In this document: positions 1 through 62,036 of the stretch, piece by piece | Numbering within the stretch: position 1 is the stretch's first letter | How the letters are laid out: every line of letters begins with the position of its first letter | Translations under genes and position numbers: made by a program | IMG/VR virus record: IMGVR_UViG_3300042889_000724 | Location: 1 to 62,036 of that record | DNA length: 62,036 bases | Strand: one strand, 5' to 3' | Origin: a virus | Taxonomy: Duplodnaviria > Caudoviricetes | Notes under the pieces: model-generated | What the model saw: the letters and a program-made list of their open reading frames with translations, nothing else | What the model was told of the DNA's origin: nothing | Databases searched by the model: none

Positions 1-185
1 ATCCTTTGCTTATATTTAAGACGACCTTCGAGGTATTCCTCGAAAGATTTATAAGTGGGAACACCGTTCGCTTCCAACTCAAAATTAATTTCAGCAAAAT
101 TTTGCTGTTCATACTGCCACCCGTTCCACGAAATGCCGAGCAGTTCTAGCAATTCTTCTTCGCGCTGGGTAATATCAATAACCAT
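1..185 (-). CDS. Hypothetical protein, truncated by window edge (MVIDITQREEELLELLGISWNGW...)
   Basis: Not in ORF track. ATG at 185-183 with GGAGG RBS (191-195) and an upstream sigma70-like promoter; frame stays open to the window start. Confidence 0.7.
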   Translation of the reverse strand, partial: MVIDITQREEELLELLGISWNGWQYEQQNFAEINFELEANGVPTYKSFEEYLEGRLKYKQR

Positions 186-207
186 CAAAACCTCCATAAT
201 ATTATTC

Positions 208-236
208 ACTATACCCTGTTTATGGGAAAATGTCAA
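208..236 (-). promoter_or_regulatory. Sigma70-type (early) promoter, leftward
   Basis: TTGACA-17 nt-TATAGT on the minus strand. Confidence 0.7.
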
Positions 237-260
237 GCCCCTTTTTAATTTTATTTTCCC

Positions 261-289
261 TTGACATTTCCATCGTAATAGGGTATAAG
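261..289 (+). promoter_or_regulatory. Sigma70-type (early) promoter, rightward, upstream of the rSAM operon
   Basis: TTGACA-17 nt-TATAAG. Confidence 0.75.
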
Positions 290-318
290 AGTATGTTGAG
301 TTTGAAAAGGATTTTGTT

Positions 319-720
319 ATGTCTATGCAACTTATGTCACATGCGTTCACTACCACTAGTACCAAGAAGCGCAAGACTTCTAACAAGGGTGTCGCTGCAC
401 GGTATTCCCAGGATTGGGTTGAATATAACAAGCAGATGAAGCGCATCGGTTCTACAACTAAGACTTTCGATGAGTATGTTCAATATCGGCAAGGTAATTA
501 TAAACCCAAGTTGCGTGGCACACCTCTACCTAAATATGAAGTCAGCGACCATCGTCAAAAGTATCCTTCTGGTGATGGTATCGGTGTAAACTATTCTCGT
601 AAAGAACAGATCTACACAGGCACGCTTATCAAGGGTATCAGCGTTCTACATAAGAGCAATGCTGTTCCTGTTATCAATAATGAACAGATTCTGGAAATAG
701 CAAAGATGCGCCGAAGTTGA
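319..720 (+). CDS. Conserved hypothetical T4-like phage protein
   Basis: 133-aa basic ORF; C-terminal YTGTLIKGISVLHKSNAVP resembles a motif recurrent in T4-like phage hypotheticals; RBS-like AAGGGA upstream. Confidence 0.7.
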   Translation: MSMQLMSHAFTTTSTKKRKTSNKGVAARYSQDWVEYNKQMKRIGSTTKTFDEYVQYRQGNYKPKLRGTPLPKYEVSDHRQKYPSGDGIGVNYSRKEQIYTGTLIKGISVLHKSNAVPVINNEQILEIAKMRRS

Positions 721-2033
721 ATGTAAAAGAAAAGTTGGATTCGGTTGGGCATGGATTCTGCCCACAGAAGTGGAGATGGTTAGCACTATATCTTCACTCT
801 GGGCATAAACACAGTTGTCATCATCCACCACCGATGCATATTGCTCTAGAAGAAATCGCTAAAGATCCCGCAGCATTACATAATACCTCACATGAGAAGC
901 AGCAACGCAAGACCATGTTGGAAGGTGGCAGACCAGATGAGTGCTCTTACTGTTGGAGTATCGAAGACATCAATGAAGTCAGCGATCGCGTTGTGAAAAA
1001 TACTGTTGCACCGAATACTCTATTAGATCTTGATGAAGAAATACAAATTTTAAGAAATACACCATGGGGTGAAAATGTAAACCCATATAACATGGAAGTT
1101 AGTTTCAGTAATGCATGTAATTTCAAGTGTGGTTACTGTTGTCCATCATTTTCTTCTCTCTGGGAAGATGAAATAAAACAACATGGTAATTATGATTTAC
1201 AATATAATCAGTATGGGTTGTCTGATAAGATCTATTCCGAGAAAGAATATAATCCATATGTTGAGGCATTTTGGAAATGGTGGCCAAATTTAAAAAATGA
1301 TTTAAAGGTTTTCCGCATTACTGGGGGGGAACCTTTAATGACTGCCAACACGTTCAAATTGCTCGATATGTTGAAGGAAGATGGCAACCCAGAGTTATTA
1401 CTTCAGATCAATACTAATCTAGGGGTAACGAATCGTAAAGTTTTAGATTTTTGCTCGCGAGCGCGAGAATTGATTAAAAAGAAACACGTCAAGAATATTA
1501 GAGTGTTTACGAGTATAGAATGCACAGGTAAGCAAGCAGAATACATTCGACGCGGACTCAACTATGAATTGTTTCTACAAAATATTAATACTGTATTAGA
1601 AACAGTTCCAACTGCATACGTAAGTTTTATGACAACGTATAATGTCTTAACTGTTCCATATTTCAAAGATTTCTTAAAGTTGGTTGTAGAACTTCGTGCG
1701 AAATGGGGCGAACGAATTCTAATTGATATTCAGCATCTTAAAGAACCGCCACACTGGACAATGAATATACTACCGAAAGAATTTGGTAGATATATAGACA
1801 GCGACGTCGAATACATGAAGCAAAATGGATTTCAAGAGTTCGAAATACAAAAGATGGTACGAGTTCGAGAGTATTTCTATAATGATACGCATAATATATC
1901 AGAGGAATACAGATTGAATGCCAGAAAAGATTTTGCCAAGTTCTTTCCGGAATATGACCGTAGAAGCAACAGTAATTTGGCAGACACGTTTCCCGAATTT
2001 ACAGAATTTTTAGAATGGTGTGAGGAATTATAA
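717..2033 (+). CDS. Radical SAM protein with N-terminal Twitch-like Cys domain (paralog 1)
   Basis: CNFKCGYC (CxxxCxxC), ITGGEP, NTN; N-terminal C..SCHHP..ECSYCW. Confidence 0.9.
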   Translation: MNVKEKLDSVGHGFCPQKWRWLALYLHSGHKHSCHHPPPMHIALEEIAKDPAALHNTSHEKQQRKTMLEGGRPDECSYCWSIEDINEVSDRVVKNTVAPNTLLDLDEEIQILRNTPWGENVNPYNMEVSFSNACNFKCGYCCPSFSSLWEDEIKQHGNYDLQYNQYGLSDKIYSEKEYNPYVEAFWKWWPNLKNDLKVFRITGGEPLMTANTFKLLDMLKEDGNPELLLQINTNLGVTNRKVLDFCSRARELIKKKHVKNIRVFTSIECTGKQAEYIRRGLNYELFLQNINTVLETVPTAYVSFMTTYNVLTVPYFKDFLKLVVELRAKWGERILIDIQHLKEPPHWTMNILPKEFGRYIDSDVEYMKQNGFQEFEIQKMVRVREYFYNDTHNISEEYRLNARKDFAKFFPEYDRRSNSNLADTFPEFTEFLEWCEEL

Positions 2034-2035
2034 AC

Positions 2036-2620
2036 ATGGTTAATTTTGATGTTGTAATGCTTTGGATGCAATATATTCGCAATAATCCAGATAATGCATA
2101 CAGATTCTCTGAGAATTTTTGGCCGAGTCAGATCGAGAGTAAGAAGTGGTTACTCGAACATGTAACTCACATGGATAGATCGATCATAATTTTCGGTGGA
2201 TGGTATGGAGTTCTTGCGCAGTTTATTGCACATAAATTTCCAGATGCCCGAATTCTAACCACAGATTTAGATTCTAGTTGTAGGCATGTATTCGCTGCTA
2301 TCGACGAATGTTATCACGATATTGTCTTTCGTCAACATGACATGAAAAATGGTATGCCAATCAACATACATCCCGATCTGGTGATCAATACCAGCAGCGA
2401 GCATGTTACGCAAGAAGTTTACGATGCTTGGTGGGACTCTATTCCTAGCGGGACTAAATATATCGTTCAAGGAAATAATCTAGAAAATCATGAGCATGTT
2501 CGTCTTGCTAATAGTCTAGAGGAATTCTTAAACATCAACAATATTAAAGAACCAGAATACGCTGGTATGTTGAAGTGTGGACATTTCTATAGATACATGG
2601 CAGTGGGTTATAAAAAATGA
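2036..2620 (+). CDS. Class I SAM-dependent methyltransferase-like protein
   Basis: Motif I-like IIIFGGWYG, acidic TTDLD, DLVINTSSEH. Confidence 0.7.
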   Translation: MVNFDVVMLWMQYIRNNPDNAYRFSENFWPSQIESKKWLLEHVTHMDRSIIIFGGWYGVLAQFIAHKFPDARILTTDLDSSCRHVFAAIDECYHDIVFRQHDMKNGMPINIHPDLVINTSSEHVTQEVYDAWWDSIPSGTKYIVQGNNLENHEHVRLANSLEEFLNINNIKEPEYAGMLKCGHFYRYMAVGYKK

Positions 2621-4041
2621 GTGATGGTGCGCACGAGGAACATAATCTGGATGTCCATTCAGTAGATTCATATTGGAATTTTCTGAAAGAGAAACGTGAA
2701 GTAATTAATAATGTAAGTCCTACCTTCTGCGCTGCAAAGTGGAAACAATCCACAATTCTTCTGTATAATGGTGAAACACATAGTTGTCACCATCCTTCTC
2801 GCCATAAAATTACGTTAGAAGATATTAAAGACAATCCAAGAGGTATTCACAATACTGCTGTTAAAAAGGCAGCACGTATTGACATGCTCAATGGTATACA
2901 AACCAAAGAATGTGACTATTGTTGGAAAATTGAAAATCTCGACAAAGATTGGATGAGTGATCGGATATACAAATCCACGTATTCATGGGCGCTCCCGCAC
3001 ATTGATGAAATTGTAAAATCTGGTGATGGGGCAGATATTGATCCTTCGTATTTAGAAGTTGCATTCGAATCTACATGCAATTTTAAATGTGTATACTGCA
3101 GTCCAGAAAGTTCCTCAAGGTGGCAGGAAGAAATTGAAACGCACGGTCCAATTGAATTAGAAGATTTCAAATTGCACGATCTTGGATGGTTGAAAGAAGT
3201 CGGTAAATTGCCGATTCACAGGAAAGATGAAAATCCATACATCGATGCATTCTGGGAATGGTGGCCAGAATTATATCCAAATTTGCATACATTTAGAATC
3301 ACTGGTGGTGAACCTTTACTCAGTAAGCACACATGGAGAGTTCTTGATTATATTGCAGAGAATCCGAACCCAAATTTGACACTTGCAATCAACACCAATC
3401 TCAATGTTCCTGATAAATTGGTTGAGAAACTCGTGGAGTATATTAATAGAATCTCTTGTAATATTAAATTGTTTGATGTTTATACATCCCTCGAGAGCAC
3501 AGGTAAACATGCTGAGTACTCCAGATTTGGTATGCAATTTGATGAGTTTAAGAAAAACTGTGAATATGTATTAGATAATACGCCAAATACCACAAGACTA
3601 CATTATATGACAACTATAAACCTAACAAGCGCTCCAACTCTTCTAGAATATTTACAATATATCAGAGAAATGCGTTTACGGTATTATAGTAAGATTCATG
3701 AATTCAGAGTAAGAACTCATCTTTCATATCTTCGCTGGCCTAGAATGTTATGTTTGACATTGTTATCTCCGGAAGATAAACAAAAGTTTGGGGATATGTG
3801 GATAGAATATGTTGAAGAACATAAATTAACATCAAAAAAATCTCTCCAAGAAACCTTTTATTTGGAAGAAGTCGATCAAGTAAGAAGATTGGTCGATTAC
3901 ATGAGATCAACTAAAGAACCAGAATCACTATACAGAGACTTCAGAAACTATACTCGCAGTTTGGACAAACGCAGAAAAACATCATTCGTTGACACTTTTC
4001 CAGAACTTGCGTATTTAATGGATGACGACTATTATGGATGA
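2617..4041 (+). CDS. Radical SAM protein with N-terminal Twitch-like domain (paralog 2)
   Basis: CNFKCVYC, ITGGEP, NTN; FCAAKW..SCHHP..ECDYCW. Confidence 0.9.
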   Translation: MSDGAHEEHNLDVHSVDSYWNFLKEKREVINNVSPTFCAAKWKQSTILLYNGETHSCHHPSRHKITLEDIKDNPRGIHNTAVKKAARIDMLNGIQTKECDYCWKIENLDKDWMSDRIYKSTYSWALPHIDEIVKSGDGADIDPSYLEVAFESTCNFKCVYCSPESSSRWQEEIETHGPIELEDFKLHDLGWLKEVGKLPIHRKDENPYIDAFWEWWPELYPNLHTFRITGGEPLLSKHTWRVLDYIAENPNPNLTLAINTNLNVPDKLVEKLVEYINRISCNIKLFDVYTSLESTGKHAEYSRFGMQFDEFKKNCEYVLDNTPNTTRLHYMTTINLTSAPTLLEYLQYIREMRLRYYSKIHEFRVRTHLSYLRWPRMLCLTLLSPEDKQKFGDMWIEYVEEHKLTSKKSLQETFYLEEVDQVRRLVDYMRSTKEPESLYRDFRNYTRSLDKRRKTSFVDTFPELAYLMDDDYYG

Positions 4042-5359
4042 TAGATTACTTCAATTTAGAGATGGTATATTAAATTCTAAATCTGCATCGTTTTGTGGTG
4101 CGAAATGGGGAAATAGTACTCTGTGGTTGGGTAGCGGAGAAACCAGCAGTTGTCATCTTCCTCCTGTTCATAAAATAGATCCAGAGCAAATTTTATTAGA
4201 TCCAGCAAAACTGCATAATACTGATCATAAAATAAAAATGCGACAACTGATGAAGGATGGACATAAACCATCTGAGTGTGATTACTGCTGGAAGATTGAA
4301 AGTATGGGAACTGATTATATTTCAGATCGTGTCTTTAAATCTCTACAGTTTACACCAGAAGAAATGCAAAAATGGTTTGATAAACCAGCAGATGCTCGTA
4401 TTATTCCACCCACATTAGAAGTTATGTTTGATAGAACCTGTAATTTTGCATGCAGTTATTGTAATGCAAATTTCAGCACAACATGGGAAAGAGACATAAA
4501 GAAATACGGTAACTATGATCTCGAGACTTCTGGTGGAGGTGCATTTAAACATGATGGTACGGTAAATAATTGTTATGAGAAAACAGAAAATCCATATATC
4601 AAAGCATTTTGGGAATGGTGGCCAGAACTTAGTAAAGAACTTCGCACGCTAAGAGTTACTGGTGGTGAACCATTAATGAGCACAGATGTTTGGAAATTGA
4701 TTGACTTGTTTGCAGAAGAGAAATATCTGTTTGAATTGGGAATCAATACCAATCTTGGTGCAAAAAAATCTATCATAGATAGACTGATAGAGAGATCGCA
4801 CGACATTAACAATCTTACTCTCTTCACAAGCATGGAAACTACAGGTGCGCAAGCAGAGTATATTCGCGATGGATTGGATTATGAATCGTGGTGCGATAAC
4901 GTTGAGCGTATTCTTGGTGAATCTAATGTGAAGCGCATTGTTGTTATGATGACGATTAATGCAATGTGTTTGTTTAATATTACCGATTTTATGGATCAAG
5001 TTATGATTTGGAAACAGAAATATCGAAATCTTATCAGTATGAGTATTAATTTCCTACGGTTTCCTGCATTTCAAAGTTTAACAGTTTTACCTGATACTCT
5101 AAGAGAAAAATCGCATCAACAACTTTCTGATTGGTATCAAGTTAATCGTGATGATCCAAATCTTATGTTCACAGAGAAAAGTGATATTGAAAGATTAATT
5201 TCTTATGTCGATGTTATTGAAACACCACATTCATATGACACAGATCTAGAAAAAAATCGAAGCGATTTCAAAAAGTTCTATACTCAATATAGTTCTCGCA
5301 GAAATAAACCAATTGATGTATTCCCAGAGGAGTTTTTGCAGTGGTTCAACACTCTCTAA
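4022..5359 (+). CDS. Radical SAM protein with N-terminal Twitch-like domain (paralog 3); start may be 4034
   Basis: CNFACSYC, VTGGEP; FCGAKW..SCHLP..ECDYCW. Confidence 0.9.
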   Translation: MTTIMDDRLLQFRDGILNSKSASFCGAKWGNSTLWLGSGETSSCHLPPVHKIDPEQILLDPAKLHNTDHKIKMRQLMKDGHKPSECDYCWKIESMGTDYISDRVFKSLQFTPEEMQKWFDKPADARIIPPTLEVMFDRTCNFACSYCNANFSTTWERDIKKYGNYDLETSGGGAFKHDGTVNNCYEKTENPYIKAFWEWWPELSKELRTLRVTGGEPLMSTDVWKLIDLFAEEKYLFELGINTNLGAKKSIIDRLIERSHDINNLTLFTSMETTGAQAEYIRDGLDYESWCDNVERILGESNVKRIVVMMTINAMCLFNITDFMDQVMIWKQKYRNLISMSINFLRFPAFQSLTVLPDTLREKSHQQLSDWYQVNRDDPNLMFTEKSDIERLISYVDVIETPHSYDTDLEKNRSDFKKFYTQYSSRRNKPIDVFPEEFLQWFNTL

Positions 5360-6534
5360 GAAACGATGGGTATTGCACCCTGCCATTCAATCACATGAAT
5401 CTTCATCCTAATGGAAATGTTTCTATTTGCTGCGTTTCTAAGATGAGCGGACCAGATAGTGGTTTCGCTAAAGATAAAAACGGGAAATTACTCAATCTAA
5501 AAACGAATACGCTCGACGAAATTTTTAATAGTTATTCTACGAACAAAGTTCGAGATGAAATGTTAACACACCAGTATCCTTCTGCGTGCGAGGGTTGTTA
5601 TAAGATTGAGCAACATGGAGGAAAGTCTCGTCGAATAACGGAGAATAACCGTTGGGAAAATGTTGAGAAACCTCAATTGGAGTTTCTAGATATTCGCTTG
5701 AGCAATCTTTGTAACTTAAAGTGTTTGATGTGTTATCCAGATTCTAGTTCTTCTCTTGTATCTGATTATAAAGAATGGTCGGATCAACTTCCATTCGTAC
5801 CAAAAAACAATACTGATTACGATTTATTTCAGTGGTTTGATGAAAGTATAATCGACCAACTCTATGCACACAAAGATTCATTAAAATATCTTTATATTAA
5901 TGGCGGTGAACCTTTTATTATGCCAATGCAATGGAAATTGCTTGAAAAATTGATAGAATGGGATGTCGCTAAAAACATACACATTAGTTACAATACTAAT
6001 TGCACGACGTATTCGGATTCTTTCAGCGATTACTGGAAACATTTTAAAGTTGTTACTCTCGGATGTAGTATGGATGCAGTCGGGGATAAGAATAAGTTTA
6101 TTCGTTATCCAAATGATTGGGATCGGTCGAACGAAAATATTAAAAAACTATTAGAAAATCCCTACATCGCTGCTTTAAACATTACATGTAGTATTCAGTG
6201 GTTGAATGCACCATTTCTTCCGGAGTTTTATGAGTGGGCAGTTCCTTTGACCAAATTGAAACCGCACACAACAATCAACCAAAACTTTATTGTTTTTCCT
6301 GATTATCTTTCATTGAATTGCGCTTCTAAAAATTTCAAGAAAGAATTAACCCAACTCTATGAAGAATCACCATACTCTAATTGGATTCTGACAGAAACAA
6401 TGAAATCATACCTTCGTGTTGAATCGCAAAACGATTTGCATTGGCAACAAGGCAATAAATACTTAGACGTTGTTCAACTAAGTAGAAAAATGGGTCCGTG
6501 GAAAGATATATTCAATTATGACTATCAATACTGA
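5341..6534 (+). CDS. Radical SAM protein with N-terminal Twitch-like domain (paralog 4)
   Basis: CNLKCLMC, INGGEP; YCTLPF..ICC..CEGCY. Confidence 0.9.
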   Translation: MVQHSLRNDGYCTLPFNHMNLHPNGNVSICCVSKMSGPDSGFAKDKNGKLLNLKTNTLDEIFNSYSTNKVRDEMLTHQYPSACEGCYKIEQHGGKSRRITENNRWENVEKPQLEFLDIRLSNLCNLKCLMCYPDSSSSLVSDYKEWSDQLPFVPKNNTDYDLFQWFDESIIDQLYAHKDSLKYLYINGGEPFIMPMQWKLLEKLIEWDVAKNIHISYNTNCTTYSDSFSDYWKHFKVVTLGCSMDAVGDKNKFIRYPNDWDRSNENIKKLLENPYIAALNITCSIQWLNAPFLPEFYEWAVPLTKLKPHTTINQNFIVFPDYLSLNCASKNFKKELTQLYEESPYSNWILTETMKSYLRVESQNDLHWQQGNKYLDVVQLSRKMGPWKDIFNYDYQY

Positions 6535-7810
6535 AAATAATAAAAGTATCTGTAGATATCCATGGGTCCATAGTTATATCGGATCACAGTACGAACGAAA
6601 AATCTGCTGTATATCTGATGACATCCATTCTGAAGAAAAAACAGAAACTAAGGATTTCTGGAATTCTTCAGTGATGAAAGATGTTCGAAAGAAGATGGTA
6701 GCAGGAGAAAAGATTGATGCATGTTCTGTGTGCTATAAGAACGAAGAGCAGAATATCCAATCTTTGCGACAACAGAGTTGGAACGAGCATCAGATCGAAG
6801 AAGAAGAATTAATCGCTGATGTCATAAGTAAAACCGACGAAAATGGTTCTGTGTCAGAACTTCCTACATATTTTGACTATCGAACCATTCATTGTAATTT
6901 ACAGTGTATAAGTTGTGGGTTTTTCTATAGTTCTAAACACAATTCTCTGTTCAGAGAAATGTGGGGTCATGCGCCAAAAATGTATCTGTCTGGTAAAGAA
7001 TTTGTGATAGATTATAATTTCGAAGATTCTATGGCACAAGAAATTATTGATTGTTTGGACCAGCGGAGATTGACTAAGATATATTGGGCTGGTGGCGAAC
7101 CGATGATGTCCCATGTGCATTGGAAAGTAGTAGACAAACTACTAGAGATTCAAACTGTAGATCCTGCGTATCTAGACAAAATCTTTATTCACTATAATAC
7201 CAATCTAACTCGTCTTCAATGGAAAGGAAAGATTATTCCCGAACTGTTGGAGTTTTATCAACCAAGTATACAGGCAAGTCTAGATGGGACGCATGAAACT
7301 TTTGAATTTTGCCGAGATGGGGCGTCATGGGAAACAGTTTCTAATAATTGGAAAGAATATCATTCTAGACTAAACAAGAGAAACCAATTCGGTCTTTCAA
7401 GCATTATGTCTGCTCCAGTTCTTATGGATATAGATAGATGGTTTGAATTTTATGAACCGTATGATCCGGAACTGCATTCTCACAAATTATTTGGTAATAT
7501 TACTTCTGATGCTTATCAGGGATTCTTGGATATTCGATTATATCCCCAACAAATTTTCGATAGAATTGTTGATCACGCTATTAAAAGATTTGAAGAGTGT
7601 TCTTTGAGAGGAAAAGAAAGAACGATTGCAATATTAAAATCTTATAAATTAGATAAAAGCAATAACCCAATTTATTCAGATCTAGAAATGTTAAAAATGA
7701 TGAAAGAAAATTGGGAATATCGAGAAAAGTTTCTGCTGGGAAAACACACCTTTGAAAGTCTAACTGCAATTATAGACCCAGAGGTGAGGGATTGGTATTT
7801 GTCAATATGA
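6518..7810 (+). CDS. Radical SAM protein with N-terminal Twitch-like domain (paralog 5)
   Basis: CNLQCISC, WAGGEP; ICRYPW..ICC..CSVCY. Confidence 0.9.
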   Translation: MTINTENNKSICRYPWVHSYIGSQYERKICCISDDIHSEEKTETKDFWNSSVMKDVRKKMVAGEKIDACSVCYKNEEQNIQSLRQQSWNEHQIEEEELIADVISKTDENGSVSELPTYFDYRTIHCNLQCISCGFFYSSKHNSLFREMWGHAPKMYLSGKEFVIDYNFEDSMAQEIIDCLDQRRLTKIYWAGGEPMMSHVHWKVVDKLLEIQTVDPAYLDKIFIHYNTNLTRLQWKGKIIPELLEFYQPSIQASLDGTHETFEFCRDGASWETVSNNWKEYHSRLNKRNQFGLSSIMSAPVLMDIDRWFEFYEPYDPELHSHKLFGNITSDAYQGFLDIRLYPQQIFDRIVDHAIKRFEECSLRGKERTIAILKSYKLDKSNNPIYSDLEMLKMMKENWEYREKFLLGKHTFESLTAIIDPEVRDWYLSI

Positions 7811-8952
7811 GCGAAACTAAAATTTATTGTCCGTCTATGTGGAAATCGGTGCATGTTGATACCGATGGTTACCTAACACCATGCTGTCTTTTTATCCATA
7901 GAGAAGATAAAAAAAGTAAACTTGTAGATATAGAACATGCGGAGAGTATTCTACAAGAAGAATTTCAGGAATATCGCGACCAATTATCGCAAGGTATTTG
8001 GCCGAGTGGTTGCAACCAGTGTAAATTTGCAGAAGACGAGGGGCGAGACAGTAAACGAACACAAGATATGTGGATGTTACATAATGGAACAATGCAAACG
8101 CCACCTGAAGAAGTTTCTCTTGAATATCTACAGTTAAAAACTGGAAGATTATGTAATCTCCGTTGCACCATATGCACTCCTGCGTGCTCAACTGCAATTT
8201 CGACCGAACTGTTACGCATAGGAAAATTGGACAGAGAAACATATGATCGTCTTAATGAAGAGATTGCTTGGTCTTATGATTTAGAACAATATAAGAAATT
8301 GAATCCTGGTGAAAGTGGATATTTCAGAATTGATATTGCGGGCGGCGAACCTCTACTAAACAAGACACACTTTGAGTGGTTGGACCAATTACCAAATCCA
8401 GAAAAAACAATATTATTATATAATACGAATGGAACACAAAGACCAAGTAGAAAAGAGATTGATATTTGGAAAAAATTCAGAGGTATTGTTTTATCTTTCA
8501 GTATAGATTCTTACGGCGATAAGTTTGAGAAACTAAGAGTAGGTGCTAAGTGGGATCAAGTTTTGGATAACTTGAAATACTGCCAAGAAGAAATTATAGC
8601 AAAGGAATTCGATTTACACACATCAAATGTTTCTATTGTTATGACAGTAAGTAAAATGAACGTCAGAGACTCGATTACTCTTTACAAGATATTGAATCAA
8701 TATGTGCGGTTTACTAATTCAAATCCGTTAAATTTTAACTACTTGTATTATCCTGACCACATGGCATGCCACAACATGACGCGAGAGGAACTGCAGGAAG
8801 TAATTGCATTGTATGATGCTGAAATACCTTCTTTACCCGAAGAAGGCAAAATGCGGAAACAGTGTATGGATTTACGAAATAGTCTTTTTTCATTTTTGGA
8901 TGGAAAGGAAGTTGAAAATCTACGACCAATGCCGAGCGATCATAGAAAATGA
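7792..8952 (+). CDS. Radical SAM protein with N-terminal Twitch-like domain (paralog 6); start probably 7807
   Basis: CNLRCTIC, IAGGEP, TNG; YCPSMW..PCC..CNQC. Confidence 0.9.
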   Translation: MVFVNMSETKIYCPSMWKSVHVDTDGYLTPCCLFIHREDKKSKLVDIEHAESILQEEFQEYRDQLSQGIWPSGCNQCKFAEDEGRDSKRTQDMWMLHNGTMQTPPEEVSLEYLQLKTGRLCNLRCTICTPACSTAISTELLRIGKLDRETYDRLNEEIAWSYDLEQYKKLNPGESGYFRIDIAGGEPLLNKTHFEWLDQLPNPEKTILLYNTNGTQRPSRKEIDIWKKFRGIVLSFSIDSYGDKFEKLRVGAKWDQVLDNLKYCQEEIIAKEFDLHTSNVSIVMTVSKMNVRDSITLYKILNQYVRFTNSNPLNFNYLYYPDHMACHNMTREELQEVIALYDAEIPSLPEEGKMRKQCMDLRNSLFSFLDGKEVENLRPMPSDHRK

Positions 8953-9752
8953 ACCTTGACGGAAAAAAAAGATTAGTTTCGTTTGGGTGTTCTTTTACGT
9001 CTGGTCACGAAATTATTGATCATGAATTATTAAACATTACATTTGATGAATGTAATTCTATCAAGAAAAAAATTGGTTCTATAACCAAGTTCGACAAATA
9101 CTTAGAAAAAACGACTGGTGCATCTACTCTTGAACTTTCTGAGATATCATCTAACCGAGCATATGCGGGTAAATTGGCATATAAATTGAATTTGAGTTAT
9201 AAGTCGTATGCATGGCATGGACATGCTTTAGAACATTCTGTTCTGTTATTTCTGCAGGCGTTATACAAGGGAGAATTAAATCCTGATACGGATTTACTAT
9301 TTTTCGGAATAACAACACCACAAAGGTATTTGCATTTTGGTCCCGATGGACGGCCTTTAACAAGAGTTATACGAACTGATTTTACTGAAATTGATGTTTA
9401 CTATAATTCATATAAAATAATGCAAACATATGGATTTGCTTTAAATCAAATTATTGGAATCTGTAAAGAAGCAAATTTTGATTTCGTAATACAACCAGTT
9501 GTTATTACGAAACTGTTAAGATATATGGGTGGAGTGGATAACTATTATTGTGACATGATAGAGTGTTGGGAATTTATGCCGTTATTCGAGAAAATATTAG
9601 AAAAATCTTTAGAATATTCTATAGACGCCAAGGTTCATCTACATCAATTTTATAATCCATCGGTACACAAAACATGTCAATATGCGCATCCGCCTGAAGA
9701 GGTTCATGAATTATTTGCGAGGGACTTATATGATAAAATTATTAGTAAGTAA
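8949..9752 (+). CDS. SGNH/GDSL hydrolase-like protein
   Basis: N-terminal FGCSFT (block I-like) and C-terminal HP..H (block V-like). Confidence 0.55.
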   Translation: MNLDGKKRLVSFGCSFTSGHEIIDHELLNITFDECNSIKKKIGSITKFDKYLEKTTGASTLELSEISSNRAYAGKLAYKLNLSYKSYAWHGHALEHSVLLFLQALYKGELNPDTDLLFFGITTPQRYLHFGPDGRPLTRVIRTDFTEIDVYYNSYKIMQTYGFALNQIIGICKEANFDFVIQPVVITKLLRYMGGVDNYYCDMIECWEFMPLFEKILEKSLEYSIDAKVHLHQFYNPSVHKTCQYAHPPEEVHELFARDLYDKIISK

Positions 9753-9834
9753 GATTAAACAATATTATCAAATTTATAAATTTAAGAAGAAAATGAAAAA
9801 ACTTAGAAAGTTAGATCCGTTCATTTATGATTGA
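9730..9834 (+). CDS. 34-aa basic peptide ending DPFIYD
   Basis: Not in ORF track. MIKLLVSKIKQYYQIYKFKKKMKKLRKLDPFIYD fills the gap and overlaps both neighbours. Confidence 0.6.
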   Translation: MIKLLVSKIKQYYQIYKFKKKMKKLRKLDPFIYD

Positions 9835-11254
9835 GTGGGGAATCTCTGCAGGAGCACATGATGCTGCATTGACTGTTGTTGGTGGGGATGAGATTCTTTT
9901 CGCATCACATGCCGAGAGATATAGTGGTGTCAAAAATGACAAGCACCTAAATGCTGATCTGATCACTGCAGCATTGAAGTTTGGTAAACCAGAAAAGATA
10001 CATTGGTATGAGAAACCAAAACTACGAGCAATGCGCAGACTACTTTCGGGGCAAGGACTAGTTCGTTTCAGTGTTCGGCGATATCTAGAGGATGAATTTG
10101 GACTCCAAGTTCCTGTTGAATTTGCATCTCACCACGAGTCACATGCTGCAGCAGGTTTCTATACTTCTCAGTTTGAATCTGCAACTGCTCTAGTAATTGA
10201 TGCTATCGGTGAATTCGATACAGCATCTATTTGGTTGTGTGACAGCGAGAAGATGAAGAAGAAGTGGAGTATGGATTATCCGAAATCTCTTGGATTGTTT
10301 TATTCCGCTATAACAGACAGAGTTGGATTGAAACCAAACGAAGATGAGTATATTCTCATGGGTATGGCAGCGTATGGTAATCCCAACAAGCACTATTGGG
10401 ACATGCGCGAACTATATGAGCGAACTAATTTGCATCGTGGTTGTAGGTGGTGGTTGAAAAACGAAGATCCTGATCACTATGATCTTGCTGCCTCTGCGCA
10501 GAAGATTTATGAAGAAGAATTCGATAAACTGCTCCGTCGTGCCAAGGAAATAGACCCTCTACAAAATAATCTAGTTTTATCAGGGGGTTGCGCACTTAAC
10601 TGCTCTGCGAATCATATCGCTTTGAAATACTTCAAGAATGTATGGATTATCCCGAATCCAGGAGACGCTGGTAGTTCTCTTGGTGCTATTGCTGCAAACA
10701 ACCGCAGAAAACTAAACTGGCAAGGTCCATATCTCGGCGAGAATATTGATACTGAATATCCTGTAGAAAAACTATTGACTTCTTTGCGAGAAGAGGGTAT
10801 AGTGGGTGTTGCTAATGGAAAAGCAGAGTTTGGTCCGAGAGCATTTGGTAACCGAAGTCTTCTTGCTGATCCAACTAGACCAGAGATTAAGGACAGAGTA
10901 AATGCAATCAAGCGCAGACAAAAGTTTAGACCATTCGCACCAGTCATCCTTGAGCAACATGCAGCAGAGTATTTTGACATACCAGTTGAAGTATCCCCTT
11001 ACATGCAATTTACTGCAAGATGTAAATTTCCTACAAAGTTCCCTGCTATCATTCACGTTGATGGCACATCTCGCGTCCAAACTGTAAACGAGCAGCAGCA
11101 TCCAGGACTATTTGAATTGCTGACAAGATGGTATAAAGAAACTGGTTGTCCGATGTTACTCAATACCAGTCTGAACATAAAAGGGTTTCCGATGGTAAAT
11201 GATAAAAAAGATGCTGCAATGTTCCAAAACATCTATAATGTGGAAGTATTTTAA
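9827..11254 (+). CDS. Carbamoyltransferase, NodU/CmcH/TobZ family
   Basis: HDAA, ERYS, HHESHAA, DAIGE, MGMAAYG, SGGCALN, EFGPRAFGNRS, FRPFAP, HVDGTSRVQTV, LNTSLN. Confidence 0.95.
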   Translation: MIEWGISAGAHDAALTVVGGDEILFASHAERYSGVKNDKHLNADLITAALKFGKPEKIHWYEKPKLRAMRRLLSGQGLVRFSVRRYLEDEFGLQVPVEFASHHESHAAAGFYTSQFESATALVIDAIGEFDTASIWLCDSEKMKKKWSMDYPKSLGLFYSAITDRVGLKPNEDEYILMGMAAYGNPNKHYWDMRELYERTNLHRGCRWWLKNEDPDHYDLAASAQKIYEEEFDKLLRRAKEIDPLQNNLVLSGGCALNCSANHIALKYFKNVWIIPNPGDAGSSLGAIAANNRRKLNWQGPYLGENIDTEYPVEKLLTSLREEGIVGVANGKAEFGPRAFGNRSLLADPTRPEIKDRVNAIKRRQKFRPFAPVILEQHAAEYFDIPVEVSPYMQFTARCKFPTKFPAIIHVDGTSRVQTVNEQQHPGLFELLTRWYKETGCPMLLNTSLNIKGFPMVNDKKDAAMFQNIYNVEVF

Positions 11255-11265
11255 TAAATAGATCT

Positions 11266-11550
11266 ATGGCAGAGATACTCAAATTTCCTGATAAGTTTTA
11301 CGGGAAACGACTATACCGAATACCATTGTATTCGGATATGGACATTGACATTGTTTTATTCTGCGTTAATGCATTTGGTGAAACAGATAATCGTGTAATT
11401 ATTGACGATTTAATTAAGATGGATCCAGTTGATGTCATAAAATGTATTGACTTTTCGCTTGAATCAGAGTATATTTCTAATACTACGAAAGCGCATATTC
11501 AATGCATTCGTAAGTCGATTGAGGAAGTCCCCTTTAAACTTGAGAACTAA
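11266..11550 (+). CDS. Hypothetical protein
   Basis: 94-aa ORF in operon orientation with an AATAAATA late-promoter-like element just upstream. Confidence 0.65.
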   Translation: MAEILKFPDKFYGKRLYRIPLYSDMDIDIVLFCVNAFGETDNRVIIDDLIKMDPVDVIKCIDFSLESEYISNTTKAHIQCIRKSIEEVPFKLEN

Positions 11551-11556
11551 TATATT

Positions 11557-12096
11557 ATGAATATCTTTTACCTTGACCACGACGTCAAAACTTGTGCTAC
11601 ATATCACAATGATAAGCACGTTGTTAAAATGATTTTAGAGTATGCCCAATTACTGTCAACAGCACATCGTATGCTTGATGGTAAAGAATATATTGATGCC
11701 TCTTCTGGTCGACGCATAAAACGTTGGCGACTTGGTGATGAGAACATGGAGAATATACTTTACAAGGCATCACACATTAACCATCCCAGTGCTATTTGGG
11801 TTCGGCAGTCCAATAATAATTACAATTGGTTAATGTGTTTGTTGCAAGATCTGTTACAGGAATATACTTACCGATATGGCAAGATTCATGCGACTGATCG
11901 CTTAGTATACTGGTTGCGAAAACCACCTGCTAATATTCCTGTTGGTTATTTTACACAACCAACTCCTGCCATGCCCGACGAATACAAAGTTCCTGACTCT
12001 GTTCAGTCGTATCGTAACTATTATGTCGGCGCAAAAAAAACTATGGCAAAGTGGAAAAAACGTCCAATTCCAGAGTGGTGGAGCGATACAGTTTAA
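11557..12096 (+). CDS. Pyrimidine-dimer DNA glycosylase / endonuclease V-related protein
   Basis: MNIFYLD..DKHVVKMILEYAQLLSTAH..HINHPSAIW..NYNWL pattern. Confidence 0.7.
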   Translation: MNIFYLDHDVKTCATYHNDKHVVKMILEYAQLLSTAHRMLDGKEYIDASSGRRIKRWRLGDENMENILYKASHINHPSAIWVRQSNNNYNWLMCLLQDLLQEYTYRYGKIHATDRLVYWLRKPPANIPVGYFTQPTPAMPDEYKVPDSVQSYRNYYVGAKKTMAKWKKRPIPEWWSDTV

Positions 12097-12163
12097 TAAA
12101 TACTTACATGAGAACAAAAACACCAATCCCAATTTCAGATACCGAACTCCCTCGGTAACAAAT

Positions 12164-12195
12164 GGCGACTCCACCTGTGTGGCGTCGCCTTTTTT
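12164..12195 (+). terminator. Rho-independent terminator upstream of phoH
   Basis: GGCGAC-T-CCAC/CTGT/GTGG-C-GTCGCC followed by T6. Confidence 0.7.
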
Positions 12196-12226
12196 GTATT
12201 CACTCTAGTAAGAATAAGGACTGTTC

Positions 12227-12979
12227 ATGACGAGAAGAAAAAACAATCTCCAAGTTGTAACGAATTCTGAACCAAAGGTAACAATTGAAAAGAGTAAACT
12301 GTGCAAAGTTAAATATGAGGATCTACGAAATATCCAACCAAAGACACAGAATCAAAGACTCTTCTTCGATCTTTACAATCAACAGTCCACTGCAATGCTA
12401 CTACATGGTGTAGCAGGAACAGGCAAAACATTTATTTCCATGTATAAAGCACTTGAAGAAGTTCTGGATCCAACAACAGATTATGAACGTCTTGTTGTTG
12501 TGCGTTCAGCAGTACCATCAAGAGATATCGGACACCTTCCAGGTGACGAGAAGGAAAAAACAGAGGTCTATACTTTACCTTACGTTGAGATATGTGATGA
12601 CTTATTCAATCACATCCAACCCTTCCTGCGCATGCAGGAGCAAAAGACCGTTCATTTCCTAATCACCTCGTTCGTGCGTGGTATCACACTTGATAATTCA
12701 GTGATCATTGTTGACGAATGTCAGAACATGACTGACATGGAACTCAACTCTATAATGACACGTATCGGTAAAAACTCTAAGATCATCTTCTGTGGAGACT
12801 TCCGTCAAACCGACCTAAATAAAAAGAACGACATGTCAGGATTGCAAAAGTTTATCGCAATTGCTGAGATGATGCCATCATTTAAGACGGTTGAATTTTC
12901 CGTGAATGATATTGTCAGGTCAAAACTTGTCAAGGAGTATATCCTTGCTCGGTTAGAATATGAAGAAAAACATAATTAA
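12227..12979 (+). CDS. phoH: PhoH family ATPase
   Basis: GVAGTGKT Walker A, IGHLPG, RGITL, DECQN, TRIG, GDFRQTD, DIVRS. Confidence 0.95.
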   Translation: MTRRKNNLQVVTNSEPKVTIEKSKLCKVKYEDLRNIQPKTQNQRLFFDLYNQQSTAMLLHGVAGTGKTFISMYKALEEVLDPTTDYERLVVVRSAVPSRDIGHLPGDEKEKTEVYTLPYVEICDDLFNHIQPFLRMQEQKTVHFLITSFVRGITLDNSVIIVDECQNMTDMELNSIMTRIGKNSKIIFCGDFRQTDLNKKNDMSGLQKFIAIAEMMPSFKTVEFSVNDIVRSKLVKEYILARLEYEEKHN

Positions 12980-12983
12980 GGGC

Positions 12984-13011
12984 TTGACTTTTCTGTCAAT
13001 TATAGTATAAT
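12984..13011 (+). promoter_or_regulatory. Sigma70-type promoter
   Basis: TTGACT-16 nt-TATAAT; shares CTTGACTT...TATAGTATAA with the tmRNA promoter. Confidence 0.65.
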
Positions 13012-13017
13012 GGATAT

Positions 13018-13701
13018 ATGATGTTTGAAACAATATATGAATATGAAGATTTTGCCCAGTCAACTACGAGCGAAGATGGTGGTAGAGTTTATGTAAATGC
13101 CAGTGGCACTGCCTATCCCTCTGCCACCACCGTTCTTGGAGTTCTCTCTCGCGACTCTATCGCTGCTTGGCGAAAGCGTGTTGGCGAAGAAGAAGCAAAT
13201 AAGATTTCAAACAAAGCATCGACTCGTGGAACTAAGATTCACACGCTAACCGAAACGTATCTTAAGAACGAAAACGTTAGTGACAAGATTGATGAGGTCA
13301 AAGCGTCGATGCTCGATGTCGAGATGTTTAATAAATTCAAATCTATCCTAGATCCAATCAGTAACATTCATTGTCAGGAACTTGCGCTTTACAGTGATCA
13401 CCTGCGTATGGCAGGTCGAGTCGACTGTATTGCTGAGTATAACGGCAAACGTGCTGTCATCGACTTCAAGACTTCAAACAAGTCAAAGTCTAAATCATAT
13501 ATCGAGAGTTACTTCATGCAGACGGCAGCATATGCTATCATGTATGAAGAACGTACTGGTATTCCTGTTCCGTGGTTGGTAATCCTAATCGCAGTTGAAG
13601 ATGATGCTCCTCAGGTATTCATTGAAAAGCGTGACGACTGGGTGAAGAAACTTCTTCGCACTCGCGACTATTATGAAAATGGGTATTATACCAGTGAGTG
13701 A
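13018..13701 (+). CDS. PD-(D/E)XK (Cas4/RecB-like) exonuclease
   Basis: YPSATTVL, RGTKIH, GRVDC..IDFKT, YFMQ..AYA. Confidence 0.85.
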   Translation: MMFETIYEYEDFAQSTTSEDGGRVYVNASGTAYPSATTVLGVLSRDSIAAWRKRVGEEEANKISNKASTRGTKIHTLTETYLKNENVSDKIDEVKASMLDVEMFNKFKSILDPISNIHCQELALYSDHLRMAGRVDCIAEYNGKRAVIDFKTSNKSKSKSYIESYFMQTAAYAIMYEERTGIPVPWLVILIAVEDDAPQVFIEKRDDWVKKLLRTRDYYENGYYTSE

Positions 13702-13867
13702 ACTGTCCGAACAACGGATGGAAATTTGTAGGCAGTGTGAGTTTTTAAAAGCAAAACTCTGCATGAAATGTGGTTGCCTCATGCCAGCAAAAACCAAACT
13801 TAATCGTGCATCCTGTCCCATTGGTAAATGGGGTTCTGTAGGAAAAAAACTTCCTTGGGAAGCATAA
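13673..13867 (+). CDS. Small Cys-rich putative metal-binding protein
   Basis: RMEICRQC..CMKCGC..K..ASCPIGKW. Confidence 0.65.
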   Translation: MKMGIIPVSELSEQRMEICRQCEFLKAKLCMKCGCLMPAKTKLNRASCPIGKWGSVGKKLPWEA

Positions 13868-13872
13868 AACAC

Positions 13873-13903
13873 TTGACTTCCTACGTTAAGTATAGTATAA
13901 ATA
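13873..13903 (+). promoter_or_regulatory. Composite sigma70 and T4-late promoter of the tmRNA gene
   Basis: TTGACT-17 nt-TATAAA, where the -10 box is part of TATAAATA (13896-13903). Confidence 0.7.
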
Positions 13904-13910
13904 GAATATT

Positions 13911-14195
13911 AGTTGATGACAGTTGACAATAAAAGCGGAAAGACGAGGGTTCGACTCCCTCCACCTCCACCATGAGCACTGTTCCGATAGAGGGTTCAGT
14001 CGCCGAAAAGAGCAGTGCTCATGATGGGGGTGACCTTGGAATTCGATTTTCGTGTAATAGGAATACCGAGACTGATTGACTGGCAAAGCGCCACAAACTG
14101 TAAATGCAAACGATAACGTTGCCTTTGCTCTAGCTGCATAAGCTAGCATTGGGTTTTTGATAGTTTTTCCTCGAAACAGAATAAAACTATCAACC
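13911..14195 (+). ncRNA. ssrA: Circularly permuted (two-piece) tmRNA; tag ANDNVAFALAA (ends approximate)
   Basis: The T-arm and acceptor 3' strand GAGGGTTCGACTCCCTCCACCTCCACCA (ends 13972) precede the 5' strand GGGGGTG (starts 14026), giving a G3:U acceptor pair. Tag frame GCA AAC GAT AAC GTT GCC TTT GCT CTA GCT GCA TAA at 14106-14141. Confidence 0.93.
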
Positions 14196-14239
14196 GTTCG
14201 ATTAAACGGTTGAACCGAGTCTCACTGCGGTTCCATGCT

Positions 14240-14247
14240 TATAAATA
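14240..14247 (+). promoter_or_regulatory. T4-type late promoter
   Basis: TATAAATA. Confidence 0.55.
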
Positions 14248-14372
14248 TTTGCATAACCTACTATGCCTCTACTTGAAAAAGCACGCCTAGTAGGTTTTTT
14301 TATCTTCGGATAAGCAGTGTGGGGAGTCACTGGTTAATACCCTCTCAAGTTTAACAAGTACTAGGAAATAAG

Positions 14373-14978
14373 ATGACTTCCTTTAACAAGAAGTTTTTCA
14401 AGTTTCTTTCGATTTTTACAGTATTAGTATATAGTTTATATGGAATCAATTCATATGCTGAAGATGCTATCGAGAGAGATACAAGGGAATACTCCCTTGG
14501 CTTTGTAGAAGTAATCCAAGAGATTAAAGAAGATGCGGCAGAAGAAAAAAAGAAAACCGCATTAAGAAAAATTGAAACCCAAAACATACATTTAGCAAAT
14601 AATCGCGAATTGAAATGTCTAGCAGACAATATTTACTACGAGGCAGGAAACCAGTCAACTCAAGGAAAGTTGGCGGTTGCTGCAGTAACTATCAATCGCG
14701 TAAAAAGTCCCAAGTTCCCGAAGTCTGTATGCGCAGTCGTGTATCAGAGAACAAAGCGTGTTTGCCAGTTCTCATGGGTATGCGAAGGTAACAAGAGCAT
14801 ACGCAGTGCCCAGCAATATTCAGAATCTAAAAAAGTTGCTGAAAAAGTATTGCTTTCTGGGGCAAATCAGGGTATACTTGGACGTAACGTGCTATTCTAC
14901 CATGCGGATTATGTTAATCCGAGATGGAATCTGAAGCGTGTTGCAAAAATCGGTGATCACATTTTTTATGCAGGATAA
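14373..14978 (+). CDS. Cell wall hydrolase, SleB/Hydrolase_2 family, with N-terminal hydrophobic anchor
   Basis: CLADNIYYEAG..GKLAVA.VTINRV..CQFSW..FYHADYV.P.W..IGDHIFY. Confidence 0.9.
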   Translation: MTSFNKKFFKFLSIFTVLVYSLYGINSYAEDAIERDTREYSLGFVEVIQEIKEDAAEEKKKTALRKIETQNIHLANNRELKCLADNIYYEAGNQSTQGKLAVAAVTINRVKSPKFPKSVCAVVYQRTKRVCQFSWVCEGNKSIRSAQQYSESKKVAEKVLLSGANQGILGRNVLFYHADYVNPRWNLKRVAKIGDHIFYAG

Positions 14979-14983
14979 TAACT

Positions 14984-15259
14984 TTGAACATGGTAATGGA
15001 TGGTTCTGAAGTAACCAATGAATTTTTAATTACGAAAGAGTATAATACAGCAATAGAGTTCTCTCAATTCGTAGAGAAACAGTCATTCGAGAATGGTATT
15101 CCTTGTTTGGATATTCTTCTTGATTATTGTATCAAAAAAGATATTGAGATGGAGTCTGTTGCTGTATTACTCACCACTTCCCTAAAAGAAAAGATTCGAG
15201 CAGAAGCAGAAGAACTAAATATGCTAAAGCGAAAATCTGGCGGGAAATTACCACTTTAA
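14984..15259 (+). CDS. 33: Late transcription coactivator gp33
   Basis: IEMESVAVLLTTSLKEKIRAEAEELNMLK motif; directly upstream of gp59 as in T4-like phages. Confidence 0.8.
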   Translation: MNMVMDGSEVTNEFLITKEYNTAIEFSQFVEKQSFENGIPCLDILLDYCIKKDIEMESVAVLLTTSLKEKIRAEAEELNMLKRKSGGKLPL

Positions 15260-15861
15260 TGGAAGCGTATGAAGTTTATCGCCTCTACATGGCACTTAAA
15301 CTACATTTCACTACTGAGTCTTATGACATCACCAAAACCAAGGGTGCTGTCAAGTCATCAGAATCTGCCTTCTTAAAACGGAGAGATGTTTTCCTATTCA
15401 GGAAACTGGCGAAGAAGTTCGTCGCTCGTCAAGAAATTATCAACTACTTTGTTGCAAACTTTGCAGCAGGTGATAAGAACGGCGGCATCTTTAGTGCAGA
15501 TTCTGATGACATCTATGAGAAGTGGAAAGGTAGGCAAGATAGATTGTCTTACATGTTCACAGACGATATTAGTCGCTTATTACTAGAAGCAGAGAAGTCA
15601 GAGCAAGATCCTTTTGTATCTGTTAGCAATCAACATCCAATATTAATTAAGATGTTACTTGGTAAAAAAATTTCACTAGAAACAGTTATTATACTTGACA
15701 AACTACTAGATTTCAGGTATAATGTAACTACTGAATTATTGAACGATTTTATCTGGAATGATTTAAATCTTTTGATAATTAAGTACCGTCCGTTCGTTCG
15801 TATAGATCGAACGAAATTCTTTGAACTATGGAATAAGGAGAAAGGCCAAGTGGTCTGTTAG
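15259..15861 (+). CDS. 59: Helicase loader gp59
   Basis: Y.LYMALKLHFT..YD, HPILIK.LLGKKISLET, KYRPF; 33-59-32 synteny. Confidence 0.85.
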   Translation: MEAYEVYRLYMALKLHFTTESYDITKTKGAVKSSESAFLKRRDVFLFRKLAKKFVARQEIINYFVANFAAGDKNGGIFSADSDDIYEKWKGRQDRLSYMFTDDISRLLLEAEKSEQDPFVSVSNQHPILIKMLLGKKISLETVIILDKLLDFRYNVTTELLNDFIWNDLNLLIIKYRPFVRIDRTKFFELWNKEKGQVVC

Positions 15862-16035
15862 ATGAGTAACTCAAGAAGTAAAGACTACTACGGGTCTGAA
15901 CCCCGAGTAAAAGAAGTACGCAAGGGTGTTGATAAATCAAATAAGCACCGTAAGAACCTGTATAAATACTCTGGTAGTAATGATGCTGAAGAGCATGATG
16001 ACTACGATGATTATAATACAAATCGCAAATACTAA
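15862..16035 (+). CDS. 57-aa hypothetical protein, basic N-terminus and acidic C-terminus
   Basis: Not in ORF track. ATG immediately follows the gp59 stop; MSNSRSKDYYGSEPRVKEVRKG...DDYDDYNTNRKY. Confidence 0.6.
   Translation: MSNSRSKDYYGSEPRVKEVRKGVDKSNKHRKNLYKYSGSNDAEEHDDYDDYNTNRKY
15961..15968 (+). promoter_or_regulatory. T4-type late promoter upstream of gp32
   Basis: TATAAATA about 100 nt before the gp32 start. Confidence 0.5.
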
Positions 16036-16065
16036 ACATACAACGCAAATATAAGGACAATACAT

Positions 16066-16992
16066 ATGTCAAATAATACACTATCAGAACTCCGTAAAAA
16101 TCGCGGAAACTTCGACTCACTCATGAAAGCAGTTGAGTCAATCGCAAACCCATCAAATGAAAAGCGTGGCGACGATGATCGCTTCTGGAAACCAACTGTC
16201 GATAAGGCAGGTAATGGTCAAGCAGTGCTTCGTTTCCTCCCTGCTCCTGCAGGTGAAGAACTTCCTTGGGTTCGCGTCTTTGATCATGGTTTCCAGGGTC
16301 CAACTGGAAAGTGGTATATCGAAAACTCGTTGACCACAATCAACAAACCAGATCCAGTCGGCGAACTGAATTCCGAACTTTGGAACTCAGGTATCGAAGC
16401 GAATAAGGAAATCGCTCGTAAGCAAAAGCGTCGTCTTTCCTACATCTCCAACGTTCTTGTGGTTCGCGATCCCGCAAATCCTGAGAATGAAGGTAAGGTA
16501 TTCCTCTACAAGTATGGTAAGAAAATCTTTGACAAGATCAAGGATGTAATGCAACCAACCTTTGAAGACGAGAAACCAGTCAACCCATTTGACCTTTGGG
16601 AAGGTGCTAACTTCAAGTTGCGCATTCGTCAGGTTGAAGGTTATCGTAACTACGATAAGTCAGAATTCGATGGTCCAACTCCTCTTGACGAAGACGAGGA
16701 TAAGTTGGAGCAGGTCTGGAAGAATGCGCATTCACTTGCCACTTTCCTCGATCCTTCGAACTTCAAGTCATATGATGAACTGAAGGCGAAGATGAATACG
16801 GTTCTTACAGGTGGTGGTGCTCGTATGGCAACTGCTGAGAAGGTTAATCCGCTTGATGCTGAAGATGAACTGTTCGTTGAAACCAAGATGCGTAATGCAC
16901 CTGCTGCTAAGGCAACGGATGACAGTCCACCTTGGAAAGAAGACAGTGACGATGACACGATGAGTTACTTCTCGAGTCTCGCTGATGACTAA
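16066..16992 (+). CDS. 32: Single-stranded DNA-binding protein gp32
   Basis: DDRFWKP.VDKAGNG.AVLRFLPA, WYIENSLTT, KYGKKIFDKI, NYDKSEF, acidic tail. Confidence 0.95.
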   Translation: MSNNTLSELRKNRGNFDSLMKAVESIANPSNEKRGDDDRFWKPTVDKAGNGQAVLRFLPAPAGEELPWVRVFDHGFQGPTGKWYIENSLTTINKPDPVGELNSELWNSGIEANKEIARKQKRRLSYISNVLVVRDPANPENEGKVFLYKYGKKIFDKIKDVMQPTFEDEKPVNPFDLWEGANFKLRIRQVEGYRNYDKSEFDGPTPLDEDEDKLEQVWKNAHSLATFLDPSNFKSYDELKAKMNTVLTGGGARMATAEKVNPLDAEDELFVETKMRNAPAAKATDDSPPWKEDSDDDTMSYFSSLADD

Positions 16993-16997
16993 AAACT

Positions 16998-17020
16998 TGG
17001 GGGAGCGTTTCGCTCCCCCA
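16998..17020. terminator. Hairpin terminator between convergent gp32 and tape-measure-like gene
   Basis: TGGGGGAGCG-TTT-CGCTCCCCCA with AAAAA on the left and TTT on the right; likely bidirectional. Confidence 0.8.
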
Positions 17021-17025
17021 TTTCA

Positions 17026-19293
17026 TTATGCCACTGCTCTTCTTTCCTGGAAGCGTAACCATGTAGGATCATTAGATCTCACGTTTCCTACACCTCCTGG
17101 GAAAGTTATTTGCGGAGGTGCTTGACCACCACCTCCACCTTGGTTGATTACAGTTGGTGGCGGAACATTAATTTGCATTTTATCTTTGGTCGCTGCAGTT
17201 CCTTGTTCAATTAAAGCACCGTCCATATTCTTACCAGTTTCAGTTTTTGATTTACTTGGAGACAGTTTGTCATATGCTGCTCCCGCAAGCATACCTACTG
17301 GACCAAGGGCAGCACCAGCAATCGCACCTTTATTTTTTGAGAAGAAACTACCAGTATCTTTTTTCGCTCCTGGTTCTACACTGCCAACTTTTGGTTTTTT
17401 CTGTGTTCCAGCATACTCACCTGCTGCCATTTTATCTTCAGTACTGTCAACCATACCAAATGTCAATCCGCTAAGAACGTTTCTTCCAGCGTTTTTAAAT
17501 TTCTGACCAGTAGTTGCATTTGGATCAGCATTGAATCCTTTATATCCATCATATGCTGCCATACCTGCTGCAAGTGGAAGCGCAAGTTTTCCTGCAACTC
17601 TACCTGCGAATCCAAGACCCTTTACTAATCCTGGTGATGCTTTGCTGAGAATGCTACCTGCTTTAGAACCTAAACTAGAAGCACCACTAGCAATCTTACC
17701 CAAGAATCCAGTTGACTTAGTTGCTGCAGCTGCAGTACCCGCAGTACCAGCAGTTCCTACTCCAGCAGCACCAGCGGCACCTGCAGTTCCTACTCCAGCA
17801 GCACCTGCAGTTCCTACTCCAGCAGCACCAGCAGTTCCTACTCCAGCAGCACCAGCAGTTCCTAAACCAGCAGCACCAGCAGTTCCTGCTGCTCCCAATC
17901 CAAGCATTCCGAGAGTTCTAGCACCGCCACTGAGAACAGCACTACCAAGTGTTCTAGCACCACCCGCTAAACCACGAGCAAGTCCTCCTACTCTGCCTCT
18001 GATGCCACGACTGGCCATACGTGCGCGAGCACGCATTCTACCCCTAGATCTTTTTCTGTCGGGTAAATCGATGTCCATACCACCACCGTCGTCACCACCG
18101 CCACCACCGCTTTGACTTTCAGATGACATCTTCTTCATCAGTTCTAGTATCTCTTTCAATACATCGACTGTCTCGGTTGTCTTTTCTTGGATAATATTGG
18201 AATTTTCTTGTATTAAAACATTAGAATCAGCAGTTTTTTGTAATGCTTCAATTGTTGCATCTTTAGAGATACCTGCAGTATCTTCTTGTTGTTCGCTTGA
18301 TGCTGCTAAGGTCTTATTGATTTCATCTTTGCTGACTGGTTTACCGTCTTTTCTGTATGATATATCTTTTTCGGAAGCAGGAGCAATTCCTTGTTCTTCT
18401 AGAGATTTAATTTGATCTTCTGTTAAATCAGTCAATTTGTCAATAGGTTGAAACTTCTGTTTTTCCTTGGGTTCCTTGGATTGAACCTTCTCTTTTTCCT
18501 CTTTAAAGAATTCTTGGATGGCCTTCTTAAATGAGTCATTCGCAGATGTAGATTGTTTCTCGTTCGCCTCAGAATCTATTCTGTTCATCAAGCGTTCACG
18601 TTTCTGCTCGTCCGAAGTGAACACGTTATCAGCGAAACTACCTTCTGGCGCTTCTCTTCCTACGGCGATATTAAATCCACGTTTGAGAGTTCCGCCAATA
18701 CTAGAACCAAATCCTTTGGCGAGTTTCCCGATGCCTTGTCTATTTTTTTCTATGGGTTCTTCTTCGGTGTTCATACCAACTGAACGACCAAGACGATTTA
18801 AAAATGTATCTTTTTCACCAGTTAAAGTATACCCAGATGCCTTTACTACTTCCTCACGAGATTTTTCTTCCATATCTTTGCCGAGTTTTTGCAAGATTGG
18901 ATTATCAGAGTTTTGTAGATCCTTTGAGATACCAACAATCTTACCGATTGCCTTCTCAAACTCTTTCATGTTTTTAGTTTGTAACTTGGTGATCTCATCG
19001 ATCATTGTTTTGATCAATTCTTTTTGATCATCATTTGTATCTTCGCGCATTTCTATTGCTGAAGACTCAAAGGTCTTCATGAAAGTCGAGATCATAGATT
19101 GTGTAGCAGTAGGATTTGCCTCTGCCATCGAACCTGGATTTACTGCAGCAGCAATCTTAGAAAGTTGACTTTCTTTACCAATACCTTTTTGTTGTGTAGA
19201 TCCGGACTGAGCAATGGTGCGACCTTGCCCGACTCCTGGACCAGCAGTTCCTTTATCATCTATTGGTCCAGTTTTTTCGTCTAATTCGTTCAT
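17026..19293 (-). CDS. Putative tape measure / baseplate hub protein (gp29-like)
   Basis: 755 aa, helical and charged, then Gly/Ala-rich; lies downstream of gp26-gp51 with TAATG coupling. Call rests on position and composition. Confidence 0.6.
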   Translation of the reverse strand: MNELDEKTGPIDDKGTAGPGVGQGRTIAQSGSTQQKGIGKESQLSKIAAAVNPGSMAEANPTATQSMISTFMKTFESSAIEMREDTNDDQKELIKTMIDEITKLQTKNMKEFEKAIGKIVGISKDLQNSDNPILQKLGKDMEEKSREEVVKASGYTLTGEKDTFLNRLGRSVGMNTEEEPIEKNRQGIGKLAKGFGSSIGGTLKRGFNIAVGREAPEGSFADNVFTSDEQKRERLMNRIDSEANEKQSTSANDSFKKAIQEFFKEEKEKVQSKEPKEKQKFQPIDKLTDLTEDQIKSLEEQGIAPASEKDISYRKDGKPVSKDEINKTLAASSEQQEDTAGISKDATIEALQKTADSNVLIQENSNIIQEKTTETVDVLKEILELMKKMSSESQSGGGGGDDGGGMDIDLPDRKRSRGRMRARARMASRGIRGRVGGLARGLAGGARTLGSAVLSGGARTLGMLGLGAAGTAGAAGLGTAGAAGVGTAGAAGVGTAGAAGVGTAGAAGAAGVGTAGTAGTAAAATKSTGFLGKIASGASSLGSKAGSILSKASPGLVKGLGFAGRVAGKLALPLAAGMAAYDGYKGFNADPNATTGQKFKNAGRNVLSGLTFGMVDSTEDKMAAGEYAGTQKKPKVGSVEPGAKKDTGSFFSKNKGAIAGAALGPVGMLAGAAYDKLSPSKSKTETGKNMDGALIEQGTAATKDKMQINVPPPTVINQGGGGGQAPPQITFPGGVGNVRSNDPTWLRFQERRAVA
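17745..17890 (-). repeat. In-frame tandem 24-bp repeats encoding GTAGAAG(V/L)
   Basis: About 5-6 copies of ccagcagcacc(a/t)gcagttcct on the + strand. Confidence 0.85.
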
Positions 19294-19439
19294 TAGTCCT
19301 GATTCTCTGCTTTCTTTTTAAGATGCGCCATCAGCATCCCTATGTAAACTTCCCTCTCCCAAGGCATCATATTCTCTAATTCAGTCAAACTATATTTATG
19401 TTCATGCATTAAAATAAAGTTGATTTTGTAGAAATTCAT
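19293..19439 (-). CDS. 51: Baseplate hub assembly protein gp51-like (48 aa; possibly made as a gp26 frameshift fusion)
   Basis: Not in ORF track. MNFYKINFILMHEHKYSLTELENMMPWEREVYIGML... matches the gp51-like motif of marine and freshwater T4-like phages. Confidence 0.8.
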   Translation of the reverse strand: MNFYKINFILMHEHKYSLTELENMMPWEREVYIGMLMAHLKKKAENQD

Positions 19440-19459
19440 CAAATTATCATGAGAAAGGG

Positions 19460-20146
19460 TTATCCGAAAAAATTTTCAACACCATCCACGACTACAGTAT
19501 TTTCTGTTCCACATTTCGGGCATGTGTAATCAATATTGTGGAAAATCTTCGGCGCAGTGACAAAGAATTCTACAATTTTCTCAAACTGTTCATTTGTCAA
19601 TCCTTCAATAAAGGTAGCAATTTCTTCAGTCGTTTGGTCTTTCGCGTCATGAATTTCATCTTGTGTGAAAACTTTATCAATGCAGGACACAACTAAATCA
19701 AACACAGGTAAGTCGTCATCTACCAGAACTTCTGCGGTAGGATACTTCATAATGACACCAACATCAGGTGTGATCATAATTTTATTCTTGTGCTCGGGAG
19801 TTATTTGCAATTCAATGTTGTCTAAATCTAAGATGGTTGGAGTCTTGTGTCCACATTCACCACAAATTAAATTAAACTCTGACTCTTTACCAATAGACTG
19901 TGAGCGCAATTTAATAAAGATGTTCTGTATGTCAAAGAACGGTAGTTTCTCTGAGTCAATCTTACCATCAGAGCACGAGTTAATGACTTGCTGCATTGCT
20001 CGAATCATATCTGCTCGTTGATTTGATTCTGCTGCTAGAATTAAAATCTTTTCCTCTTTCACAAGGAATGGTCTCATTGATACCTTTTGTTTTGTTGAAT
20101 ATACTTCAACGTCAAATGTCGGTACTGATATTGTAGGTAGCGCCAT
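19460..20146 (-). CDS. 26: Baseplate hub assembly protein gp26
   Basis: MALP..RPFLVKEEKIL, FDI..IFIKLRSQSIG, CGEC and CPKC, ends NFFG. Confidence 0.85.
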   Translation of the reverse strand: MALPTISVPTFDVEVYSTKQKVSMRPFLVKEEKILILAAESNQRADMIRAMQQVINSCSDGKIDSEKLPFFDIQNIFIKLRSQSIGKESEFNLICGECGHKTPTILDLDNIELQITPEHKNKIMITPDVGVIMKYPTAEVLVDDDLPVFDLVVSCIDKVFTQDEIHDAKDQTTEEIATFIEGLTNEQFEKIVEFFVTAPKIFHNIDYTCPKCGTENTVVVDGVENFFG

Positions 20147-20162
20147 AATTTACTCCAATTAT

Positions 20163-20834
20163 TTAAGTGTCTTCAAATTGTGGGATGTCATTTTCAACAT
20201 CATTTATTAACTGATCAGCGTTAGCGTCGATATTATCATCGCCGATGATATCATCGTTGATGTAGTCAGATTCTGATTCTGAATCTGCGTTACCATCTAC
20301 GCCAATGGATATCCATTTTGTATATGCAAACGTTACTGGCATTCGCAAAACTTCAGAATTGGTTGCAGAAATAGAAATAGGTGCCATCGAACGAGGAAAT
20401 GCCTCTTGTATTCTCCATTCAGCAATGACTTCATCTTTATTATTTAATGAGACAAGTTCTATTTCTGCAAGATAATCATAAGGATAGCTAACATATCTGG
20501 TGACAGGATTAATGATTGATGTCATCCAATCTTCAAAAAAACGTTTTGCTGCCCATGTTGTGTCAACTAGAAAGGTGAATGTTATGGCATCACCGCCAAA
20601 ATCAATTACGTTTGCACGTTGCTCGTTTAAATTGTTTATTCTGAACGGTCTTGTTCCAACAAGAATTCCTGGGAACAATCCATCTTCAACCATTAATGAG
20701 ATTTCTTTTGTATCACCACCTACACCAAGAACTCCAGGAGTCGAAAACCTTACTTCGAATCTACTAGACCTTGCGAAGTCAGTCTCACGAACACGTGCGA
20801 CAAAATCGGTAATATTATGACCTGCTGTTGCCAT
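20163..20834 (-). CDS. 54: Baseplate-tail tube initiator, gp54/gp19 fold
   Basis: ARSSRFEV, FEDW...I, EAFP.S, VTFAY..W; synteny. Confidence 0.65.
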   Translation of the reverse strand: MATAGHNITDFVARVRETDFARSSRFEVRFSTPGVLGVGGDTKEISLMVEDGLFPGILVGTRPFRINNLNEQRANVIDFGGDAITFTFLVDTTWAAKRFFEDWMTSIINPVTRYVSYPYDYLAEIELVSLNNKDEVIAEWRIQEAFPRSMAPISISATNSEVLRMPVTFAYTKWISIGVDGNADSESESDYINDDIIGDDNIDANADQLINDVENDIPQFEDT

Positions 20835-21406
20835 TAGAATTTGCTCCTAGAATCTCTGAATACCTGTTCCTTTGTGGCACCCACAAAGTTTTCAATCGGT
20901 AAGAATATTGCTGCTTGCCAGTCTTCAGGGTTGACCTTTAAGAATTGCGAATTAACATGATTAGTCAGATAATGTTTGATACATGGTTTGACTTCATTCG
21001 CATTCTTCAAATTATTTAACAGATTGTATGACATGCGTAACTTGGTTGTTTCAGAATATGTCTTGGTTGTTTTGTAATCTAACAACTCGCCGAGAACTTG
21101 TGCTCGCAGCAGATAAGGCAGGTAATGTAAATTGATTCCATAAAATCCACCTTTTGCTGGACCAAATGGTAGTACCAGCGGAAAGGTATCGTAGAAAGGA
21201 AGTTCTTCCTTTAACTTTGGATCGTAGAAATACAAATACATCGAACCGATCTCGATATTAGTTTTTAATTCACCGATATCTGATTTCATTACGCTGCTCT
21301 GAGACAACCTCGCGCCCACGAGATTTTTCACATTTCGCATGTACCAATCCATGGACTTTTGTCCATCACCTGCTCGGGCGCGAAGTCTCTGAAACGGATT
21401 TGCCAA
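20834..21406 (-). CDS. 2: DNA end protector gp2
   Basis: YFYDPK.K..LPFYDTFPLV, GINLHYLP, KPCIKHYL, W..AIFLP.E.F. Confidence 0.9.
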   Translation of the reverse strand: MANPFQRLRARAGDGQKSMDWYMRNVKNLVGARLSQSSVMKSDIGELKTNIEIGSMYLYFYDPKLKEELPFYDTFPLVLPFGPAKGGFYGINLHYLPYLLRAQVLGELLDYKTTKTYSETTKLRMSYNLLNNLKNANEVKPCIKHYLTNHVNSQFLKVNPEDWQAAIFLPIENFVGATKEQVFRDSRSKF

Positions 21407-21562
21407 TTACCTACCTTGTCCTCTGTATGCTTTATAGTTCGCACGTTTACGTTTATTCATGGTTGAAAACTTTATCGAAGAGGCACTACCACCGATTGAT
21501 GTCTTGCCTTTTTTCTGATTAGTAAAGGAAATCTTATTGTTTCCGCCACTTGCCTTTGCCAT
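21407..21562 (-). CDS. 51-aa basic protein ending YRGQGR
   Basis: Not in ORF track. AAGGAGA RBS; fills the gap between gp4 and gp2 exactly; Lys/Arg-rich. Confidence 0.75.
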   Translation of the reverse strand: MAKASGGNNKISFTNQKKGKTSIGGSASSIKFSTMNKRKRANYKAYRGQGR

Positions 21563-21576
21563 AGATATTCTCCTTC

Positions 21577-22035
21577 TTATTTATTACGGATTCCCAACTC
21601 TTTTTCAGTTAAGATGATAAATTTCCATCCTCTATCTTCACAAAATTCAGTAGCAAATTTCCACTTTGCTTGGTTTACACCCCATTGCATAACTTCCTGT
21701 AGAAACTTTTTTGTTTTTCTAGCAGGTACTTTGGGTTCTTTAGTAAACTTCTGCGGTTTTACCTCAACCAGATACTTCTTCGTAACACCACTTTTTTCTT
21801 GAACCTTGATATAAAAATCCACGAAATATCTATGTACTCGATTATCTAAAGGAGAGATATACGGTATGGGTAACTCTTCAGATCCCCATTCCAATATGTT
21901 GTCGTTATTATCGCACCACTTCATGAACTTTAGTTCCCAACTGGAGCGATAAACAATATTGTTTGGATTCCCAATGTATTTCTTTGGATCCTGTATTTTA
22001 TACAGACCTTTCAAAGATTCCTTACCATAACTCAT
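21577..22035 (-). CDS. 4: Head completion nuclease gp4
   Basis: PKKY.G....IVYRSSWE, W.SEE..IPY.SP.D...HRYFVDF, EVKP, VNQAKW. Confidence 0.92.
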   Translation of the reverse strand: MSYGKESLKGLYKIQDPKKYIGNPNNIVYRSSWELKFMKWCDNNDNILEWGSEELPIPYISPLDNRVHRYFVDFYIKVQEKSGVTKKYLVEVKPQKFTKEPKVPARKTKKFLQEVMQWGVNQAKWKFATEFCEDRGWKFIILTEKELGIRNK

Positions 22036-22074
22036 ATAAATATTCCAAACTCTATACTTAATAGGATATTTATT
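22035..22074. promoter_or_regulatory. Divergent late promoters between gp4 and gp48
   Basis: TATAAATA on + (22035-22042) and AATAAATA on - (22067-22074). Confidence 0.6.
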
Positions 22075-22078
22075 CTAG

Positions 22079-23338
22079 ATGGCATTAACTCCTGCACCTG
22101 CCGCACCTACGCAAACTCCTGCTCCAGGAACAACTGCACCTGCTGCGCCCACAAAGGCACCTGAACCCAAAAAAGAAAGTAGGTTCAGCAGAGGAACTGC
22201 GCCTGTTAATTTTTTAGAAACACCGCTGGATAAAGACGGGCAACGACGTTATCCAATGGATGTCGGAAACTCTGCAGAGTATCCGCATTATGTTGTTTTC
22301 TATCCTCTCGTGCGCGAAGGAACGAAACGAGGCAAGGAATTATTGTCAAATGGTGGTGGTAGAATTTTTGATCAGACAGATCAGAACAGAGTCGATCCAG
22401 AAAATGGTAAAATTGCAACGGGTGCAGCAGGAGCGTTAGTTGGTGCCCCAATAGGTGCTGCTGTTGGTGCGGGTAATGCCGCATCCCTTGGTGACTCACT
22501 CCTCAAGAACGGTGGTACTGCTGTAAACAAAAATCCTAACGCTACAGGTGGTCCAGTATCAATTGGTGTAAAAATGGCGGCAGGACTCGTCGGAGGAATT
22601 TTAGGTGCTGGTGCTGGTGCTGCAGCAGGTGTTGCTGCCAGCGCGATCGCAGGAGAACAACGCCTAGTAATTGGTAGCGACGAGATAGTTCTATATATTC
22701 CAGATAAACTGTCAACAGGATATAATGCCAACTATGAAACCGCAGATCTTGGTGCGCTTATTGGCGGTCTCGCTTCAGGTAAAACATCAGTGGGCGGATT
22801 ATTTACTGAAGGAACGGAAACTGCTGACTATCTTATAAGAAAAGCAGGTCGTGTCGCCAATATCGCTGGTTTCGATCAGTTTACTAATGTACTACAGGCA
22901 ACTTCCAAGAGAGTAGAAAACCCATACAAAGAACAATTATTTAGATCTATGGGATTTAGAAAGTTCTCATTTGACTACAGATTTGCACCAAGAACTCCTG
23001 CTGAAGCAGAGATGGTTTTTGGACGCCCAACAGGAACGAATGGTGAACCACATTCTGGTATACTTGAGTTGTTCACTTCACACATGCATCCAACAATGAG
23101 TCCTAATGGATTGTTTCAAACATATCCGTCAGAGTTTATGATAATCTATTATCATAATGGTGCTGAGAATACTTATGTAAGAAAAATATCGAACTGTGTG
23201 TTGACAGATATGACTATTGATTATGGCGCAGAAGGTTTTACCACATTCGAAAACGGATGTCCAACTGAAGCATTTATTAGATTACAATTCTCTGAATTGG
23301 AAACTTTGACTACAGATAGAATTGAGAAGGGTTACTAA
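22079..23338 (+). CDS. 48: Baseplate tail-tube cap gp48
   Basis: RYP.D, LYIP, NPYKEQLF..MGFRKFSFDYRFAP, YPSEF.I, CVLT.M..DY, LQFSELETLT; divergent from gp4. Confidence 0.85.
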   Translation: MALTPAPAAPTQTPAPGTTAPAAPTKAPEPKKESRFSRGTAPVNFLETPLDKDGQRRYPMDVGNSAEYPHYVVFYPLVREGTKRGKELLSNGGGRIFDQTDQNRVDPENGKIATGAAGALVGAPIGAAVGAGNAASLGDSLLKNGGTAVNKNPNATGGPVSIGVKMAAGLVGGILGAGAGAAAGVAASAIAGEQRLVIGSDEIVLYIPDKLSTGYNANYETADLGALIGGLASGKTSVGGLFTEGTETADYLIRKAGRVANIAGFDQFTNVLQATSKRVENPYKEQLFRSMGFRKFSFDYRFAPRTPAEAEMVFGRPTGTNGEPHSGILELFTSHMHPTMSPNGLFQTYPSEFMIIYYHNGAENTYVRKISNCVLTDMTIDYGAEGFTTFENGCPTEAFIRLQFSELETLTTDRIEKGY

Positions 23339-23339
23339 T

Positions 23340-23852
23340 ATGCTGTTTTCTATGTTCCCGCGATTGTTAGTCAATACGATTACACCCAATACCGCGACAC
23401 TTGTAACTGATATATTTCGCAGAATCTCGCTAAATAAATTTAAGAGTAATGTTGTTTTATTGCAGACAATCACTGTTCCAGATGGTTATACAATCGAGCA
23501 AGTTTCCGATAAGTTTTATGGCAACCCAGACTATCATTGGGTGATCATGACAATAAATGAAATCGTTGATGCGCGAAGAGAATGGCCAATGGGTAATTCG
23601 GATTTACTTGCATATTGTAAAAAGAAATATGGTGAAACAGGAATTTACTTACCGCACCATTATAGAACATCTGATGCATTTAAAATAATCGTGGATTATA
23701 ATTCAACTGATATTGCGGATGGTACTGCAGTTGTTGTTTCCAATTACGAATATGAAGAAGAACTAAATAATAGTAAACGAGAAATAAAGATGTTGGAACC
23801 AAAATATTTGGCGGAATTTGTTTCTTTATACTCGAATTTGATTAGTAGGTAA
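23340..23852 (+). CDS. 53: Baseplate wedge protein gp53
   Basis: FS.FP, DIFRR, FYGNPDYHWVI...N, EWP, HHY, SNYEYEEELN..KREI. Start chosen at the ATG just after the gp48 stop. Confidence 0.85.
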   Translation: MLFSMFPRLLVNTITPNTATLVTDIFRRISLNKFKSNVVLLQTITVPDGYTIEQVSDKFYGNPDYHWVIMTINEIVDARREWPMGNSDLLAYCKKKYGETGIYLPHHYRTSDAFKIIVDYNSTDIADGTAVVVSNYEYEEELNNSKREIKMLEPKYLAEFVSLYSNLISR

Positions 23853-23858
23853 TTAATA

Positions 23859-25934
23859 ATGGCAGAACCCGCAACAGGGCAAGAAAAATCTAAACCTTCG
23901 CCAGCAATCAGTGACTCGATGACAAAACCAGGAGATGTAATTATTTCATCTCTGACTCTAAATGTCATATCATCAGAAGAACCATTAGATCTTAAACCAT
24001 TCATGATGGAAATAAATCTGTATGAAGATATTTTTTCCCCCGCACTACATGGTTCAGTAATCATTCGTGATTCGTTAAATCTTATTGGGAGATTACCAAT
24101 CATTGGCGATGAGGTTCTTACCATGGACATTCAAACACCATGGAAAGAGTTGGGCGGTTATACCAAAAGTGATCTAGGAACATTCGATCCTATCAACAAA
24201 ATCCAAAAGTCATTTTCAGTTTATGCAGTCAAGAATCGCAAACTAAACAATGACAGAGAGCAATATTATGAATTGTTATTTTGCTCTATAGAAGCATCTT
24301 CTGATAATGTTGTAAAAATATGTAAAAAATTCGAAGGTCCAACCGACGAAATTGTTGCTGAAATTTTTAAAGAAAACATAAAAGCAGAACGGTTTTTTAA
24401 TCGTAAAAGTCAAGTTAGCACAGGAACAGACAATCCTGCAACGCCTGAAACGGGCAGCGAATCATCATATGATATCACAGATGAAACGGCATATACCGAA
24501 CTGTATATCGCCGACTCTCCGCACCAATCAGAAATAACGTTCGTGTCGCCGATGTGGTCGCCGTTTCAGTGCATAAATTGGTTGGCGAAACGATCTATTG
24601 GAAACTTGAATAAATCTCCAACTTTTATGTTTTATGAAACAACCAAAGCATTTTATTTTGCCTCAATCGAGGGTCTTGTTAAAAATCAGTTAGAAAACGG
24701 AGACATATATTCAGCCTTCGTTTATAATACCAATTTAACCAATCTACAAACGGTTTCTTCATTGGTCAAGGGTTTCCAGACCATAGAAGCACTGCAATTT
24801 ATCACTAATTTGGATGTCATTCAGAGTCAAGATTTAGGTCACTTTGCCAGCACTGTTCATTCATTCAACATGGTGAAGAAAGAATATACGGCATACTATT
24901 ATGATCATGGGTTCAACTATAAACAATATAATCACATGGAAGATGGAAATTTAGATCCATCTTCAGGGGCATATACATTCCCTGACATTGATATAAATGA
25001 TCCTAGCAAAACTGACAAAAAATACAAAATGATTTTCCCGATTAATGTGATGCGGTCATCTGACACTAAACCGTTTGTTTCCACTGTAAATCCTGGTGTG
25101 CTGGATTCAACTGAAGATTCTATTGATCTACATCCAGAAGAATTTGTGTCACAGAGAAATAGTTCGTTGATGGACTTAACCACATTAAGGTTGCAGATAA
25201 CAGTTCCTGGAAGAACGGATGCTGAAGTCGGTAGAATGATCAACCTGTATTACCCGTCCGTCGGGGAGAAAACTAAAGAGGATTCTGAAGCATTGATATG
25301 GGACAAATTTGTAACAGGTATCTACATGATAACTGCGATACACCATCAAATATCTCCTTTGCGCCATACTATGTTTTTGGAAATTTCCAAAGATTCTTAT
25401 GCGCAAGAAATTTATGAAGTTGAAGAACTTGGTGGGTCGGATGATACTAGTACTCCAGCTTCTGATTCTGCACCAACCACAACAGATCCTGCTACACCAG
25501 CAGCATCGCCGACGAAACCAGTTGGTAAAGGTTCGTTTATCGGCGATAGTATTGCACAGGGTCTAGGAACTTCTGCCAAGGATGCAACAACAAATGCTAC
25601 GGTTGGTTGGAATACTGACAAAATTAAACAAAACTATGTTGCTAAAGGTGGTTCTGATTATACAGTCATATCAATGGGATCTAATGATAAAGGATTCCCG
25701 AATATTAAGACTGCCGAAAATGCAACTGCAGTAAGAGAATCCATTAAAGCACAATCTAAGAAAGTTATCTGGATTCTTCCATATGATAGTGCGATTGCAC
25801 AAAAGATTCAAGGTGTTGCATCTAAATATGGTGACAAAACGATCAAACTATCGGAATTCCCTTCGAATGACGGATTACATCCAAAAAGTTATGCGAAGGT
25901 TCTCGAACGTGTCAATAGTGAAATAGGAAGTTAA
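23859..25934 (+). CDS. Baseplate hub protein (gp27-like position) with C-terminal SGNH hydrolase domain
   Basis: Hub-type N-terminus (INLYEDIF..L.G...I.DS..L...LPIIGDE; VPG....G; G.YMITAI.H), a Pro/Thr linker, then FIGDSIA..SMGSND..DGLHP. Confidence 0.7.
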   Translation: MAEPATGQEKSKPSPAISDSMTKPGDVIISSLTLNVISSEEPLDLKPFMMEINLYEDIFSPALHGSVIIRDSLNLIGRLPIIGDEVLTMDIQTPWKELGGYTKSDLGTFDPINKIQKSFSVYAVKNRKLNNDREQYYELLFCSIEASSDNVVKICKKFEGPTDEIVAEIFKENIKAERFFNRKSQVSTGTDNPATPETGSESSYDITDETAYTELYIADSPHQSEITFVSPMWSPFQCINWLAKRSIGNLNKSPTFMFYETTKAFYFASIEGLVKNQLENGDIYSAFVYNTNLTNLQTVSSLVKGFQTIEALQFITNLDVIQSQDLGHFASTVHSFNMVKKEYTAYYYDHGFNYKQYNHMEDGNLDPSSGAYTFPDIDINDPSKTDKKYKMIFPINVMRSSDTKPFVSTVNPGVLDSTEDSIDLHPEEFVSQRNSSLMDLTTLRLQITVPGRTDAEVGRMINLYYPSVGEKTKEDSEALIWDKFVTGIYMITAIHHQISPLRHTMFLEISKDSYAQEIYEVEELGGSDDTSTPASDSAPTTTDPATPAASPTKPVGKGSFIGDSIAQGLGTSAKDATTNATVGWNTDKIKQNYVAKGGSDYTVISMGSNDKGFPNIKTAENATAVRESIKAQSKKVIWILPYDSAIAQKIQGVASKYGDKTIKLSEFPSNDGLHPKSYAKVLERVNSEIGS

Positions 25935-25937
25935 AAC

Positions 25938-26975
25938 ATGGCAATGGACAATATTACATCTAACAATAATGCAAACTTTTATTGGTGGTTTGGGGTGGTT
26001 GAGGATCGAAACGATCCGCTGCGTTTAGGTAGGTGTCGAGTAAGAATTATTGGGTATCACACTGAAGATAACGAAGTACTTCCATCAGAAGATCTTCCAT
26101 GGGCAATTCCTGTGATGCCTGCAAACTCAGCGGGAAGTTCTGGAGTTGGTTGGTCACCAACAGGCGCAGTAGAAGGTTCTTGGGTTGTTGGGTTTTTTGC
26201 TGACGGTGAAAACGGGCAACACCCCATGTTTTTCGGTACAGTCGGTTCAATTCCTGGAGGACTGGCATCTGCAGATTGTGCACCATCCGAGGGATCTGGA
26301 TCTTCTGGTGATTCTGCAACAGGTAGCGGGAATTCTGATTCTGGTGGCGATATCGGTGATGTGGTGCAACCAAGTGGTAATGCAAAAGATCTGGAATCTT
26401 ACTTGGAATCATGGTTGGATATTAATGGTAAAAAAATAAAGGGGTATACTCCAATCGCCAAAGCTATGATCATGGCGCAATGCGCTCACGAATCTGGTGG
26501 ATTCACGAAAATGACTGAAGTCGGTAGTGACGAATATTTTATTTCTGGTCTCAATCGTGGGAAAAAAGTACATAGCGGTTATGATATTAACAGTCAATTT
26601 GCAGACGGTAGGCAAAGAGCAAAACAAAATGGTAATACAAAACCAGGAGATGGTAAGAAATATCGCGGAAGAGGGTTTTTAGGTCTTACATGGAAGAACA
26701 GTTATAGAAACTGTGGAGATTACATCAAGAAACCGTTGGTTGAAAATCCAGACTTAGCATCAACTAAAGAGGTTGCAGCGGAAATATTGATTTGGTATTT
26801 TAATACACAAAGACCGAAGATTGGTAAAAATAATCAGTGGAGTGATGTCCTAGAAGTTAGTATGGCAATAAATGGATATATTAGTAAAGAACGAGTAGCA
26901 GAGGGGAAGAGACCTCTTGGGTTTGAAGACAGAAAAAAAAGATTCGCATTCTACAGAAATAAGTACAAAGTCTAA
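25938..26975 (+). CDS. gp5 N-terminal OB-fold fused to a GH19-type muramidase/chitinase domain
   Basis: WWFGVVEDRNDPLRLGRCRVRIIGYH..LPWA..VVGFFADG; MAQCAHESGGF..DGKKYRGRGFLGLTWKNSY..AING. Confidence 0.85.
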   Translation: MAMDNITSNNNANFYWWFGVVEDRNDPLRLGRCRVRIIGYHTEDNEVLPSEDLPWAIPVMPANSAGSSGVGWSPTGAVEGSWVVGFFADGENGQHPMFFGTVGSIPGGLASADCAPSEGSGSSGDSATGSGNSDSGGDIGDVVQPSGNAKDLESYLESWLDINGKKIKGYTPIAKAMIMAQCAHESGGFTKMTEVGSDEYFISGLNRGKKVHSGYDINSQFADGRQRAKQNGNTKPGDGKKYRGRGFLGLTWKNSYRNCGDYIKKPLVENPDLASTKEVAAEILIWYFNTQRPKIGKNNQWSDVLEVSMAINGYISKERVAEGKRPLGFEDRKKRFAFYRNKYKV

Positions 26976-26985
26976 GGTATAACTA

Positions 26986-29900
26986 ATGAAAAAACCTGAT
27001 CCATTTACACCGTATTTTACGACAGTTGATACAATCAACATGGGCGAAGAAGAAACTATCGGTTCTCTGACTCGCGATGATGTAGTTACGCTTTTGAAAG
27101 AAATTCAAAAAGCGATGACTTTACAATACTATAAGAAAGTTTATAATTTTGGACAAACGTCTCCTGGACCTGGATACAATTTATTAGAAGTAAAGGGTGG
27201 TCAACTAACAGAAACTGGTGATCAATGGAAATTTACTGTTGTTCATGCGGATGGTGAGTATGGTGTTTATAAACTTGGCGTAACGCAACTTATTGATGCT
27301 GGAATATTCGGTAGCGATTTGAATAACTGGATCAGCAATAATCTACCAAATATTCCTGTTCCGTCGAAGGGTAACGAGGAATATGAAAGTTGGTATAGTC
27401 GATTCGTGAAGTACAACAGGTCTAAGCAAACAAGAATAATTGAAGCACCTGTTAATGCCCGAAATAATGCATTATACTACATGTTAATTTATCCAATTAA
27501 TGGTGGTGATCCCAGATTTAATGTTTCTGTGCACCCGCAGTTAGCAACGAAAAATTCAGATGGTGCTTTGACAGACCACGGCGACATGCATGGAGGATTC
27601 ATAGAAAATCCATTTTTGCAAGATCTCGCTGCTTCAAATCTACTAAAGTTTACATATCAATTATTACTGACATCTCGTGCAATAAATGAATCGGTTGATA
27701 AGAAAACTCTTGCTGGTGCATTGGCATTATCACTGTGCTGGGATATTGACTCCACGCAAAATTATTTACGAGGAAATATCAAGACAGATACAAGTGGTGT
27801 ATCTGCGAAGTATTGGTTCGATGTGGGGTACAATGCTGTTGCGCTACCCGCAGAAAAGGTTGCAACACCTGGACCAATTCCTGGTACTACCAGTATAGTC
27901 AAGGATGAAGAAGTAACACCTCCTCCCGCAGTTGAACCAGAAACACCTGCTGGACAAACTACTGTTGAAACTGTAAAAACATCTAATTCCCCAGTAGAGG
28001 CAAAAGAAGTTCCTAAGAAAATTGTTAAGACAATTAATAATGGAACGATCACATATGAATTAACTTCCAATGGAACTATTTCTGCTAAAGTCGTTACTTC
28101 CGTAAAGAAAACTGCTAGTGTCGTTGATTCTTCTGGTTTTACTACATCAGTAACAAATCCATTCAGATTTATTCAGAATGGTATTTTAACTACATTAGAA
28201 CAACTTGGTGCAGAAACTTTTAAACTTTCTGTTGTAGATAAGGTTGAGAATGGAAGAGTTTTATTTGAAGGATCAGATGCAAATTCTGCAACTCTTGCTT
28301 CTAATGCAGCATCTAAACTTAATCAAATAAAAGCAGCAGAACGTGATTCTCTACATGGTAGAGGATCTGGCGGAACTTGGTTACTTGCTATTGAAACTGT
28401 AGTGGAATGGTTACCCAACACATATCCAAGTATTATCACAGCACTAACACAGTTAAAAACTAATGATGCTAATGCTAAAACTGATGATGTTGAAAGCAAT
28501 AAAACAATTGCTTTCGACGATCCTGCTGATGTAGAAACTCTTATTAAGCAACTTGATGCTAAAGCGCAAGAAGCAGATAGATCTAGATTGACATTTACAT
28601 ATGAAGCATGTGTATCAGCGAAGAATGAAATTCTAACAAACTTTACTACAGATACGCAAACTATTTCTTCCGCGATTTCACAAGCAACAGAAACTTCTGC
28701 TGATGGAAGTTCTACATCATCAGTGTCGACTGTTCAATCATCTGGTGCGGTAACAACTGTTACTACAACAACAGATGCAGATGGAACAGTAACACAAACT
28801 AAGACAGTAGAAAAGGTAGATGCTCCATTAAAGGATTCTTCCCAGAATACTCTAGATAATGGTATCGAACACAATACAAGATCAGCAGAACCTACTTCCC
28901 AAATAAATTCTCCAACTGCAAATGCTCTTCCGACACACGAGGGAACTAATGTAGAAAAACCAATTGAGAAAGGTTTTGCAGATCCAAATAAATCATATCC
29001 TAAACCAGACTATGTAAACAAACCAGATACCAATAGTCTGGCGCTTGGCGTTAATTCTAAAAATATTAACCCAGACCCAAGAACATCTGCAGGTGATAAA
29101 TCATCGCAGTCATTAGGTTCTTCTCCAGCAGCAAGAAACGCATCGAGAAAACGTGCGGTAAAGATGGCAGGTCGGTCTGGATCTACGTGGGAACAACCAG
29201 CAACTCCTTACGCTGCAAAGTATCCGTTTAATAAAGTTTTTGCGGGTGAATCCGGACACGCATTAGAAATCGATGACACTCCTGGATTTGAGCGGTTAAA
29301 TATTGCCCACAGGTCAGGAACTTTTACAGAGACTGGACCTGATGGAACTCAAGTAAATAAAATTATTGGTAATGGGTATTCCATCATTGAAAAAGATGGT
29401 TTCGTTTTAATTGAAGGTAATGCTAACGTTCACATTGCAGGGCAATGTAATGTGTTCATTATGAATGACACTGCACTAACAATGCATGGTAAAGTCAGTC
29501 TTGACATCCACAATGATGTTAATGTCAACATTGGCGGGTCGCTTGGTCTTTCAGTACAAGATGGTATATATCTAAGAAACGAAGGTGATATTTCTGTTAA
29601 GAATGAAGGTAAGGTTGATGCTGAAATAACTGGCGCAGTCACTACTAAAACTGCAGGTAAATATAACCTGACAACAAATGCAGGGTTGAATCTGACATCC
29701 AAAGTTAATACGCATATCAAATCTGGTGGAGCATTCTTTAACCATTCAACTGGTAACATGAACCTATGTACTGATGCAGAAATTCTTGCTAAATCTACTG
29801 GTGATATCAACTTAAAAACTGCCGCGATGATCAATCAAGAATCAACAGGCAATGTTAATATTAAATCTGCTGCGATGATCAACCAAGAATCAACAGGCAA

Positions 29901-31041
29901 TGTTAACATTAAATCTGCTGGAACTATTAATGCAGAAAGCACAGGAAACATCAGTTTGAAGGCGCCACTGGTTACGTCTTCGCCTATTGATACTGCAACT
30001 CTTGATGTAACAACAGCAAATATTACTACATTGAATGCAGGAACTACAAACCTGAAGGGAACACATAATAGTCCAGATGATACTACCGATATAAAGGGCA
30101 ATACCACTGCATCTATCACAGTTCCTGCGTCTGCTGGTTCTGCTGGATCCGCTGAAGATGCAATCTGTGCAGTATCTGCGAAACTTCCAGTAACATATGA
30201 ATTAGAAAAACCTGTATCCGTATCTGCACCACAACCTGTGGAACGCACCACCAATGATGTTGCTACTGGTTATGATGGTGAAAATGATATTATGAATTCC
30301 GATGGCGATGACACTCCTCCAGCAGAAGGCGATAATCCAGATTGCGTTAATACGGATGGCGATCCGTCAACCCCAGGAAATGATACTACTTCGCCCGATA
30401 CTGGTGACCCAGAAACATCAACTGGAATGATTCCGGATAAATCTGGTGTTGCAACTAAATCGTGTAATACAGTTATACTCGGAGGCAAATCGGTGCAATT
30501 AACACCATTAGTTGGAAAGTATGATGGTAATCTGCAACTGTCGCCCAATTTCAAACTTAAAGACCTCTGTGTGTTTCCAAGTAATGGATGTCCAGATGGG
30601 TGGAAGGGATTGCGCAAATCTCCATGGGGCCACACGACTGCAGACATTATCAACAACTTGCGTTGTCTGTGCGTAAACATACTTGAACCAACACAAGAAA
30701 AATGGGGTAAAATTAGACTTTCTTGTGGTTATAGAAGTCAACATCCAACTAAGGGTGGTAACGACAAGGGTGCCCATGGTTATGGTGCTGCGGCCGATAT
30801 CGAGGGAATTGGTGGTAGAAGCAAGAAAGAATTTATTAAAATCGCCAAATGGATCACCGAAAATTGTAAACACGATCAAATCTTACTCGAGTTTACACCA
30901 GGAAAATCTGGTAGCGGGTGGATACATGTAGGTTGGGTTTATAAAGATGGAAAACAACGTGCTGGGATGAGTGGAACTATGGTTGGACCAACTGGTAAGT
31001 ATATATCGAAAGGATATTTCAAACAACTTCCGACCGTCTAA
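26986..31041 (+). CDS. gp5 C-terminal part: beta-helix needle plus C-terminal M15-type peptidase; possible lysozyme-like N-terminal region
   Basis: YPFNKV..ESGHALEIDDTPGFERL...HRSGTF.E; 8-periodic repeats; LSPNF.L..CGYRS..HGYGAAADI..WIHV. Confidence 0.8.
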   Translation: MKKPDPFTPYFTTVDTINMGEEETIGSLTRDDVVTLLKEIQKAMTLQYYKKVYNFGQTSPGPGYNLLEVKGGQLTETGDQWKFTVVHADGEYGVYKLGVTQLIDAGIFGSDLNNWISNNLPNIPVPSKGNEEYESWYSRFVKYNRSKQTRIIEAPVNARNNALYYMLIYPINGGDPRFNVSVHPQLATKNSDGALTDHGDMHGGFIENPFLQDLAASNLLKFTYQLLLTSRAINESVDKKTLAGALALSLCWDIDSTQNYLRGNIKTDTSGVSAKYWFDVGYNAVALPAEKVATPGPIPGTTSIVKDEEVTPPPAVEPETPAGQTTVETVKTSNSPVEAKEVPKKIVKTINNGTITYELTSNGTISAKVVTSVKKTASVVDSSGFTTSVTNPFRFIQNGILTTLEQLGAETFKLSVVDKVENGRVLFEGSDANSATLASNAASKLNQIKAAERDSLHGRGSGGTWLLAIETVVEWLPNTYPSIITALTQLKTNDANAKTDDVESNKTIAFDDPADVETLIKQLDAKAQEADRSRLTFTYEACVSAKNEILTNFTTDTQTISSAISQATETSADGSSTSSVSTVQSSGAVTTVTTTTDADGTVTQTKTVEKVDAPLKDSSQNTLDNGIEHNTRSAEPTSQINSPTANALPTHEGTNVEKPIEKGFADPNKSYPKPDYVNKPDTNSLALGVNSKNINPDPRTSAGDKSSQSLGSSPAARNASRKRAVKMAGRSGSTWEQPATPYAAKYPFNKVFAGESGHALEIDDTPGFERLNIAHRSGTFTETGPDGTQVNKIIGNGYSIIEKDGFVLIEGNANVHIAGQCNVFIMNDTALTMHGKVSLDIHNDVNVNIGGSLGLSVQDGIYLRNEGDISVKNEGKVDAEITGAVTTKTAGKYNLTTNAGLNLTSKVNTHIKSGGAFFNHSTGNMNLCTDAEILAKSTGDINLKTAAMINQESTGNVNIKSAAMINQESTGNVNIKSAGTINAESTGNISLKAPLVTSSPIDTATLDVTTANITTLNAGTTNLKGTHNSPDDTTDIKGNTTASITVPASAGSAGSAEDAICAVSAKLPVTYELEKPVSVSAPQPVERTTNDVATGYDGENDIMNSDGDDTPPAEGDNPDCVNTDGDPSTPGNDTTSPDTGDPETSTGMIPDKSGVATKSCNTVILGGKSVQLTPLVGKYDGNLQLSPNFKLKDLCVFPSNGCPDGWKGLRKSPWGHTTADIINNLRCLCVNILEPTQEKWGKIRLSCGYRSQHPTKGGNDKGAHGYGAAADIEGIGGRSKKEFIKIAKWITENCKHDQILLEFTPGKSGSGWIHVGWVYKDGKQRAGMSGTMVGPTGKYISKGYFKQLPTV

Positions 31042-31049
31042 GAAGTTGA

Positions 31050-31057
31050 TATAAATA
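31050..31057 (+). promoter_or_regulatory. T4-type late promoter
   Basis: TATAAATA just before gp25. Confidence 0.65.
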
Positions 31058-31062
31058 ACTAT

Positions 31063-31461
31063 ATGGCAACAAAAACAGTAAACAGAATCTACTCGGATCT
31101 AGATTTATCCTTCGCAATGCATCCAATTACGGGTGACGTTGCGAGGAAGTTTGACGTCAATGCTGTAAAACAGGCACTGAAGGTTCTTGTTCTCACGAAC
31201 TTTTACGAAAGACCATTCCAACCCAAGATTGGTTCTCCGATCTATGGTATGATGTTTGAGAACGTTGATATTGTTACCGCCAATTCTTTGAAATTAAGAT
31301 TAGAACAATTAATCAGTAAGTATGAACCCAGAGTTAGATCGCAACAGATAGATGTTGTTCCTCTCTTTGATCAGAATGCATTTAATGTAACCATTTATTT
31401 CTATGTTGTCGGGGTCGTAGATCCCGTTTCATTTTCAACTGTTTTAAGAAGAAGTAGATAA
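31063..31461 (+). CDS. 25: Baseplate wedge subunit gp25
   Basis: YSDLDLSF..HP.TGD, AVKQ, TNFYERPFQP.IGS, YEPRV. Confidence 0.92.
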   Translation: MATKTVNRIYSDLDLSFAMHPITGDVARKFDVNAVKQALKVLVLTNFYERPFQPKIGSPIYGMMFENVDIVTANSLKLRLEQLISKYEPRVRSQQIDVVPLFDQNAFNVTIYFYVVGVVDPVSFSTVLRRSR

Positions 31462-31462
31462 G

Positions 31463-33361
31463 ATGACTCAACTTAATGTAACTGAATTAGATTTTGCAAC
31501 TATCAAGGAAAATCTAAAAACCTTCATGCAATCGCAAGAGGAGTTTCAAGACTACAACTTTGATGGCGCTGGTCTTACGATCCTTCTTGATATTCTTGCA
31601 TATAACACGCACTATAATGCAACTCTTGCGCATCTTCAAGCAAATGAAATGTTTATCGATAGTGCAGTCAAAAGAAACTCGGTTACTTCGATTGCGAAAA
31701 CATTAGGTTATACGCCGACTTCTAGAAAATCTGCTCGCGCCAATATCACACTGCAGATCGATCCACCTGCTACGTTTACCAATACAAGTTTAACTGTAAC
31801 ACGCGATACGCCGTTCACTGCAAAAACAGCAAAGAACACATATACTTTCTTCCCGAAAGAGGATTATGTTTCTGGACTAGTAACTCTTGAAACAGGTCAA
31901 ACAGGATTCACCTTCCCAATGGAACTGATTGAAGGTAAGCGAGTAACTAATACATTCATTGTTGATCAATCTAATAAATCTGGACCGTTTGTTTTACCGA
32001 ATAGTAACATTGACACTACTACTGTGAGAGTAAGAGTGCAGACATCATCTACAGTCACATCAGTTGTAACTTGGAATTTCTATGATGATATTGTAGAAGT
32101 CGATGGGACTACTAAAGCATTCTTCATTGAAGAAGGTCCATCGGGATTATATGAGATAAGATTTGGTGACGATATTATCGGTAAGCAATTGCAGGTCGGT
32201 AATATTGTTATCATTGATTATATCGTAAGTAGCGGATCAGCAGCGAATTCTATTCCTAACTTTTCACCATCAAAAACTTTCACTGCATCTGGGGAGACTA
32301 AAGTAGTCTATCTTGGATCCGCTGCAACTGGTGGTCGTGAAAAAGAAAGTGTTGACAGTATTCGTTACAATGCTCCCAGATTTAATTCTACTAAAAATCG
32401 TGTTGTTACTTCTTATGATTATGAGACATTGATCAGATCTAGATTTAATAATATCAATTCTATTGCTGTGTGGGGCGGCGAAGAAAATAATCCTCCGATC
32501 TATGGTAAAGTGTTTATCTCGATTCAACCACTACCTGGATCGATTGTCTCCCAAGCAGATAAGGACATTATCGCTAGAGATATTATTCGACCAAGAAGTG
32601 TTGTTTCTATCCAACCTGAATTCGTTGATCCAATCGAAACATATATCGGGTTGAACATTTCAGTAAACTATAATAAAACAATTACATCTTTAACCTCCTC
32701 AAGAATTGAGTCCGAGGTTAGGACAGTTGTGCAAAACTTCTTTACGAACAACGTTAACAAGTTACAAAAGAACTTCTATTATTCCAAGTTGCTTTCTGCT
32801 GTTGTTGGAACGACGCAGTCTATTTTTTCTGCCAGTATTCAAGTACTGATGCACAAACGAATTCCGATATTTACGGAGTTTACTGAGGATTACGTGGTAA
32901 GATTTAACGGACCATTGGAAATTGAAACATTAAGGACTACGACGTTCAATACAACTGTTGGAACACAGGAATACGTGGTATACATAACCGACCAACATGA
33001 TATAACAGTCGGCGATATTGGAACTCTTGTCATGAAACGTGCGTCGGATGATGTTATTGTTCTTTCCAATGTAGGAAATGTCGACTATACGACTGGTGTT
33101 GTTACTATTACCGATCTTCTTATTAATTCAGGGACAGAATCTACTATAGATAGCACTCTTAGAGTTTATGTTGAACCTTTTGGTGATGCACCAAACATTT
33201 TAACGACAGATCTAACATCTACTACTAACTCATCAACGGCAGCAGTTTTCCCATATGCTGCTAGAAATACTGTATTGACATTGGATACTAGCGCAGCAAA
33301 TTCAGCAACAAATATTCCTGTAGGACTGTCAGTTACGGCAGTTGCTAATTCACAAGAATAA
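31463..33361 (+). CDS. 6: Baseplate wedge subunit gp6
   Basis: ELDF..IK.NL, DYNFDG, LLDILAYNTHY, NEMFIDSA, LGYTP.S, FGD.I.G, VWGGEEN.PP.YGKVFI. Confidence 0.95.
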   Translation: MTQLNVTELDFATIKENLKTFMQSQEEFQDYNFDGAGLTILLDILAYNTHYNATLAHLQANEMFIDSAVKRNSVTSIAKTLGYTPTSRKSARANITLQIDPPATFTNTSLTVTRDTPFTAKTAKNTYTFFPKEDYVSGLVTLETGQTGFTFPMELIEGKRVTNTFIVDQSNKSGPFVLPNSNIDTTTVRVRVQTSSTVTSVVTWNFYDDIVEVDGTTKAFFIEEGPSGLYEIRFGDDIIGKQLQVGNIVIIDYIVSSGSAANSIPNFSPSKTFTASGETKVVYLGSAATGGREKESVDSIRYNAPRFNSTKNRVVTSYDYETLIRSRFNNINSIAVWGGEENNPPIYGKVFISIQPLPGSIVSQADKDIIARDIIRPRSVVSIQPEFVDPIETYIGLNISVNYNKTITSLTSSRIESEVRTVVQNFFTNNVNKLQKNFYYSKLLSAVVGTTQSIFSASIQVLMHKRIPIFTEFTEDYVVRFNGPLEIETLRTTTFNTTVGTQEYVVYITDQHDITVGDIGTLVMKRASDDVIVLSNVGNVDYTTGVVTITDLLINSGTESTIDSTLRVYVEPFGDAPNILTTDLTSTTNSSTAAVFPYAARNTVLTLDTSAANSATNIPVGLSVTAVANSQE

Positions 33362-33364
33362 TAA

Positions 33365-36300
33365 ATGACCGAAACCACCTCATATTATAAAAAGGTTACT
33401 AGTGTAACTGTCACTGATGGTGGATCAGGTTATACCTCTGCGCCAACAGTTACACTCAGCGGGAATGCAACAGCAACTGCTACAGTTTCTGGTGGTAAAG
33501 TTACTGCGATTACTTTAACGTCCGCTGGTTATAATTATCTTTCACCGCCAACAATTACATTTTCAGGTGGCAGTGGATCTGGTGCCACAGCAACTGCGAA
33601 CATGGTTTATATTGATGATGCCTATAATGGGTTCAAACAATCACTAAGTCATCTTATTGCAAACCAACTTCCAGATTTCGTCCGTGTTGAGTATCCTGTA
33701 TTCATTACGTTCCTAGAAAAATATTATGAGTTTTTAGATGAAGAAAATCAGGTAAACAATTTCCTTCTCAACTATGAGAAGAATTTTGATATTAACAGAA
33801 CACTTGATACATTCATCCCCAAGTTTAAGAACCAGTATGCGCAGAACTTTCCGCTTACTGCACAGATTGATGACAGAAGATTAATCAAATTCATCAAGCA
33901 GTTCTATGAAGCAAAAGGTTCTGAGAAGGCAATCGAACTTCTCTTTAGAATCTTATATAATGAACGCACAGAAATCGTTTATCCATCTGAACAGGTGCTT
34001 CGTGCATCTGATGGTATCTGGATTGAAGACATAACATTAAAACTTGCAGTCGATTCATCTATCACAGCAAATCCATTCGATCTAAACAGCAGAACAGCCA
34101 AAATTACATACTATGAGAATGTCTCATCAGTAACATATGAGCGACATGTTGAAACCAACATAAGCAATGTAACTAAATTCGCATATGTTTTCCCTGCTGT
34201 TTATGAGTTGGTAACAAGTCTACCTAAAACTGCAACAATTCGAGTTCCAGGCGCTGGTGCTGCTGCGAATGCTCTAGTTTCTGGTGGTGAAGTAAAGGCG
34301 ATAGTCGGAGAAACCAACAAGACATTTAGTAGTATTACAACAGCAGGAACTCTAGCAGCGACTGTTGCTACTTCTGGCGCTGCTGGTCAGTTTACTTGCG
34401 GCAACTCAACTCTAGCAGTTGGCGATCGCCTTACAATTACTGGCACACCTGGAGTTGCAACTCTGGCAGCAACTGTTGCTGTTTCCGGAACTGCTGGGCA
34501 GTTTACTTGTGGTGCATCAACACTTGCAGTCAATGATCTCGTAACGATCACTGGTACTAAAGGCGGTACTGCTACAATCACTGGTTATACGACAGGAACA
34601 ACATATAAGGTTTCTGCCGTAACTGGGACGTCGCCGAACGTTACTGGATTTACTCTAACTACTCAATCTAATGCTGCAATTGTAACTACTGCTGGTACGT
34701 TGACAGGTCTAACATATACGACCACAGGCACTATTACTGGATACACTACAGGAACCACATATAGAGTTTCTGCGGTAACTGGTACATCACCAAATGTTAC
34801 TGGATTTACGTTAACCACTCAATCTAATGTTCCCCTCGTAACTACTGCTGGTAAGTTAACAGGCTTGACGTATGCGACTGCAACAGGTATTAACTTAACG
34901 AGTAATACTATTACTGTTCCTTCTCATGGGTATACTACGGGTGATGTGGTTATCTATGACAAAAATGGTGGGACAATTGTAACTGGTCTTACCAATTATG
35001 GTGTATACTTCGTCATAGTAGTTGATGTTAATACAATCAAACTTGCTACGAGCGCAGGAAATGCTACACTTGGCACAGCAGTTGATCTTACCATTGTTGG
35101 TTCTGGAACACACAGACTGTATGCTCCTGTTATTGATAGTGGTAATGGTTATTTTGCAACACCTGCAGTACAATTCACTACGGACTTAGAGGGCGTAACA
35201 ACTGCAGTCGCTAGAACAATCCTTACAGATACTGGTGAAATATCACACGTAATAGTCACAAACGGCGGATCTGGATATTCAACAGCGCCTGCTGTTACGT
35301 TTTCCACAGAAGCAATACGAACTAAGGTTGAGATAGTTTCTGGAACTACGACAACCCTGTATGGGTATGTTGTTCGCCAACTTTCGACTGTCGATGTTAT
35401 TGATTGTTCCGGAACACCACCATGTGGATTTTCAGTCGGTGATATTTACTCGATCGATGAATCTGGATCAGTAGGTTCATATACAATTGATTTTGAAAAT
35501 GATGCCTCAGAATATTTCTTAAACAAGTATAATGAAACTGATTCTGGATTAAATCCATATACTCTTGTTGGTAGAGATAACAAGGCATCAATTCGTATAG
35601 ATGCGATTGATGTTGATGGTTGCCCTACTGCAGTTAGTATTTTCGATACAGGATTTGACTTCGAGCGCGAAACGTTCACGGTAGATATAGAATCACCACT
35701 TGGGTGTACTGCTACGCTGTCGTTTACCACAGGTGCTGTGAACGTCAAGACAGGTAGATTTAGAGACTCACGTGGTATGTTGTCGAATGTCAACAAACTA
35801 CAGGATAACTTCTACTACCAGAACTACTCATATGTAATTCGCTCAAATGTCCCATCCAATAAATGGTTGGATATTGTTAAGAATACTACTCACCCAGCAG
35901 GTACTGCTATCTTTGGTGAACTTACCATCGAGCAGACGGTTGACTTTAATCAATTCATTACAACACCAATACAACCTCTACATATCTATGAGTTTGTGCT
36001 TGAAGAACTTTCTGCGTCGGGTGGCATTACTCGTAATAACGAATTCTACTTCGCAGTGAACTTCATCAAAGTTCTTACTGACTCTGCAACAGTAGCAGAG
36101 GCAAATAGTAGTCATGTCTTTAAGGTATTGTCTGATGCTGCTACAGCAACAGATATAGCATCTCTCGATTTTACTGTTGGTATCTATGGAACCGAAGATG
36201 ATACCACAGAAACATTGGATGTGTTTGATCGTGTTGTCCAATATGTCAGAGAAGTAAACGAAACAACAATTACTGCTGAAAATGCAATTACTGATTTTGA

Positions 36301-37096
36301 TAAGGTGCTTGAAGAAACAATTTTCCTCCAAGATCCATATGCTGAAGATTTCTTTGATGAAAATTATGTTTCAGCAGATACTACTGAATTTGATTTCGCG
36401 AAGGTTCTTGCTGATGCAGCAACGGCTTCTGAAGCAAATGTATTTGCAGTTTCGAAAGTAATAACACCTTCTTATGTTACTCCGTTTGATAATGCCAGCG
36501 CACTTTATGGTACTACTTTTGAAATAACCAGTGGTGGCGGTCTTTATACTATGACTATTAGTATCAATAGCGAAGGTGTTATTACTATTGTTTCTGGGTT
36601 TGGAATGCCATTTGGTTATTATGTTTCCGTCGGAGGAACTACATTCGAACATATAGCAGGTGAAGATGCTGTTATTGCAACCGAATCGTTTGGTAGAACT
36701 GTAGAGTATTACAGAACGTTTGCAGAATCCGTAATATCTAATGAGTATGCCAATGCTGGTATCGAAAAACCTGAAACAGATGTAGCGACAGCAGCGGAAG
36801 CTTCAACCAACCATCTGTATAAATATTTGACTGATTCCGTTACATCAACTGATACCATTGGCGTAATTCCATATCTGGTTAAAACTGACAATGCAGGTGC
36901 TACTGAATTATTAATTGTTGCGAATGACTCTGCAACGATAGAATCTATCGCTGCGACTGAACAATCGCTTATAAATACACTTAAAGGACTATTCGAAACA
37001 GTAACAGTCACCGAAGATGGCATCGTCAATACCCAAGACTACGTTGATGGCGATTTCGGTTCGGATTATGTTGGTCAAGTAACTTATTTTAACTAA
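33365..37096 (+). CDS. Baseplate wedge gp7-like protein with inserted beta-rich domains
   Basis: [52 protein letters not shown]; lies between gp6 and gp8. Confidence 0.75.
34346..34873 (+). repeat. Two copies of a ~86-aa domain, one nested inside the other; third copy at 44256-44516
   Basis: TLAATVA.SG.AGQFTCG...[25 protein letters not shown]...VTTAG.LTGLTY, with DNA-level similarity between copies. Confidence 0.85.
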
Positions 37097-37112
37097 GAAG
37101 AAGGTAAATCAA

Positions 37113-37562
37113 ATGAAACTAATCGAAAACGTAAAAGGTACTAAGGGCGAACTAAACATCGTTCTTCGCGACGAAGCAGGGAATGTCAAGCAAGAAGTGA
37201 CTGTTCCTAACCTTGTTGTTAACACTGGTCTTGCTTATATTGCTTCGCGCATGAAGGATACAACTCTTTCTGCTATGTCGCACATGGGTGTTGGATCGGG
37301 CACAACAAATCCAGCAGCAGGTGATACTGCTCTTGAAACTGCACTTGGTGCACGTGTTGCTCTGACTTCAACAACTGTAACAGCAAACGCAATTGAATAT
37401 GTTGCAACTTTTGGTGCAGGTTCAGGTACTGGTGCTGTTACTGAAGCAGGTATCTTCAATGCTCTTACCAGCGGAACAATGCTTTGCCGCACTGAATTTG
37501 CTGTCATCAACAAGGGTGCGTCAGACAGCATGACAATCACTTGGACGGTTACGATCTCGTAA
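37113..37562 (+). CDS. Putative virion structural protein
   Basis: NLVV..G, MGVGSG, TEAGIFNA..GTML, INK...D...ITW pattern typical of tail/baseplate accessory proteins. Confidence 0.6.
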   Translation: MKLIENVKGTKGELNIVLRDEAGNVKQEVTVPNLVVNTGLAYIASRMKDTTLSAMSHMGVGSGTTNPAAGDTALETALGARVALTSTTVTANAIEYVATFGAGSGTGAVTEAGIFNALTSGTMLCRTEFAVINKGASDSMTITWTVTIS

Positions 37563-37568
37563 TATAAC

Positions 37569-39182
37569 ATGACACTTCTTCTACGATCAGCAGGTCGCAC
37601 AGAAATAGCAAGAAGTCTTTATCGTGATATTTACAACGAGAACGACTTCTTCTATTTCTTTGTGGGCAGAACAACTGAGTGGGGTGATGAAGAATCACCT
37701 GAAGATCCAGTGGATTCTGTGCGTTATGCGAGCACGTCAAGTAGAAACATGCTGTTCGTTAAACGTATCCAATCAAGCGACACAGTTCTTATGATTCCTA
37801 GAATTAATTGGGCATCTGGAACTGTATATGATCAGTATGATGATAAGTACGGCGAACTAGATCCTGATGATGAAGTATATACTGCAAACAGTGGTGCTGC
37901 ATCGCTCAAAGATGCAGAATTTTATGTACTGACTGATGATGATCACGTCTATAAATGTATCTTCAATAATAGTAATGCACAAAGCACTACCAAACCCACA
38001 GGAACTTCCACTTCTGCAATTGAAACAGCAGATGGATATATTTGGAAGTTTATGTTTAAGGTTGAAGCATCAGATAAGACAAAGTTTCTTACGCCAGAAT
38101 ATATCCCTGTGAGAAAGATTGCAGGTTCTGGTGATCCTGCATTTGATGTTAATGGACAAATTGATACTATTACTATTACTAATGCTGGTTCTTCATATGA
38201 AACTGCACCAACCGTTATCATAAATGGTGATGGTACTGGTGCAGTTGCAACTGCTACTGTTAGTGCTGGTCTGGTTACTGCTATAACGATATCAAATTCA
38301 GGCGAAGGTTATAGTTTTGCGTATATTACATTTTCAGGCGGTGGTGGTTCTGGCGCTGCGGCTTCCGTTACATTGGGCGCTACTGAGTCTGGTACAGCAC
38401 AACAAAACGTCGAGAATGCTGCTGTTCCAGGAACAATTGATCGCATAGAAATTCTTTCTGGCGGTATCGATTACGTAGAAGGCGACGCCACCCTTTCAAT
38501 CATTGGTGATGGTTCTGGTGCAGAAGCAACACTAGAAATTGATCCAGATGATGGAGCAATTCTTTCAATTACCATAACAAATCGTGGTACTGGTTATACC
38601 TTTGCTGACATTACCATTGATGGCGCAGAAGGTACTGGCGCCAGTTTAATTGCAGTTATTTCACCAAGAGCAGGTCATGGTGCGAATGCGCAAAAAGAAC
38701 TGTTTGCAACTAATGTTGGATTCTCTGTCAATTTAACAAATGACACTGCTGATCTGTTCCTGAATAATGATTTCCGACAAATCGGATTGGTGAAAAATCC
38801 ATTAATTTTTGATACTAATAATAATTTTCAAGATTCTACGGGAACCTGCTGTTACATTATTAACACTTCATCTCCCGCTAGTTATGCCTTGGATGACGTG
38901 ATTACAACTGACAGTGGCGGTAAATTTATTGTTGTCCAAAAAGTTGATGCTAATAACAATGGATCATTAGAAAGTATATACCTTCTTCCTATAATTCCAA
39001 TAATAACATCTTCTAGTATACTCGCTAATACCACGCAATCCTTGACTGGATTGACTATAAATAGTGTGGTAGAACCTGAAATCGACAACAAAACAGGTGA
39101 AATTATATATCTGGATAACAGAGAATTCATCGTTCGTCAAGAAGATCAGGTAGAGAAAATTAGAGCAATTCTAAAATTTTAA
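37569..39182 (+). CDS. 8: Baseplate wedge subunit gp8
   Basis: YFFVGR...W, IPRINW..GT.YD.Y, FYV.T....VYKCI.N, DGYIWKFM, GHG.N...EL, FRQIGL, G.IIYLDNR. Confidence 0.88.
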   Translation: MTLLLRSAGRTEIARSLYRDIYNENDFFYFFVGRTTEWGDEESPEDPVDSVRYASTSSRNMLFVKRIQSSDTVLMIPRINWASGTVYDQYDDKYGELDPDDEVYTANSGAASLKDAEFYVLTDDDHVYKCIFNNSNAQSTTKPTGTSTSAIETADGYIWKFMFKVEASDKTKFLTPEYIPVRKIAGSGDPAFDVNGQIDTITITNAGSSYETAPTVIINGDGTGAVATATVSAGLVTAITISNSGEGYSFAYITFSGGGGSGAAASVTLGATESGTAQQNVENAAVPGTIDRIEILSGGIDYVEGDATLSIIGDGSGAEATLEIDPDDGAILSITITNRGTGYTFADITIDGAEGTGASLIAVISPRAGHGANAQKELFATNVGFSVNLTNDTADLFLNNDFRQIGLVKNPLIFDTNNNFQDSTGTCCYIINTSSPASYALDDVITTDSGGKFIVVQKVDANNNGSLESIYLLPIIPIITSSSILANTTQSLTGLTINSVVEPEIDNKTGEIIYLDNREFIVRQEDQVEKIRAILKF

Positions 39183-39197
39183 GAGAGAACATAAAAT

Positions 39198-42100
39198 ATG
39201 GCACTGAATTTAAATGTATCTCCATACTATGATGACTTTGACGATGCAAAAAATTTCAATCGAGTTTTGTTCCGTCCTGGATATGCAGTACAGGCACGCG
39301 AACTTACGCAACTACAAACTCTGTTGCAATCTCAAATTGGTAAATTCGGAAACCATATTTTCAAAAATGGTTCAGTCGTCCAAGGTTGTGAATTCAAACT
39401 GGATTCTCAGAGAGCATTCGTTAAGATCCTTGATGCTGGAGTAGATAATGACACACTAGTAGATTATGTTGGTGATACGGTAACTGGTGCAACATCAGGA
39501 ATCACCGCAGTAATTCTTGATGCAGCAACTGGTACTCAAGCAGAATCTCCTGATTTGAAAACACTATATCTTCGTTATACAAGCGGTGATGGATCCACGA
39601 CTGCGGTTCACTTTACAGGAGGTGAAACTCTTACTGTAACTTCCACCACTGCAGGCAGAAACGGTGATACATTTGTTGTTGATACCACATATGATGATGC
39701 AGAACCAACTAACAGTTATTGGGGTCTTGCTTCTGCGTTGACTGTTGATGATGGTATTGTGTATATTGATGGTAAATTCGTCAATCATGAAACACAAACA
39801 ATCATACTTTCCAAGTATTCCAACCTACCATCTGTAAAGGTTGGATTTCAGATCGTAGAAGATACAGTTTCTGCTGAAGATGATCAAACTTTACTAGATC
39901 CTGCGCAAGGATCTTTCAACTATGCTGCTCCTGGTGCCGACAGATACCAAGTTACGACTACTCTTGTTGCATATGAATCAACTGACACAATTCCTCCCAC
40001 GTTTAACCAATTGGTTGAAATCATAAGTGGAGAAGTCCAAAGAATTTACACTGCAAATATCTATGGCGAACTCGGCAAGAACATGGCCAGACGCACATAT
40101 GATGAGTCAGGTAACTATGCAGTAAGACAATTTCCTGTTCTGATTAAAGAGCATCTTAATGTTGACGATAACAATGGTTTACGAACACTAAACACTGTCG
40201 ATCCAGAACGTGGTGGCAGCAAAGATCTTCTTGCTATCGGTCTTGAAGCAGGTAAAGCATATGTTCGTGGGTACGAGCATGAAACATTCCAAACAGAATA
40301 CGTTGTTGTTCCAAAGGGACTTACAACAGTAAATCAACAAGAAATACCGATTAGCACTGCGTATGGTAACTATATTCTCGTAGATGAATTCTGCGGGATG
40401 TGGGATTTAAACACTGGCGATAAGGTCAGTCTTCGCAGTACAGCAGCAGGAGCAATTACTGCAACAACATTTTCTGCTACTGCTGCAGCGGGATCCGAAG
40501 TCGGTACTGCTCGCATAAAACAGATCGTATATGAATCGGGTACAGTTGGAACTGCTGCGGCAGAATATCGTTTATATCTCTATGACATTGCAATGTCAAG
40601 CGGAGATTTTAAGGATGTTCGTGGTATCTACTATAATGATACTGCCGATGGTCATGCCGATGTAGTTTTGACAGATGGTAATGCAGTTCTACAAGAAACA
40701 AGTTTCAACAAATCTCTATATAGAATTCCTGCTCGAGCAACGAAAACGATTGCTCCCAGTGCAGTTTACGATAACTCATTTATCTATACCAAAGAATTCG
40801 ATGGAGAACTTTCTGCAACTGGTGGCGTTACCATTACATTGTCTGGTGATGAAACATTCCCGTATGATTCGTTTACTGCAACGATCATTAAGAACAACTT
40901 CACGATGGTCTTGAAGGAAGCAGCAACAATAAACTCAGTTGCAAGACCGATCGGTTCGGTTATTGATCTTTCTGGCGCAGCATTCACAAAGAACTCTGCC
41001 CAATCTATTTCGATCGACCTAACAGGCAATGTTACTTCTGCACCAAAAACCATAAAATTGTATGTGAACGTTCAAACAGCAAATGCACAACCTGTTCTGA
41101 AGGTTCTTCGTGAAGATCGTTATGCAATCATCAATACGAATACTCACCCAGCAACAAATACTGGTACGTATTCACTTGGTCTGTCAGATGTTTATCAAAT
41201 TAAAAATATCTTTATTGGTGCCAACACTGATACTGATTCTGCAGTAGTTGCTGCTGGTGTAGATATTGCTTCTTCGTTTACTCTCGATAATGGTCAACGT
41301 GATAATGAATATCGCAATGCCAAGATCATCAAGAAACCTAGCGCACCGTCACTTACGAATAAGAAATTGGTTATCAAATTAGATTTCTTCACCCACGATG
41401 GTGCTTCTGCAGACGGTACTTTCTTTGTCGTTGATTCGTATCCGATTGATGATACTGGTGCAACCGCAGCGACAATTAAGACGCAGGATATTCCAATTTA
41501 TAGATCGCCGCTGACGGGCGAATCATTTGACTTGCGTGATACTTTAGATTTCCGTGTTCGTTATGCAGATTCTGCAGCAAATTCTACTACTGTAGGATCT
41601 GCAACAACCAATCCTACTGAGAGCACGACCTTAACTGCACCTTCTGTGGGTATCACAAATCCAGTTCCAACAGAACAGTTTATTACTGATTTAGAGTATT
41701 ATCTCGGAAGAACAGATCGACTGATCATTGACTCCGAAGGTGTGTTCAGTTCTATCTACGGAACACCGTCACTTACTCCTGGAACTCCCGCCGAACCTGA
41801 CAATTGCATGTCACTGGCAATCATAACAATTCCACCATATCCATCACTCGCTCCTAATGTTGCGAAGACTGTGAATCGCCCAGATTATGGTGTGACATTC
41901 CGAAGCATTGATAATCGTCGTTACACAATGCGCGATATCGGTGTTCTAGAACAACGAATTAACCGTCTTGAGTATTATACATCTCTATCGCTACTGGAAA
42001 AAGCGGCCAGCGATTTGTCCATACCAGATGGTTCTGGTCTTGATCGATTCAAAAATGGTATCCTAGTTGATGCGTTTACTGGGCATAACATCGGTAATGT

Positions 42101-45100
42101 TTTCGATAGTGCATATCATATTTCAATTGATCCAGTAAAGAAAGAGATGCGTCCTTTCTTCCATCTGGAAAATATTGATCTCGCGTTTGATTATACCAAC
42201 TCAACAAACGTATATAAGACGGGTGACTTGATCACTCTTCCATATGTAAACGTTGAGATGACTAAAAATACATCTGCCTCCAAACCAAGAAATTGTGTCG
42301 GGGAGTTACTCTTTAACTACATCGGAAATATGGAACTAGATCCACCAGTTGATAACTGGACGGATACCGCACGGCAACCAGATGTAAGCGTAAACTTCGA
42401 TGGAAATTACGATGCTTGGGAAAACATGGCAGATGCATGGGGAACTCAGTATGGTGATTGGCAAGATGTAGTAACTGGAAGAACCGCCACAGGACAATCT
42501 TCACAAACTGTCTCTGGTAATACGCAATTACGTGGTGATACGCTATTCCAAGAACAAACACAAGTTGTTACTACTACCACCGAACAACGTCAAACTCGTC
42601 AAGGTGTTTCTATTTCAGTAACTCCGGAAACACAATCTCAGAGAATTGGTGCTCGTGTAACGGACACTTCAATCATCCCGTTCATGCGGTCAATTGTCGT
42701 AACGTTTATCGCGAAAAGAATGAAACCGAATACTAGAGTATTCCCATTCTTTGATGGTATTGGTGTCGCGACACATTGTAGACCACTGAGTTTTGATCCA
42801 ACCACGGATATACCACCAACGGATCCTGCAGCGTATTCATCATATATCGATGGTACTTATGGTGATCCATTAATTACAAATGCTCAAGGTATTTGCGTAG
42901 GTCAATTTAGAATTCCAGCAGCGACATTCCGCACTGGTGATAAGAATTTCCGTCTCTGTGATGATCAATTTAACCGTGATGCATTCATAACAACTGCGTC
43001 AATGCAAACATGGTCAGCAAATGGATTGTCACAATCTGTTCAAGATACAGTCGTATCGACTCGTGTTGCTAACGTAGCAGTTAATAACGTTTCAGATTCG
43101 AGATCAGTATTTGAAACATCTACTACTCAAAATAGATTAGCAGATAGAAATGTTGGTGTTGTCCAAACAACAGTAAACAATACATTCACGACAGTCAATA
43201 ACGTAACAAATATTGATAATACTGTGACTAATACTACAGTAGTTAATGTTACGGAAGTTATCGATGTTGTTCAAGATCCTGTTGTTATTACACCAACTCC
43301 ACCACCAACACCAACTTCACCTGTCGTGGTTATTGCCGATACTCCAACTCCAAACCCTTGCGAACCAGTAACAACCTGCTGGGAAGAATCGGAATTCCAA
43401 ATTGGTGGTCTAGGTGGTTTCGGTGGTCTTATCAATGGAAGTATCGAAACAGTAATCGTACCAGCTGGATGCAACACAGTAAGTCCTTGCGCGCCAGCTT
43501 TTCGCGGACGAGATCCTATCGCGCAGACCTTCTACGTCGAAGGTATGCCATTCGGTTGTTATGTTACCAACCTTGATGTATATTTCAGAACCAAATCATC
43601 TAGTGCACCAATTACTCTCCAACTAAGAGAAGTGGTAAACGGATATCCAGGTAATAGAGTTATTCCGTTTGGTGAAGTCACACTAAATCCTGCTGACGTT
43701 TCTGTCAGCGAAACCGCTGCGACTGCAACAACATTCACTTTCCCTTCGCCTGTATATCTCCAGAACAATACGGAATACTGTTTTGTTCTTCTTCCCGCAG
43801 GTAATAATCCAGATTATAATATTTGGGTTTCTGAATTGGGCGAGAACGAACTCGGCACAGAGAATAGAATTTCTGAGCAACCCCATGTTGGTGTCCTATT
43901 CACATCCGCCAATGATAGATCATGGACAGCACAACAAGCAGAAGATATTAAGTTTACTTTGCGTCGTGCAAACTTTGAAATCAATACAGTTGGTTCGCTT
44001 GTGATGAAAAACATGGATGTCGACTTCCTGAAATTCGATTCGTTTACGAACGGAAACTTTGAAGCAGGTGATGTAATTCACGGATTCTCCTTCGATATTA
44101 CAAATGCGGGGACTGGTTATACGAACGGAACTATTGCACATACTCTGTCAGGTGGTGGTGCTACTACAAATGCAACTGTTGCTGTAACAATCGCAGGCGG
44201 ATCAGTAACAAATGTCGTAGTTACAAATCCAGGAGCAGGATATACTACATCAACTGGAACTCTGGCAGCGACTGTTGCTACTTCTGGTACTGCTGGTCAG
44301 TTTACTTGTGGTGCATCGTCGCTATCTGTTGGTGATACTGTAACAATTACTGGTACTCGTGCAGGTACAGGTACCATTACTGGATACACATCAGGAACTG
44401 TCTACAAAGTTTCTGCAGTAACTGGAACGTCACCAAATGTTACTGGATTCACTCTTCAAACTTCTGGTGGTGCAGCAATCGTAACTACTGCTGGTACGTT
44501 GACGGGGTTGACATATGTAACTGCAACTAATCCGACACTAACGATCTCAAGTGGTGCTGGTTCGAGTGCAGCAGTTACTGTTACGCTTAACAGAGGATTT
44601 GTTAAACAATATGATTCTCTATACAATGTTGGTAAGATTTTAGTAAATTCAGGTTCGTTCACTGCTGCTGATATTATTGGTAACGGTACATCTTATGCTG
44701 AAATTACTGAAATTGAGAACAAGCAACTTAATGTCCTTGAAACCAATATCGGTTCCATTGATCATACTCCTGCAACCATTGCTTGGTCGGTCGCACCAAC
44801 TGCAACTGGTGCAGGTGCGGGCGGAACTACGTTTGCGGGAATCAATTTTGGGCAGGAGTATGAGTTATCATATGAAGCACAAATCTATTCGTACTCAAAT
44901 GAACAGGCAAATTTGGGTGGGGATAAATCTCTGACAGTTAGAGCAGGTATGATAACACAAACATCAACTGTTTCGCCTGTAATCGATACTAGAAAATGTT
45001 CTATAATCGCAATTGCCAATGATGTAAATAATGATACTACCGATGAAGATGGAAACAACGGTTCCGCTGCTTCTAAGTATATCTCTCGTAGAGTTGTTCT

Positions 45101-45464
45101 TGATGACGGGCAAGATGCAGAAGATCTAAAGGTATATTTGAGTAATCAGATTCCAGCAGGTTGCGACGTTAAAGTATATGGAAAATTCCAAGAAGCAACA
45201 GATCCCTCAAACTTTGATGATCTTGCTTGGATTGAATTGGAGGCAGTAAATCCACCGCTTAACAACACAGCAAAATCTGGTTATGTTGAATATCAGTATG
45301 TCATACCTACAGCAAATAAAAATGCTGGAGTTCTTGAATACACAGTAGGAAGTGCTACGTACAGCGGATATAAAAGTTTCGCAGTAAAGGTTATTCCTCT
45401 TTCAACAAATACTTCTGTTGTTCCTCGTGTGAGAGAACTAAGAGCGATTGCATTACAGGTATAA
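39198..45464 (+). CDS. Large virion structural protein (DUF4815/VrlC-like)
   Basis: LNVSPYYDDFD..KNFNRVLFRPG.AVQARELTQLQ, APGADR, ARRTYDESGNY, RYTMRDIG.LE.RI..LEYYTSL, DRFKNG..VD.F, DP.AQTF. Confidence 0.8.
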   Translation: MALNLNVSPYYDDFDDAKNFNRVLFRPGYAVQARELTQLQTLLQSQIGKFGNHIFKNGSVVQGCEFKLDSQRAFVKILDAGVDNDTLVDYVGDTVTGATSGITAVILDAATGTQAESPDLKTLYLRYTSGDGSTTAVHFTGGETLTVTSTTAGRNGDTFVVDTTYDDAEPTNSYWGLASALTVDDGIVYIDGKFVNHETQTIILSKYSNLPSVKVGFQIVEDTVSAEDDQTLLDPAQGSFNYAAPGADRYQVTTTLVAYESTDTIPPTFNQLVEIISGEVQRIYTANIYGELGKNMARRTYDESGNYAVRQFPVLIKEHLNVDDNNGLRTLNTVDPERGGSKDLLAIGLEAGKAYVRGYEHETFQTEYVVVPKGLTTVNQQEIPISTAYGNYILVDEFCGMWDLNTGDKVSLRSTAAGAITATTFSATAAAGSEVGTARIKQIVYESGTVGTAAAEYRLYLYDIAMSSGDFKDVRGIYYNDTADGHADVVLTDGNAVLQETSFNKSLYRIPARATKTIAPSAVYDNSFIYTKEFDGELSATGGVTITLSGDETFPYDSFTATIIKNNFTMVLKEAATINSVARPIGSVIDLSGAAFTKNSAQSISIDLTGNVTSAPKTIKLYVNVQTANAQPVLKVLREDRYAIINTNTHPATNTGTYSLGLSDVYQIKNIFIGANTDTDSAVVAAGVDIASSFTLDNGQRDNEYRNAKIIKKPSAPSLTNKKLVIKLDFFTHDGASADGTFFVVDSYPIDDTGATAATIKTQDIPIYRSPLTGESFDLRDTLDFRVRYADSAANSTTVGSATTNPTESTTLTAPSVGITNPVPTEQFITDLEYYLGRTDRLIIDSEGVFSSIYGTPSLTPGTPAEPDNCMSLAIITIPPYPSLAPNVAKTVNRPDYGVTFRSIDNRRYTMRDIGVLEQRINRLEYYTSLSLLEKAASDLSIPDGSGLDRFKNGILVDAFTGHNIGNVFDSAYHISIDPVKKEMRPFFHLENIDLAFDYTNSTNVYKTGDLITLPYVNVEMTKNTSASKPRNCVGELLFNYIGNMELDPPVDNWTDTARQPDVSVNFDGNYDAWENMADAWGTQYGDWQDVVTGRTATGQSSQTVSGNTQLRGDTLFQEQTQVVTTTTEQRQTRQGVSISVTPETQSQRIGARVTDTSIIPFMRSIVVTFIAKRMKPNTRVFPFFDGIGVATHCRPLSFDPTTDIPPTDPAAYSSYIDGTYGDPLITNAQGICVGQFRIPAATFRTGDKNFRLCDDQFNRDAFITTASMQTWSANGLSQSVQDTVVSTRVANVAVNNVSDSRSVFETSTTQNRLADRNVGVVQTTVNNTFTTVNNVTNIDNTVTNTTVVNVTEVIDVVQDPVVITPTPPPTPTSPVVVIADTPTPNPCEPVTTCWEESEFQIGGLGGFGGLINGSIETVIVPAGCNTVSPCAPAFRGRDPIAQTFYVEGMPFGCYVTNLDVYFRTKSSSAPITLQLREVVNGYPGNRVIPFGEVTLNPADVSVSETAATATTFTFPSPVYLQNNTEYCFVLLPAGNNPDYNIWVSELGENELGTENRISEQPHVGVLFTSANDRSWTAQQAEDIKFTLRRANFEINTVGSLVMKNMDVDFLKFDSFTNGNFEAGDVIHGFSFDITNAGTGYTNGTIAHTLSGGGATTNATVAVTIAGGSVTNVVVTNPGAGYTTSTGTLAATVATSGTAGQFTCGASSLSVGDTVTITGTRAGTGTITGYTSGTVYKVSAVTGTSPNVTGFTLQTSGGAAIVTTAGTLTGLTYVTATNPTLTISSGAGSSAAVTVTLNRGFVKQYDSLYNVGKILVNSGSFTAADIIGNGTSYAEITEIENKQLNVLETNIGSIDHTPATIAWSVAPTATGAGAGGTTFAGINFGQEYELSYEAQIYSYSNEQANLGGDKSLTVRAGMITQTSTVSPVIDTRKCSIIAIANDVNNDTTDEDGNNGSAASKYISRRVVLDDGQDAEDLKVYLSNQIPAGCDVKVYGKFQEATDPSNFDDLAWIELEAVNPPLNNTAKSGYVEYQYVIPTANKNAGVLEYTVGSATYSGYKSFAVKVIPLSTNTSVVPRVRELRAIALQV

Positions 45465-45465
45465 C

Positions 45466-45675
45466 ATGACAAGAATTAAACTAACCGATACATCTAAGTA
45501 TGAACGTGATGGTCATTCGAAGGCAATACTTTCGAATGATCTGCCTGCTCTAGCGGCATACAAGTCTCGTAAACAACACATGAAACAAATTGAATCATAT
45601 GGAGACGATATAAATAATCTTAAGAATGAAATGATTGAGATTAAAAACCTACTAACACAAATACTACAGAAATAA
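45466..45675 (+). CDS. Small coiled-coil hypothetical protein
   Basis: MTRIKL..YERD..SKAIL.N..INNLKNEMIEIKNLL; start at the ATG after the upstream stop. Confidence 0.65.
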   Translation: MTRIKLTDTSKYERDGHSKAILSNDLPALAAYKSRKQHMKQIESYGDDINNLKNEMIEIKNLLTQILQK

Positions 45676-45686
45676 GGATAAAAAGC

Positions 45687-46169
45687 ATGAGCACACTTAC
45701 CCTTAGATCTGTAAAGGGGACTCCGCTGACAAATACTGAAGTTGATACTAACTTCAGCAATTTGAATACAGATAAGTATGAATCTGGCGCTAGTCCTTCT
45801 TTTGCAGATTTAACACTTACAGGATCCCTGACCAAATCGGTTGCAGGCACAGTTACAGCAGCAGGAACCACTCAAGGTGATGCTACTGCGCTGACAAAAA
45901 CTGTCAACATGATCACAACAGCAACAGCAAATCAGGGTGTAAAACTCCCGACTGCTGCCGCTGGATTGACCATCAAGGTTATCAATACCACAGCAGTTAC
46001 CATTAAGGTGTATCCAAATACTTCAGATGTTATTGACGGTGGAACTGTCAACGTTGGTGTTAATCTATCACCATATTCATCTGTTGAATTGGTTGCACAA
46101 GATGCCGTAGATTGGTATCGCGTAACTAATTTAATTGTATATGACTCGAGTGGTAACAGGTTAAACTAA
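45687..46169 (+). CDS. Putative fibre-attachment / structural protein
   Basis: N-terminal LR..KG.PLT..EVD.NF motif seen in fibre-base proteins; TATAAATA at 45609-45616; AAGGA RBS. Confidence 0.6.
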   Translation: MSTLTLRSVKGTPLTNTEVDTNFSNLNTDKYESGASPSFADLTLTGSLTKSVAGTVTAAGTTQGDATALTKTVNMITTATANQGVKLPTAAAGLTIKVINTTAVTIKVYPNTSDVIDGGTVNVGVNLSPYSSVELVAQDAVDWYRVTNLIVYDSSGNRLN

Positions 46170-46170
46170 A

Positions 46171-48402
46171 ATGAACCCTCTAAAGGTCAAGGCAACAGGT
46201 TCCCCAATCACTTCTGCAAACATCAGCGGTTTGCAGACCATGACCGACGCAGAGGTAAAAAATTATATTGCCAATGTTATCACAGAAAAGTTTGCTTCAG
46301 TAACAGATGGTACTGGTACTGCTGAAATTAACATTACTACAAACGACAGTGGGTCTGGTACTTCAATCGGAACATTCGTCGATACGACAAGAACCGAATC
46401 TATCGGAACACATCCTGCTACTGGTGCAGTCTCTACAACAACATACACTGCTAAGCAGGTTACTGCTGCTGCGGTGGAAAGTATTACCAACAGACCATTA
46501 GCATGGGATTCTCGTCTAGAAGAAATGGTAGATGGTGACATTGATAGCACAATGGATCTCTGCGTTGAGGCGATGGTCGCAGAATCAACATATACTGCTG
46601 GGCAATATAAACTCCAAGCAACTGCACCATCGGGCGGAACTTGGGTTTCGCGGTATACATTAACAGATACAGCGCAAGGTGGAAACACTGTAACATATCT
46701 GTGGCAGAAAACAGTTGCATCTTCATCACCAACAGCGGATCTTACACCACTAAGAGCGTTTAATGGTGGTAACTGCAAGCAGATGACTGAGGCAGAAATC
46801 GAGCAGATGCTTCCAGTCTTTAGAAATAGAATTATTGAAACAGGTATCGGAACTTATAAAATCCAATCAGATGCGCCTAGTGGCGGCACTTGGGTTCAAA
46901 CAGGTAACACATTCACGGATACTCGCGAAGAAGTAACGCCACAGAATTATGCAGGAAACTTTACTGGAAATTTCACTGGTAACTTTTCTGGGAATTATGT
47001 CGGTACAGCAAACTACTCAGGTTCTAGAACATATTCTGGAAACTATCTTGGCGGTGGAACTTTTTCTGGAACTTATTCTGGTTCTAGAACTTATTCTGGT
47101 AACTATCTAGGTGCTGGAAACTTTTCTGGCAATTATTCTGGTTCAAGAACTTATTCTGGTAACTATCTAGGTACTGGAAACTTTACTGGTCCACAAAACT
47201 ACTCAGGTAGTAGAACCTATTCTGGTAACTACTTAGGCACTGGAAACTTTGCTGGCGGGGTAAACTACTCTGGTAATAGAACTTATTCTGGCACTTACTT
47301 GGGAACTGGAAACTTTTCTGGCGCACAGAACTACTCTGGTTCTAGAAACTATGCTGGTGCCTACTTAGGCACTGGAAACTTTGCTGGAACAATATCGTAT
47401 TCCGGATCTAGAAACTATGCTGCCAACTATCTTTCACCACCATCAACTTATGGTGGAGTATATGCTGGTTCGAGAAACTATGCAGGATTTTATGCAGGTC
47501 CAGGCACAAATTATTCTGGATTCTTTATGGCAGAAACTTATTCAGGAGGTCCATATTCTGGACCAATTGGATACTCTGGTACACCATACACAATATATCA
47601 ACCAACACCAAGTAGTCTAGATACAGTAGTTTATTTTGTGACGCCATACTTTAGTGGTCCAGGAGGATTCTACTCAGGTCCAGGATTCCAGGCAACACAA
47701 TTTATTCCTGGTGTCGGAAATTTTCCTGTATTCTATTCAGGCGGAGAATTCGCTGGTCCTGGTCCTGGATACTCAGGTTCCAGAAATTATACTCCAACTT
47801 TTCCAATTGCTGGATATTTGGGATTTTATTCAGGTCCAGGTATAAACTACTCTGGTTCTAGAAACTATACTGGTAACTATGCAGGTTCTGGAAACTTTGC
47901 TGGACCACAGAACTATTCTGGGGACAGAAACTATTCTGGTAACTACTTAGGTTCTGGTGGAAACTTTGCTGGACCGCAGAATTACTCTGGTTCAAGAAAC
48001 TATTCTGGTAACTATCTAGGTACTGCAAACTTTACTGGACCACAGAACTATTCTGGGGACAGAAACTATTCTGGTAACTATCTAGGTACTGCAAACTTTA
48101 CTGGACCGCAGAATTACTCTGGATCTAGACCATATTCTGGTAACTATCTTGGAACTTATGGCGGAGCAGCAAATTATTCTGGATCTAGAAACTATACTGG
48201 TAACTACGTAGGAAATTATGGTGGAGCAGTAAATTATTCTGGTTCTAGAAATTACTCAGGCCTATATAATGGACCAGCAAATTATTCAGGCAATTACTCA
48301 AGCGCATTCTCGGGTAATTTTAGTGGATCATTTTCTGGGGCAACAATACAAGCAACTAAAGAAACAGTGTCATCTGTTAAGTTATGGATAAGGACGGCAT
48401 AA
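46171..48402 (+). CDS. Putative fibre protein A with mirror-symmetric (Y/F)xG repeats
   Basis: About 258-aa N-domain and C-terminal ATKETVS..KLW.RT shared with the next gene; repeats span 46945-48339. Confidence 0.7.
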   Translation: MNPLKVKATGSPITSANISGLQTMTDAEVKNYIANVITEKFASVTDGTGTAEINITTNDSGSGTSIGTFVDTTRTESIGTHPATGAVSTTTYTAKQVTAAAVESITNRPLAWDSRLEEMVDGDIDSTMDLCVEAMVAESTYTAGQYKLQATAPSGGTWVSRYTLTDTAQGGNTVTYLWQKTVASSSPTADLTPLRAFNGGNCKQMTEAEIEQMLPVFRNRIIETGIGTYKIQSDAPSGGTWVQTGNTFTDTREEVTPQNYAGNFTGNFTGNFSGNYVGTANYSGSRTYSGNYLGGGTFSGTYSGSRTYSGNYLGAGNFSGNYSGSRTYSGNYLGTGNFTGPQNYSGSRTYSGNYLGTGNFAGGVNYSGNRTYSGTYLGTGNFSGAQNYSGSRNYAGAYLGTGNFAGTISYSGSRNYAANYLSPPSTYGGVYAGSRNYAGFYAGPGTNYSGFFMAETYSGGPYSGPIGYSGTPYTIYQPTPSSLDTVVYFVTPYFSGPGGFYSGPGFQATQFIPGVGNFPVFYSGGEFAGPGPGYSGSRNYTPTFPIAGYLGFYSGPGINYSGSRNYTGNYAGSGNFAGPQNYSGDRNYSGNYLGSGGNFAGPQNYSGSRNYSGNYLGTANFTGPQNYSGDRNYSGNYLGTANFTGPQNYSGSRPYSGNYLGTYGGAANYSGSRNYTGNYVGNYGGAVNYSGSRNYSGLYNGPANYSGNYSSAFSGNFSGSFSGATIQATKETVSSVKLWIRTA

Positions 48403-48405
48403 AAC

Positions 48406-50121
48406 ATGGTTTTAAGAAATAAATCTTCGGCGACCCCTGTTTCTGCTGTAAACTGGCAGGGTCTACAACAGATGTCAGTTGATGAAGTAAAGAATTACAT
48501 TGCACAAACTCTGACAGTTTCCTTTGGTGCAAACTCAGATGGTACTGGCACTGCTGAAATTAACATTACCACAAACGACAGTGGGTCTGGTACTTCAATC
48601 GGAACATTTGCTGACACAGATCGCCAAGAAGCAACAGGAACTCACCCAGCAACTGGTGCAGTTGACACTGTTACATACACTGCCAAACAAGTTACTGCTG
48701 CTGCGGCAGAAAGCATTACCAATCGTCCGTTGAAATATGACGATGGTATCAAAGAAATGACTGATGGTCAAATTGATAGTGAAATCTTAGATTATGCAAT
48801 CAATGCGATGATCACTGAGACCACATATACTGCAGGTCAATATAAACTACAACCAACTGCTCCATCAGGTGGTACATGGGTTGCTCGATACACATTAACT
48901 GATGTTGCCAATGGCGGAAACACCGTAACATATCTATGGCAAAAAACTGCTGCAACTACACTGTCAGACTCCAATCTTAAACCATTAAAACTAATTGATA
49001 CCAAAGATGTCAAAGAAATGTCATCTTCTGAAATCCTACAGATGCTTCCAAGTTTTAGAAACAGAATCATTGACACAGGAATTGGCACATATAAGGTTCA
49101 ATCTTCAGCACCAGTGAGTGGTACTTGGGTTGCGATGGGCGATGAGTTTGCTGACACCAGAGAGCAAGTAACACCACAGAACTATCTGGGTAACTTCTCT
49201 GGTAACTACCTTGGCACCTTCTCAGGTTCAAGAAACTATACTGCAGCATATGCTGGAACATATTCTGGATCATTCGCAAACAACTTTAGTGGTGGTTATG
49301 TTGGACCAGCAAACTATTCCGGAGCATATTCTGGAGCATTCGCAAACAACTTTAGTGGTGGTTATGTTGGACCAGCAAACTATTCTGGATCTTACTCACA
49401 GGGGTTCAGTGGAAACTATGTCGGTAACTATGTTGGACCAAAAAACTATTCTGGATCTTACTCGCAGGGTTTCAGTGGAAACTATGTAGGAAATTATGCT
49501 GGTTCTAGGAACTACGCAGGCAACTATGCAGGTAACTATCTCGGAACATACTCAAGCAACTTTACGGGTAACTATACACGAAACTTCACTGGAACATATA
49601 CTCCATTCTTTGGTGGTTTCCTTGGTCCTACAGGATACTCTGGTAACTATCTAGGAACTTTCTCTGGTAACTATCTGGGCAACTTCTCTGGTAACTATCT
49701 CGGTACCTACTCTGGTTCTAGAAACTATGCAGGTAACTATGCTGGAACATATCTCGGAACATACACAGGATTCTTCACAGGAAACTATCTCGGAACTTCA
49801 ACATATACTGGAACATATTCGGGTAATTATACTGGATTCTTTACAGGAAACTATCTCGGAACTTCAACATATACTGGTACTTATACTGGATTCTTTACAG
49901 GGTTTTATACTGGGTTCTTTGCAGGAACTGCAACATATACTGGTACATACACTGGGTACTTCACAGGAAACTACACTGGATATTATTCAGGTTCTAGAAA
50001 CTATGCGGGTAACTATGCCAGTAACTTTAGTGGAACGTATTCAAGCAACTTCTCTGGCGCAACAGTAATTGCGACCAAAGAAACTGTATCGACGATAAAA
50101 CTTTGGGTTCGCACTGTATAA
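48406..50121 (+). CDS. Putative fibre protein B, paralog of A, with mirror-symmetric (Y/F)xGx repeats
   Basis: Same N- and C-terminal segments as A; repeats span 49180-50058. Confidence 0.7.
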   Translation: MVLRNKSSATPVSAVNWQGLQQMSVDEVKNYIAQTLTVSFGANSDGTGTAEINITTNDSGSGTSIGTFADTDRQEATGTHPATGAVDTVTYTAKQVTAAAAESITNRPLKYDDGIKEMTDGQIDSEILDYAINAMITETTYTAGQYKLQPTAPSGGTWVARYTLTDVANGGNTVTYLWQKTAATTLSDSNLKPLKLIDTKDVKEMSSSEILQMLPSFRNRIIDTGIGTYKVQSSAPVSGTWVAMGDEFADTREQVTPQNYLGNFSGNYLGTFSGSRNYTAAYAGTYSGSFANNFSGGYVGPANYSGAYSGAFANNFSGGYVGPANYSGSYSQGFSGNYVGNYVGPKNYSGSYSQGFSGNYVGNYAGSRNYAGNYAGNYLGTYSSNFTGNYTRNFTGTYTPFFGGFLGPTGYSGNYLGTFSGNYLGNFSGNYLGTYSGSRNYAGNYAGTYLGTYTGFFTGNYLGTSTYTGTYSGNYTGFFTGNYLGTSTYTGTYTGFFTGFYTGFFAGTATYTGTYTGYFTGNYTGYYSGSRNYAGNYASNFSGTYSSNFSGATVIATKETVSTIKLWVRTV

Positions 50122-50126
50122 AACCC

Positions 50127-50159
50127 TTGACTTTTTTGGTAAAATAGCGTATATATAAT
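50127..50159 (+). promoter_or_regulatory. Sigma70-type promoter
   Basis: TTGACT-17 nt-TATATA(TAAT). Confidence 0.55.
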
Positions 50160-50191
50160 ATTGAGAAATTATTTTTTTAATGGAGATTTGA

Positions 50192-50647
50192 ATGACTAGT
50201 ACACGCACTATTGAAAATCCTTACTGGGCGAACAAAGAAAAACAACATGTGATTGCAGAGTTCGTTTATTCTGACACGGGTAAACGAGCAACTGCATCAA
50301 TCATGAACGATGGTACTAATCGAGATTATGATGAATTGATGCAGAAGTATAGCATCGAGCAGATTGATGCGAATACCAAGAAACGGTTTGATGACCGCAA
50401 TCAACATATCAAGCATAACATTGAACGCCAGAAGGTTGACAAGACTCGTATGCAGCAAGAGCAACTGTTCGCTGCTAAACTGGATGCATTCGAGATCGAT
50501 CTAATTAAATCCTCGAAGAATCGTGACTTGAAGTCCAAGATTCGTAAAGCAAAGAACATCATGGAAGTTACTGCGTACACGGTAATTCTTCTACAACAGG
50601 AAGAAGCAAATACTGCTATCGTACGAGAAGCAGTTGATGCAGAATAA
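50192..50647 (+). CDS. Hypothetical protein, possible fibre assembly chaperone
   Basis: Follows the fibre genes; NPYWAN start resembles tail-fibre chaperone N-termini; helical C-terminus; GGAG RBS. Confidence 0.45.
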   Translation: MTSTRTIENPYWANKEKQHVIAEFVYSDTGKRATASIMNDGTNRDYDELMQKYSIEQIDANTKKRFDDRNQHIKHNIERQKVDKTRMQQEQLFAAKLDAFEIDLIKSSKNRDLKSKIRKAKNIMEVTAYTVILLQQEEANTAIVREAVDAE

Positions 50648-51332
50648 TGGTTTTCTCTACGTAGCAACAGTAAGAAAAGGTTACTATAGAGCGGCGAGAA
50701 ATTCCGCTATATCTCTGCGCGATTTCTATCCTGATGCAAAAATAACATTCTTCACGCATGAGGAATGGGTTCAACCAGATGATTATGAAATCTTCGACAC
50801 AGTTGTAACTGAGAATGTCCCAAGAGATAAACGAGCGAAACTTTGGGCGCTTGATCAAACTCCATATGATTTAACAACCTACATGGATTGTGACATGGAA
50901 GTTGAGCATGAAGACATCCAAAAGATCTTTGATCAAATCCCAGATGACATTGATGTCATCTTTACTGCTAATCGCCCGTATAACGCAGCACTGACTAAGT
51001 TATCTGACACGGAAGAAATGACTGAGCACTGTGGATTGTTCGTTTATCGAAACAATGAACAAACATTAAAACTAATGCGTGCATGGTATGACGAGTATTG
51101 GGAACAGAATAAACCAGGATGGGATCGCAAACATTATCCTAAATCTGCATTGCAGTGGGATACATTCACAATGTGGAGACTCCTAAATCATTTTGACTTT
51201 GGTGTCAAAACTGCCAGATTCCCTGATCCAGATGCCAGATGGAACTTTGTTTCCGGATATAAACAAGAAGAATTGCAGGGTCAACCAGTAGTGATTTATC
51301 ATTATACAATTCCACATTCTTTATTAGATTAA
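50637..51332 (+). CDS. GT-A fold glycosyltransferase-like protein
   Basis: A..SAISLR.F.P, K..AL...PYD.T.YMDCD (DxD), GLFVY, WN, IYHY. Confidence 0.75.
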   Translation: MQNNGFLYVATVRKGYYRAARNSAISLRDFYPDAKITFFTHEEWVQPDDYEIFDTVVTENVPRDKRAKLWALDQTPYDLTTYMDCDMEVEHEDIQKIFDQIPDDIDVIFTANRPYNAALTKLSDTEEMTEHCGLFVYRNNEQTLKLMRAWYDEYWEQNKPGWDRKHYPKSALQWDTFTMWRLLNHFDFGVKTARFPDPDARWNFVSGYKQEELQGQPVVIYHYTIPHSLLD

Positions 51333-51342
51333 CAGGACACAC

Positions 51343-52020
51343 ATGCTACAATTTACAAATTCAGTTTCTAAAGAACTAAGTGATATTTTAGATCCATTCA
51401 CAGAATGGTTTTTCGCCCAAAATGATCAACATCTCGTACTGGGTCCACAAGAGCAGCAAGAAAAGCGTCGCGGTGGATTGAATATGGAAACTGCTACTGA
51501 TGAACAATATTTAAATCATATTGTCAATAAGCGCGATAAGCATGTTGGTTTCCCTGATGTTGCATGGTGCACTGATATGTCTCAGGCACATGGACAACCA
51601 TGGTTCCCTTTTGAATATGGTAGAAGGCAGCAAGAAACAAATAAAGAATTGATCAGTTATCTTGGCGCAAGAAACAATGCGGTGTTTACTTACTATCCTG
51701 AAAATGGTTTTATGGGATGGCACACCAACTGGAACGCATCAGGATATAATATTCTGATTACTTACAATACAGAAGAAAATGGTGGATACTTCCGCTACTT
51801 GGATCCTGTTACAAAAGAAATCGTAACTATGGTTGATCCAAAGGGATGGTCATGTAAGGTTGGACACTTTGGTGATCGTAGCGATCCAAATAAAATTGTA
51901 TACCACTGCTGCGGCAATTCTGCCAAGAGACTGACTTTAGGATATGTTGTGCCGCATCTTGAAATTTGGCGCTCAATGATCGAAGATATCAGCGGTGAGG
52001 ATGCTTCTCACTTTTCTTGA
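51343..52020 (+). CDS. Putative 2OG-Fe(II)-oxygenase-like (double-stranded beta-helix) protein
   Basis: YYPENGFMGWHTN..GG.F..YHC....RLT; HxN replaces the usual HxD. Confidence 0.5.
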   Translation: MLQFTNSVSKELSDILDPFTEWFFAQNDQHLVLGPQEQQEKRRGGLNMETATDEQYLNHIVNKRDKHVGFPDVAWCTDMSQAHGQPWFPFEYGRRQQETNKELISYLGARNNAVFTYYPENGFMGWHTNWNASGYNILITYNTEENGGYFRYLDPVTKEIVTMVDPKGWSCKVGHFGDRSDPNKIVYHCCGNSAKRLTLGYVVPHLEIWRSMIEDISGEDASHFS

Positions 52021-52735
52021 CCTTTTCGCGCTCTTTATGTTTTGCCAGTAGTTCTTCGAGAACAACTAAATTTTCGTGCATCTTTTCCATATCATCTAAC
52101 ATTTTTGGAACTGCAACAGATGCCTGCTGTATAATTGCGAACTCGTAGTTTGTGTGTAAAGGGTTGGTAGCAGATTTTATTCTTCGCTGCTTCAAGAAAC
52201 TTTTAATTTTACTCACCAACGAGGGTTTTCTTGCCTCGACCATATTCAACTTACTGCCTTTCTGGTCTGTTGCTTGTTGTCTTGCCTTTAAAATTTGTTC
52301 TTCTTTTATTTTTGCCGCTGCAGCATTTTCTCTGGCAAGTTTTTCGTTTTCTTCTTTGAGAATCTGTAGTTCTTCAACTAGTTTCGGATCTGTAACATGA
52401 ACAGTTTCTATAACTGTTTCGATTACCTTCTCAATTACGACAGGTGGATTTTCTAAAATATCTTTTGCTTTAGCAATTGTTTCTGCTGCTACTTTTGACT
52501 CTTCTTCTATTGCAAGTTTTTGTCTCTGCAATTCTCCATGTTTTTCTTGCGCAATTTTTTCTCTATCAAGTTCTTCTTGAGAGGGTTCAATAATCTCAAC
52601 TTCGATAATTTCTTCTTGAAAGTTTCCTTCGATCCAATCTTCCACAATCACTTCTTCGGGTGGAGGTGGTAATGATACTAAGGGTTCTGGAATATAATCT
52701 TGTGGTGGTGGTGCGACGACTCTTGCTCTTGCCAT
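51989..52735 (-). CDS. Hypothetical Pro-rich / coiled-coil protein
   Basis: 248-aa E/K-rich ORF ending the minus-strand operon; 32-bp convergent overlap with the oxygenase-like gene. Confidence 0.7.
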   Translation of the reverse strand: MARARVVAPPPQDYIPEPLVSLPPPPEEVIVEDWIEGNFQEEIIEVEIIEPSQEELDREKIAQEKHGELQRQKLAIEEESKVAAETIAKAKDILENPPVVIEKVIETVIETVHVTDPKLVEELQILKEENEKLARENAAAAKIKEEQILKARQQATDQKGSKLNMVEARKPSLVSKIKSFLKQRRIKSATNPLHTNYEFAIIQQASVAVPKMLDDMEKMHENLVVLEELLAKHKEREKVKKSEKHPHR

Positions 52736-52736
52736 A

Positions 52737-53393
52737 TTATTTCTTCCCTATTACCATGAAGCGATCGAAGTTTACTTTACCATCCCAAGACCAGTAAGAC
52801 TGTTCGATCTGTCCCTCGTAGAAAACATCAGTAACTCCAACATTCTCAACATGCTCTTCGATCGATGGAACACAATTAATACCCCACATCTCTCTAAAAA
52901 CATTTGACGACTGACAGGCAAAGATACAATCCTTGTTTGCGGTCGTCATTTTATTTAGCGGATACATTGCCTCGCAACCAATAGAAACTACCACATCAGT
53001 TTCTAGTGCATTGATGTCATGATATGCGAATGGAACATCCCAGTTGATATGATTTAATTCAATACCCTTCTCAGAATAATACCGATTGAACACCATTGAT
53101 AATTCCAATGCGTCTTTATCAATATCGATCAAGTTAATTTTCTTGACATTTAAATTTTCACACAGTAATGGAACAAGTGGAAATCCTAACCAAGAATTTA
53201 GAATTGTAATGTCTAATTCTTCTGGAACATCTTTCATCTCCAATAGTTTTTCGACTAACCAAATGGCAGCATCCATAGTATTCGGATTCATGGACTTGCG
53301 GAAGTCCTCGTGTTTCCATGGCATCTCGTTGGCAATCTTATCAAGTCCCTCGCCCCAATAGCGATAGTTGTTCAAGTAATTATAATTTAACAT
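52737..53393 (-). CDS. Methyltransferase-like protein, paralog of 2036-2620 with altered motif I
   Basis: ITILNSWLG (vs IIIFGGWYG), LIDID, DVVVSIGCE, QSSN, RFMVIGK; start probably MLNYNY at 53393. Confidence 0.6.
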   Translation of the reverse strand: MLNYNYLNNYRYWGEGLDKIANEMPWKHEDFRKSMNPNTMDAAIWLVEKLLEMKDVPEELDITILNSWLGFPLVPLLCENLNVKKINLIDIDKDALELSMVFNRYYSEKGIELNHINWDVPFAYHDINALETDVVVSIGCEAMYPLNKMTTANKDCIFACQSSNVFREMWGINCVPSIEEHVENVGVTDVFYEGQIEQSYWSWDGKVNFDRFMVIGKK

Positions 53394-54075
53394 CTTGTGG
53401 TCTTTCCATTGAATCGTATAAACAAACGAGTGGTTCAGGTCTGAGAACATGTTCTCTTACATCAATCGGCCAAACATATCCATAGTTATAACTATACACC
53501 CAGTTATCTGGAAAATGTCCGATCTTCAAAAGACGTTCTCTTTGGTGACCGAATAGATTATCTAACCCACGATAATAAAAAAACATTTGATCAGGATAAT
53601 CTCTTACGAACTTAGTAATTTTGTTTACATCTAATTTATCGTTCCATCTAAGAACGCTTGAATTTAGATCCGTGTATCTAAACGGAATTTCTTTTGTATC
53701 CTCTTTCATTTGCTTCATGTTATGCCAACGAGTTCGAATGAAAGTTAATGTATCTTCTGGATTATATTCAACAATACAATCAATATTGTGTTGGATACCT
53801 ATGTCTAAGTCTAGGAAAAGTTTTTCTCCCATCTGCCGCACGACATTTTTGTCGAACAAGTGGAGTTTATTCCACCATTTTTCATAATAATTATCTTCAG
53901 GAATGGGAATAACTATGACCTCTGGATCTAAATCTCCAGGGTGTTCTGTGATACAATAAAATTTAAATTCGTGAGTTATGTGCTCTCTACACATTTCCAG
54001 AATACGATTTACGTATTCTGGTCCATATTTGAAACCCCACTTCACTGTGTAAATATTAATCATCAAATATTCCAA
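53380..54075 (-). CDS. Glycosyltransferase-like protein (GT-A, paralog 4)
   Basis: VKWG.KY..EYVN, F.CIT, WWNKL.LF, FLDLD, NSSV..W. Confidence 0.75.
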   Translation of the reverse strand: MEYLMINIYTVKWGFKYGPEYVNRILEMCREHITHEFKFYCITEHPGDLDPEVIVIPIPEDNYYEKWWNKLHLFDKNVVRQMGEKLFLDLDIGIQHNIDCIVEYNPEDTLTFIRTRWHNMKQMKEDTKEIPFRYTDLNSSVLRWNDKLDVNKITKFVRDYPDQMFFYYRGLDNLFGHQRERLLKIGHFPDNWVYSYNYGYVWPIDVREHVLRPEPLVCLYDSMERPQDVKL

Positions 54076-54887
54076 TGCTCTAAAAGATCAGGATCAACTA
54101 ACGATTCCTGTTTCACTTTGCCTCTACGATCATCTTGGAACGGCAGTAAATCCACATTAAACACGCAGAGAATGCAGTCTTTTCTATATATACCCACAGT
54201 AAGGTCGCCTGAATCCCAGTCGCGTCCTCGATTATATGAGTAAGCAAACGTATTTGGAAAATGTTTCCATAGAGGAGTATTGCTAAAGTCGCCCCATCGC
54301 CAACTGTGGTAGTTGTCGGTTCCATCTGTAAACGTAAACCAAATACGCTCTTGGTTTTCGAGAACGTCCTGCCAGATACACTCCGTCTGATCATCCGACC
54401 ACACCATGCAACTACCATTGGTATACGCACCATGAGAAAGTTTGAAGTTGCGCGATTTCATCGGTCGCGGATCTTGCCACCATGATCGTAACTTGGTGGG
54501 ATTCTCTAGGTCATAAGTGATGATTGGCGACAAATCATTTTGTATGATAACATCAAGGTCGAAAAAGACAAATCTTCCAGTGGGTTTATCGTCTGCGAAG
54601 TTGTGTGTATTGAAGATGAACGTCTTTGGTCTGTCCCAACAACGTGCCATGCCGTATTTAAAATCCTCAGACCCAAACCAGTATTTCGGATGGATGTCGG
54701 GAATGTCTGGGAAGTCTATTACTTTAATCTCGGCATCAAATCCTTCGCTGTTATCCGTATAGCAATAGAAATGAAACTCAAAATTATCTGGAGTATGCTT
54801 CTTTGCCATTCGATAAAGACGGTTGACAAACTCAGAAGAATACTTTGTTCCCCATTTACAGCAAACGTAATTAACTCTCATTGCCAC
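54063..54887 (-). CDS. Glycosyltransferase-like protein (GT-A, paralog 3)
   Basis: CCKWGTKY, FYCYTD, FFDLDVII, NGSCMVW. Confidence 0.75.
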   Translation of the reverse strand: MAMRVNYVCCKWGTKYSSEFVNRLYRMAKKHTPDNFEFHFYCYTDNSEGFDAEIKVIDFPDIPDIHPKYWFGSEDFKYGMARCWDRPKTFIFNTHNFADDKPTGRFVFFDLDVIIQNDLSPIITYDLENPTKLRSWWQDPRPMKSRNFKLSHGAYTNGSCMVWSDDQTECIWQDVLENQERIWFTFTDGTDNYHSWRWGDFSNTPLWKHFPNTFAYSYNRGRDWDSGDLTVGIYRKDCILCVFNVDLLPFQDDRRGKVKQESLVDPDLLEHWNI

Positions 54888-55639
54888 AACCTAATAATAT
54901 TTTCATCAGTGCATTCCATTAATTTAATTTGTGCCTTTGCACTCGGATGCGGAACATTGTCTGTGTTGAACAAACATACCTTAGCATCTTTACGAAACTT
55001 AAACCATTCCACATCATCTGGGTGATGCTTTCCACGATTCCAAGAATAGATCCATCCACCTGGAATATCTTTCCAGAAATCTCTCTGTCTCCAGTAATGG
55101 TAATTGTCGCTTCCTTTAAAAAAGGTTTTGAATACAGATTGAGAATTCTGCATAACATCTTTATAGATGTGCTCACAAGAAACATTAGGCCATAACATCA
55201 TGCTCGAATTATAGAACGTGCCTCGAGTATCTATAAACAATCTATCATGTTTCAGTGATTGTGGTTGCCAACGACATTGAATTATTCTTGGTTTTTCAGA
55301 TAGGTCAATTACCTCTGTTATATCTTCTTGGATTACCACGTCAAGGTCGAAGTAACACCAGTTCCCAGTATAACCAAGCCAATTATGTGAATTAAATACT
55401 AAGAACTTTGCACGGTCAAAACAGAAAGTTTCTTCACCAAACCAATATTTGGGATGCAAAATACCATCGTCTGGTATAGGTGCAGTATCACATTCAATTC
55501 CCTCGGCGTTATCTGTAAAACACGTGAATGTATAGGAAGATAAGTTCCGAGAAAAATTCTTTCGCACCATCTTATATAAGTTGTTTACATACTTGGCAGA
55601 GTACTTGTCGCCCCACTTAATACATACGAAGTTCATCAT
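54878..55639 (-). CDS. Glycosyltransferase-like protein (GT-A, paralog 2)
   Basis: CIKWGDKY, FTCFTD, YFDLDVVI, NSSMMLW. Confidence 0.75.
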   Translation of the reverse strand: MMNFVCIKWGDKYSAKYVNNLYKMVRKNFSRNLSSYTFTCFTDNAEGIECDTAPIPDDGILHPKYWFGEETFCFDRAKFLVFNSHNWLGYTGNWCYFDLDVVIQEDITEVIDLSEKPRIIQCRWQPQSLKHDRLFIDTRGTFYNSSMMLWPNVSCEHIYKDVMQNSQSVFKTFFKGSDNYHYWRQRDFWKDIPGGWIYSWNRGKHHPDDVEWFKFRKDAKVCLFNTDNVPHPSAKAQIKLMECTDENIIRLWQ

Positions 55640-56294
55640 ACTTTTTTTCTGCTCCAGGAAACTGATCTAAACCATTTAACAATGCTATCGTATAAGTTGG
55701 GCGATAGAAGAAGGATTCGTTGTGGTCGTCAATTCCATAATAATCTGCACCATAAACAAAAGAATAAATTTCACCCTTTGGAAAGTAATTGAATCTAAAA
55801 TCTTCATGCCAAAGGAATCTATCATCACCAAAGTATTTAACCATGTAGTAATCAGGATCTGTTTGAAAGTGTTCCCAAATATGATGAACAGTTCCTTCTC
55901 TCCACATAACAACACTTGAGTTGTAATTACTCAAGAAACGCATACCATGTGTGTCACCAACATAATCGGGAAACTCTTTATCCTTCCAATAAGTATATAC
56001 TATTGTAGGAAAATTGTCAATAGAATTCCACAGATGATCAATGTTTTTTTGTATTCTGATATCAAGATCTAAGTAAAGAACATCACCCAATTCCTCCAAA
56101 GTATACATCCATATTTTAATCCAATGTCCCTCTATATCTTCAGGCATAGGAATTGCTTTTATTAATGGATCTAGGTCAGTCGGATCATCGGTGATACACG
56201 CATAGTTATATTTTCTGCCAGTATCATTTACTATTCTGTTTACGTCTGCAGCAGAATATTTTTCACCATATTTTATCATCAAAATCGTTTGCAT
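55617..56294 (-). CDS. Glycosyltransferase-like protein (GT-A, paralog 1)
   Basis: IKYGEKY, CITDD, YLDLD, NSSVVMW, GDD.FL; start probably MQTIL at 56294. Confidence 0.75.
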   Translation of the reverse strand: MQTILMIKYGEKYSAADVNRIVNDTGRKYNYACITDDPTDLDPLIKAIPMPEDIEGHWIKIWMYTLEELGDVLYLDLDIRIQKNIDHLWNSIDNFPTIVYTYWKDKEFPDYVGDTHGMRFLSNYNSSVVMWREGTVHHIWEHFQTDPDYYMVKYFGDDRFLWHEDFRFNYFPKGEIYSFVYGADYYGIDDHNESFFYRPTYTIALLNGLDQFPGAEKKYDELRMY

Positions 56295-56309
56295 AGTATT
56301 CTCAGTTAT

Positions 56310-56334
56310 TATAAATATTCTCATATAATTTATA
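56310..56334. promoter_or_regulatory. Divergent late promoters
   Basis: TATAAATA on + (56310-56317) and near-consensus TATAAATT on - (56327-56334) facing the GT operon. Confidence 0.55.
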
Positions 56335-56344
56335 AGGGTTTCTG

Positions 56345-56674
56345 ATGGCACAAATTCAAAATATCTTTATTGACCAAGGAACGACTTTTTCTTTGTCCCT
56401 CGCAGTAAATGATCAGAACGGAGATCTAAAGGATCTTACTGGTTATACTGTAGCAGCACAAATGCGCAGATCGTATTACACTACTACTTCTACTAATTTT
56501 ACTGCAGCAGTTTCTTTACCAGAAGATGGCGAAGTCACTATTTCATTGACTGCGGTGCAAACCTCAGCAATAAAAGCAGGAAGATATGTTTACGATATTG
56601 AAATTACAGGCGACGGTGAAACGCTACGAGTTCTTGAGGGGATCGTTGTAATTAATCCAGAGGTAACGAAATAA
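56345..56674 (+). CDS. Conserved small structural protein (Ig-like adaptor)
   Basis: IDQGTTF..LTGY...AQMRRSY..GRYVYDIE..RVLEG...NPEVT. Confidence 0.65.
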   Translation: MAQIQNIFIDQGTTFSLSLAVNDQNGDLKDLTGYTVAAQMRRSYYTTTSTNFTAAVSLPEDGEVTISLTAVQTSAIKAGRYVYDIEITGDGETLRVLEGIVVINPEVTK

Positions 56675-56919
56675 TGGCACTTAACGTTACAGTAGGAACC
56701 CCGAATGCAGTTAAAGTTGAAGTGGGAACTTCAAATACTATAAATACAAGTATAGTAAGTAAAAGAACATCAACTAAAATAGAGACGTTAGCGGACGTAG
56801 ATGTAGAAGGTATTCAAGATGGATATACTTTAGTTTACAATACTGCTACTAACAAATGGGAGGCAGTAGATCCTGCTTTAGATTTGAATTTGGGTATTAT
56901 AGACGGTGGAACGTTTTAA
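56674..56919 (+). CDS. Small structural protein ending IDGGTF
   Basis: L.DVD..G..LVYN..T.KW fibre-like motif; translational coupling. Confidence 0.6.
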   Translation: MALNVTVGTPNAVKVEVGTSNTINTSIVSKRTSTKIETLADVDVEGIQDGYTLVYNTATNKWEAVDPALDLNLGIIDGGTF

Positions 56920-56959
56920 CAACTGAAATAGAAATAATAAACTAAAGGAAACTGACATT

Positions 56960-58651
56960 ATGTCTACAATCATTCAAATTAAAAGAAGTTCGGGCGCAAC
57001 TGCCCCAGCAACTTCCGCTCTCCTAGAAGGCGAAATGGCATACGCACAAGACGCAAGCAATAGCGGCGCAAGTGCAAAACTTTATATCGAATCAGTAGAA
57101 GGTGGTTCTGCCGCAATTCATGCTGTCGGTGGTAAGTATTTCACAGACAAGGTTGATGCTCGTCTTATCGATGCAACCTCATCAGTCGGTGGTAAAGCAA
57201 CCTTTGCTGAAGGAACATCTAATGGTTCCAGCAAAGTAACTCTAAAGGCACCAGATTCGCTTGCTGCCGATCTTACTCTGATCCTTCCAACCGCAGACGG
57301 TACAAACGGTCAGATCCTTACCACAAACGGTTCAGGTCAACTCGCATTCTCTGCACCTGCTTCGTCGTCATTCACAATCAGCGACAACCAAGGAACTCCA
57401 AATACTGATTCCTTCTCAACTGGCGGAACTCTGACTTTTGCTGGTTCAGCTGGTGTCAAGACAACAGTTTCAGACAACCAAGTTGCTATCGCTGCTGATA
57501 TTACTGGTGCTACTGCTCTGACATCACTTGCTGATGCAGACGAATTCCTTGTTTATGATGCTTCGGCAACTGCAAACAAGAAGATTACTGCTGAAGATAT
57601 TGGCGATTACATCTATGCTGCCGTTTCTGGCGATATTACAATCAGCGAATCAGGTGTTGCGTCGATTGCTGCCAACTCGGTTGCTCTTGGAACTGACACA
57701 ACTGGTAACTATGTTGCTACTGTTGCTGGAACTGCAAACCAAATTGCTATCACAGGTTCAGGTTCTGAAGATGCTGGTGTAACTGTTGCTCTTACTAATG
57801 ACGTTACCCTTGTTGGTGACCTAACAGTTGGCGGTAACGACATTAAGGCAAATGGCGGCACAACTTCTATCACTCTTTCGGGTGCAGATGTTTCGGTTGC
57901 TGGTGACCTAACAGTTACTGGAAACGACATTAAGTCATCTTCTGCTACTGCTCTAACACTTGACGGTGCAAACGTTGCTGTTGCTGGCGATCTTACTGTA
58001 ACTGGTAACGACATCAAGTCATCTTCTGCAACTGCTCTGACTCTTGACGGTGCAAACGTTACTGTTGCTGGTGATCTAACGGTTGGTGGTAATGACATTA
58101 AGGCATCTGACGGAACTACTGCCCTGACACTTTCAGGCGCTAACGTTACTGTTGCTGGTAACCTTACTGTTTCGGGAACAACAACTACTGTTAACTCGAC
58201 AACTCTAACTGTTACCGATCCACTCGTATTCGTTGGTAACGACAATAACGCAACTGACGCAGTTGACATCGGTCTGTTCGGTATGTATGATACCAGCGGT
58301 TCGCTAGACCTTTACTCAGGTATCTTCCGCGATGCTTCGGACGGTAAGTGGAGACTCTTTAAGGATTCACAAGCTGCTCCAACCACAACTGTTAACACAG
58401 CGGCAACTGGTTACACCATTGCTACTCTTGTTGCTAACCTTGAAGGCGGAACTATTTCTTCGCTTGCTTCGGCAATCAGCGTTCCAAACGGTGGTACTGG
58501 TGCGGCAACGTTTACTGCTAACGGTGTTATGTTCGGTAATGGTACTTCTGCACTCGGAGTTACCGCTGCGGGAACTGCGGGTCAAGTTCTTCTATCTGGT
58601 GGTTCAGGCGCTGCTCCTTCGTTCGGCAATATCGACGGTGGAACATACTAA
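56960..58651 (+). CDS. Tail-fibre-like protein with tandem GDLTV.GNDIK repeats
   Basis: IQIKRS..GE.A N-terminus, four ~25-28-aa repeats, GNLTVSGTTTTVNS, GGTGA, ends IDGGTY. Confidence 0.7.
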   Translation: MSTIIQIKRSSGATAPATSALLEGEMAYAQDASNSGASAKLYIESVEGGSAAIHAVGGKYFTDKVDARLIDATSSVGGKATFAEGTSNGSSKVTLKAPDSLAADLTLILPTADGTNGQILTTNGSGQLAFSAPASSSFTISDNQGTPNTDSFSTGGTLTFAGSAGVKTTVSDNQVAIAADITGATALTSLADADEFLVYDASATANKKITAEDIGDYIYAAVSGDITISESGVASIAANSVALGTDTTGNYVATVAGTANQIAITGSGSEDAGVTVALTNDVTLVGDLTVGGNDIKANGGTTSITLSGADVSVAGDLTVTGNDIKSSSATALTLDGANVAVAGDLTVTGNDIKSSSATALTLDGANVTVAGDLTVGGNDIKASDGTTALTLSGANVTVAGNLTVSGTTTTVNSTTLTVTDPLVFVGNDNNATDAVDIGLFGMYDTSGSLDLYSGIFRDASDGKWRLFKDSQAAPTTTVNTAATGYTIATLVANLEGGTISSLASAISVPNGGTGAATFTANGVMFGNGTSALGVTAAGTAGQVLLSGGSGAAPSFGNIDGGTY

Positions 58652-58659
58652 TATATAAA

Positions 58660-58691
58660 GGGAGGGGAATTTCTCCCCTCCCACTTTTTTT
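58660..58691 (+). terminator. Rho-independent terminator
   Basis: GGGAGGGGA-ATTTC-TCCCCTCCC then AC and T7. Confidence 0.8.
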
Positions 58692-58702
58692 GGAGATAGA
58701 TA

Positions 58703-59029
58703 ATGGATCAAACAAAATTTATTAACTCGTATATTGCAAATCTTGCAGAACGACTGAAGGCGTTAACACTTGATAATATCATGCTGAATACACAACTTAC
58801 GATGGCGAATGAAACCATTAATGAGTTGCAGAAAAAGATTCAAGTTTTAGAAGATATCCAAGCAATACCAATTCCTAAGTCCGACTACATGGGTCTTGAT
58901 GGTAAATTGAAATCTGATTACAGTTACACTGGTGCAGAAGAACCCTACCTCGTTGACGATGCGGAACAAAATGAGAAGGAAATTTTAAATGACAGCGGCG
59001 GCAACGATAGTCCAAGTAAAGAGAAGTGA
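58703..59029 (+). CDS. Hypothetical coiled-coil protein
   Basis: GGAG RBS; heptad pattern. Confidence 0.65.
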   Translation: MDQTKFINSYIANLAERLKALTLDNIMLNTQLTMANETINELQKKIQVLEDIQAIPIPKSDYMGLDGKLKSDYSYTGAEEPYLVDDAEQNEKEILNDSGGNDSPSKEK

Positions 59030-59351
59030 AACTGCTAATGCAATACCCACTGCAGGACAACTTGCAATAGGCGAACTCGCAGTCAATTTGACTGACAAAA
59101 AAATATTTTCTAAGAAAACTGACGGAACAATCGTTTCTATCGGCGGTGTTGGAGTTGATGGTGGAGATGGAACTACCTCGGTAGGCACAATCGCTTTTTC
59201 TGATACTGCATTCAGCGACTTCTTCGTTGATACATCAACTACACCTGGAACAGCAATTGTTCGCCTCAATCAGATAACCGATCTTGACTATGGATTGATT
59301 ACTGATGAAGTAGCAGCATATAATGCAGTTGATTACGGGAGCATCGCATAA
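58989..59351 (+). CDS. Small fibre/adaptor protein
   Basis: VQVKRS....P....L..GELAVN..DKKIF; DYG motifs at the C-terminus. Confidence 0.65.
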   Translation: MTAAATIVQVKRSETANAIPTAGQLAIGELAVNLTDKKIFSKKTDGTIVSIGGVGVDGGDGTTSVGTIAFSDTAFSDFFVDTSTTPGTAIVRLNQITDLDYGLITDEVAAYNAVDYGSIA

Positions 59352-59557
59352 TGGCAGCAAGAGTAAAACTGAGAAGAGGTACTTCTACTCAGCATAATAC
59401 CTTTACTGGCGCTGAAGCAGAAATTACTGTGGACACTACAAACAATACGATAAGGGTGCATGATGGTTCCACTGCTGGTGGTCATCAATTGTTGAAAACC
59501 ACTCTAGCAAACATAGCAGATGGTGCCATTCTTGATGGTGGAACATATACTACCTAA
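59351..59557 (+). CDS. Stand-alone Mtd-N-like fibre domain
   Basis: LRRGT..QH.TFTGA..EITVDT....RVHDG.T.GG; ends LDGGTYTT. Confidence 0.7.
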   Translation: MAARVKLRRGTSTQHNTFTGAEAEITVDTTNNTIRVHDGSTAGGHQLLKTTLANIADGAILDGGTYTT

Positions 59558-59580
59558 ATAGGGTGGACTAGGAGATACAA

Positions 59581-60729
59581 ATGGCAACGATTTTACAACT
59601 TAGAAGAGGGACTACTGTCCAGCACTCTACCTTTACTGGTGCTGTCGGTGAAGTCACAGTCGACACAACAAAAGATACAGTAGTTGTTCATGATGGTACC
59701 ACCGCTGGTGGTAAACCTCTGGCAACTGAAGCATATGTTACTTCGGCAATTCAGACTAAAGATAACACTGACGAAATCACAGAAGGTTCAACAAACCTCT
59801 ACTTTACAACTACCAGAGCAAGAGATGCATTTAGCGCAAGCACAGGTATTAGTATTACTAGTGGCGCAATTTCATCCACCATTACTCAATATACAGATGC
59901 TCTTGCCCGTGGTGCTGTATCTGTAACAGATAGTGGCGGTGATGGATCGCTCGCATATAACAGTTCGACGGGTGTAATTACTTATACTGGTCCAAGTGCA
60001 ACAGATGTTCGCGCTCATATCAGCGCTGGAACTGGTGTTACTATCACTGATGGTGCAGTTGCTATTGGTCAGGCAGTTGGAACTGGATCTAACGTTACGT
60101 TCAATGATTTAACTGTTAGTGGTAATCTAACTGTTTCTGGAACTACAACCACAGTAAATACCGAAACTATTAATCTTGCCGATAATATTATCTTACTGAA
60201 CAGTAATGAAACTAGCACACCAAGTCAAAATGCTGGTATCGAAGTTGAGCGTGGATCTTCTACAAATGTCGTATTTCAATGGAATGAAACTACTGATGTT
60301 TGGGAATATACAGTAGACGGAACCAACTATATTCCAGTTGTTGGTACTACCGCAACTCAAACTCTAACTAACAAGACACTTACCAGTCCTGTGATTGGCA
60401 GCATTGTCAACACTGGTACACTAACTCTACCAACAAGTACGGATACACTAGTCGGTCGTGCTACCACCGATTCTCTTACCAACAAGACAATTAGTGGTGC
60501 ATCAAATACTCTATCAAATATTGGTAACGCATCACTAACCAACAGCAGCATTACTTTAGCAGGCACTGCAGTTTCTCTGGGTGGTGCATTTACCGCAACT
60601 AATATGCTTGATGCAATTAAGACAGTTGATGGTACAGGATCTGGTCTAGATGCCGATCTACTGGATGGTAACTCAAGTGCGTATTTCCGAATCAATGTTT
60701 ACAACTCAGCAGGAACTTTATTGAATTAA
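59581..60729 (+). CDS. Tail-fibre-like protein with Mtd-N-like N-terminal domain
   Basis: LQLRRGT...TFTGA.GEVTVDT; EGSTNLYFT; AGIEVERG; TLTNKT; GSGLDADLLDG. Confidence 0.75.
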   Translation: MATILQLRRGTTVQHSTFTGAVGEVTVDTTKDTVVVHDGTTAGGKPLATEAYVTSAIQTKDNTDEITEGSTNLYFTTTRARDAFSASTGISITSGAISSTITQYTDALARGAVSVTDSGGDGSLAYNSSTGVITYTGPSATDVRAHISAGTGVTITDGAVAIGQAVGTGSNVTFNDLTVSGNLTVSGTTTTVNTETINLADNIILLNSNETSTPSQNAGIEVERGSSTNVVFQWNETTDVWEYTVDGTNYIPVVGTTATQTLTNKTLTSPVIGSIVNTGTLTLPTSTDTLVGRATTDSLTNKTISGASNTLSNIGNASLTNSSITLAGTAVSLGGAFTATNMLDAIKTVDGTGSGLDADLLDGNSSAYFRINVYNSAGTLLN

Positions 60730-60731
60730 TT

Positions 60732-60974
60732 ATGGCAACAGTAATCCAACTAAAAAGAAGTGAAAGTACAGGAGCAATTCCTGCAGTCGGTGATATTGCA
60801 GTCGGAGAACTTGCGGTAAATCTCGCAGACGGTGTATTGTATTCTAAAAAAACCGATGGAAGTATTATTGAGGTCGGAGGATATAATCCAGAATTCTTTA
60901 CTATTCCAGGAACAATCGATCTGGGTGATCTCGCAGGAGTGGATCCTACAGTTTATGACATGGGTACATTATAA
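60732..60974 (+). CDS. Small fibre/adaptor protein, paralog of 58989-59351
   Basis: IQLKRSE..GELAVNLADG.LYSKKTDG; ends YDMGTL. Confidence 0.65.
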   Translation: MATVIQLKRSESTGAIPAVGDIAVGELAVNLADGVLYSKKTDGSIIEVGGYNPEFFTIPGTIDLGDLAGVDPTVYDMGTL

Positions 60975-60977
60975 ATA
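60970..60977 (+). promoter_or_regulatory. T4-type late promoter
   Basis: TATAAATA upstream of gp13. Confidence 0.65.
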
Positions 60978-60996
60978 GTCCCAAAGAGGACAAGAT

Positions 60997-61965
60997 ATGG
61001 CAATTTCTTCAAGACAAGGTTTAATAGATTACTGTCTCCGCAGACTCGGATTTCCAGTAATTGAAATTAATGTGGACGATGATCAAGTAGAAGATCGCAT
61101 CGATGACGCATTACAGTATTTCCAAGAGTATCATTTCGACGGTGTCGAGAGACTCTACCTGACGCACAAAGTCACAACCGCAGAACTAAAATTCTCGGGG
61201 TTGTCTGCACCTTCATTTCAAAACAACGAGATGTTAATCGGTAATACTTCGGGCGCGACATGTATTTTATACACATTATCTGGAACCACTGCGAGAATAA
61301 CAAACGTAAAGGGTGTGTTTACAACAGGTGAAACTGTAACAGGATCTACCTCAGGATTCAGCAGAGCACTCGCAGCAACTAGTTTCTACACTCCAGGTGA
61401 TATTCAGAACGGTTATCTCCCACTCCCAGATTCGGTAATCGGTGTTATCCGTGTTCTTCCCGTCAATGGTCCAAGTTCTGGTATGAACAATCGCAACAAC
61501 ATGTTCGATCTTATCTATCAGTTCCGTCTTAATGACATGTATAACTTGCTGTCTGCTGACATGGTTTATTATACGCAAGTTCAACAGCATCTGTCAATGC
61601 TTGACATGCTTCTAGTTGGCGATCGTTCATTCAAATACAATCGTAAAATGGACAAGATGTATATTGACATGAATTGGGAAGAAGTATTAAATCCTGATGA
61701 TTTTATTGTCGTTGAATGCTATCGTATCCTAGACCCAACAACATACACACAAGTCTATGATGACATGTTCCTGAAACGTTATTCGACTGCATTGATCAAA
61801 CGTCAATGGGGTGAGAACATGAAGAAGTTTGGTGGGATCCAACTTCCTGGGGGTGTAATTCTAAATGGCAGAGAGATCTACGAAGAAGCAGTCGAAGAAA
61901 TCGCGACAATCGAAAACGAAATGCAATTGAAGTCAGAGTTGCCAATAGACTTCATGGTTGGATAA
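60997..61965 (+). CDS. 13: Neck protein gp13
   Basis: LIDYCLRRLG.PVIEINVDDDQ.EDRIDDALQYF.EYHFDG; LKRY.TALIKRQWG.N..KF.G.QLPGG. Confidence 0.95.
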   Translation: MAISSRQGLIDYCLRRLGFPVIEINVDDDQVEDRIDDALQYFQEYHFDGVERLYLTHKVTTAELKFSGLSAPSFQNNEMLIGNTSGATCILYTLSGTTARITNVKGVFTTGETVTGSTSGFSRALAATSFYTPGDIQNGYLPLPDSVIGVIRVLPVNGPSSGMNNRNNMFDLIYQFRLNDMYNLLSADMVYYTQVQQHLSMLDMLLVGDRSFKYNRKMDKMYIDMNWEEVLNPDDFIVVECYRILDPTTYTQVYDDMFLKRYSTALIKRQWGENMKKFGGIQLPGGVILNGREIYEEAVEEIATIENEMQLKSELPIDFMVG

Positions 61966-61968
61966 GAC

Positions 61969-62036
61969 ATGCCAACGAACTTCTATTTTCAATCTGGTAA
62001 TACATCTGGAACCACAAACGAACAACGTTTGGTGGA
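61969..62036 (+). CDS. 14: Neck protein gp14, 5' end (truncated)
   Basis: MPTNFYFQSG..GTTNEQRLV directly after gp13. Confidence 0.8.
   Translation, partial: MPTNFYFQSGNTSGTTNEQRLV

What the first reader, a model, noticed from the sequence alone, without database searches (positions are those of the whole stretch)
46171..50121. Two paralogous proteins with mirror-symmetric aromatic-Gly repeats: probable out-and-back hairpin fibres
Seen: both proteins share a ~258-aa N-domain and a ~16-aa C-terminal segment (ATKETVS.(V/I)KLW.RT), and these bracket repeats with Tyr/Phe every 4 or 6 residues. The repeats are symmetric about a central unique tip. In protein A there are 8 G(S/N/D)R markers on each side; unit lengths run 20,20,22,22,22,22,21 outward and 26,22,23,22,22,20,20 on return. 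In protein B the 6-residue interruptions read SRN,PAN,PAN,PKN,SRN | tip TPFFGGFLGPTG | SRN,TST,TST,TAT,SRN, with 21 register aromatics between the SRN markers on each arm. Inference: each chain folds back as one very long antiparallel hairpin with a variable tip, the C-terminal strand completing the base domain, so the two arm lengths must co-evolve. I do not recognise this as a described fibre family.
Basis: partly seen in the sequence, partly recalled or inferred. Interest (0 to 1): 0.88.

Follow-up and report, generated by a model that had tools for sequence, protein, structure and literature searches.

The report
Phage fibres built as giant hairpins
Two neighbouring genes in the tail-baseplate region of an uncultured T4-like phage encode proteins that each appear to stretch one small beta-hairpin into a very long out-and-back ribbon zipped by tyrosines, an undescribed and widespread way of building a phage fibre of adjustable length.

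Summary
ORF A (46171-48402, 743 aa) and ORF B (48406-50121, 571 aa) share a 258-aa N-domain and a C-terminal strand. Between them lie Gly/Tyr/Phe repeats. The two arms are in residue-exact antiparallel register. In B, i+j=809 puts 35 N-arm register residues opposite Tyr/Phe or Arg over about 140 residues. In A, i+j=981 holds for about 125 residues. That sum equals the sum of two conserved Trp positions of the base domain plus 1.

The N-domain is three tandem modules. The repeats sit inside the terminal hairpin of module 3. AlphaFold2 docks the C-terminal strand on the base with pLDDT above 90, and its strand pairs give the same register.

Homologues (390 clusters, 100-1364 aa) keep equal, order-reversed marker numbers on both arms, from 0 to 12 per arm, while tips vary.

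The genes lie in a conserved T4-like baseplate module, and no Pfam, PHROG, NCBIfam or PDB sequence match exists.

Verdict: the out-and-back hairpin stalk is well supported. Virion location, oligomeric state and receptor binding are inferred. It is a new variant of known fibre principles.

The parts
46171..48402 (+). ORF A, 743 aa (P0001): base domain + long hairpin stalk + roughly 100-aa tip
46171..46944 (+). A base domain, aa 1-258. Three tandem modules (about 1-98, 99-186, 187-258) with the order strand-strand-helix-strand-strand-strand.
   Evidence: Module similarity. The secondary-structure pattern comes from the models of the paralogue B and of a relative; A itself was not folded.
46945..47481 (+). 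A outward arm, aa 259-437. Eight G(S/N)R markers; Tyr/Phe every 4 or 6 residues.
47482..47769 (+). A tip, aa 438-533. Non-periodic and rich in Pro, Gly and aromatics; probably a knob.
   Evidence: The aromatic spacing becomes irregular here. The same tip type occurs in P0005, P0007, P0008, P0013 and P0017, and other tip types occur in P0009, P0012, P0014 and P0015.
47770..48333 (+). A return arm, aa 534-721. Eight G(S/D)R markers, paired with the outward arm at i+j=981, shifting to 980 and then 975 towards the tip.
48334..48399 (+). A C-terminal strand, aa 722-743 (...ATKETVSSVKLWIRTA). It is the counterpart of the TVTYLWQKT strand of module 2 and completes module 3.
   Evidence: The confident docking was predicted for the equivalent strand of B.
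48406..50121 (+). ORF B, 571 aa (P0002): base domain + hairpin stalk + 12-aa turn
48406..49179 (+). B base domain, aa 1-258 (65% identical to that of A)
   Evidence: pLDDT above 90. Fold matches to beta-prism domains at Z 5.6-6.8.
49180..49599 (+). B outward arm, aa 259-398. The 6-residue steps are SRN, PAN, PAN, PKN, SRN.
49600..49635 (+). B tip, aa 399-410 (TPFFGGFLGPTG), an aromatic-Gly-Gly turn also seen in short relatives
49636..50052 (+). B return arm, aa 411-549. The steps are SRN, TST, TST, TAT, SRN. It pairs with the outward arm at i+j=809 along its whole length.
50053..50118 (+). B C-terminal strand, aa 550-571 (...ATKETVSTIKLWVRTV)
   Evidence: pLDDT 94-98. L566 and W567 are invariant in 132 aligned sequences.
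45687..46169 (+). Conserved 160-aa ORF directly upstream; function unknown. It accompanies the pair in related contigs.
   Evidence: Found in 25 of 26 related loci at 58-98% identity. No family hit.
37569..45464 (+). Context: gp8-like baseplate wedge subunit (37569-39182) and a 2088-aa DUF4815 protein (39198-45464)

Best explanation
A and B are paralogous structural proteins of the baseplate/fibre module of an uncultured T4-like myophage.

Base. About 258 N-terminal residues plus the last 20 or so residues fold into a base domain of three tandem modules. It is probably a pseudo-threefold beta-prism.

Stalk. The terminal beta-hairpin of the third module has been lengthened enormously. Its first strand runs out as the N-arm and turns at a variable tip. 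The C-arm returns in antiparallel register to the conserved ...KLW.RT strand.
- Both arms alternate strictly with period 2. One face carries Gly, Tyr/Phe and Arg. The other carries Ser, Asn and Thr.
- At the register i+j = (Trp of module 3) + (C-terminal Trp) + 1, Tyr/Phe faces Tyr/Phe every fourth residue, with Gly facing Gly in between.
- Each 6-residue step shifts the ladder by two, so it needs a partner step on the other arm. The SRN steps are staggered so that Arg faces Tyr. The PAN and TST steps lie exactly opposite each other.
- This is why units can only be gained or lost in pairs, and why stalk length can change while the base stays the same.

Tip and role. The tip (12 aa in B, about 100 aa in A) is the likely contact with the host surface. 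The two paralogues give two reaches and two tips.

What is shown and what is inferred.
- Shown: the register, the module repeat, the paired unit numbers and the gene context.
- Predicted by AlphaFold2: docking of the C-terminal strand and strand pairing near the base.
- Inferred: beta-ribbon geometry along the whole length (about 50 nm for B and 63 nm plus tip for A at roughly 3.3 A per residue, a recalled value), presence in the virion, host binding, and burial of the aromatic face by association with other chains.
For: Register.
- B at i+j=809: 31 aromatic:aromatic and 4 aromatic:Arg pairs.
- A at i+j=981 from residue 260 to about 385, then 980 and 975.
- Both sums equal the Trp-anchor sum plus 1.

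Markers.
- The k-th N-arm marker and the k-th-from-last C-arm marker sum to the anchor minus 5 in A (5 of 8 pairs exactly, then -6, -6, -11), in B (2 of 2), in P0013 (8 of 8), in P0007 (6 of 7) and in P0017 (6 of 7).
- Family-wide, 268 of 399 N-arm markers in 86 proteins have a partner at -5 +/- 1. In the histogram, offsets -5 and -6 hold 144 and 87 of 2041 pairs, and the next highest bin holds 53.
- Among representatives of 50%-identity clusters, 17 of 18 markers in 8 proteins have such a partner.

Paired unit numbers.
- 32 of 36 distinct proteins from the IMG/VR loci and the window have equal marker counts on both arms, ranging from 0 to 12 per arm.
- Arms measured from a shared tip motif correlate at r=0.93 in 10 proteins, with mean difference -1.5 and SD 6.7.

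Faces. In the B N-arm the register face is G25, Y23, F10, R3 out of 70 residues. The other face is led by S19, N18, A9, T8 out of 69.

Hairpin origin.
- Module 2 against module 3 scores 82, against 25.7 +/- 5.2 for shuffles.
- There is a graded series, from relatives of 287-291 aa with only a short hairpin to repeat regions of about 1100 aa.
- In 7 of 245 proteins the hairpin of module 1 is lengthened by the same kind of repeats.

Models.
- B: pLDDT above 90 for residues 1-260 and 550-571.
- P0128: mean pLDDT 89.3, pTM 0.81, with hairpin strands at sum 550.

Base fold. The same four beta-prism domains lead both fold searches at Z 5.6-7.1, and the next unrelated row is at or below 3.3.

Context.
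- gp48-, gp5-, gp6-, gp7-, gp8- and gp53-like genes surround the pair.
- The order gp8-like / DUF4815 / orf160 / A / B / orf151 / orf232 / orf225 is kept in related contigs.
- The eight window queries, including the A and B N-domains, match at 79-99% identity in L002-L020. Meanwhile A varies from 621 to 958 aa and B from 493 to 771 aa.
Against: - The arms themselves are modelled with low confidence: pLDDT 26-48 over residues 271-540 of B, and 42-63 in the short relative.
- Two cruder symmetry tests were weak. With shared 5-mers, mirror order was closer in 94 proteins and direct order in 70, out of 164 testable; B itself came out 'direct'. With best-window matching, rho was below 0 in 100 of 174 proteins, and B had +0.22.
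- The direct autocorrelation maximum is as high as the mirror one (24 against 23 in A, 30 against 31 in B). The arms are also tandem arrays.
- The mirror maximum near the centre is partly favoured by overlap. Only 90 of 199 proteins lie within 3 residues of the anchor sum, and 81 lie more than 10 away.
- 43 of 76 proteins with at least 4 markers have unequal counts; 25 of these differ by one. One such subfamily still shows a clean ladder at a sum shifted by one.
- The only GenBank relative, the 3347-aa protein of phage C48C1, has very long repeats and globular inserts. No evident equal arms were found there.
- The beta-prism matches have middling Z values.
- No experimental datum exists. None of the phage isolates listed in the searches carries the family, and its one GenBank record names no host.
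Confidence: 0.7

Rival explanations
1. The antiparallel pairing is between chains, not within one. Two extended chains lie head to tail, and the C-terminal strand of each completes the base domain of the other (a domain-swapped dumbbell). This would impose the same i+j rule.
For: The constant-sum register cannot by itself tell intrachain from interchain antiparallel pairing. The arms have low pLDDT as a monomer.
Against: Relatives with arms of only about 10-35 residues and a Gly-Gly turn must be simple hairpins, and they grade continuously into the long forms. AlphaFold2 folds the 329-aa relative as a monomeric hairpin with pTM 0.81. Tips are Pro/Gly-rich and non-periodic, or about 100 aa long, which suits a turn or a knob rather than a continued ribbon. 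Module 2 shows the equivalent intrachain hairpin.
Confidence: 0.08
2. The hairpin architecture is right, but the proteins are not tail fibres. They would be head or neck whiskers, a decoration, or a non-virion protein that happens to be encoded next to the baseplate genes.
For: No homology links A or B to any known fibre or baseplate protein. Nearness to baseplate genes is only circumstantial. The base resembles membrane- or lipid-binding beta-prism domains of pore-forming proteins (PMC6989145 passages).
Against: The position within a conserved run of baseplate and large structural genes is kept in related contigs. Length and tip vary strongly beside well-conserved neighbours, which is typical of host-recognition proteins. 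The distant relative in phage C48C1 lies among genes annotated as tail fibre protein, tail assembly chaperone and tail fibre assembly.
Confidence: 0.15
3. The repeats do not form a paired ribbon at all. Each arm would be an independent parallel beta-solenoid, a polyglycine-II lattice, or a disordered low-complexity region, and the symmetry would be a by-product of tandem-array evolution.
For: Units of 20-22 residues would fit a solenoid coil. Direct autocorrelation is as strong as the mirror one. The arms have low pLDDT. Weak fold hits of the low-confidence region to gp38 adhesins, Z 2.5-3.3.
Against: A residue-exact constant sum is tied to the base-domain Trp anchors in many proteins of different length. 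Reversed spacing order beats direct order in 5 of 7 proteins, with 2 ties. The strict period-2 alternation of faces fits extended strands, not the 3-residue period of polyglycine II. Gly makes up only 103 of 469 and 64 of 297 residues of the repeat regions, against the 39% reported for the Pam3 Gly-rich domain (PMC9608196 passages).
Confidence: 0.05

Closest known systems
Needle domain of the T4 long-tail-fibre tip, gp37 (PDB 2XGF)
   Same: An out-and-back fibre. [quoted passage not shown] Seven iron sites lie along the needle (passage in PMC6957217). Both are receptor-reaching parts of T4-type tails.
   Different: No sequence or profile similarity. The repeat regions of A and B contain no His at all (composition), so there is no His-metal core. 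Here the interior is an aromatic/Gly ladder. The stalk is 140-190 residues per arm, and it grows out of one hairpin of a single-chain three-module base, not from a trimeric collar. Trimerisation is untested. That each gp37 chain runs out and back is my reading of 'six-stranded' for a trimer plus recall of the original paper, which is not held.
P2 (MABP-like beta-prism) domain of perforin-2/MPEG1 and C-terminal domains of bacterial MACPF proteins (6sb1, 3tow, 2qp2, 8b6v)
   Same: A domain with pseudo-threefold symmetry made of three repeats, one of which carries an extended beta-hairpin that projects 45 A and makes the contact with the target surface (PMC6989145 passages). These four chains are the best fold matches of both models, Z 5.6-7.1 over 111-123 residues.
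   Different: The Z values are middling and there is no sequence similarity, so homology is not established. The P2 hairpin spans roughly residues 427-452, going by the reported truncation, is braced by disulfides and is basic. Here the hairpin has 140-190 residues per arm, no Cys, and an aromatic/Gly ladder. Each module here also contains a helix.
Glycine-rich (polyglycine-II) receptor-binding domains of gp38 adhesins and of cyanophage Pam3 gp24
   Same: [quoted passage not shown]
   Different: Those stems are GGGGxGG-type motifs with 39% Gly, stacked in a multi-layer lattice. A and B have Gly at about every fourth residue (22%), a strict two-residue alternation and a Tyr/Phe ladder. The only fold hits are weak, Z 2.5-3.3, and fall in a low-confidence region.
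Aromatic cross-strand zippers in designed beta-hairpins (tryptophan zippers) and aromatic/Gly pairing in antiparallel sheets
   Same: Stabilisation of a two-stranded antiparallel hairpin by aromatic residues facing each other across the strands on one face. This comparison is recalled and comes from no call.
   Different: Those are hairpins of about 12-16 residues. Here the ladder would run for more than 30 successive rungs in a natural protein.

Membership tests
T4 gp37-type needle (long tail fibre tip) | Sequence or profile similarity to gp37 or gp37-like tips | tested here: not met
   No Pfam, PHROG or NCBIfam family for A, B or their N-domains. A profile of 62 relatives finds no PDB sequence at E up to 1.
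T4 gp37-type needle (long tail fibre tip) | His-containing metal sites along the needle | tested here: not met
   His is absent from the 469-residue and 297-residue repeat regions of A and B (composition lists).
T4 gp37-type needle (long tail fibre tip) | Chain runs out to the tip and back, antiparallel | tested here: met
   Constant-sum register, paired units and AlphaFold2 strand pairs. This rests on sequence and prediction, not on a structure.
T4 gp37-type needle (long tail fibre tip) | Homotrimer forming a six-stranded needle | tested here: inconclusive
   One multimer job was run and gave no verdict. Stoichiometry remains open.
MABP / perforin-2 P2-like beta-prism | Three repeats giving pseudo-threefold symmetry | tested here: met
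   Module 2 against 3 scores 82 (shuffles 25.7 +/- 5.2). Module 1 against 3 scores 55 (28.7 +/- 5.3) in A. The strand-strand-helix-strand-strand-strand pattern occurs three times in both models.
MABP / perforin-2 P2-like beta-prism | Fold similarity to solved members | tested here: inconclusive
   VIA-align Z 7.1 (8b6v), 6.7-6.8 (2qp2), 6.2-6.4 (3tow), 5.6-5.8 (6sb1), rmsd 3.6-5.8 A over 111-123 residues, with the same four on top for two models. The tool's notes say Z under 8 can be a common arrangement. Foldseek found nothing at E up to 0.001.
MABP / perforin-2 P2-like beta-prism | Disulfide-braced hairpin projection | tested here: not met
   No Cys in the repeat regions of A or B.
gp38 / Pam3 gp24 glycine-rich (polyglycine-II) domain | Gly-rich motifs of the GGGGxGG type, about 39% Gly | tested here: not met
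   Gly is 103 of 469 residues in A and 64 of 297 in B. The period is 2/4/6, with Tyr/Phe every fourth or sixth residue.
T4-like (Straboviridae/Kyanoviridae-type) myophage baseplate module | Neighbouring genes for gp5, gp6, gp7, gp8, gp48, gp53 homologues | tested here: met
   PHROG and Pfam hits. The gp6-like protein is only 32-35% identical to the nearest deposited phages.

The most novel reading that the evidence does not exclude
The aromatic/Gly ladder is a self-sufficient, portable way to lengthen a beta-hairpin. A single chain would make a two-stranded ribbon tens to more than a hundred nanometres long. Its length would be set digitally by paired gain and loss of 20-22-residue units. The ribbon could be grafted onto different hairpins of the same three-module base: module 3 in A and B, and also module 1 in at least 7 relatives. 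That would be a new class of fibrous protein architecture and a new route by which phages tune reach and host contact, distinct from trimeric beta-helix, beta-spiral, coiled-coil and polyglycine-II fibres.
Probability: 0.35. Interest if true: 0.88.

Novelty: new variant of a known kind. Interest (0 to 1): 0.75.

Why it matters
Tail fibres decide which cells a phage can infect. Their known architectures are few and come almost entirely from cultured phages.

This family is abundant in metagenomes. The representative search found 390 clusters at 50% identity, and the homologue search found 394 proteins. It is present in only 1 of 50,697 deposited phage records and in no family library.

The family offers a simple, checkable sequence rule (i+j constant, with paired steps). 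The rule predicts structure, length and the allowed indels.

If confirmed, it would:
- explain how an uncultured clade of aquatic-type T4-like phages varies fibre length and tip while keeping the attachment domain;
- give structural biology an exceptionally long natural beta-hairpin held by a Tyr/Gly ladder;
- provide a modular scaffold of programmable length.

Tried and rejected
- Complex prediction with three copies of the 329-aa relative (alignment A2) returned 'no answer', score 0.00 in both runs, with controls not run. It says nothing either way about trimers.
- Foldseek against the PDB and BFVD found no match at E up to 0.001. The top rows (T4 gp11 at E 0.6; 'Tip attachment protein J' at E 0.002, TM 0.14) were not used.
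- The shared-5-mer test and the best-window Spearman test lack power where the arms are homogeneous tandem arrays. They gave only weak trends and gave 'direct' for B. I replaced them with anchor-based tests.
- A second tip motif, [FY]F[ST]GPG..Y, was not tip-specific. In 3 of 9 proteins it hit an arm, giving r=-0.90 overall. In the other 6 the N-side was longer by 11-51 residues, because the motif lies on the far side of a roughly 100-aa tip.
- The C-terminal 24 residues alone do not align significantly to the N-domain. The scores of 23 and 20 lie within the shuffle range. The equivalence with the second strand of module 2 therefore rests on the LW.(K/R)T motif, on position and on the models.
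- The search for a unique symmetry centre in the 3347-aa C48C1 protein failed, because periodic repeats give many centres.
- The search for related loci in genome contigs with alignment A1 found no relative: 12 pattern matches, none confirmed.
- A DNA-level palindrome was rejected, with 0 inverted repeats.
- Polyglycine-II, collagen-like and pentapeptide readings were rejected on periodicity.
- The original gp37 tip paper is not held.
- Supplementary files were not consulted.
- The first version of the autocorrelation script returned no answer. I re-ran it in a faster form.

Full report
WHAT IS THERE

The window is a 62,036-base viral record, estimated 37% complete. It comes from a T4-like myophage.
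- It encodes gp59-, gp32-, gp53-, gp48-, gp5-, gp6-, gp7- and gp8-like proteins.
- Its gp6-like protein is only 32-35% identical to the nearest deposited phages: a Synechococcus phage, Pelagibacter phage HTVC008M and Methylophilales phage Melnitz.
- Downstream of the gp8-like gene lie a 2088-aa DUF4815 protein, a 160-aa ORF, ORF A (46171-48402, 743 aa) and ORF B (48406-50121, 571 aa).
- A and B are the only two copies in the record. Their N-domains are 65% identical.

The repeat regions consist almost only of G, Y, S, N, T, F, A and P. They contain no His and no Cys.

Spacings between successive aromatics in the arms are almost all 4 or 6.
- B N-arm: 27 spacings of 4 and 5 of 6.
- A N-arm: 14 of 4, 19 of 6 and one of 7.

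Every spacing is even, so the arms split into two faces.
- One face is G/Y/F/R. In the B N-arm that is 61 of 70 residues.
- The other face is mostly S/N/T/A.

This is the signature of long extended strands.

THE ARMS ARE IN RESIDUE-EXACT ANTIPARALLEL REGISTER

Writing B's N-arm forwards and its C-arm backwards at the single sum i+j=809 gives, for residues 260-398 against 549-411:
- 31 aromatic:aromatic pairs;
- 4 aromatic:Arg pairs;
- Gly opposite Gly in between.

The 13 remaining aromatic positions in the stretch compared (from residue 238) are mainly the second residue of FF or YF doublets on the other face, plus a few in the base strands and the tip.

In A the sum 981 holds from residue 260 to about 385. 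It then changes to 980, a one-residue bulge caused by the 23-residue unit, and to 975 next to the tip. Two of 18 windows scored best one whole unit away.

The sums 809 and 981 are not free parameters. Each equals the position of the last Trp of the N-domain plus that of the Trp in the C-terminal LW motif, plus 1.

The pairing also explains the details.
- The two members of an SRN pair are staggered by four residues, so that each Arg faces a Tyr.
- The PAN/PKN steps lie exactly opposite the TST/TAT steps.
- The symmetry is therefore a dyad. Motifs read the same way on both arms but in reversed order, which is what antiparallel pairing of like units produces.
- The DNA holds only diverged direct repeats of 60 and 66 nt and no inverted repeat.

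THE FAMILY

Searches with the N-domain alone found many relatives.
- 394 proteins of 408-1301 aa among 4756 candidates.
- 390 representatives of 50%-identity clusters, of which 244 have E at or below 1e-10. The 150 listed are 100-1364 aa long.

Of the 267 proteins stored at that point, 220 have both the N-domain end and the C-terminal LW.(R/K) motif.

The region between those two features is always aromatic-periodic, but the repeat type and length differ widely.
- At one extreme is a bare hairpin in relatives of 287-291 aa.
- At the other is a repeat region of about 1100 residues.

The family has no match in any library or structure set searched.
- No Pfam, PHROG or NCBIfam family matches.
- No PDB sequence matches a profile of 62 members.
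- ESM Atlas neighbours are unnamed viral clusters.
- Only 1 of 50,697 deposited phage records holds a relative, at 28-29% identity.

TESTING 'THE ARMS MUST CO-EVOLVE'

Markers against the Trp anchor.
- Position sums of the k-th N-arm and k-th-from-last C-arm G(S/T/N/D)R markers, minus the Trp-anchor sum, are a constant -5 in protein after protein. Examples are A, B, P0013 (8 of 8), P0007, P0017, P0057, P0060 and P0146.
- Over 86 proteins, 268 of 399 N-arm markers have a C-arm partner at -5 +/- 1.
- In the histogram of all 2041 marker pairs, offsets -5 and -6 hold 144 and 87 pairs. No other bin exceeds 53.
- In cluster representatives, 17 of 18 markers in 8 proteins are matched.

Paired counts.
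- In 36 distinct proteins from the 26 related IMG/VR loci and the window, 32 have equal marker numbers on the two arms. The pairs are 0/0, 1/1, 2/2, 3/3, 5/5, 6/6, 7/7, 8/8, 11/11 and 12/12.
- Two long A forms shift once, from -5 to +3, and then stay constant for 8-9 pairs.

Spacing order.
- Where spacings differ within an arm, the reversed order of the other arm fits better than the direct order in 5 of 7 proteins. The other 2 are palindromes. Permutation fractions are 0.005-0.043.

Arms measured from the tip.
- Arms measured from a shared tip motif correlate at r=0.93 (n=10), with mean difference -1.5 residues.

Tips.
- Tip types differ among proteins whose N-domains are 90-98% identical to that of A.

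Results that weaken the case should be stated as plainly.
- 43 of 76 proteins with at least 4 markers have unequal counts; 25 differ by one. One such subfamily, inspected directly, still gives a clean ladder with Arg:Tyr pairs at a sum shifted by one, and the extra markers are doubled near the tip.
- The mirror-autocorrelation peak lies within 3 residues of the anchor sum in only 90 of 199 proteins. It exceeds gap-order shuffles by z>3 in 76 and by z>2 in 111.
- Two cruder tests were weak.
- These proteins are related to one another, so counts of proteins are not counts of independent events.

WHERE THE HAIRPIN COMES FROM

The N-domain is three tandem modules of about 90 residues.
- Module 2 against module 3 scores 82 (shuffles 25.7 +/- 5.2).
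- Module 1 against module 3 scores 55 (28.7 +/- 5.3).
- Both models show the same strand-strand-helix-strand-strand-strand order three times.

Module 2 ends in a short hairpin: GTWVSRYTLTDT, a turn, then TVTYLWQKT.

Module 3 begins its hairpin the same way (GTWVQTGNTFTDT). Its second strand (…VKLWIRT) comes only after the whole repeat region. The stalk is therefore an enormous elongation of one hairpin of the base.

In at least 7 of 245 stored proteins the module-1 hairpin is lengthened by the same kind of aromatic-Gly repeats. In 4 of these the script found the F(F/Y)GGF turn motif that closes the B hairpin. The device has thus been used at two equivalent sites.

STRUCTURE PREDICTION

AlphaFold2 on B with 132 aligned sequences:
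- pLDDT above 90 for residues 1-260 and 550-571;
- pLDDT 26-48 for the arms;
- long strands 248-267, 270-290, 517-537 and 542-569, whose ends sum to 807-809.

AlphaFold2 on the 329-aa relative:
- mean pLDDT 89.3 and pTM 0.81;
- a hairpin with strands 258-266 and 284-292, which sum to 550. Its Trp anchors sum to 549.

The models were made without any knowledge of my register analysis, and they agree with it to within two residues.

Both models have the same four best fold matches:
- the C-terminal domains of Mp2Ba1 and of a bacterial MACPF protein;
- the MABP domain of MVB12B;
- the P2 domain of perforin-2.

These score Z 5.6-7.1 over 111-123 residues, with the next unrelated rows at or below 3.3. 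The values are middling. I take them as support for a pseudo-threefold beta-prism-like base, not as proof of kinship.

The P2 domain is a useful analogue. It has pseudo-threefold symmetry and a 45 A hairpin that makes the membrane contact (PMC6989145 passages).

FUNCTION

The run gp8-like / DUF4815 / orf160 / A / B / orf151 / orf232 / orf225 is kept in the related loci.
- 22 of 26 loci carry both paralogues.
- Two are cut by the end of the locus, and one by the start of its contig.
- One has a single copy.

The eight window queries, including the A and B N-domains, match at 79-99% identity in loci L002-L020. Meanwhile A ranges from 621 to 958 aa and B from 493 to 771 aa. This pattern is typical of host-recognition proteins.

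The distant relative in phage C48C1 sits among genes annotated as tail fibre and tail-fibre assembly.

I therefore read A and B as baseplate-associated fibres whose tips touch the host. This is an inference from context. No virion data exist for the family.

A lone two-stranded ribbon of 50-60 nm would be unprecedented. The aromatic face is therefore probably buried against other hairpins, perhaps three chains forming a six-stranded needle. The T4 gp37 tip is described that way (PMC7291167 passage). The stoichiometry is open.

COMPARISON WITH KNOWN SYSTEMS AND NOVELTY

The design shares features with three known systems.
- With the gp37 needle it shares the out-and-back principle.
- With the perforin-2 P2 domain it shares the 'prism with one long hairpin' design.
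- With the gp38 and Pam3 gp24 Gly-rich domains it shares the conserved stem with a variable tip (PMC9608196 passages).

It fails the defining features of each as a family.
- No sequence similarity.
- No His-metal sites.
- No disulfides.
- No polyglycine motifs.

Five full-text searches found no description of such a fibre (for gp37). The search terms covered cyanophage and phage fibres, Gly- and Tyr-rich repeats, aromatic or tyrosine ladders, beta-ribbons, and beta-prisms with extended hairpins. I saw only listings and passages, and supplements were closed.

I class it as a new variant of a known kind, a phage fibre with out-and-back topology, built on a new family and a new stabilising principle.

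OPEN POINTS

- Oligomeric state.
- Virion location.
- Whether A and B interact.
- How paired unit changes arise.
- Whether very long or domain-interrupted relatives such as the 3347-aa C48C1 protein obey the same equal-arm rule. No clear centre was found there.

Noticed in passing
window 717-8952 (+), with 8949-9752 and 9827-11254: Six tandem ORFs that hit the radical-SAM family (717-2033, 2617-4041, 4022-5359, 5341-6534, 6518-7810, 7792-8952). Four score above Pfam's cut-off and two below it. Two also carry a SPASM domain. They are interrupted only by a 194-aa ORF, and are followed by a 267-aa ORF and a Nol-like carbamoyltransferase. This is an unusual modification or biosynthesis cluster for a T4-like phage.
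   Followed up: no
P0190, P0218, P0222, P0226, P0230, P0231, P0239 (distant family members): In these relatives the hairpin of module 1 of the base domain is also lengthened by aromatic-Gly repeats. The script flagged an F(F/Y)GGF turn in 4 of them. One base can therefore carry two such stalks.
   Followed up: partly
L028 (GenBank OQ984149.1, phage C48C1) 112-10155: A 3347-aa 'hypothetical protein' is the only family member in 50,697 deposited phage records. It has the N-domain, more than 1000 residues of period-4/8 Tyr/Arg/Thr repeats, Trp-rich globular inserts and a C-terminal ...TLYVRVA strand. The arms are not evidently equal.
   Followed up: partly
L002-L025 and window 46171-50121: The lengths of the A and B paralogues in the same contig rise together. 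r=0.88 for 15 distinct pairs when one divergent group (1022/452 aa) is left out; r=0.42 and p=0.11 with it included. The contigs are related, so this is only a hint that the two stalks are matched in reach.
   Followed up: partly
window 45687-46169 (+): A 160-aa ORF directly upstream of A is kept at 58-98% identity in 25 of 26 related loci. It has no family hit. Its C-terminal half weakly resembles hypothetical proteins of a few jumbo phages. It could be an adaptor or assembly factor for A and B.
   Followed up: partly
window 25938-26975 and 26986-31041 (+): There are two adjacent gp5-related genes. The first is a 345-aa protein with a Gp5 OB domain plus a glycoside hydrolase 19 (chitinase-like) domain. 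The second is a 1351-aa protein with hub and tail-lysozyme and endolysin-like parts.
   Followed up: no
window 21577-22035 (-): A 152-aa ORF with a TnsA-like endonuclease N-terminal domain sits between baseplate genes. It may be a homing or mobile endonuclease.
   Followed up: no
window 17026-19293 (-): A 755-aa ORF on the minus strand between the gp32-like and gp53-like genes has only a weak tail-fibre PHROG hit (E 8e-5) and no Pfam family.
   Followed up: no
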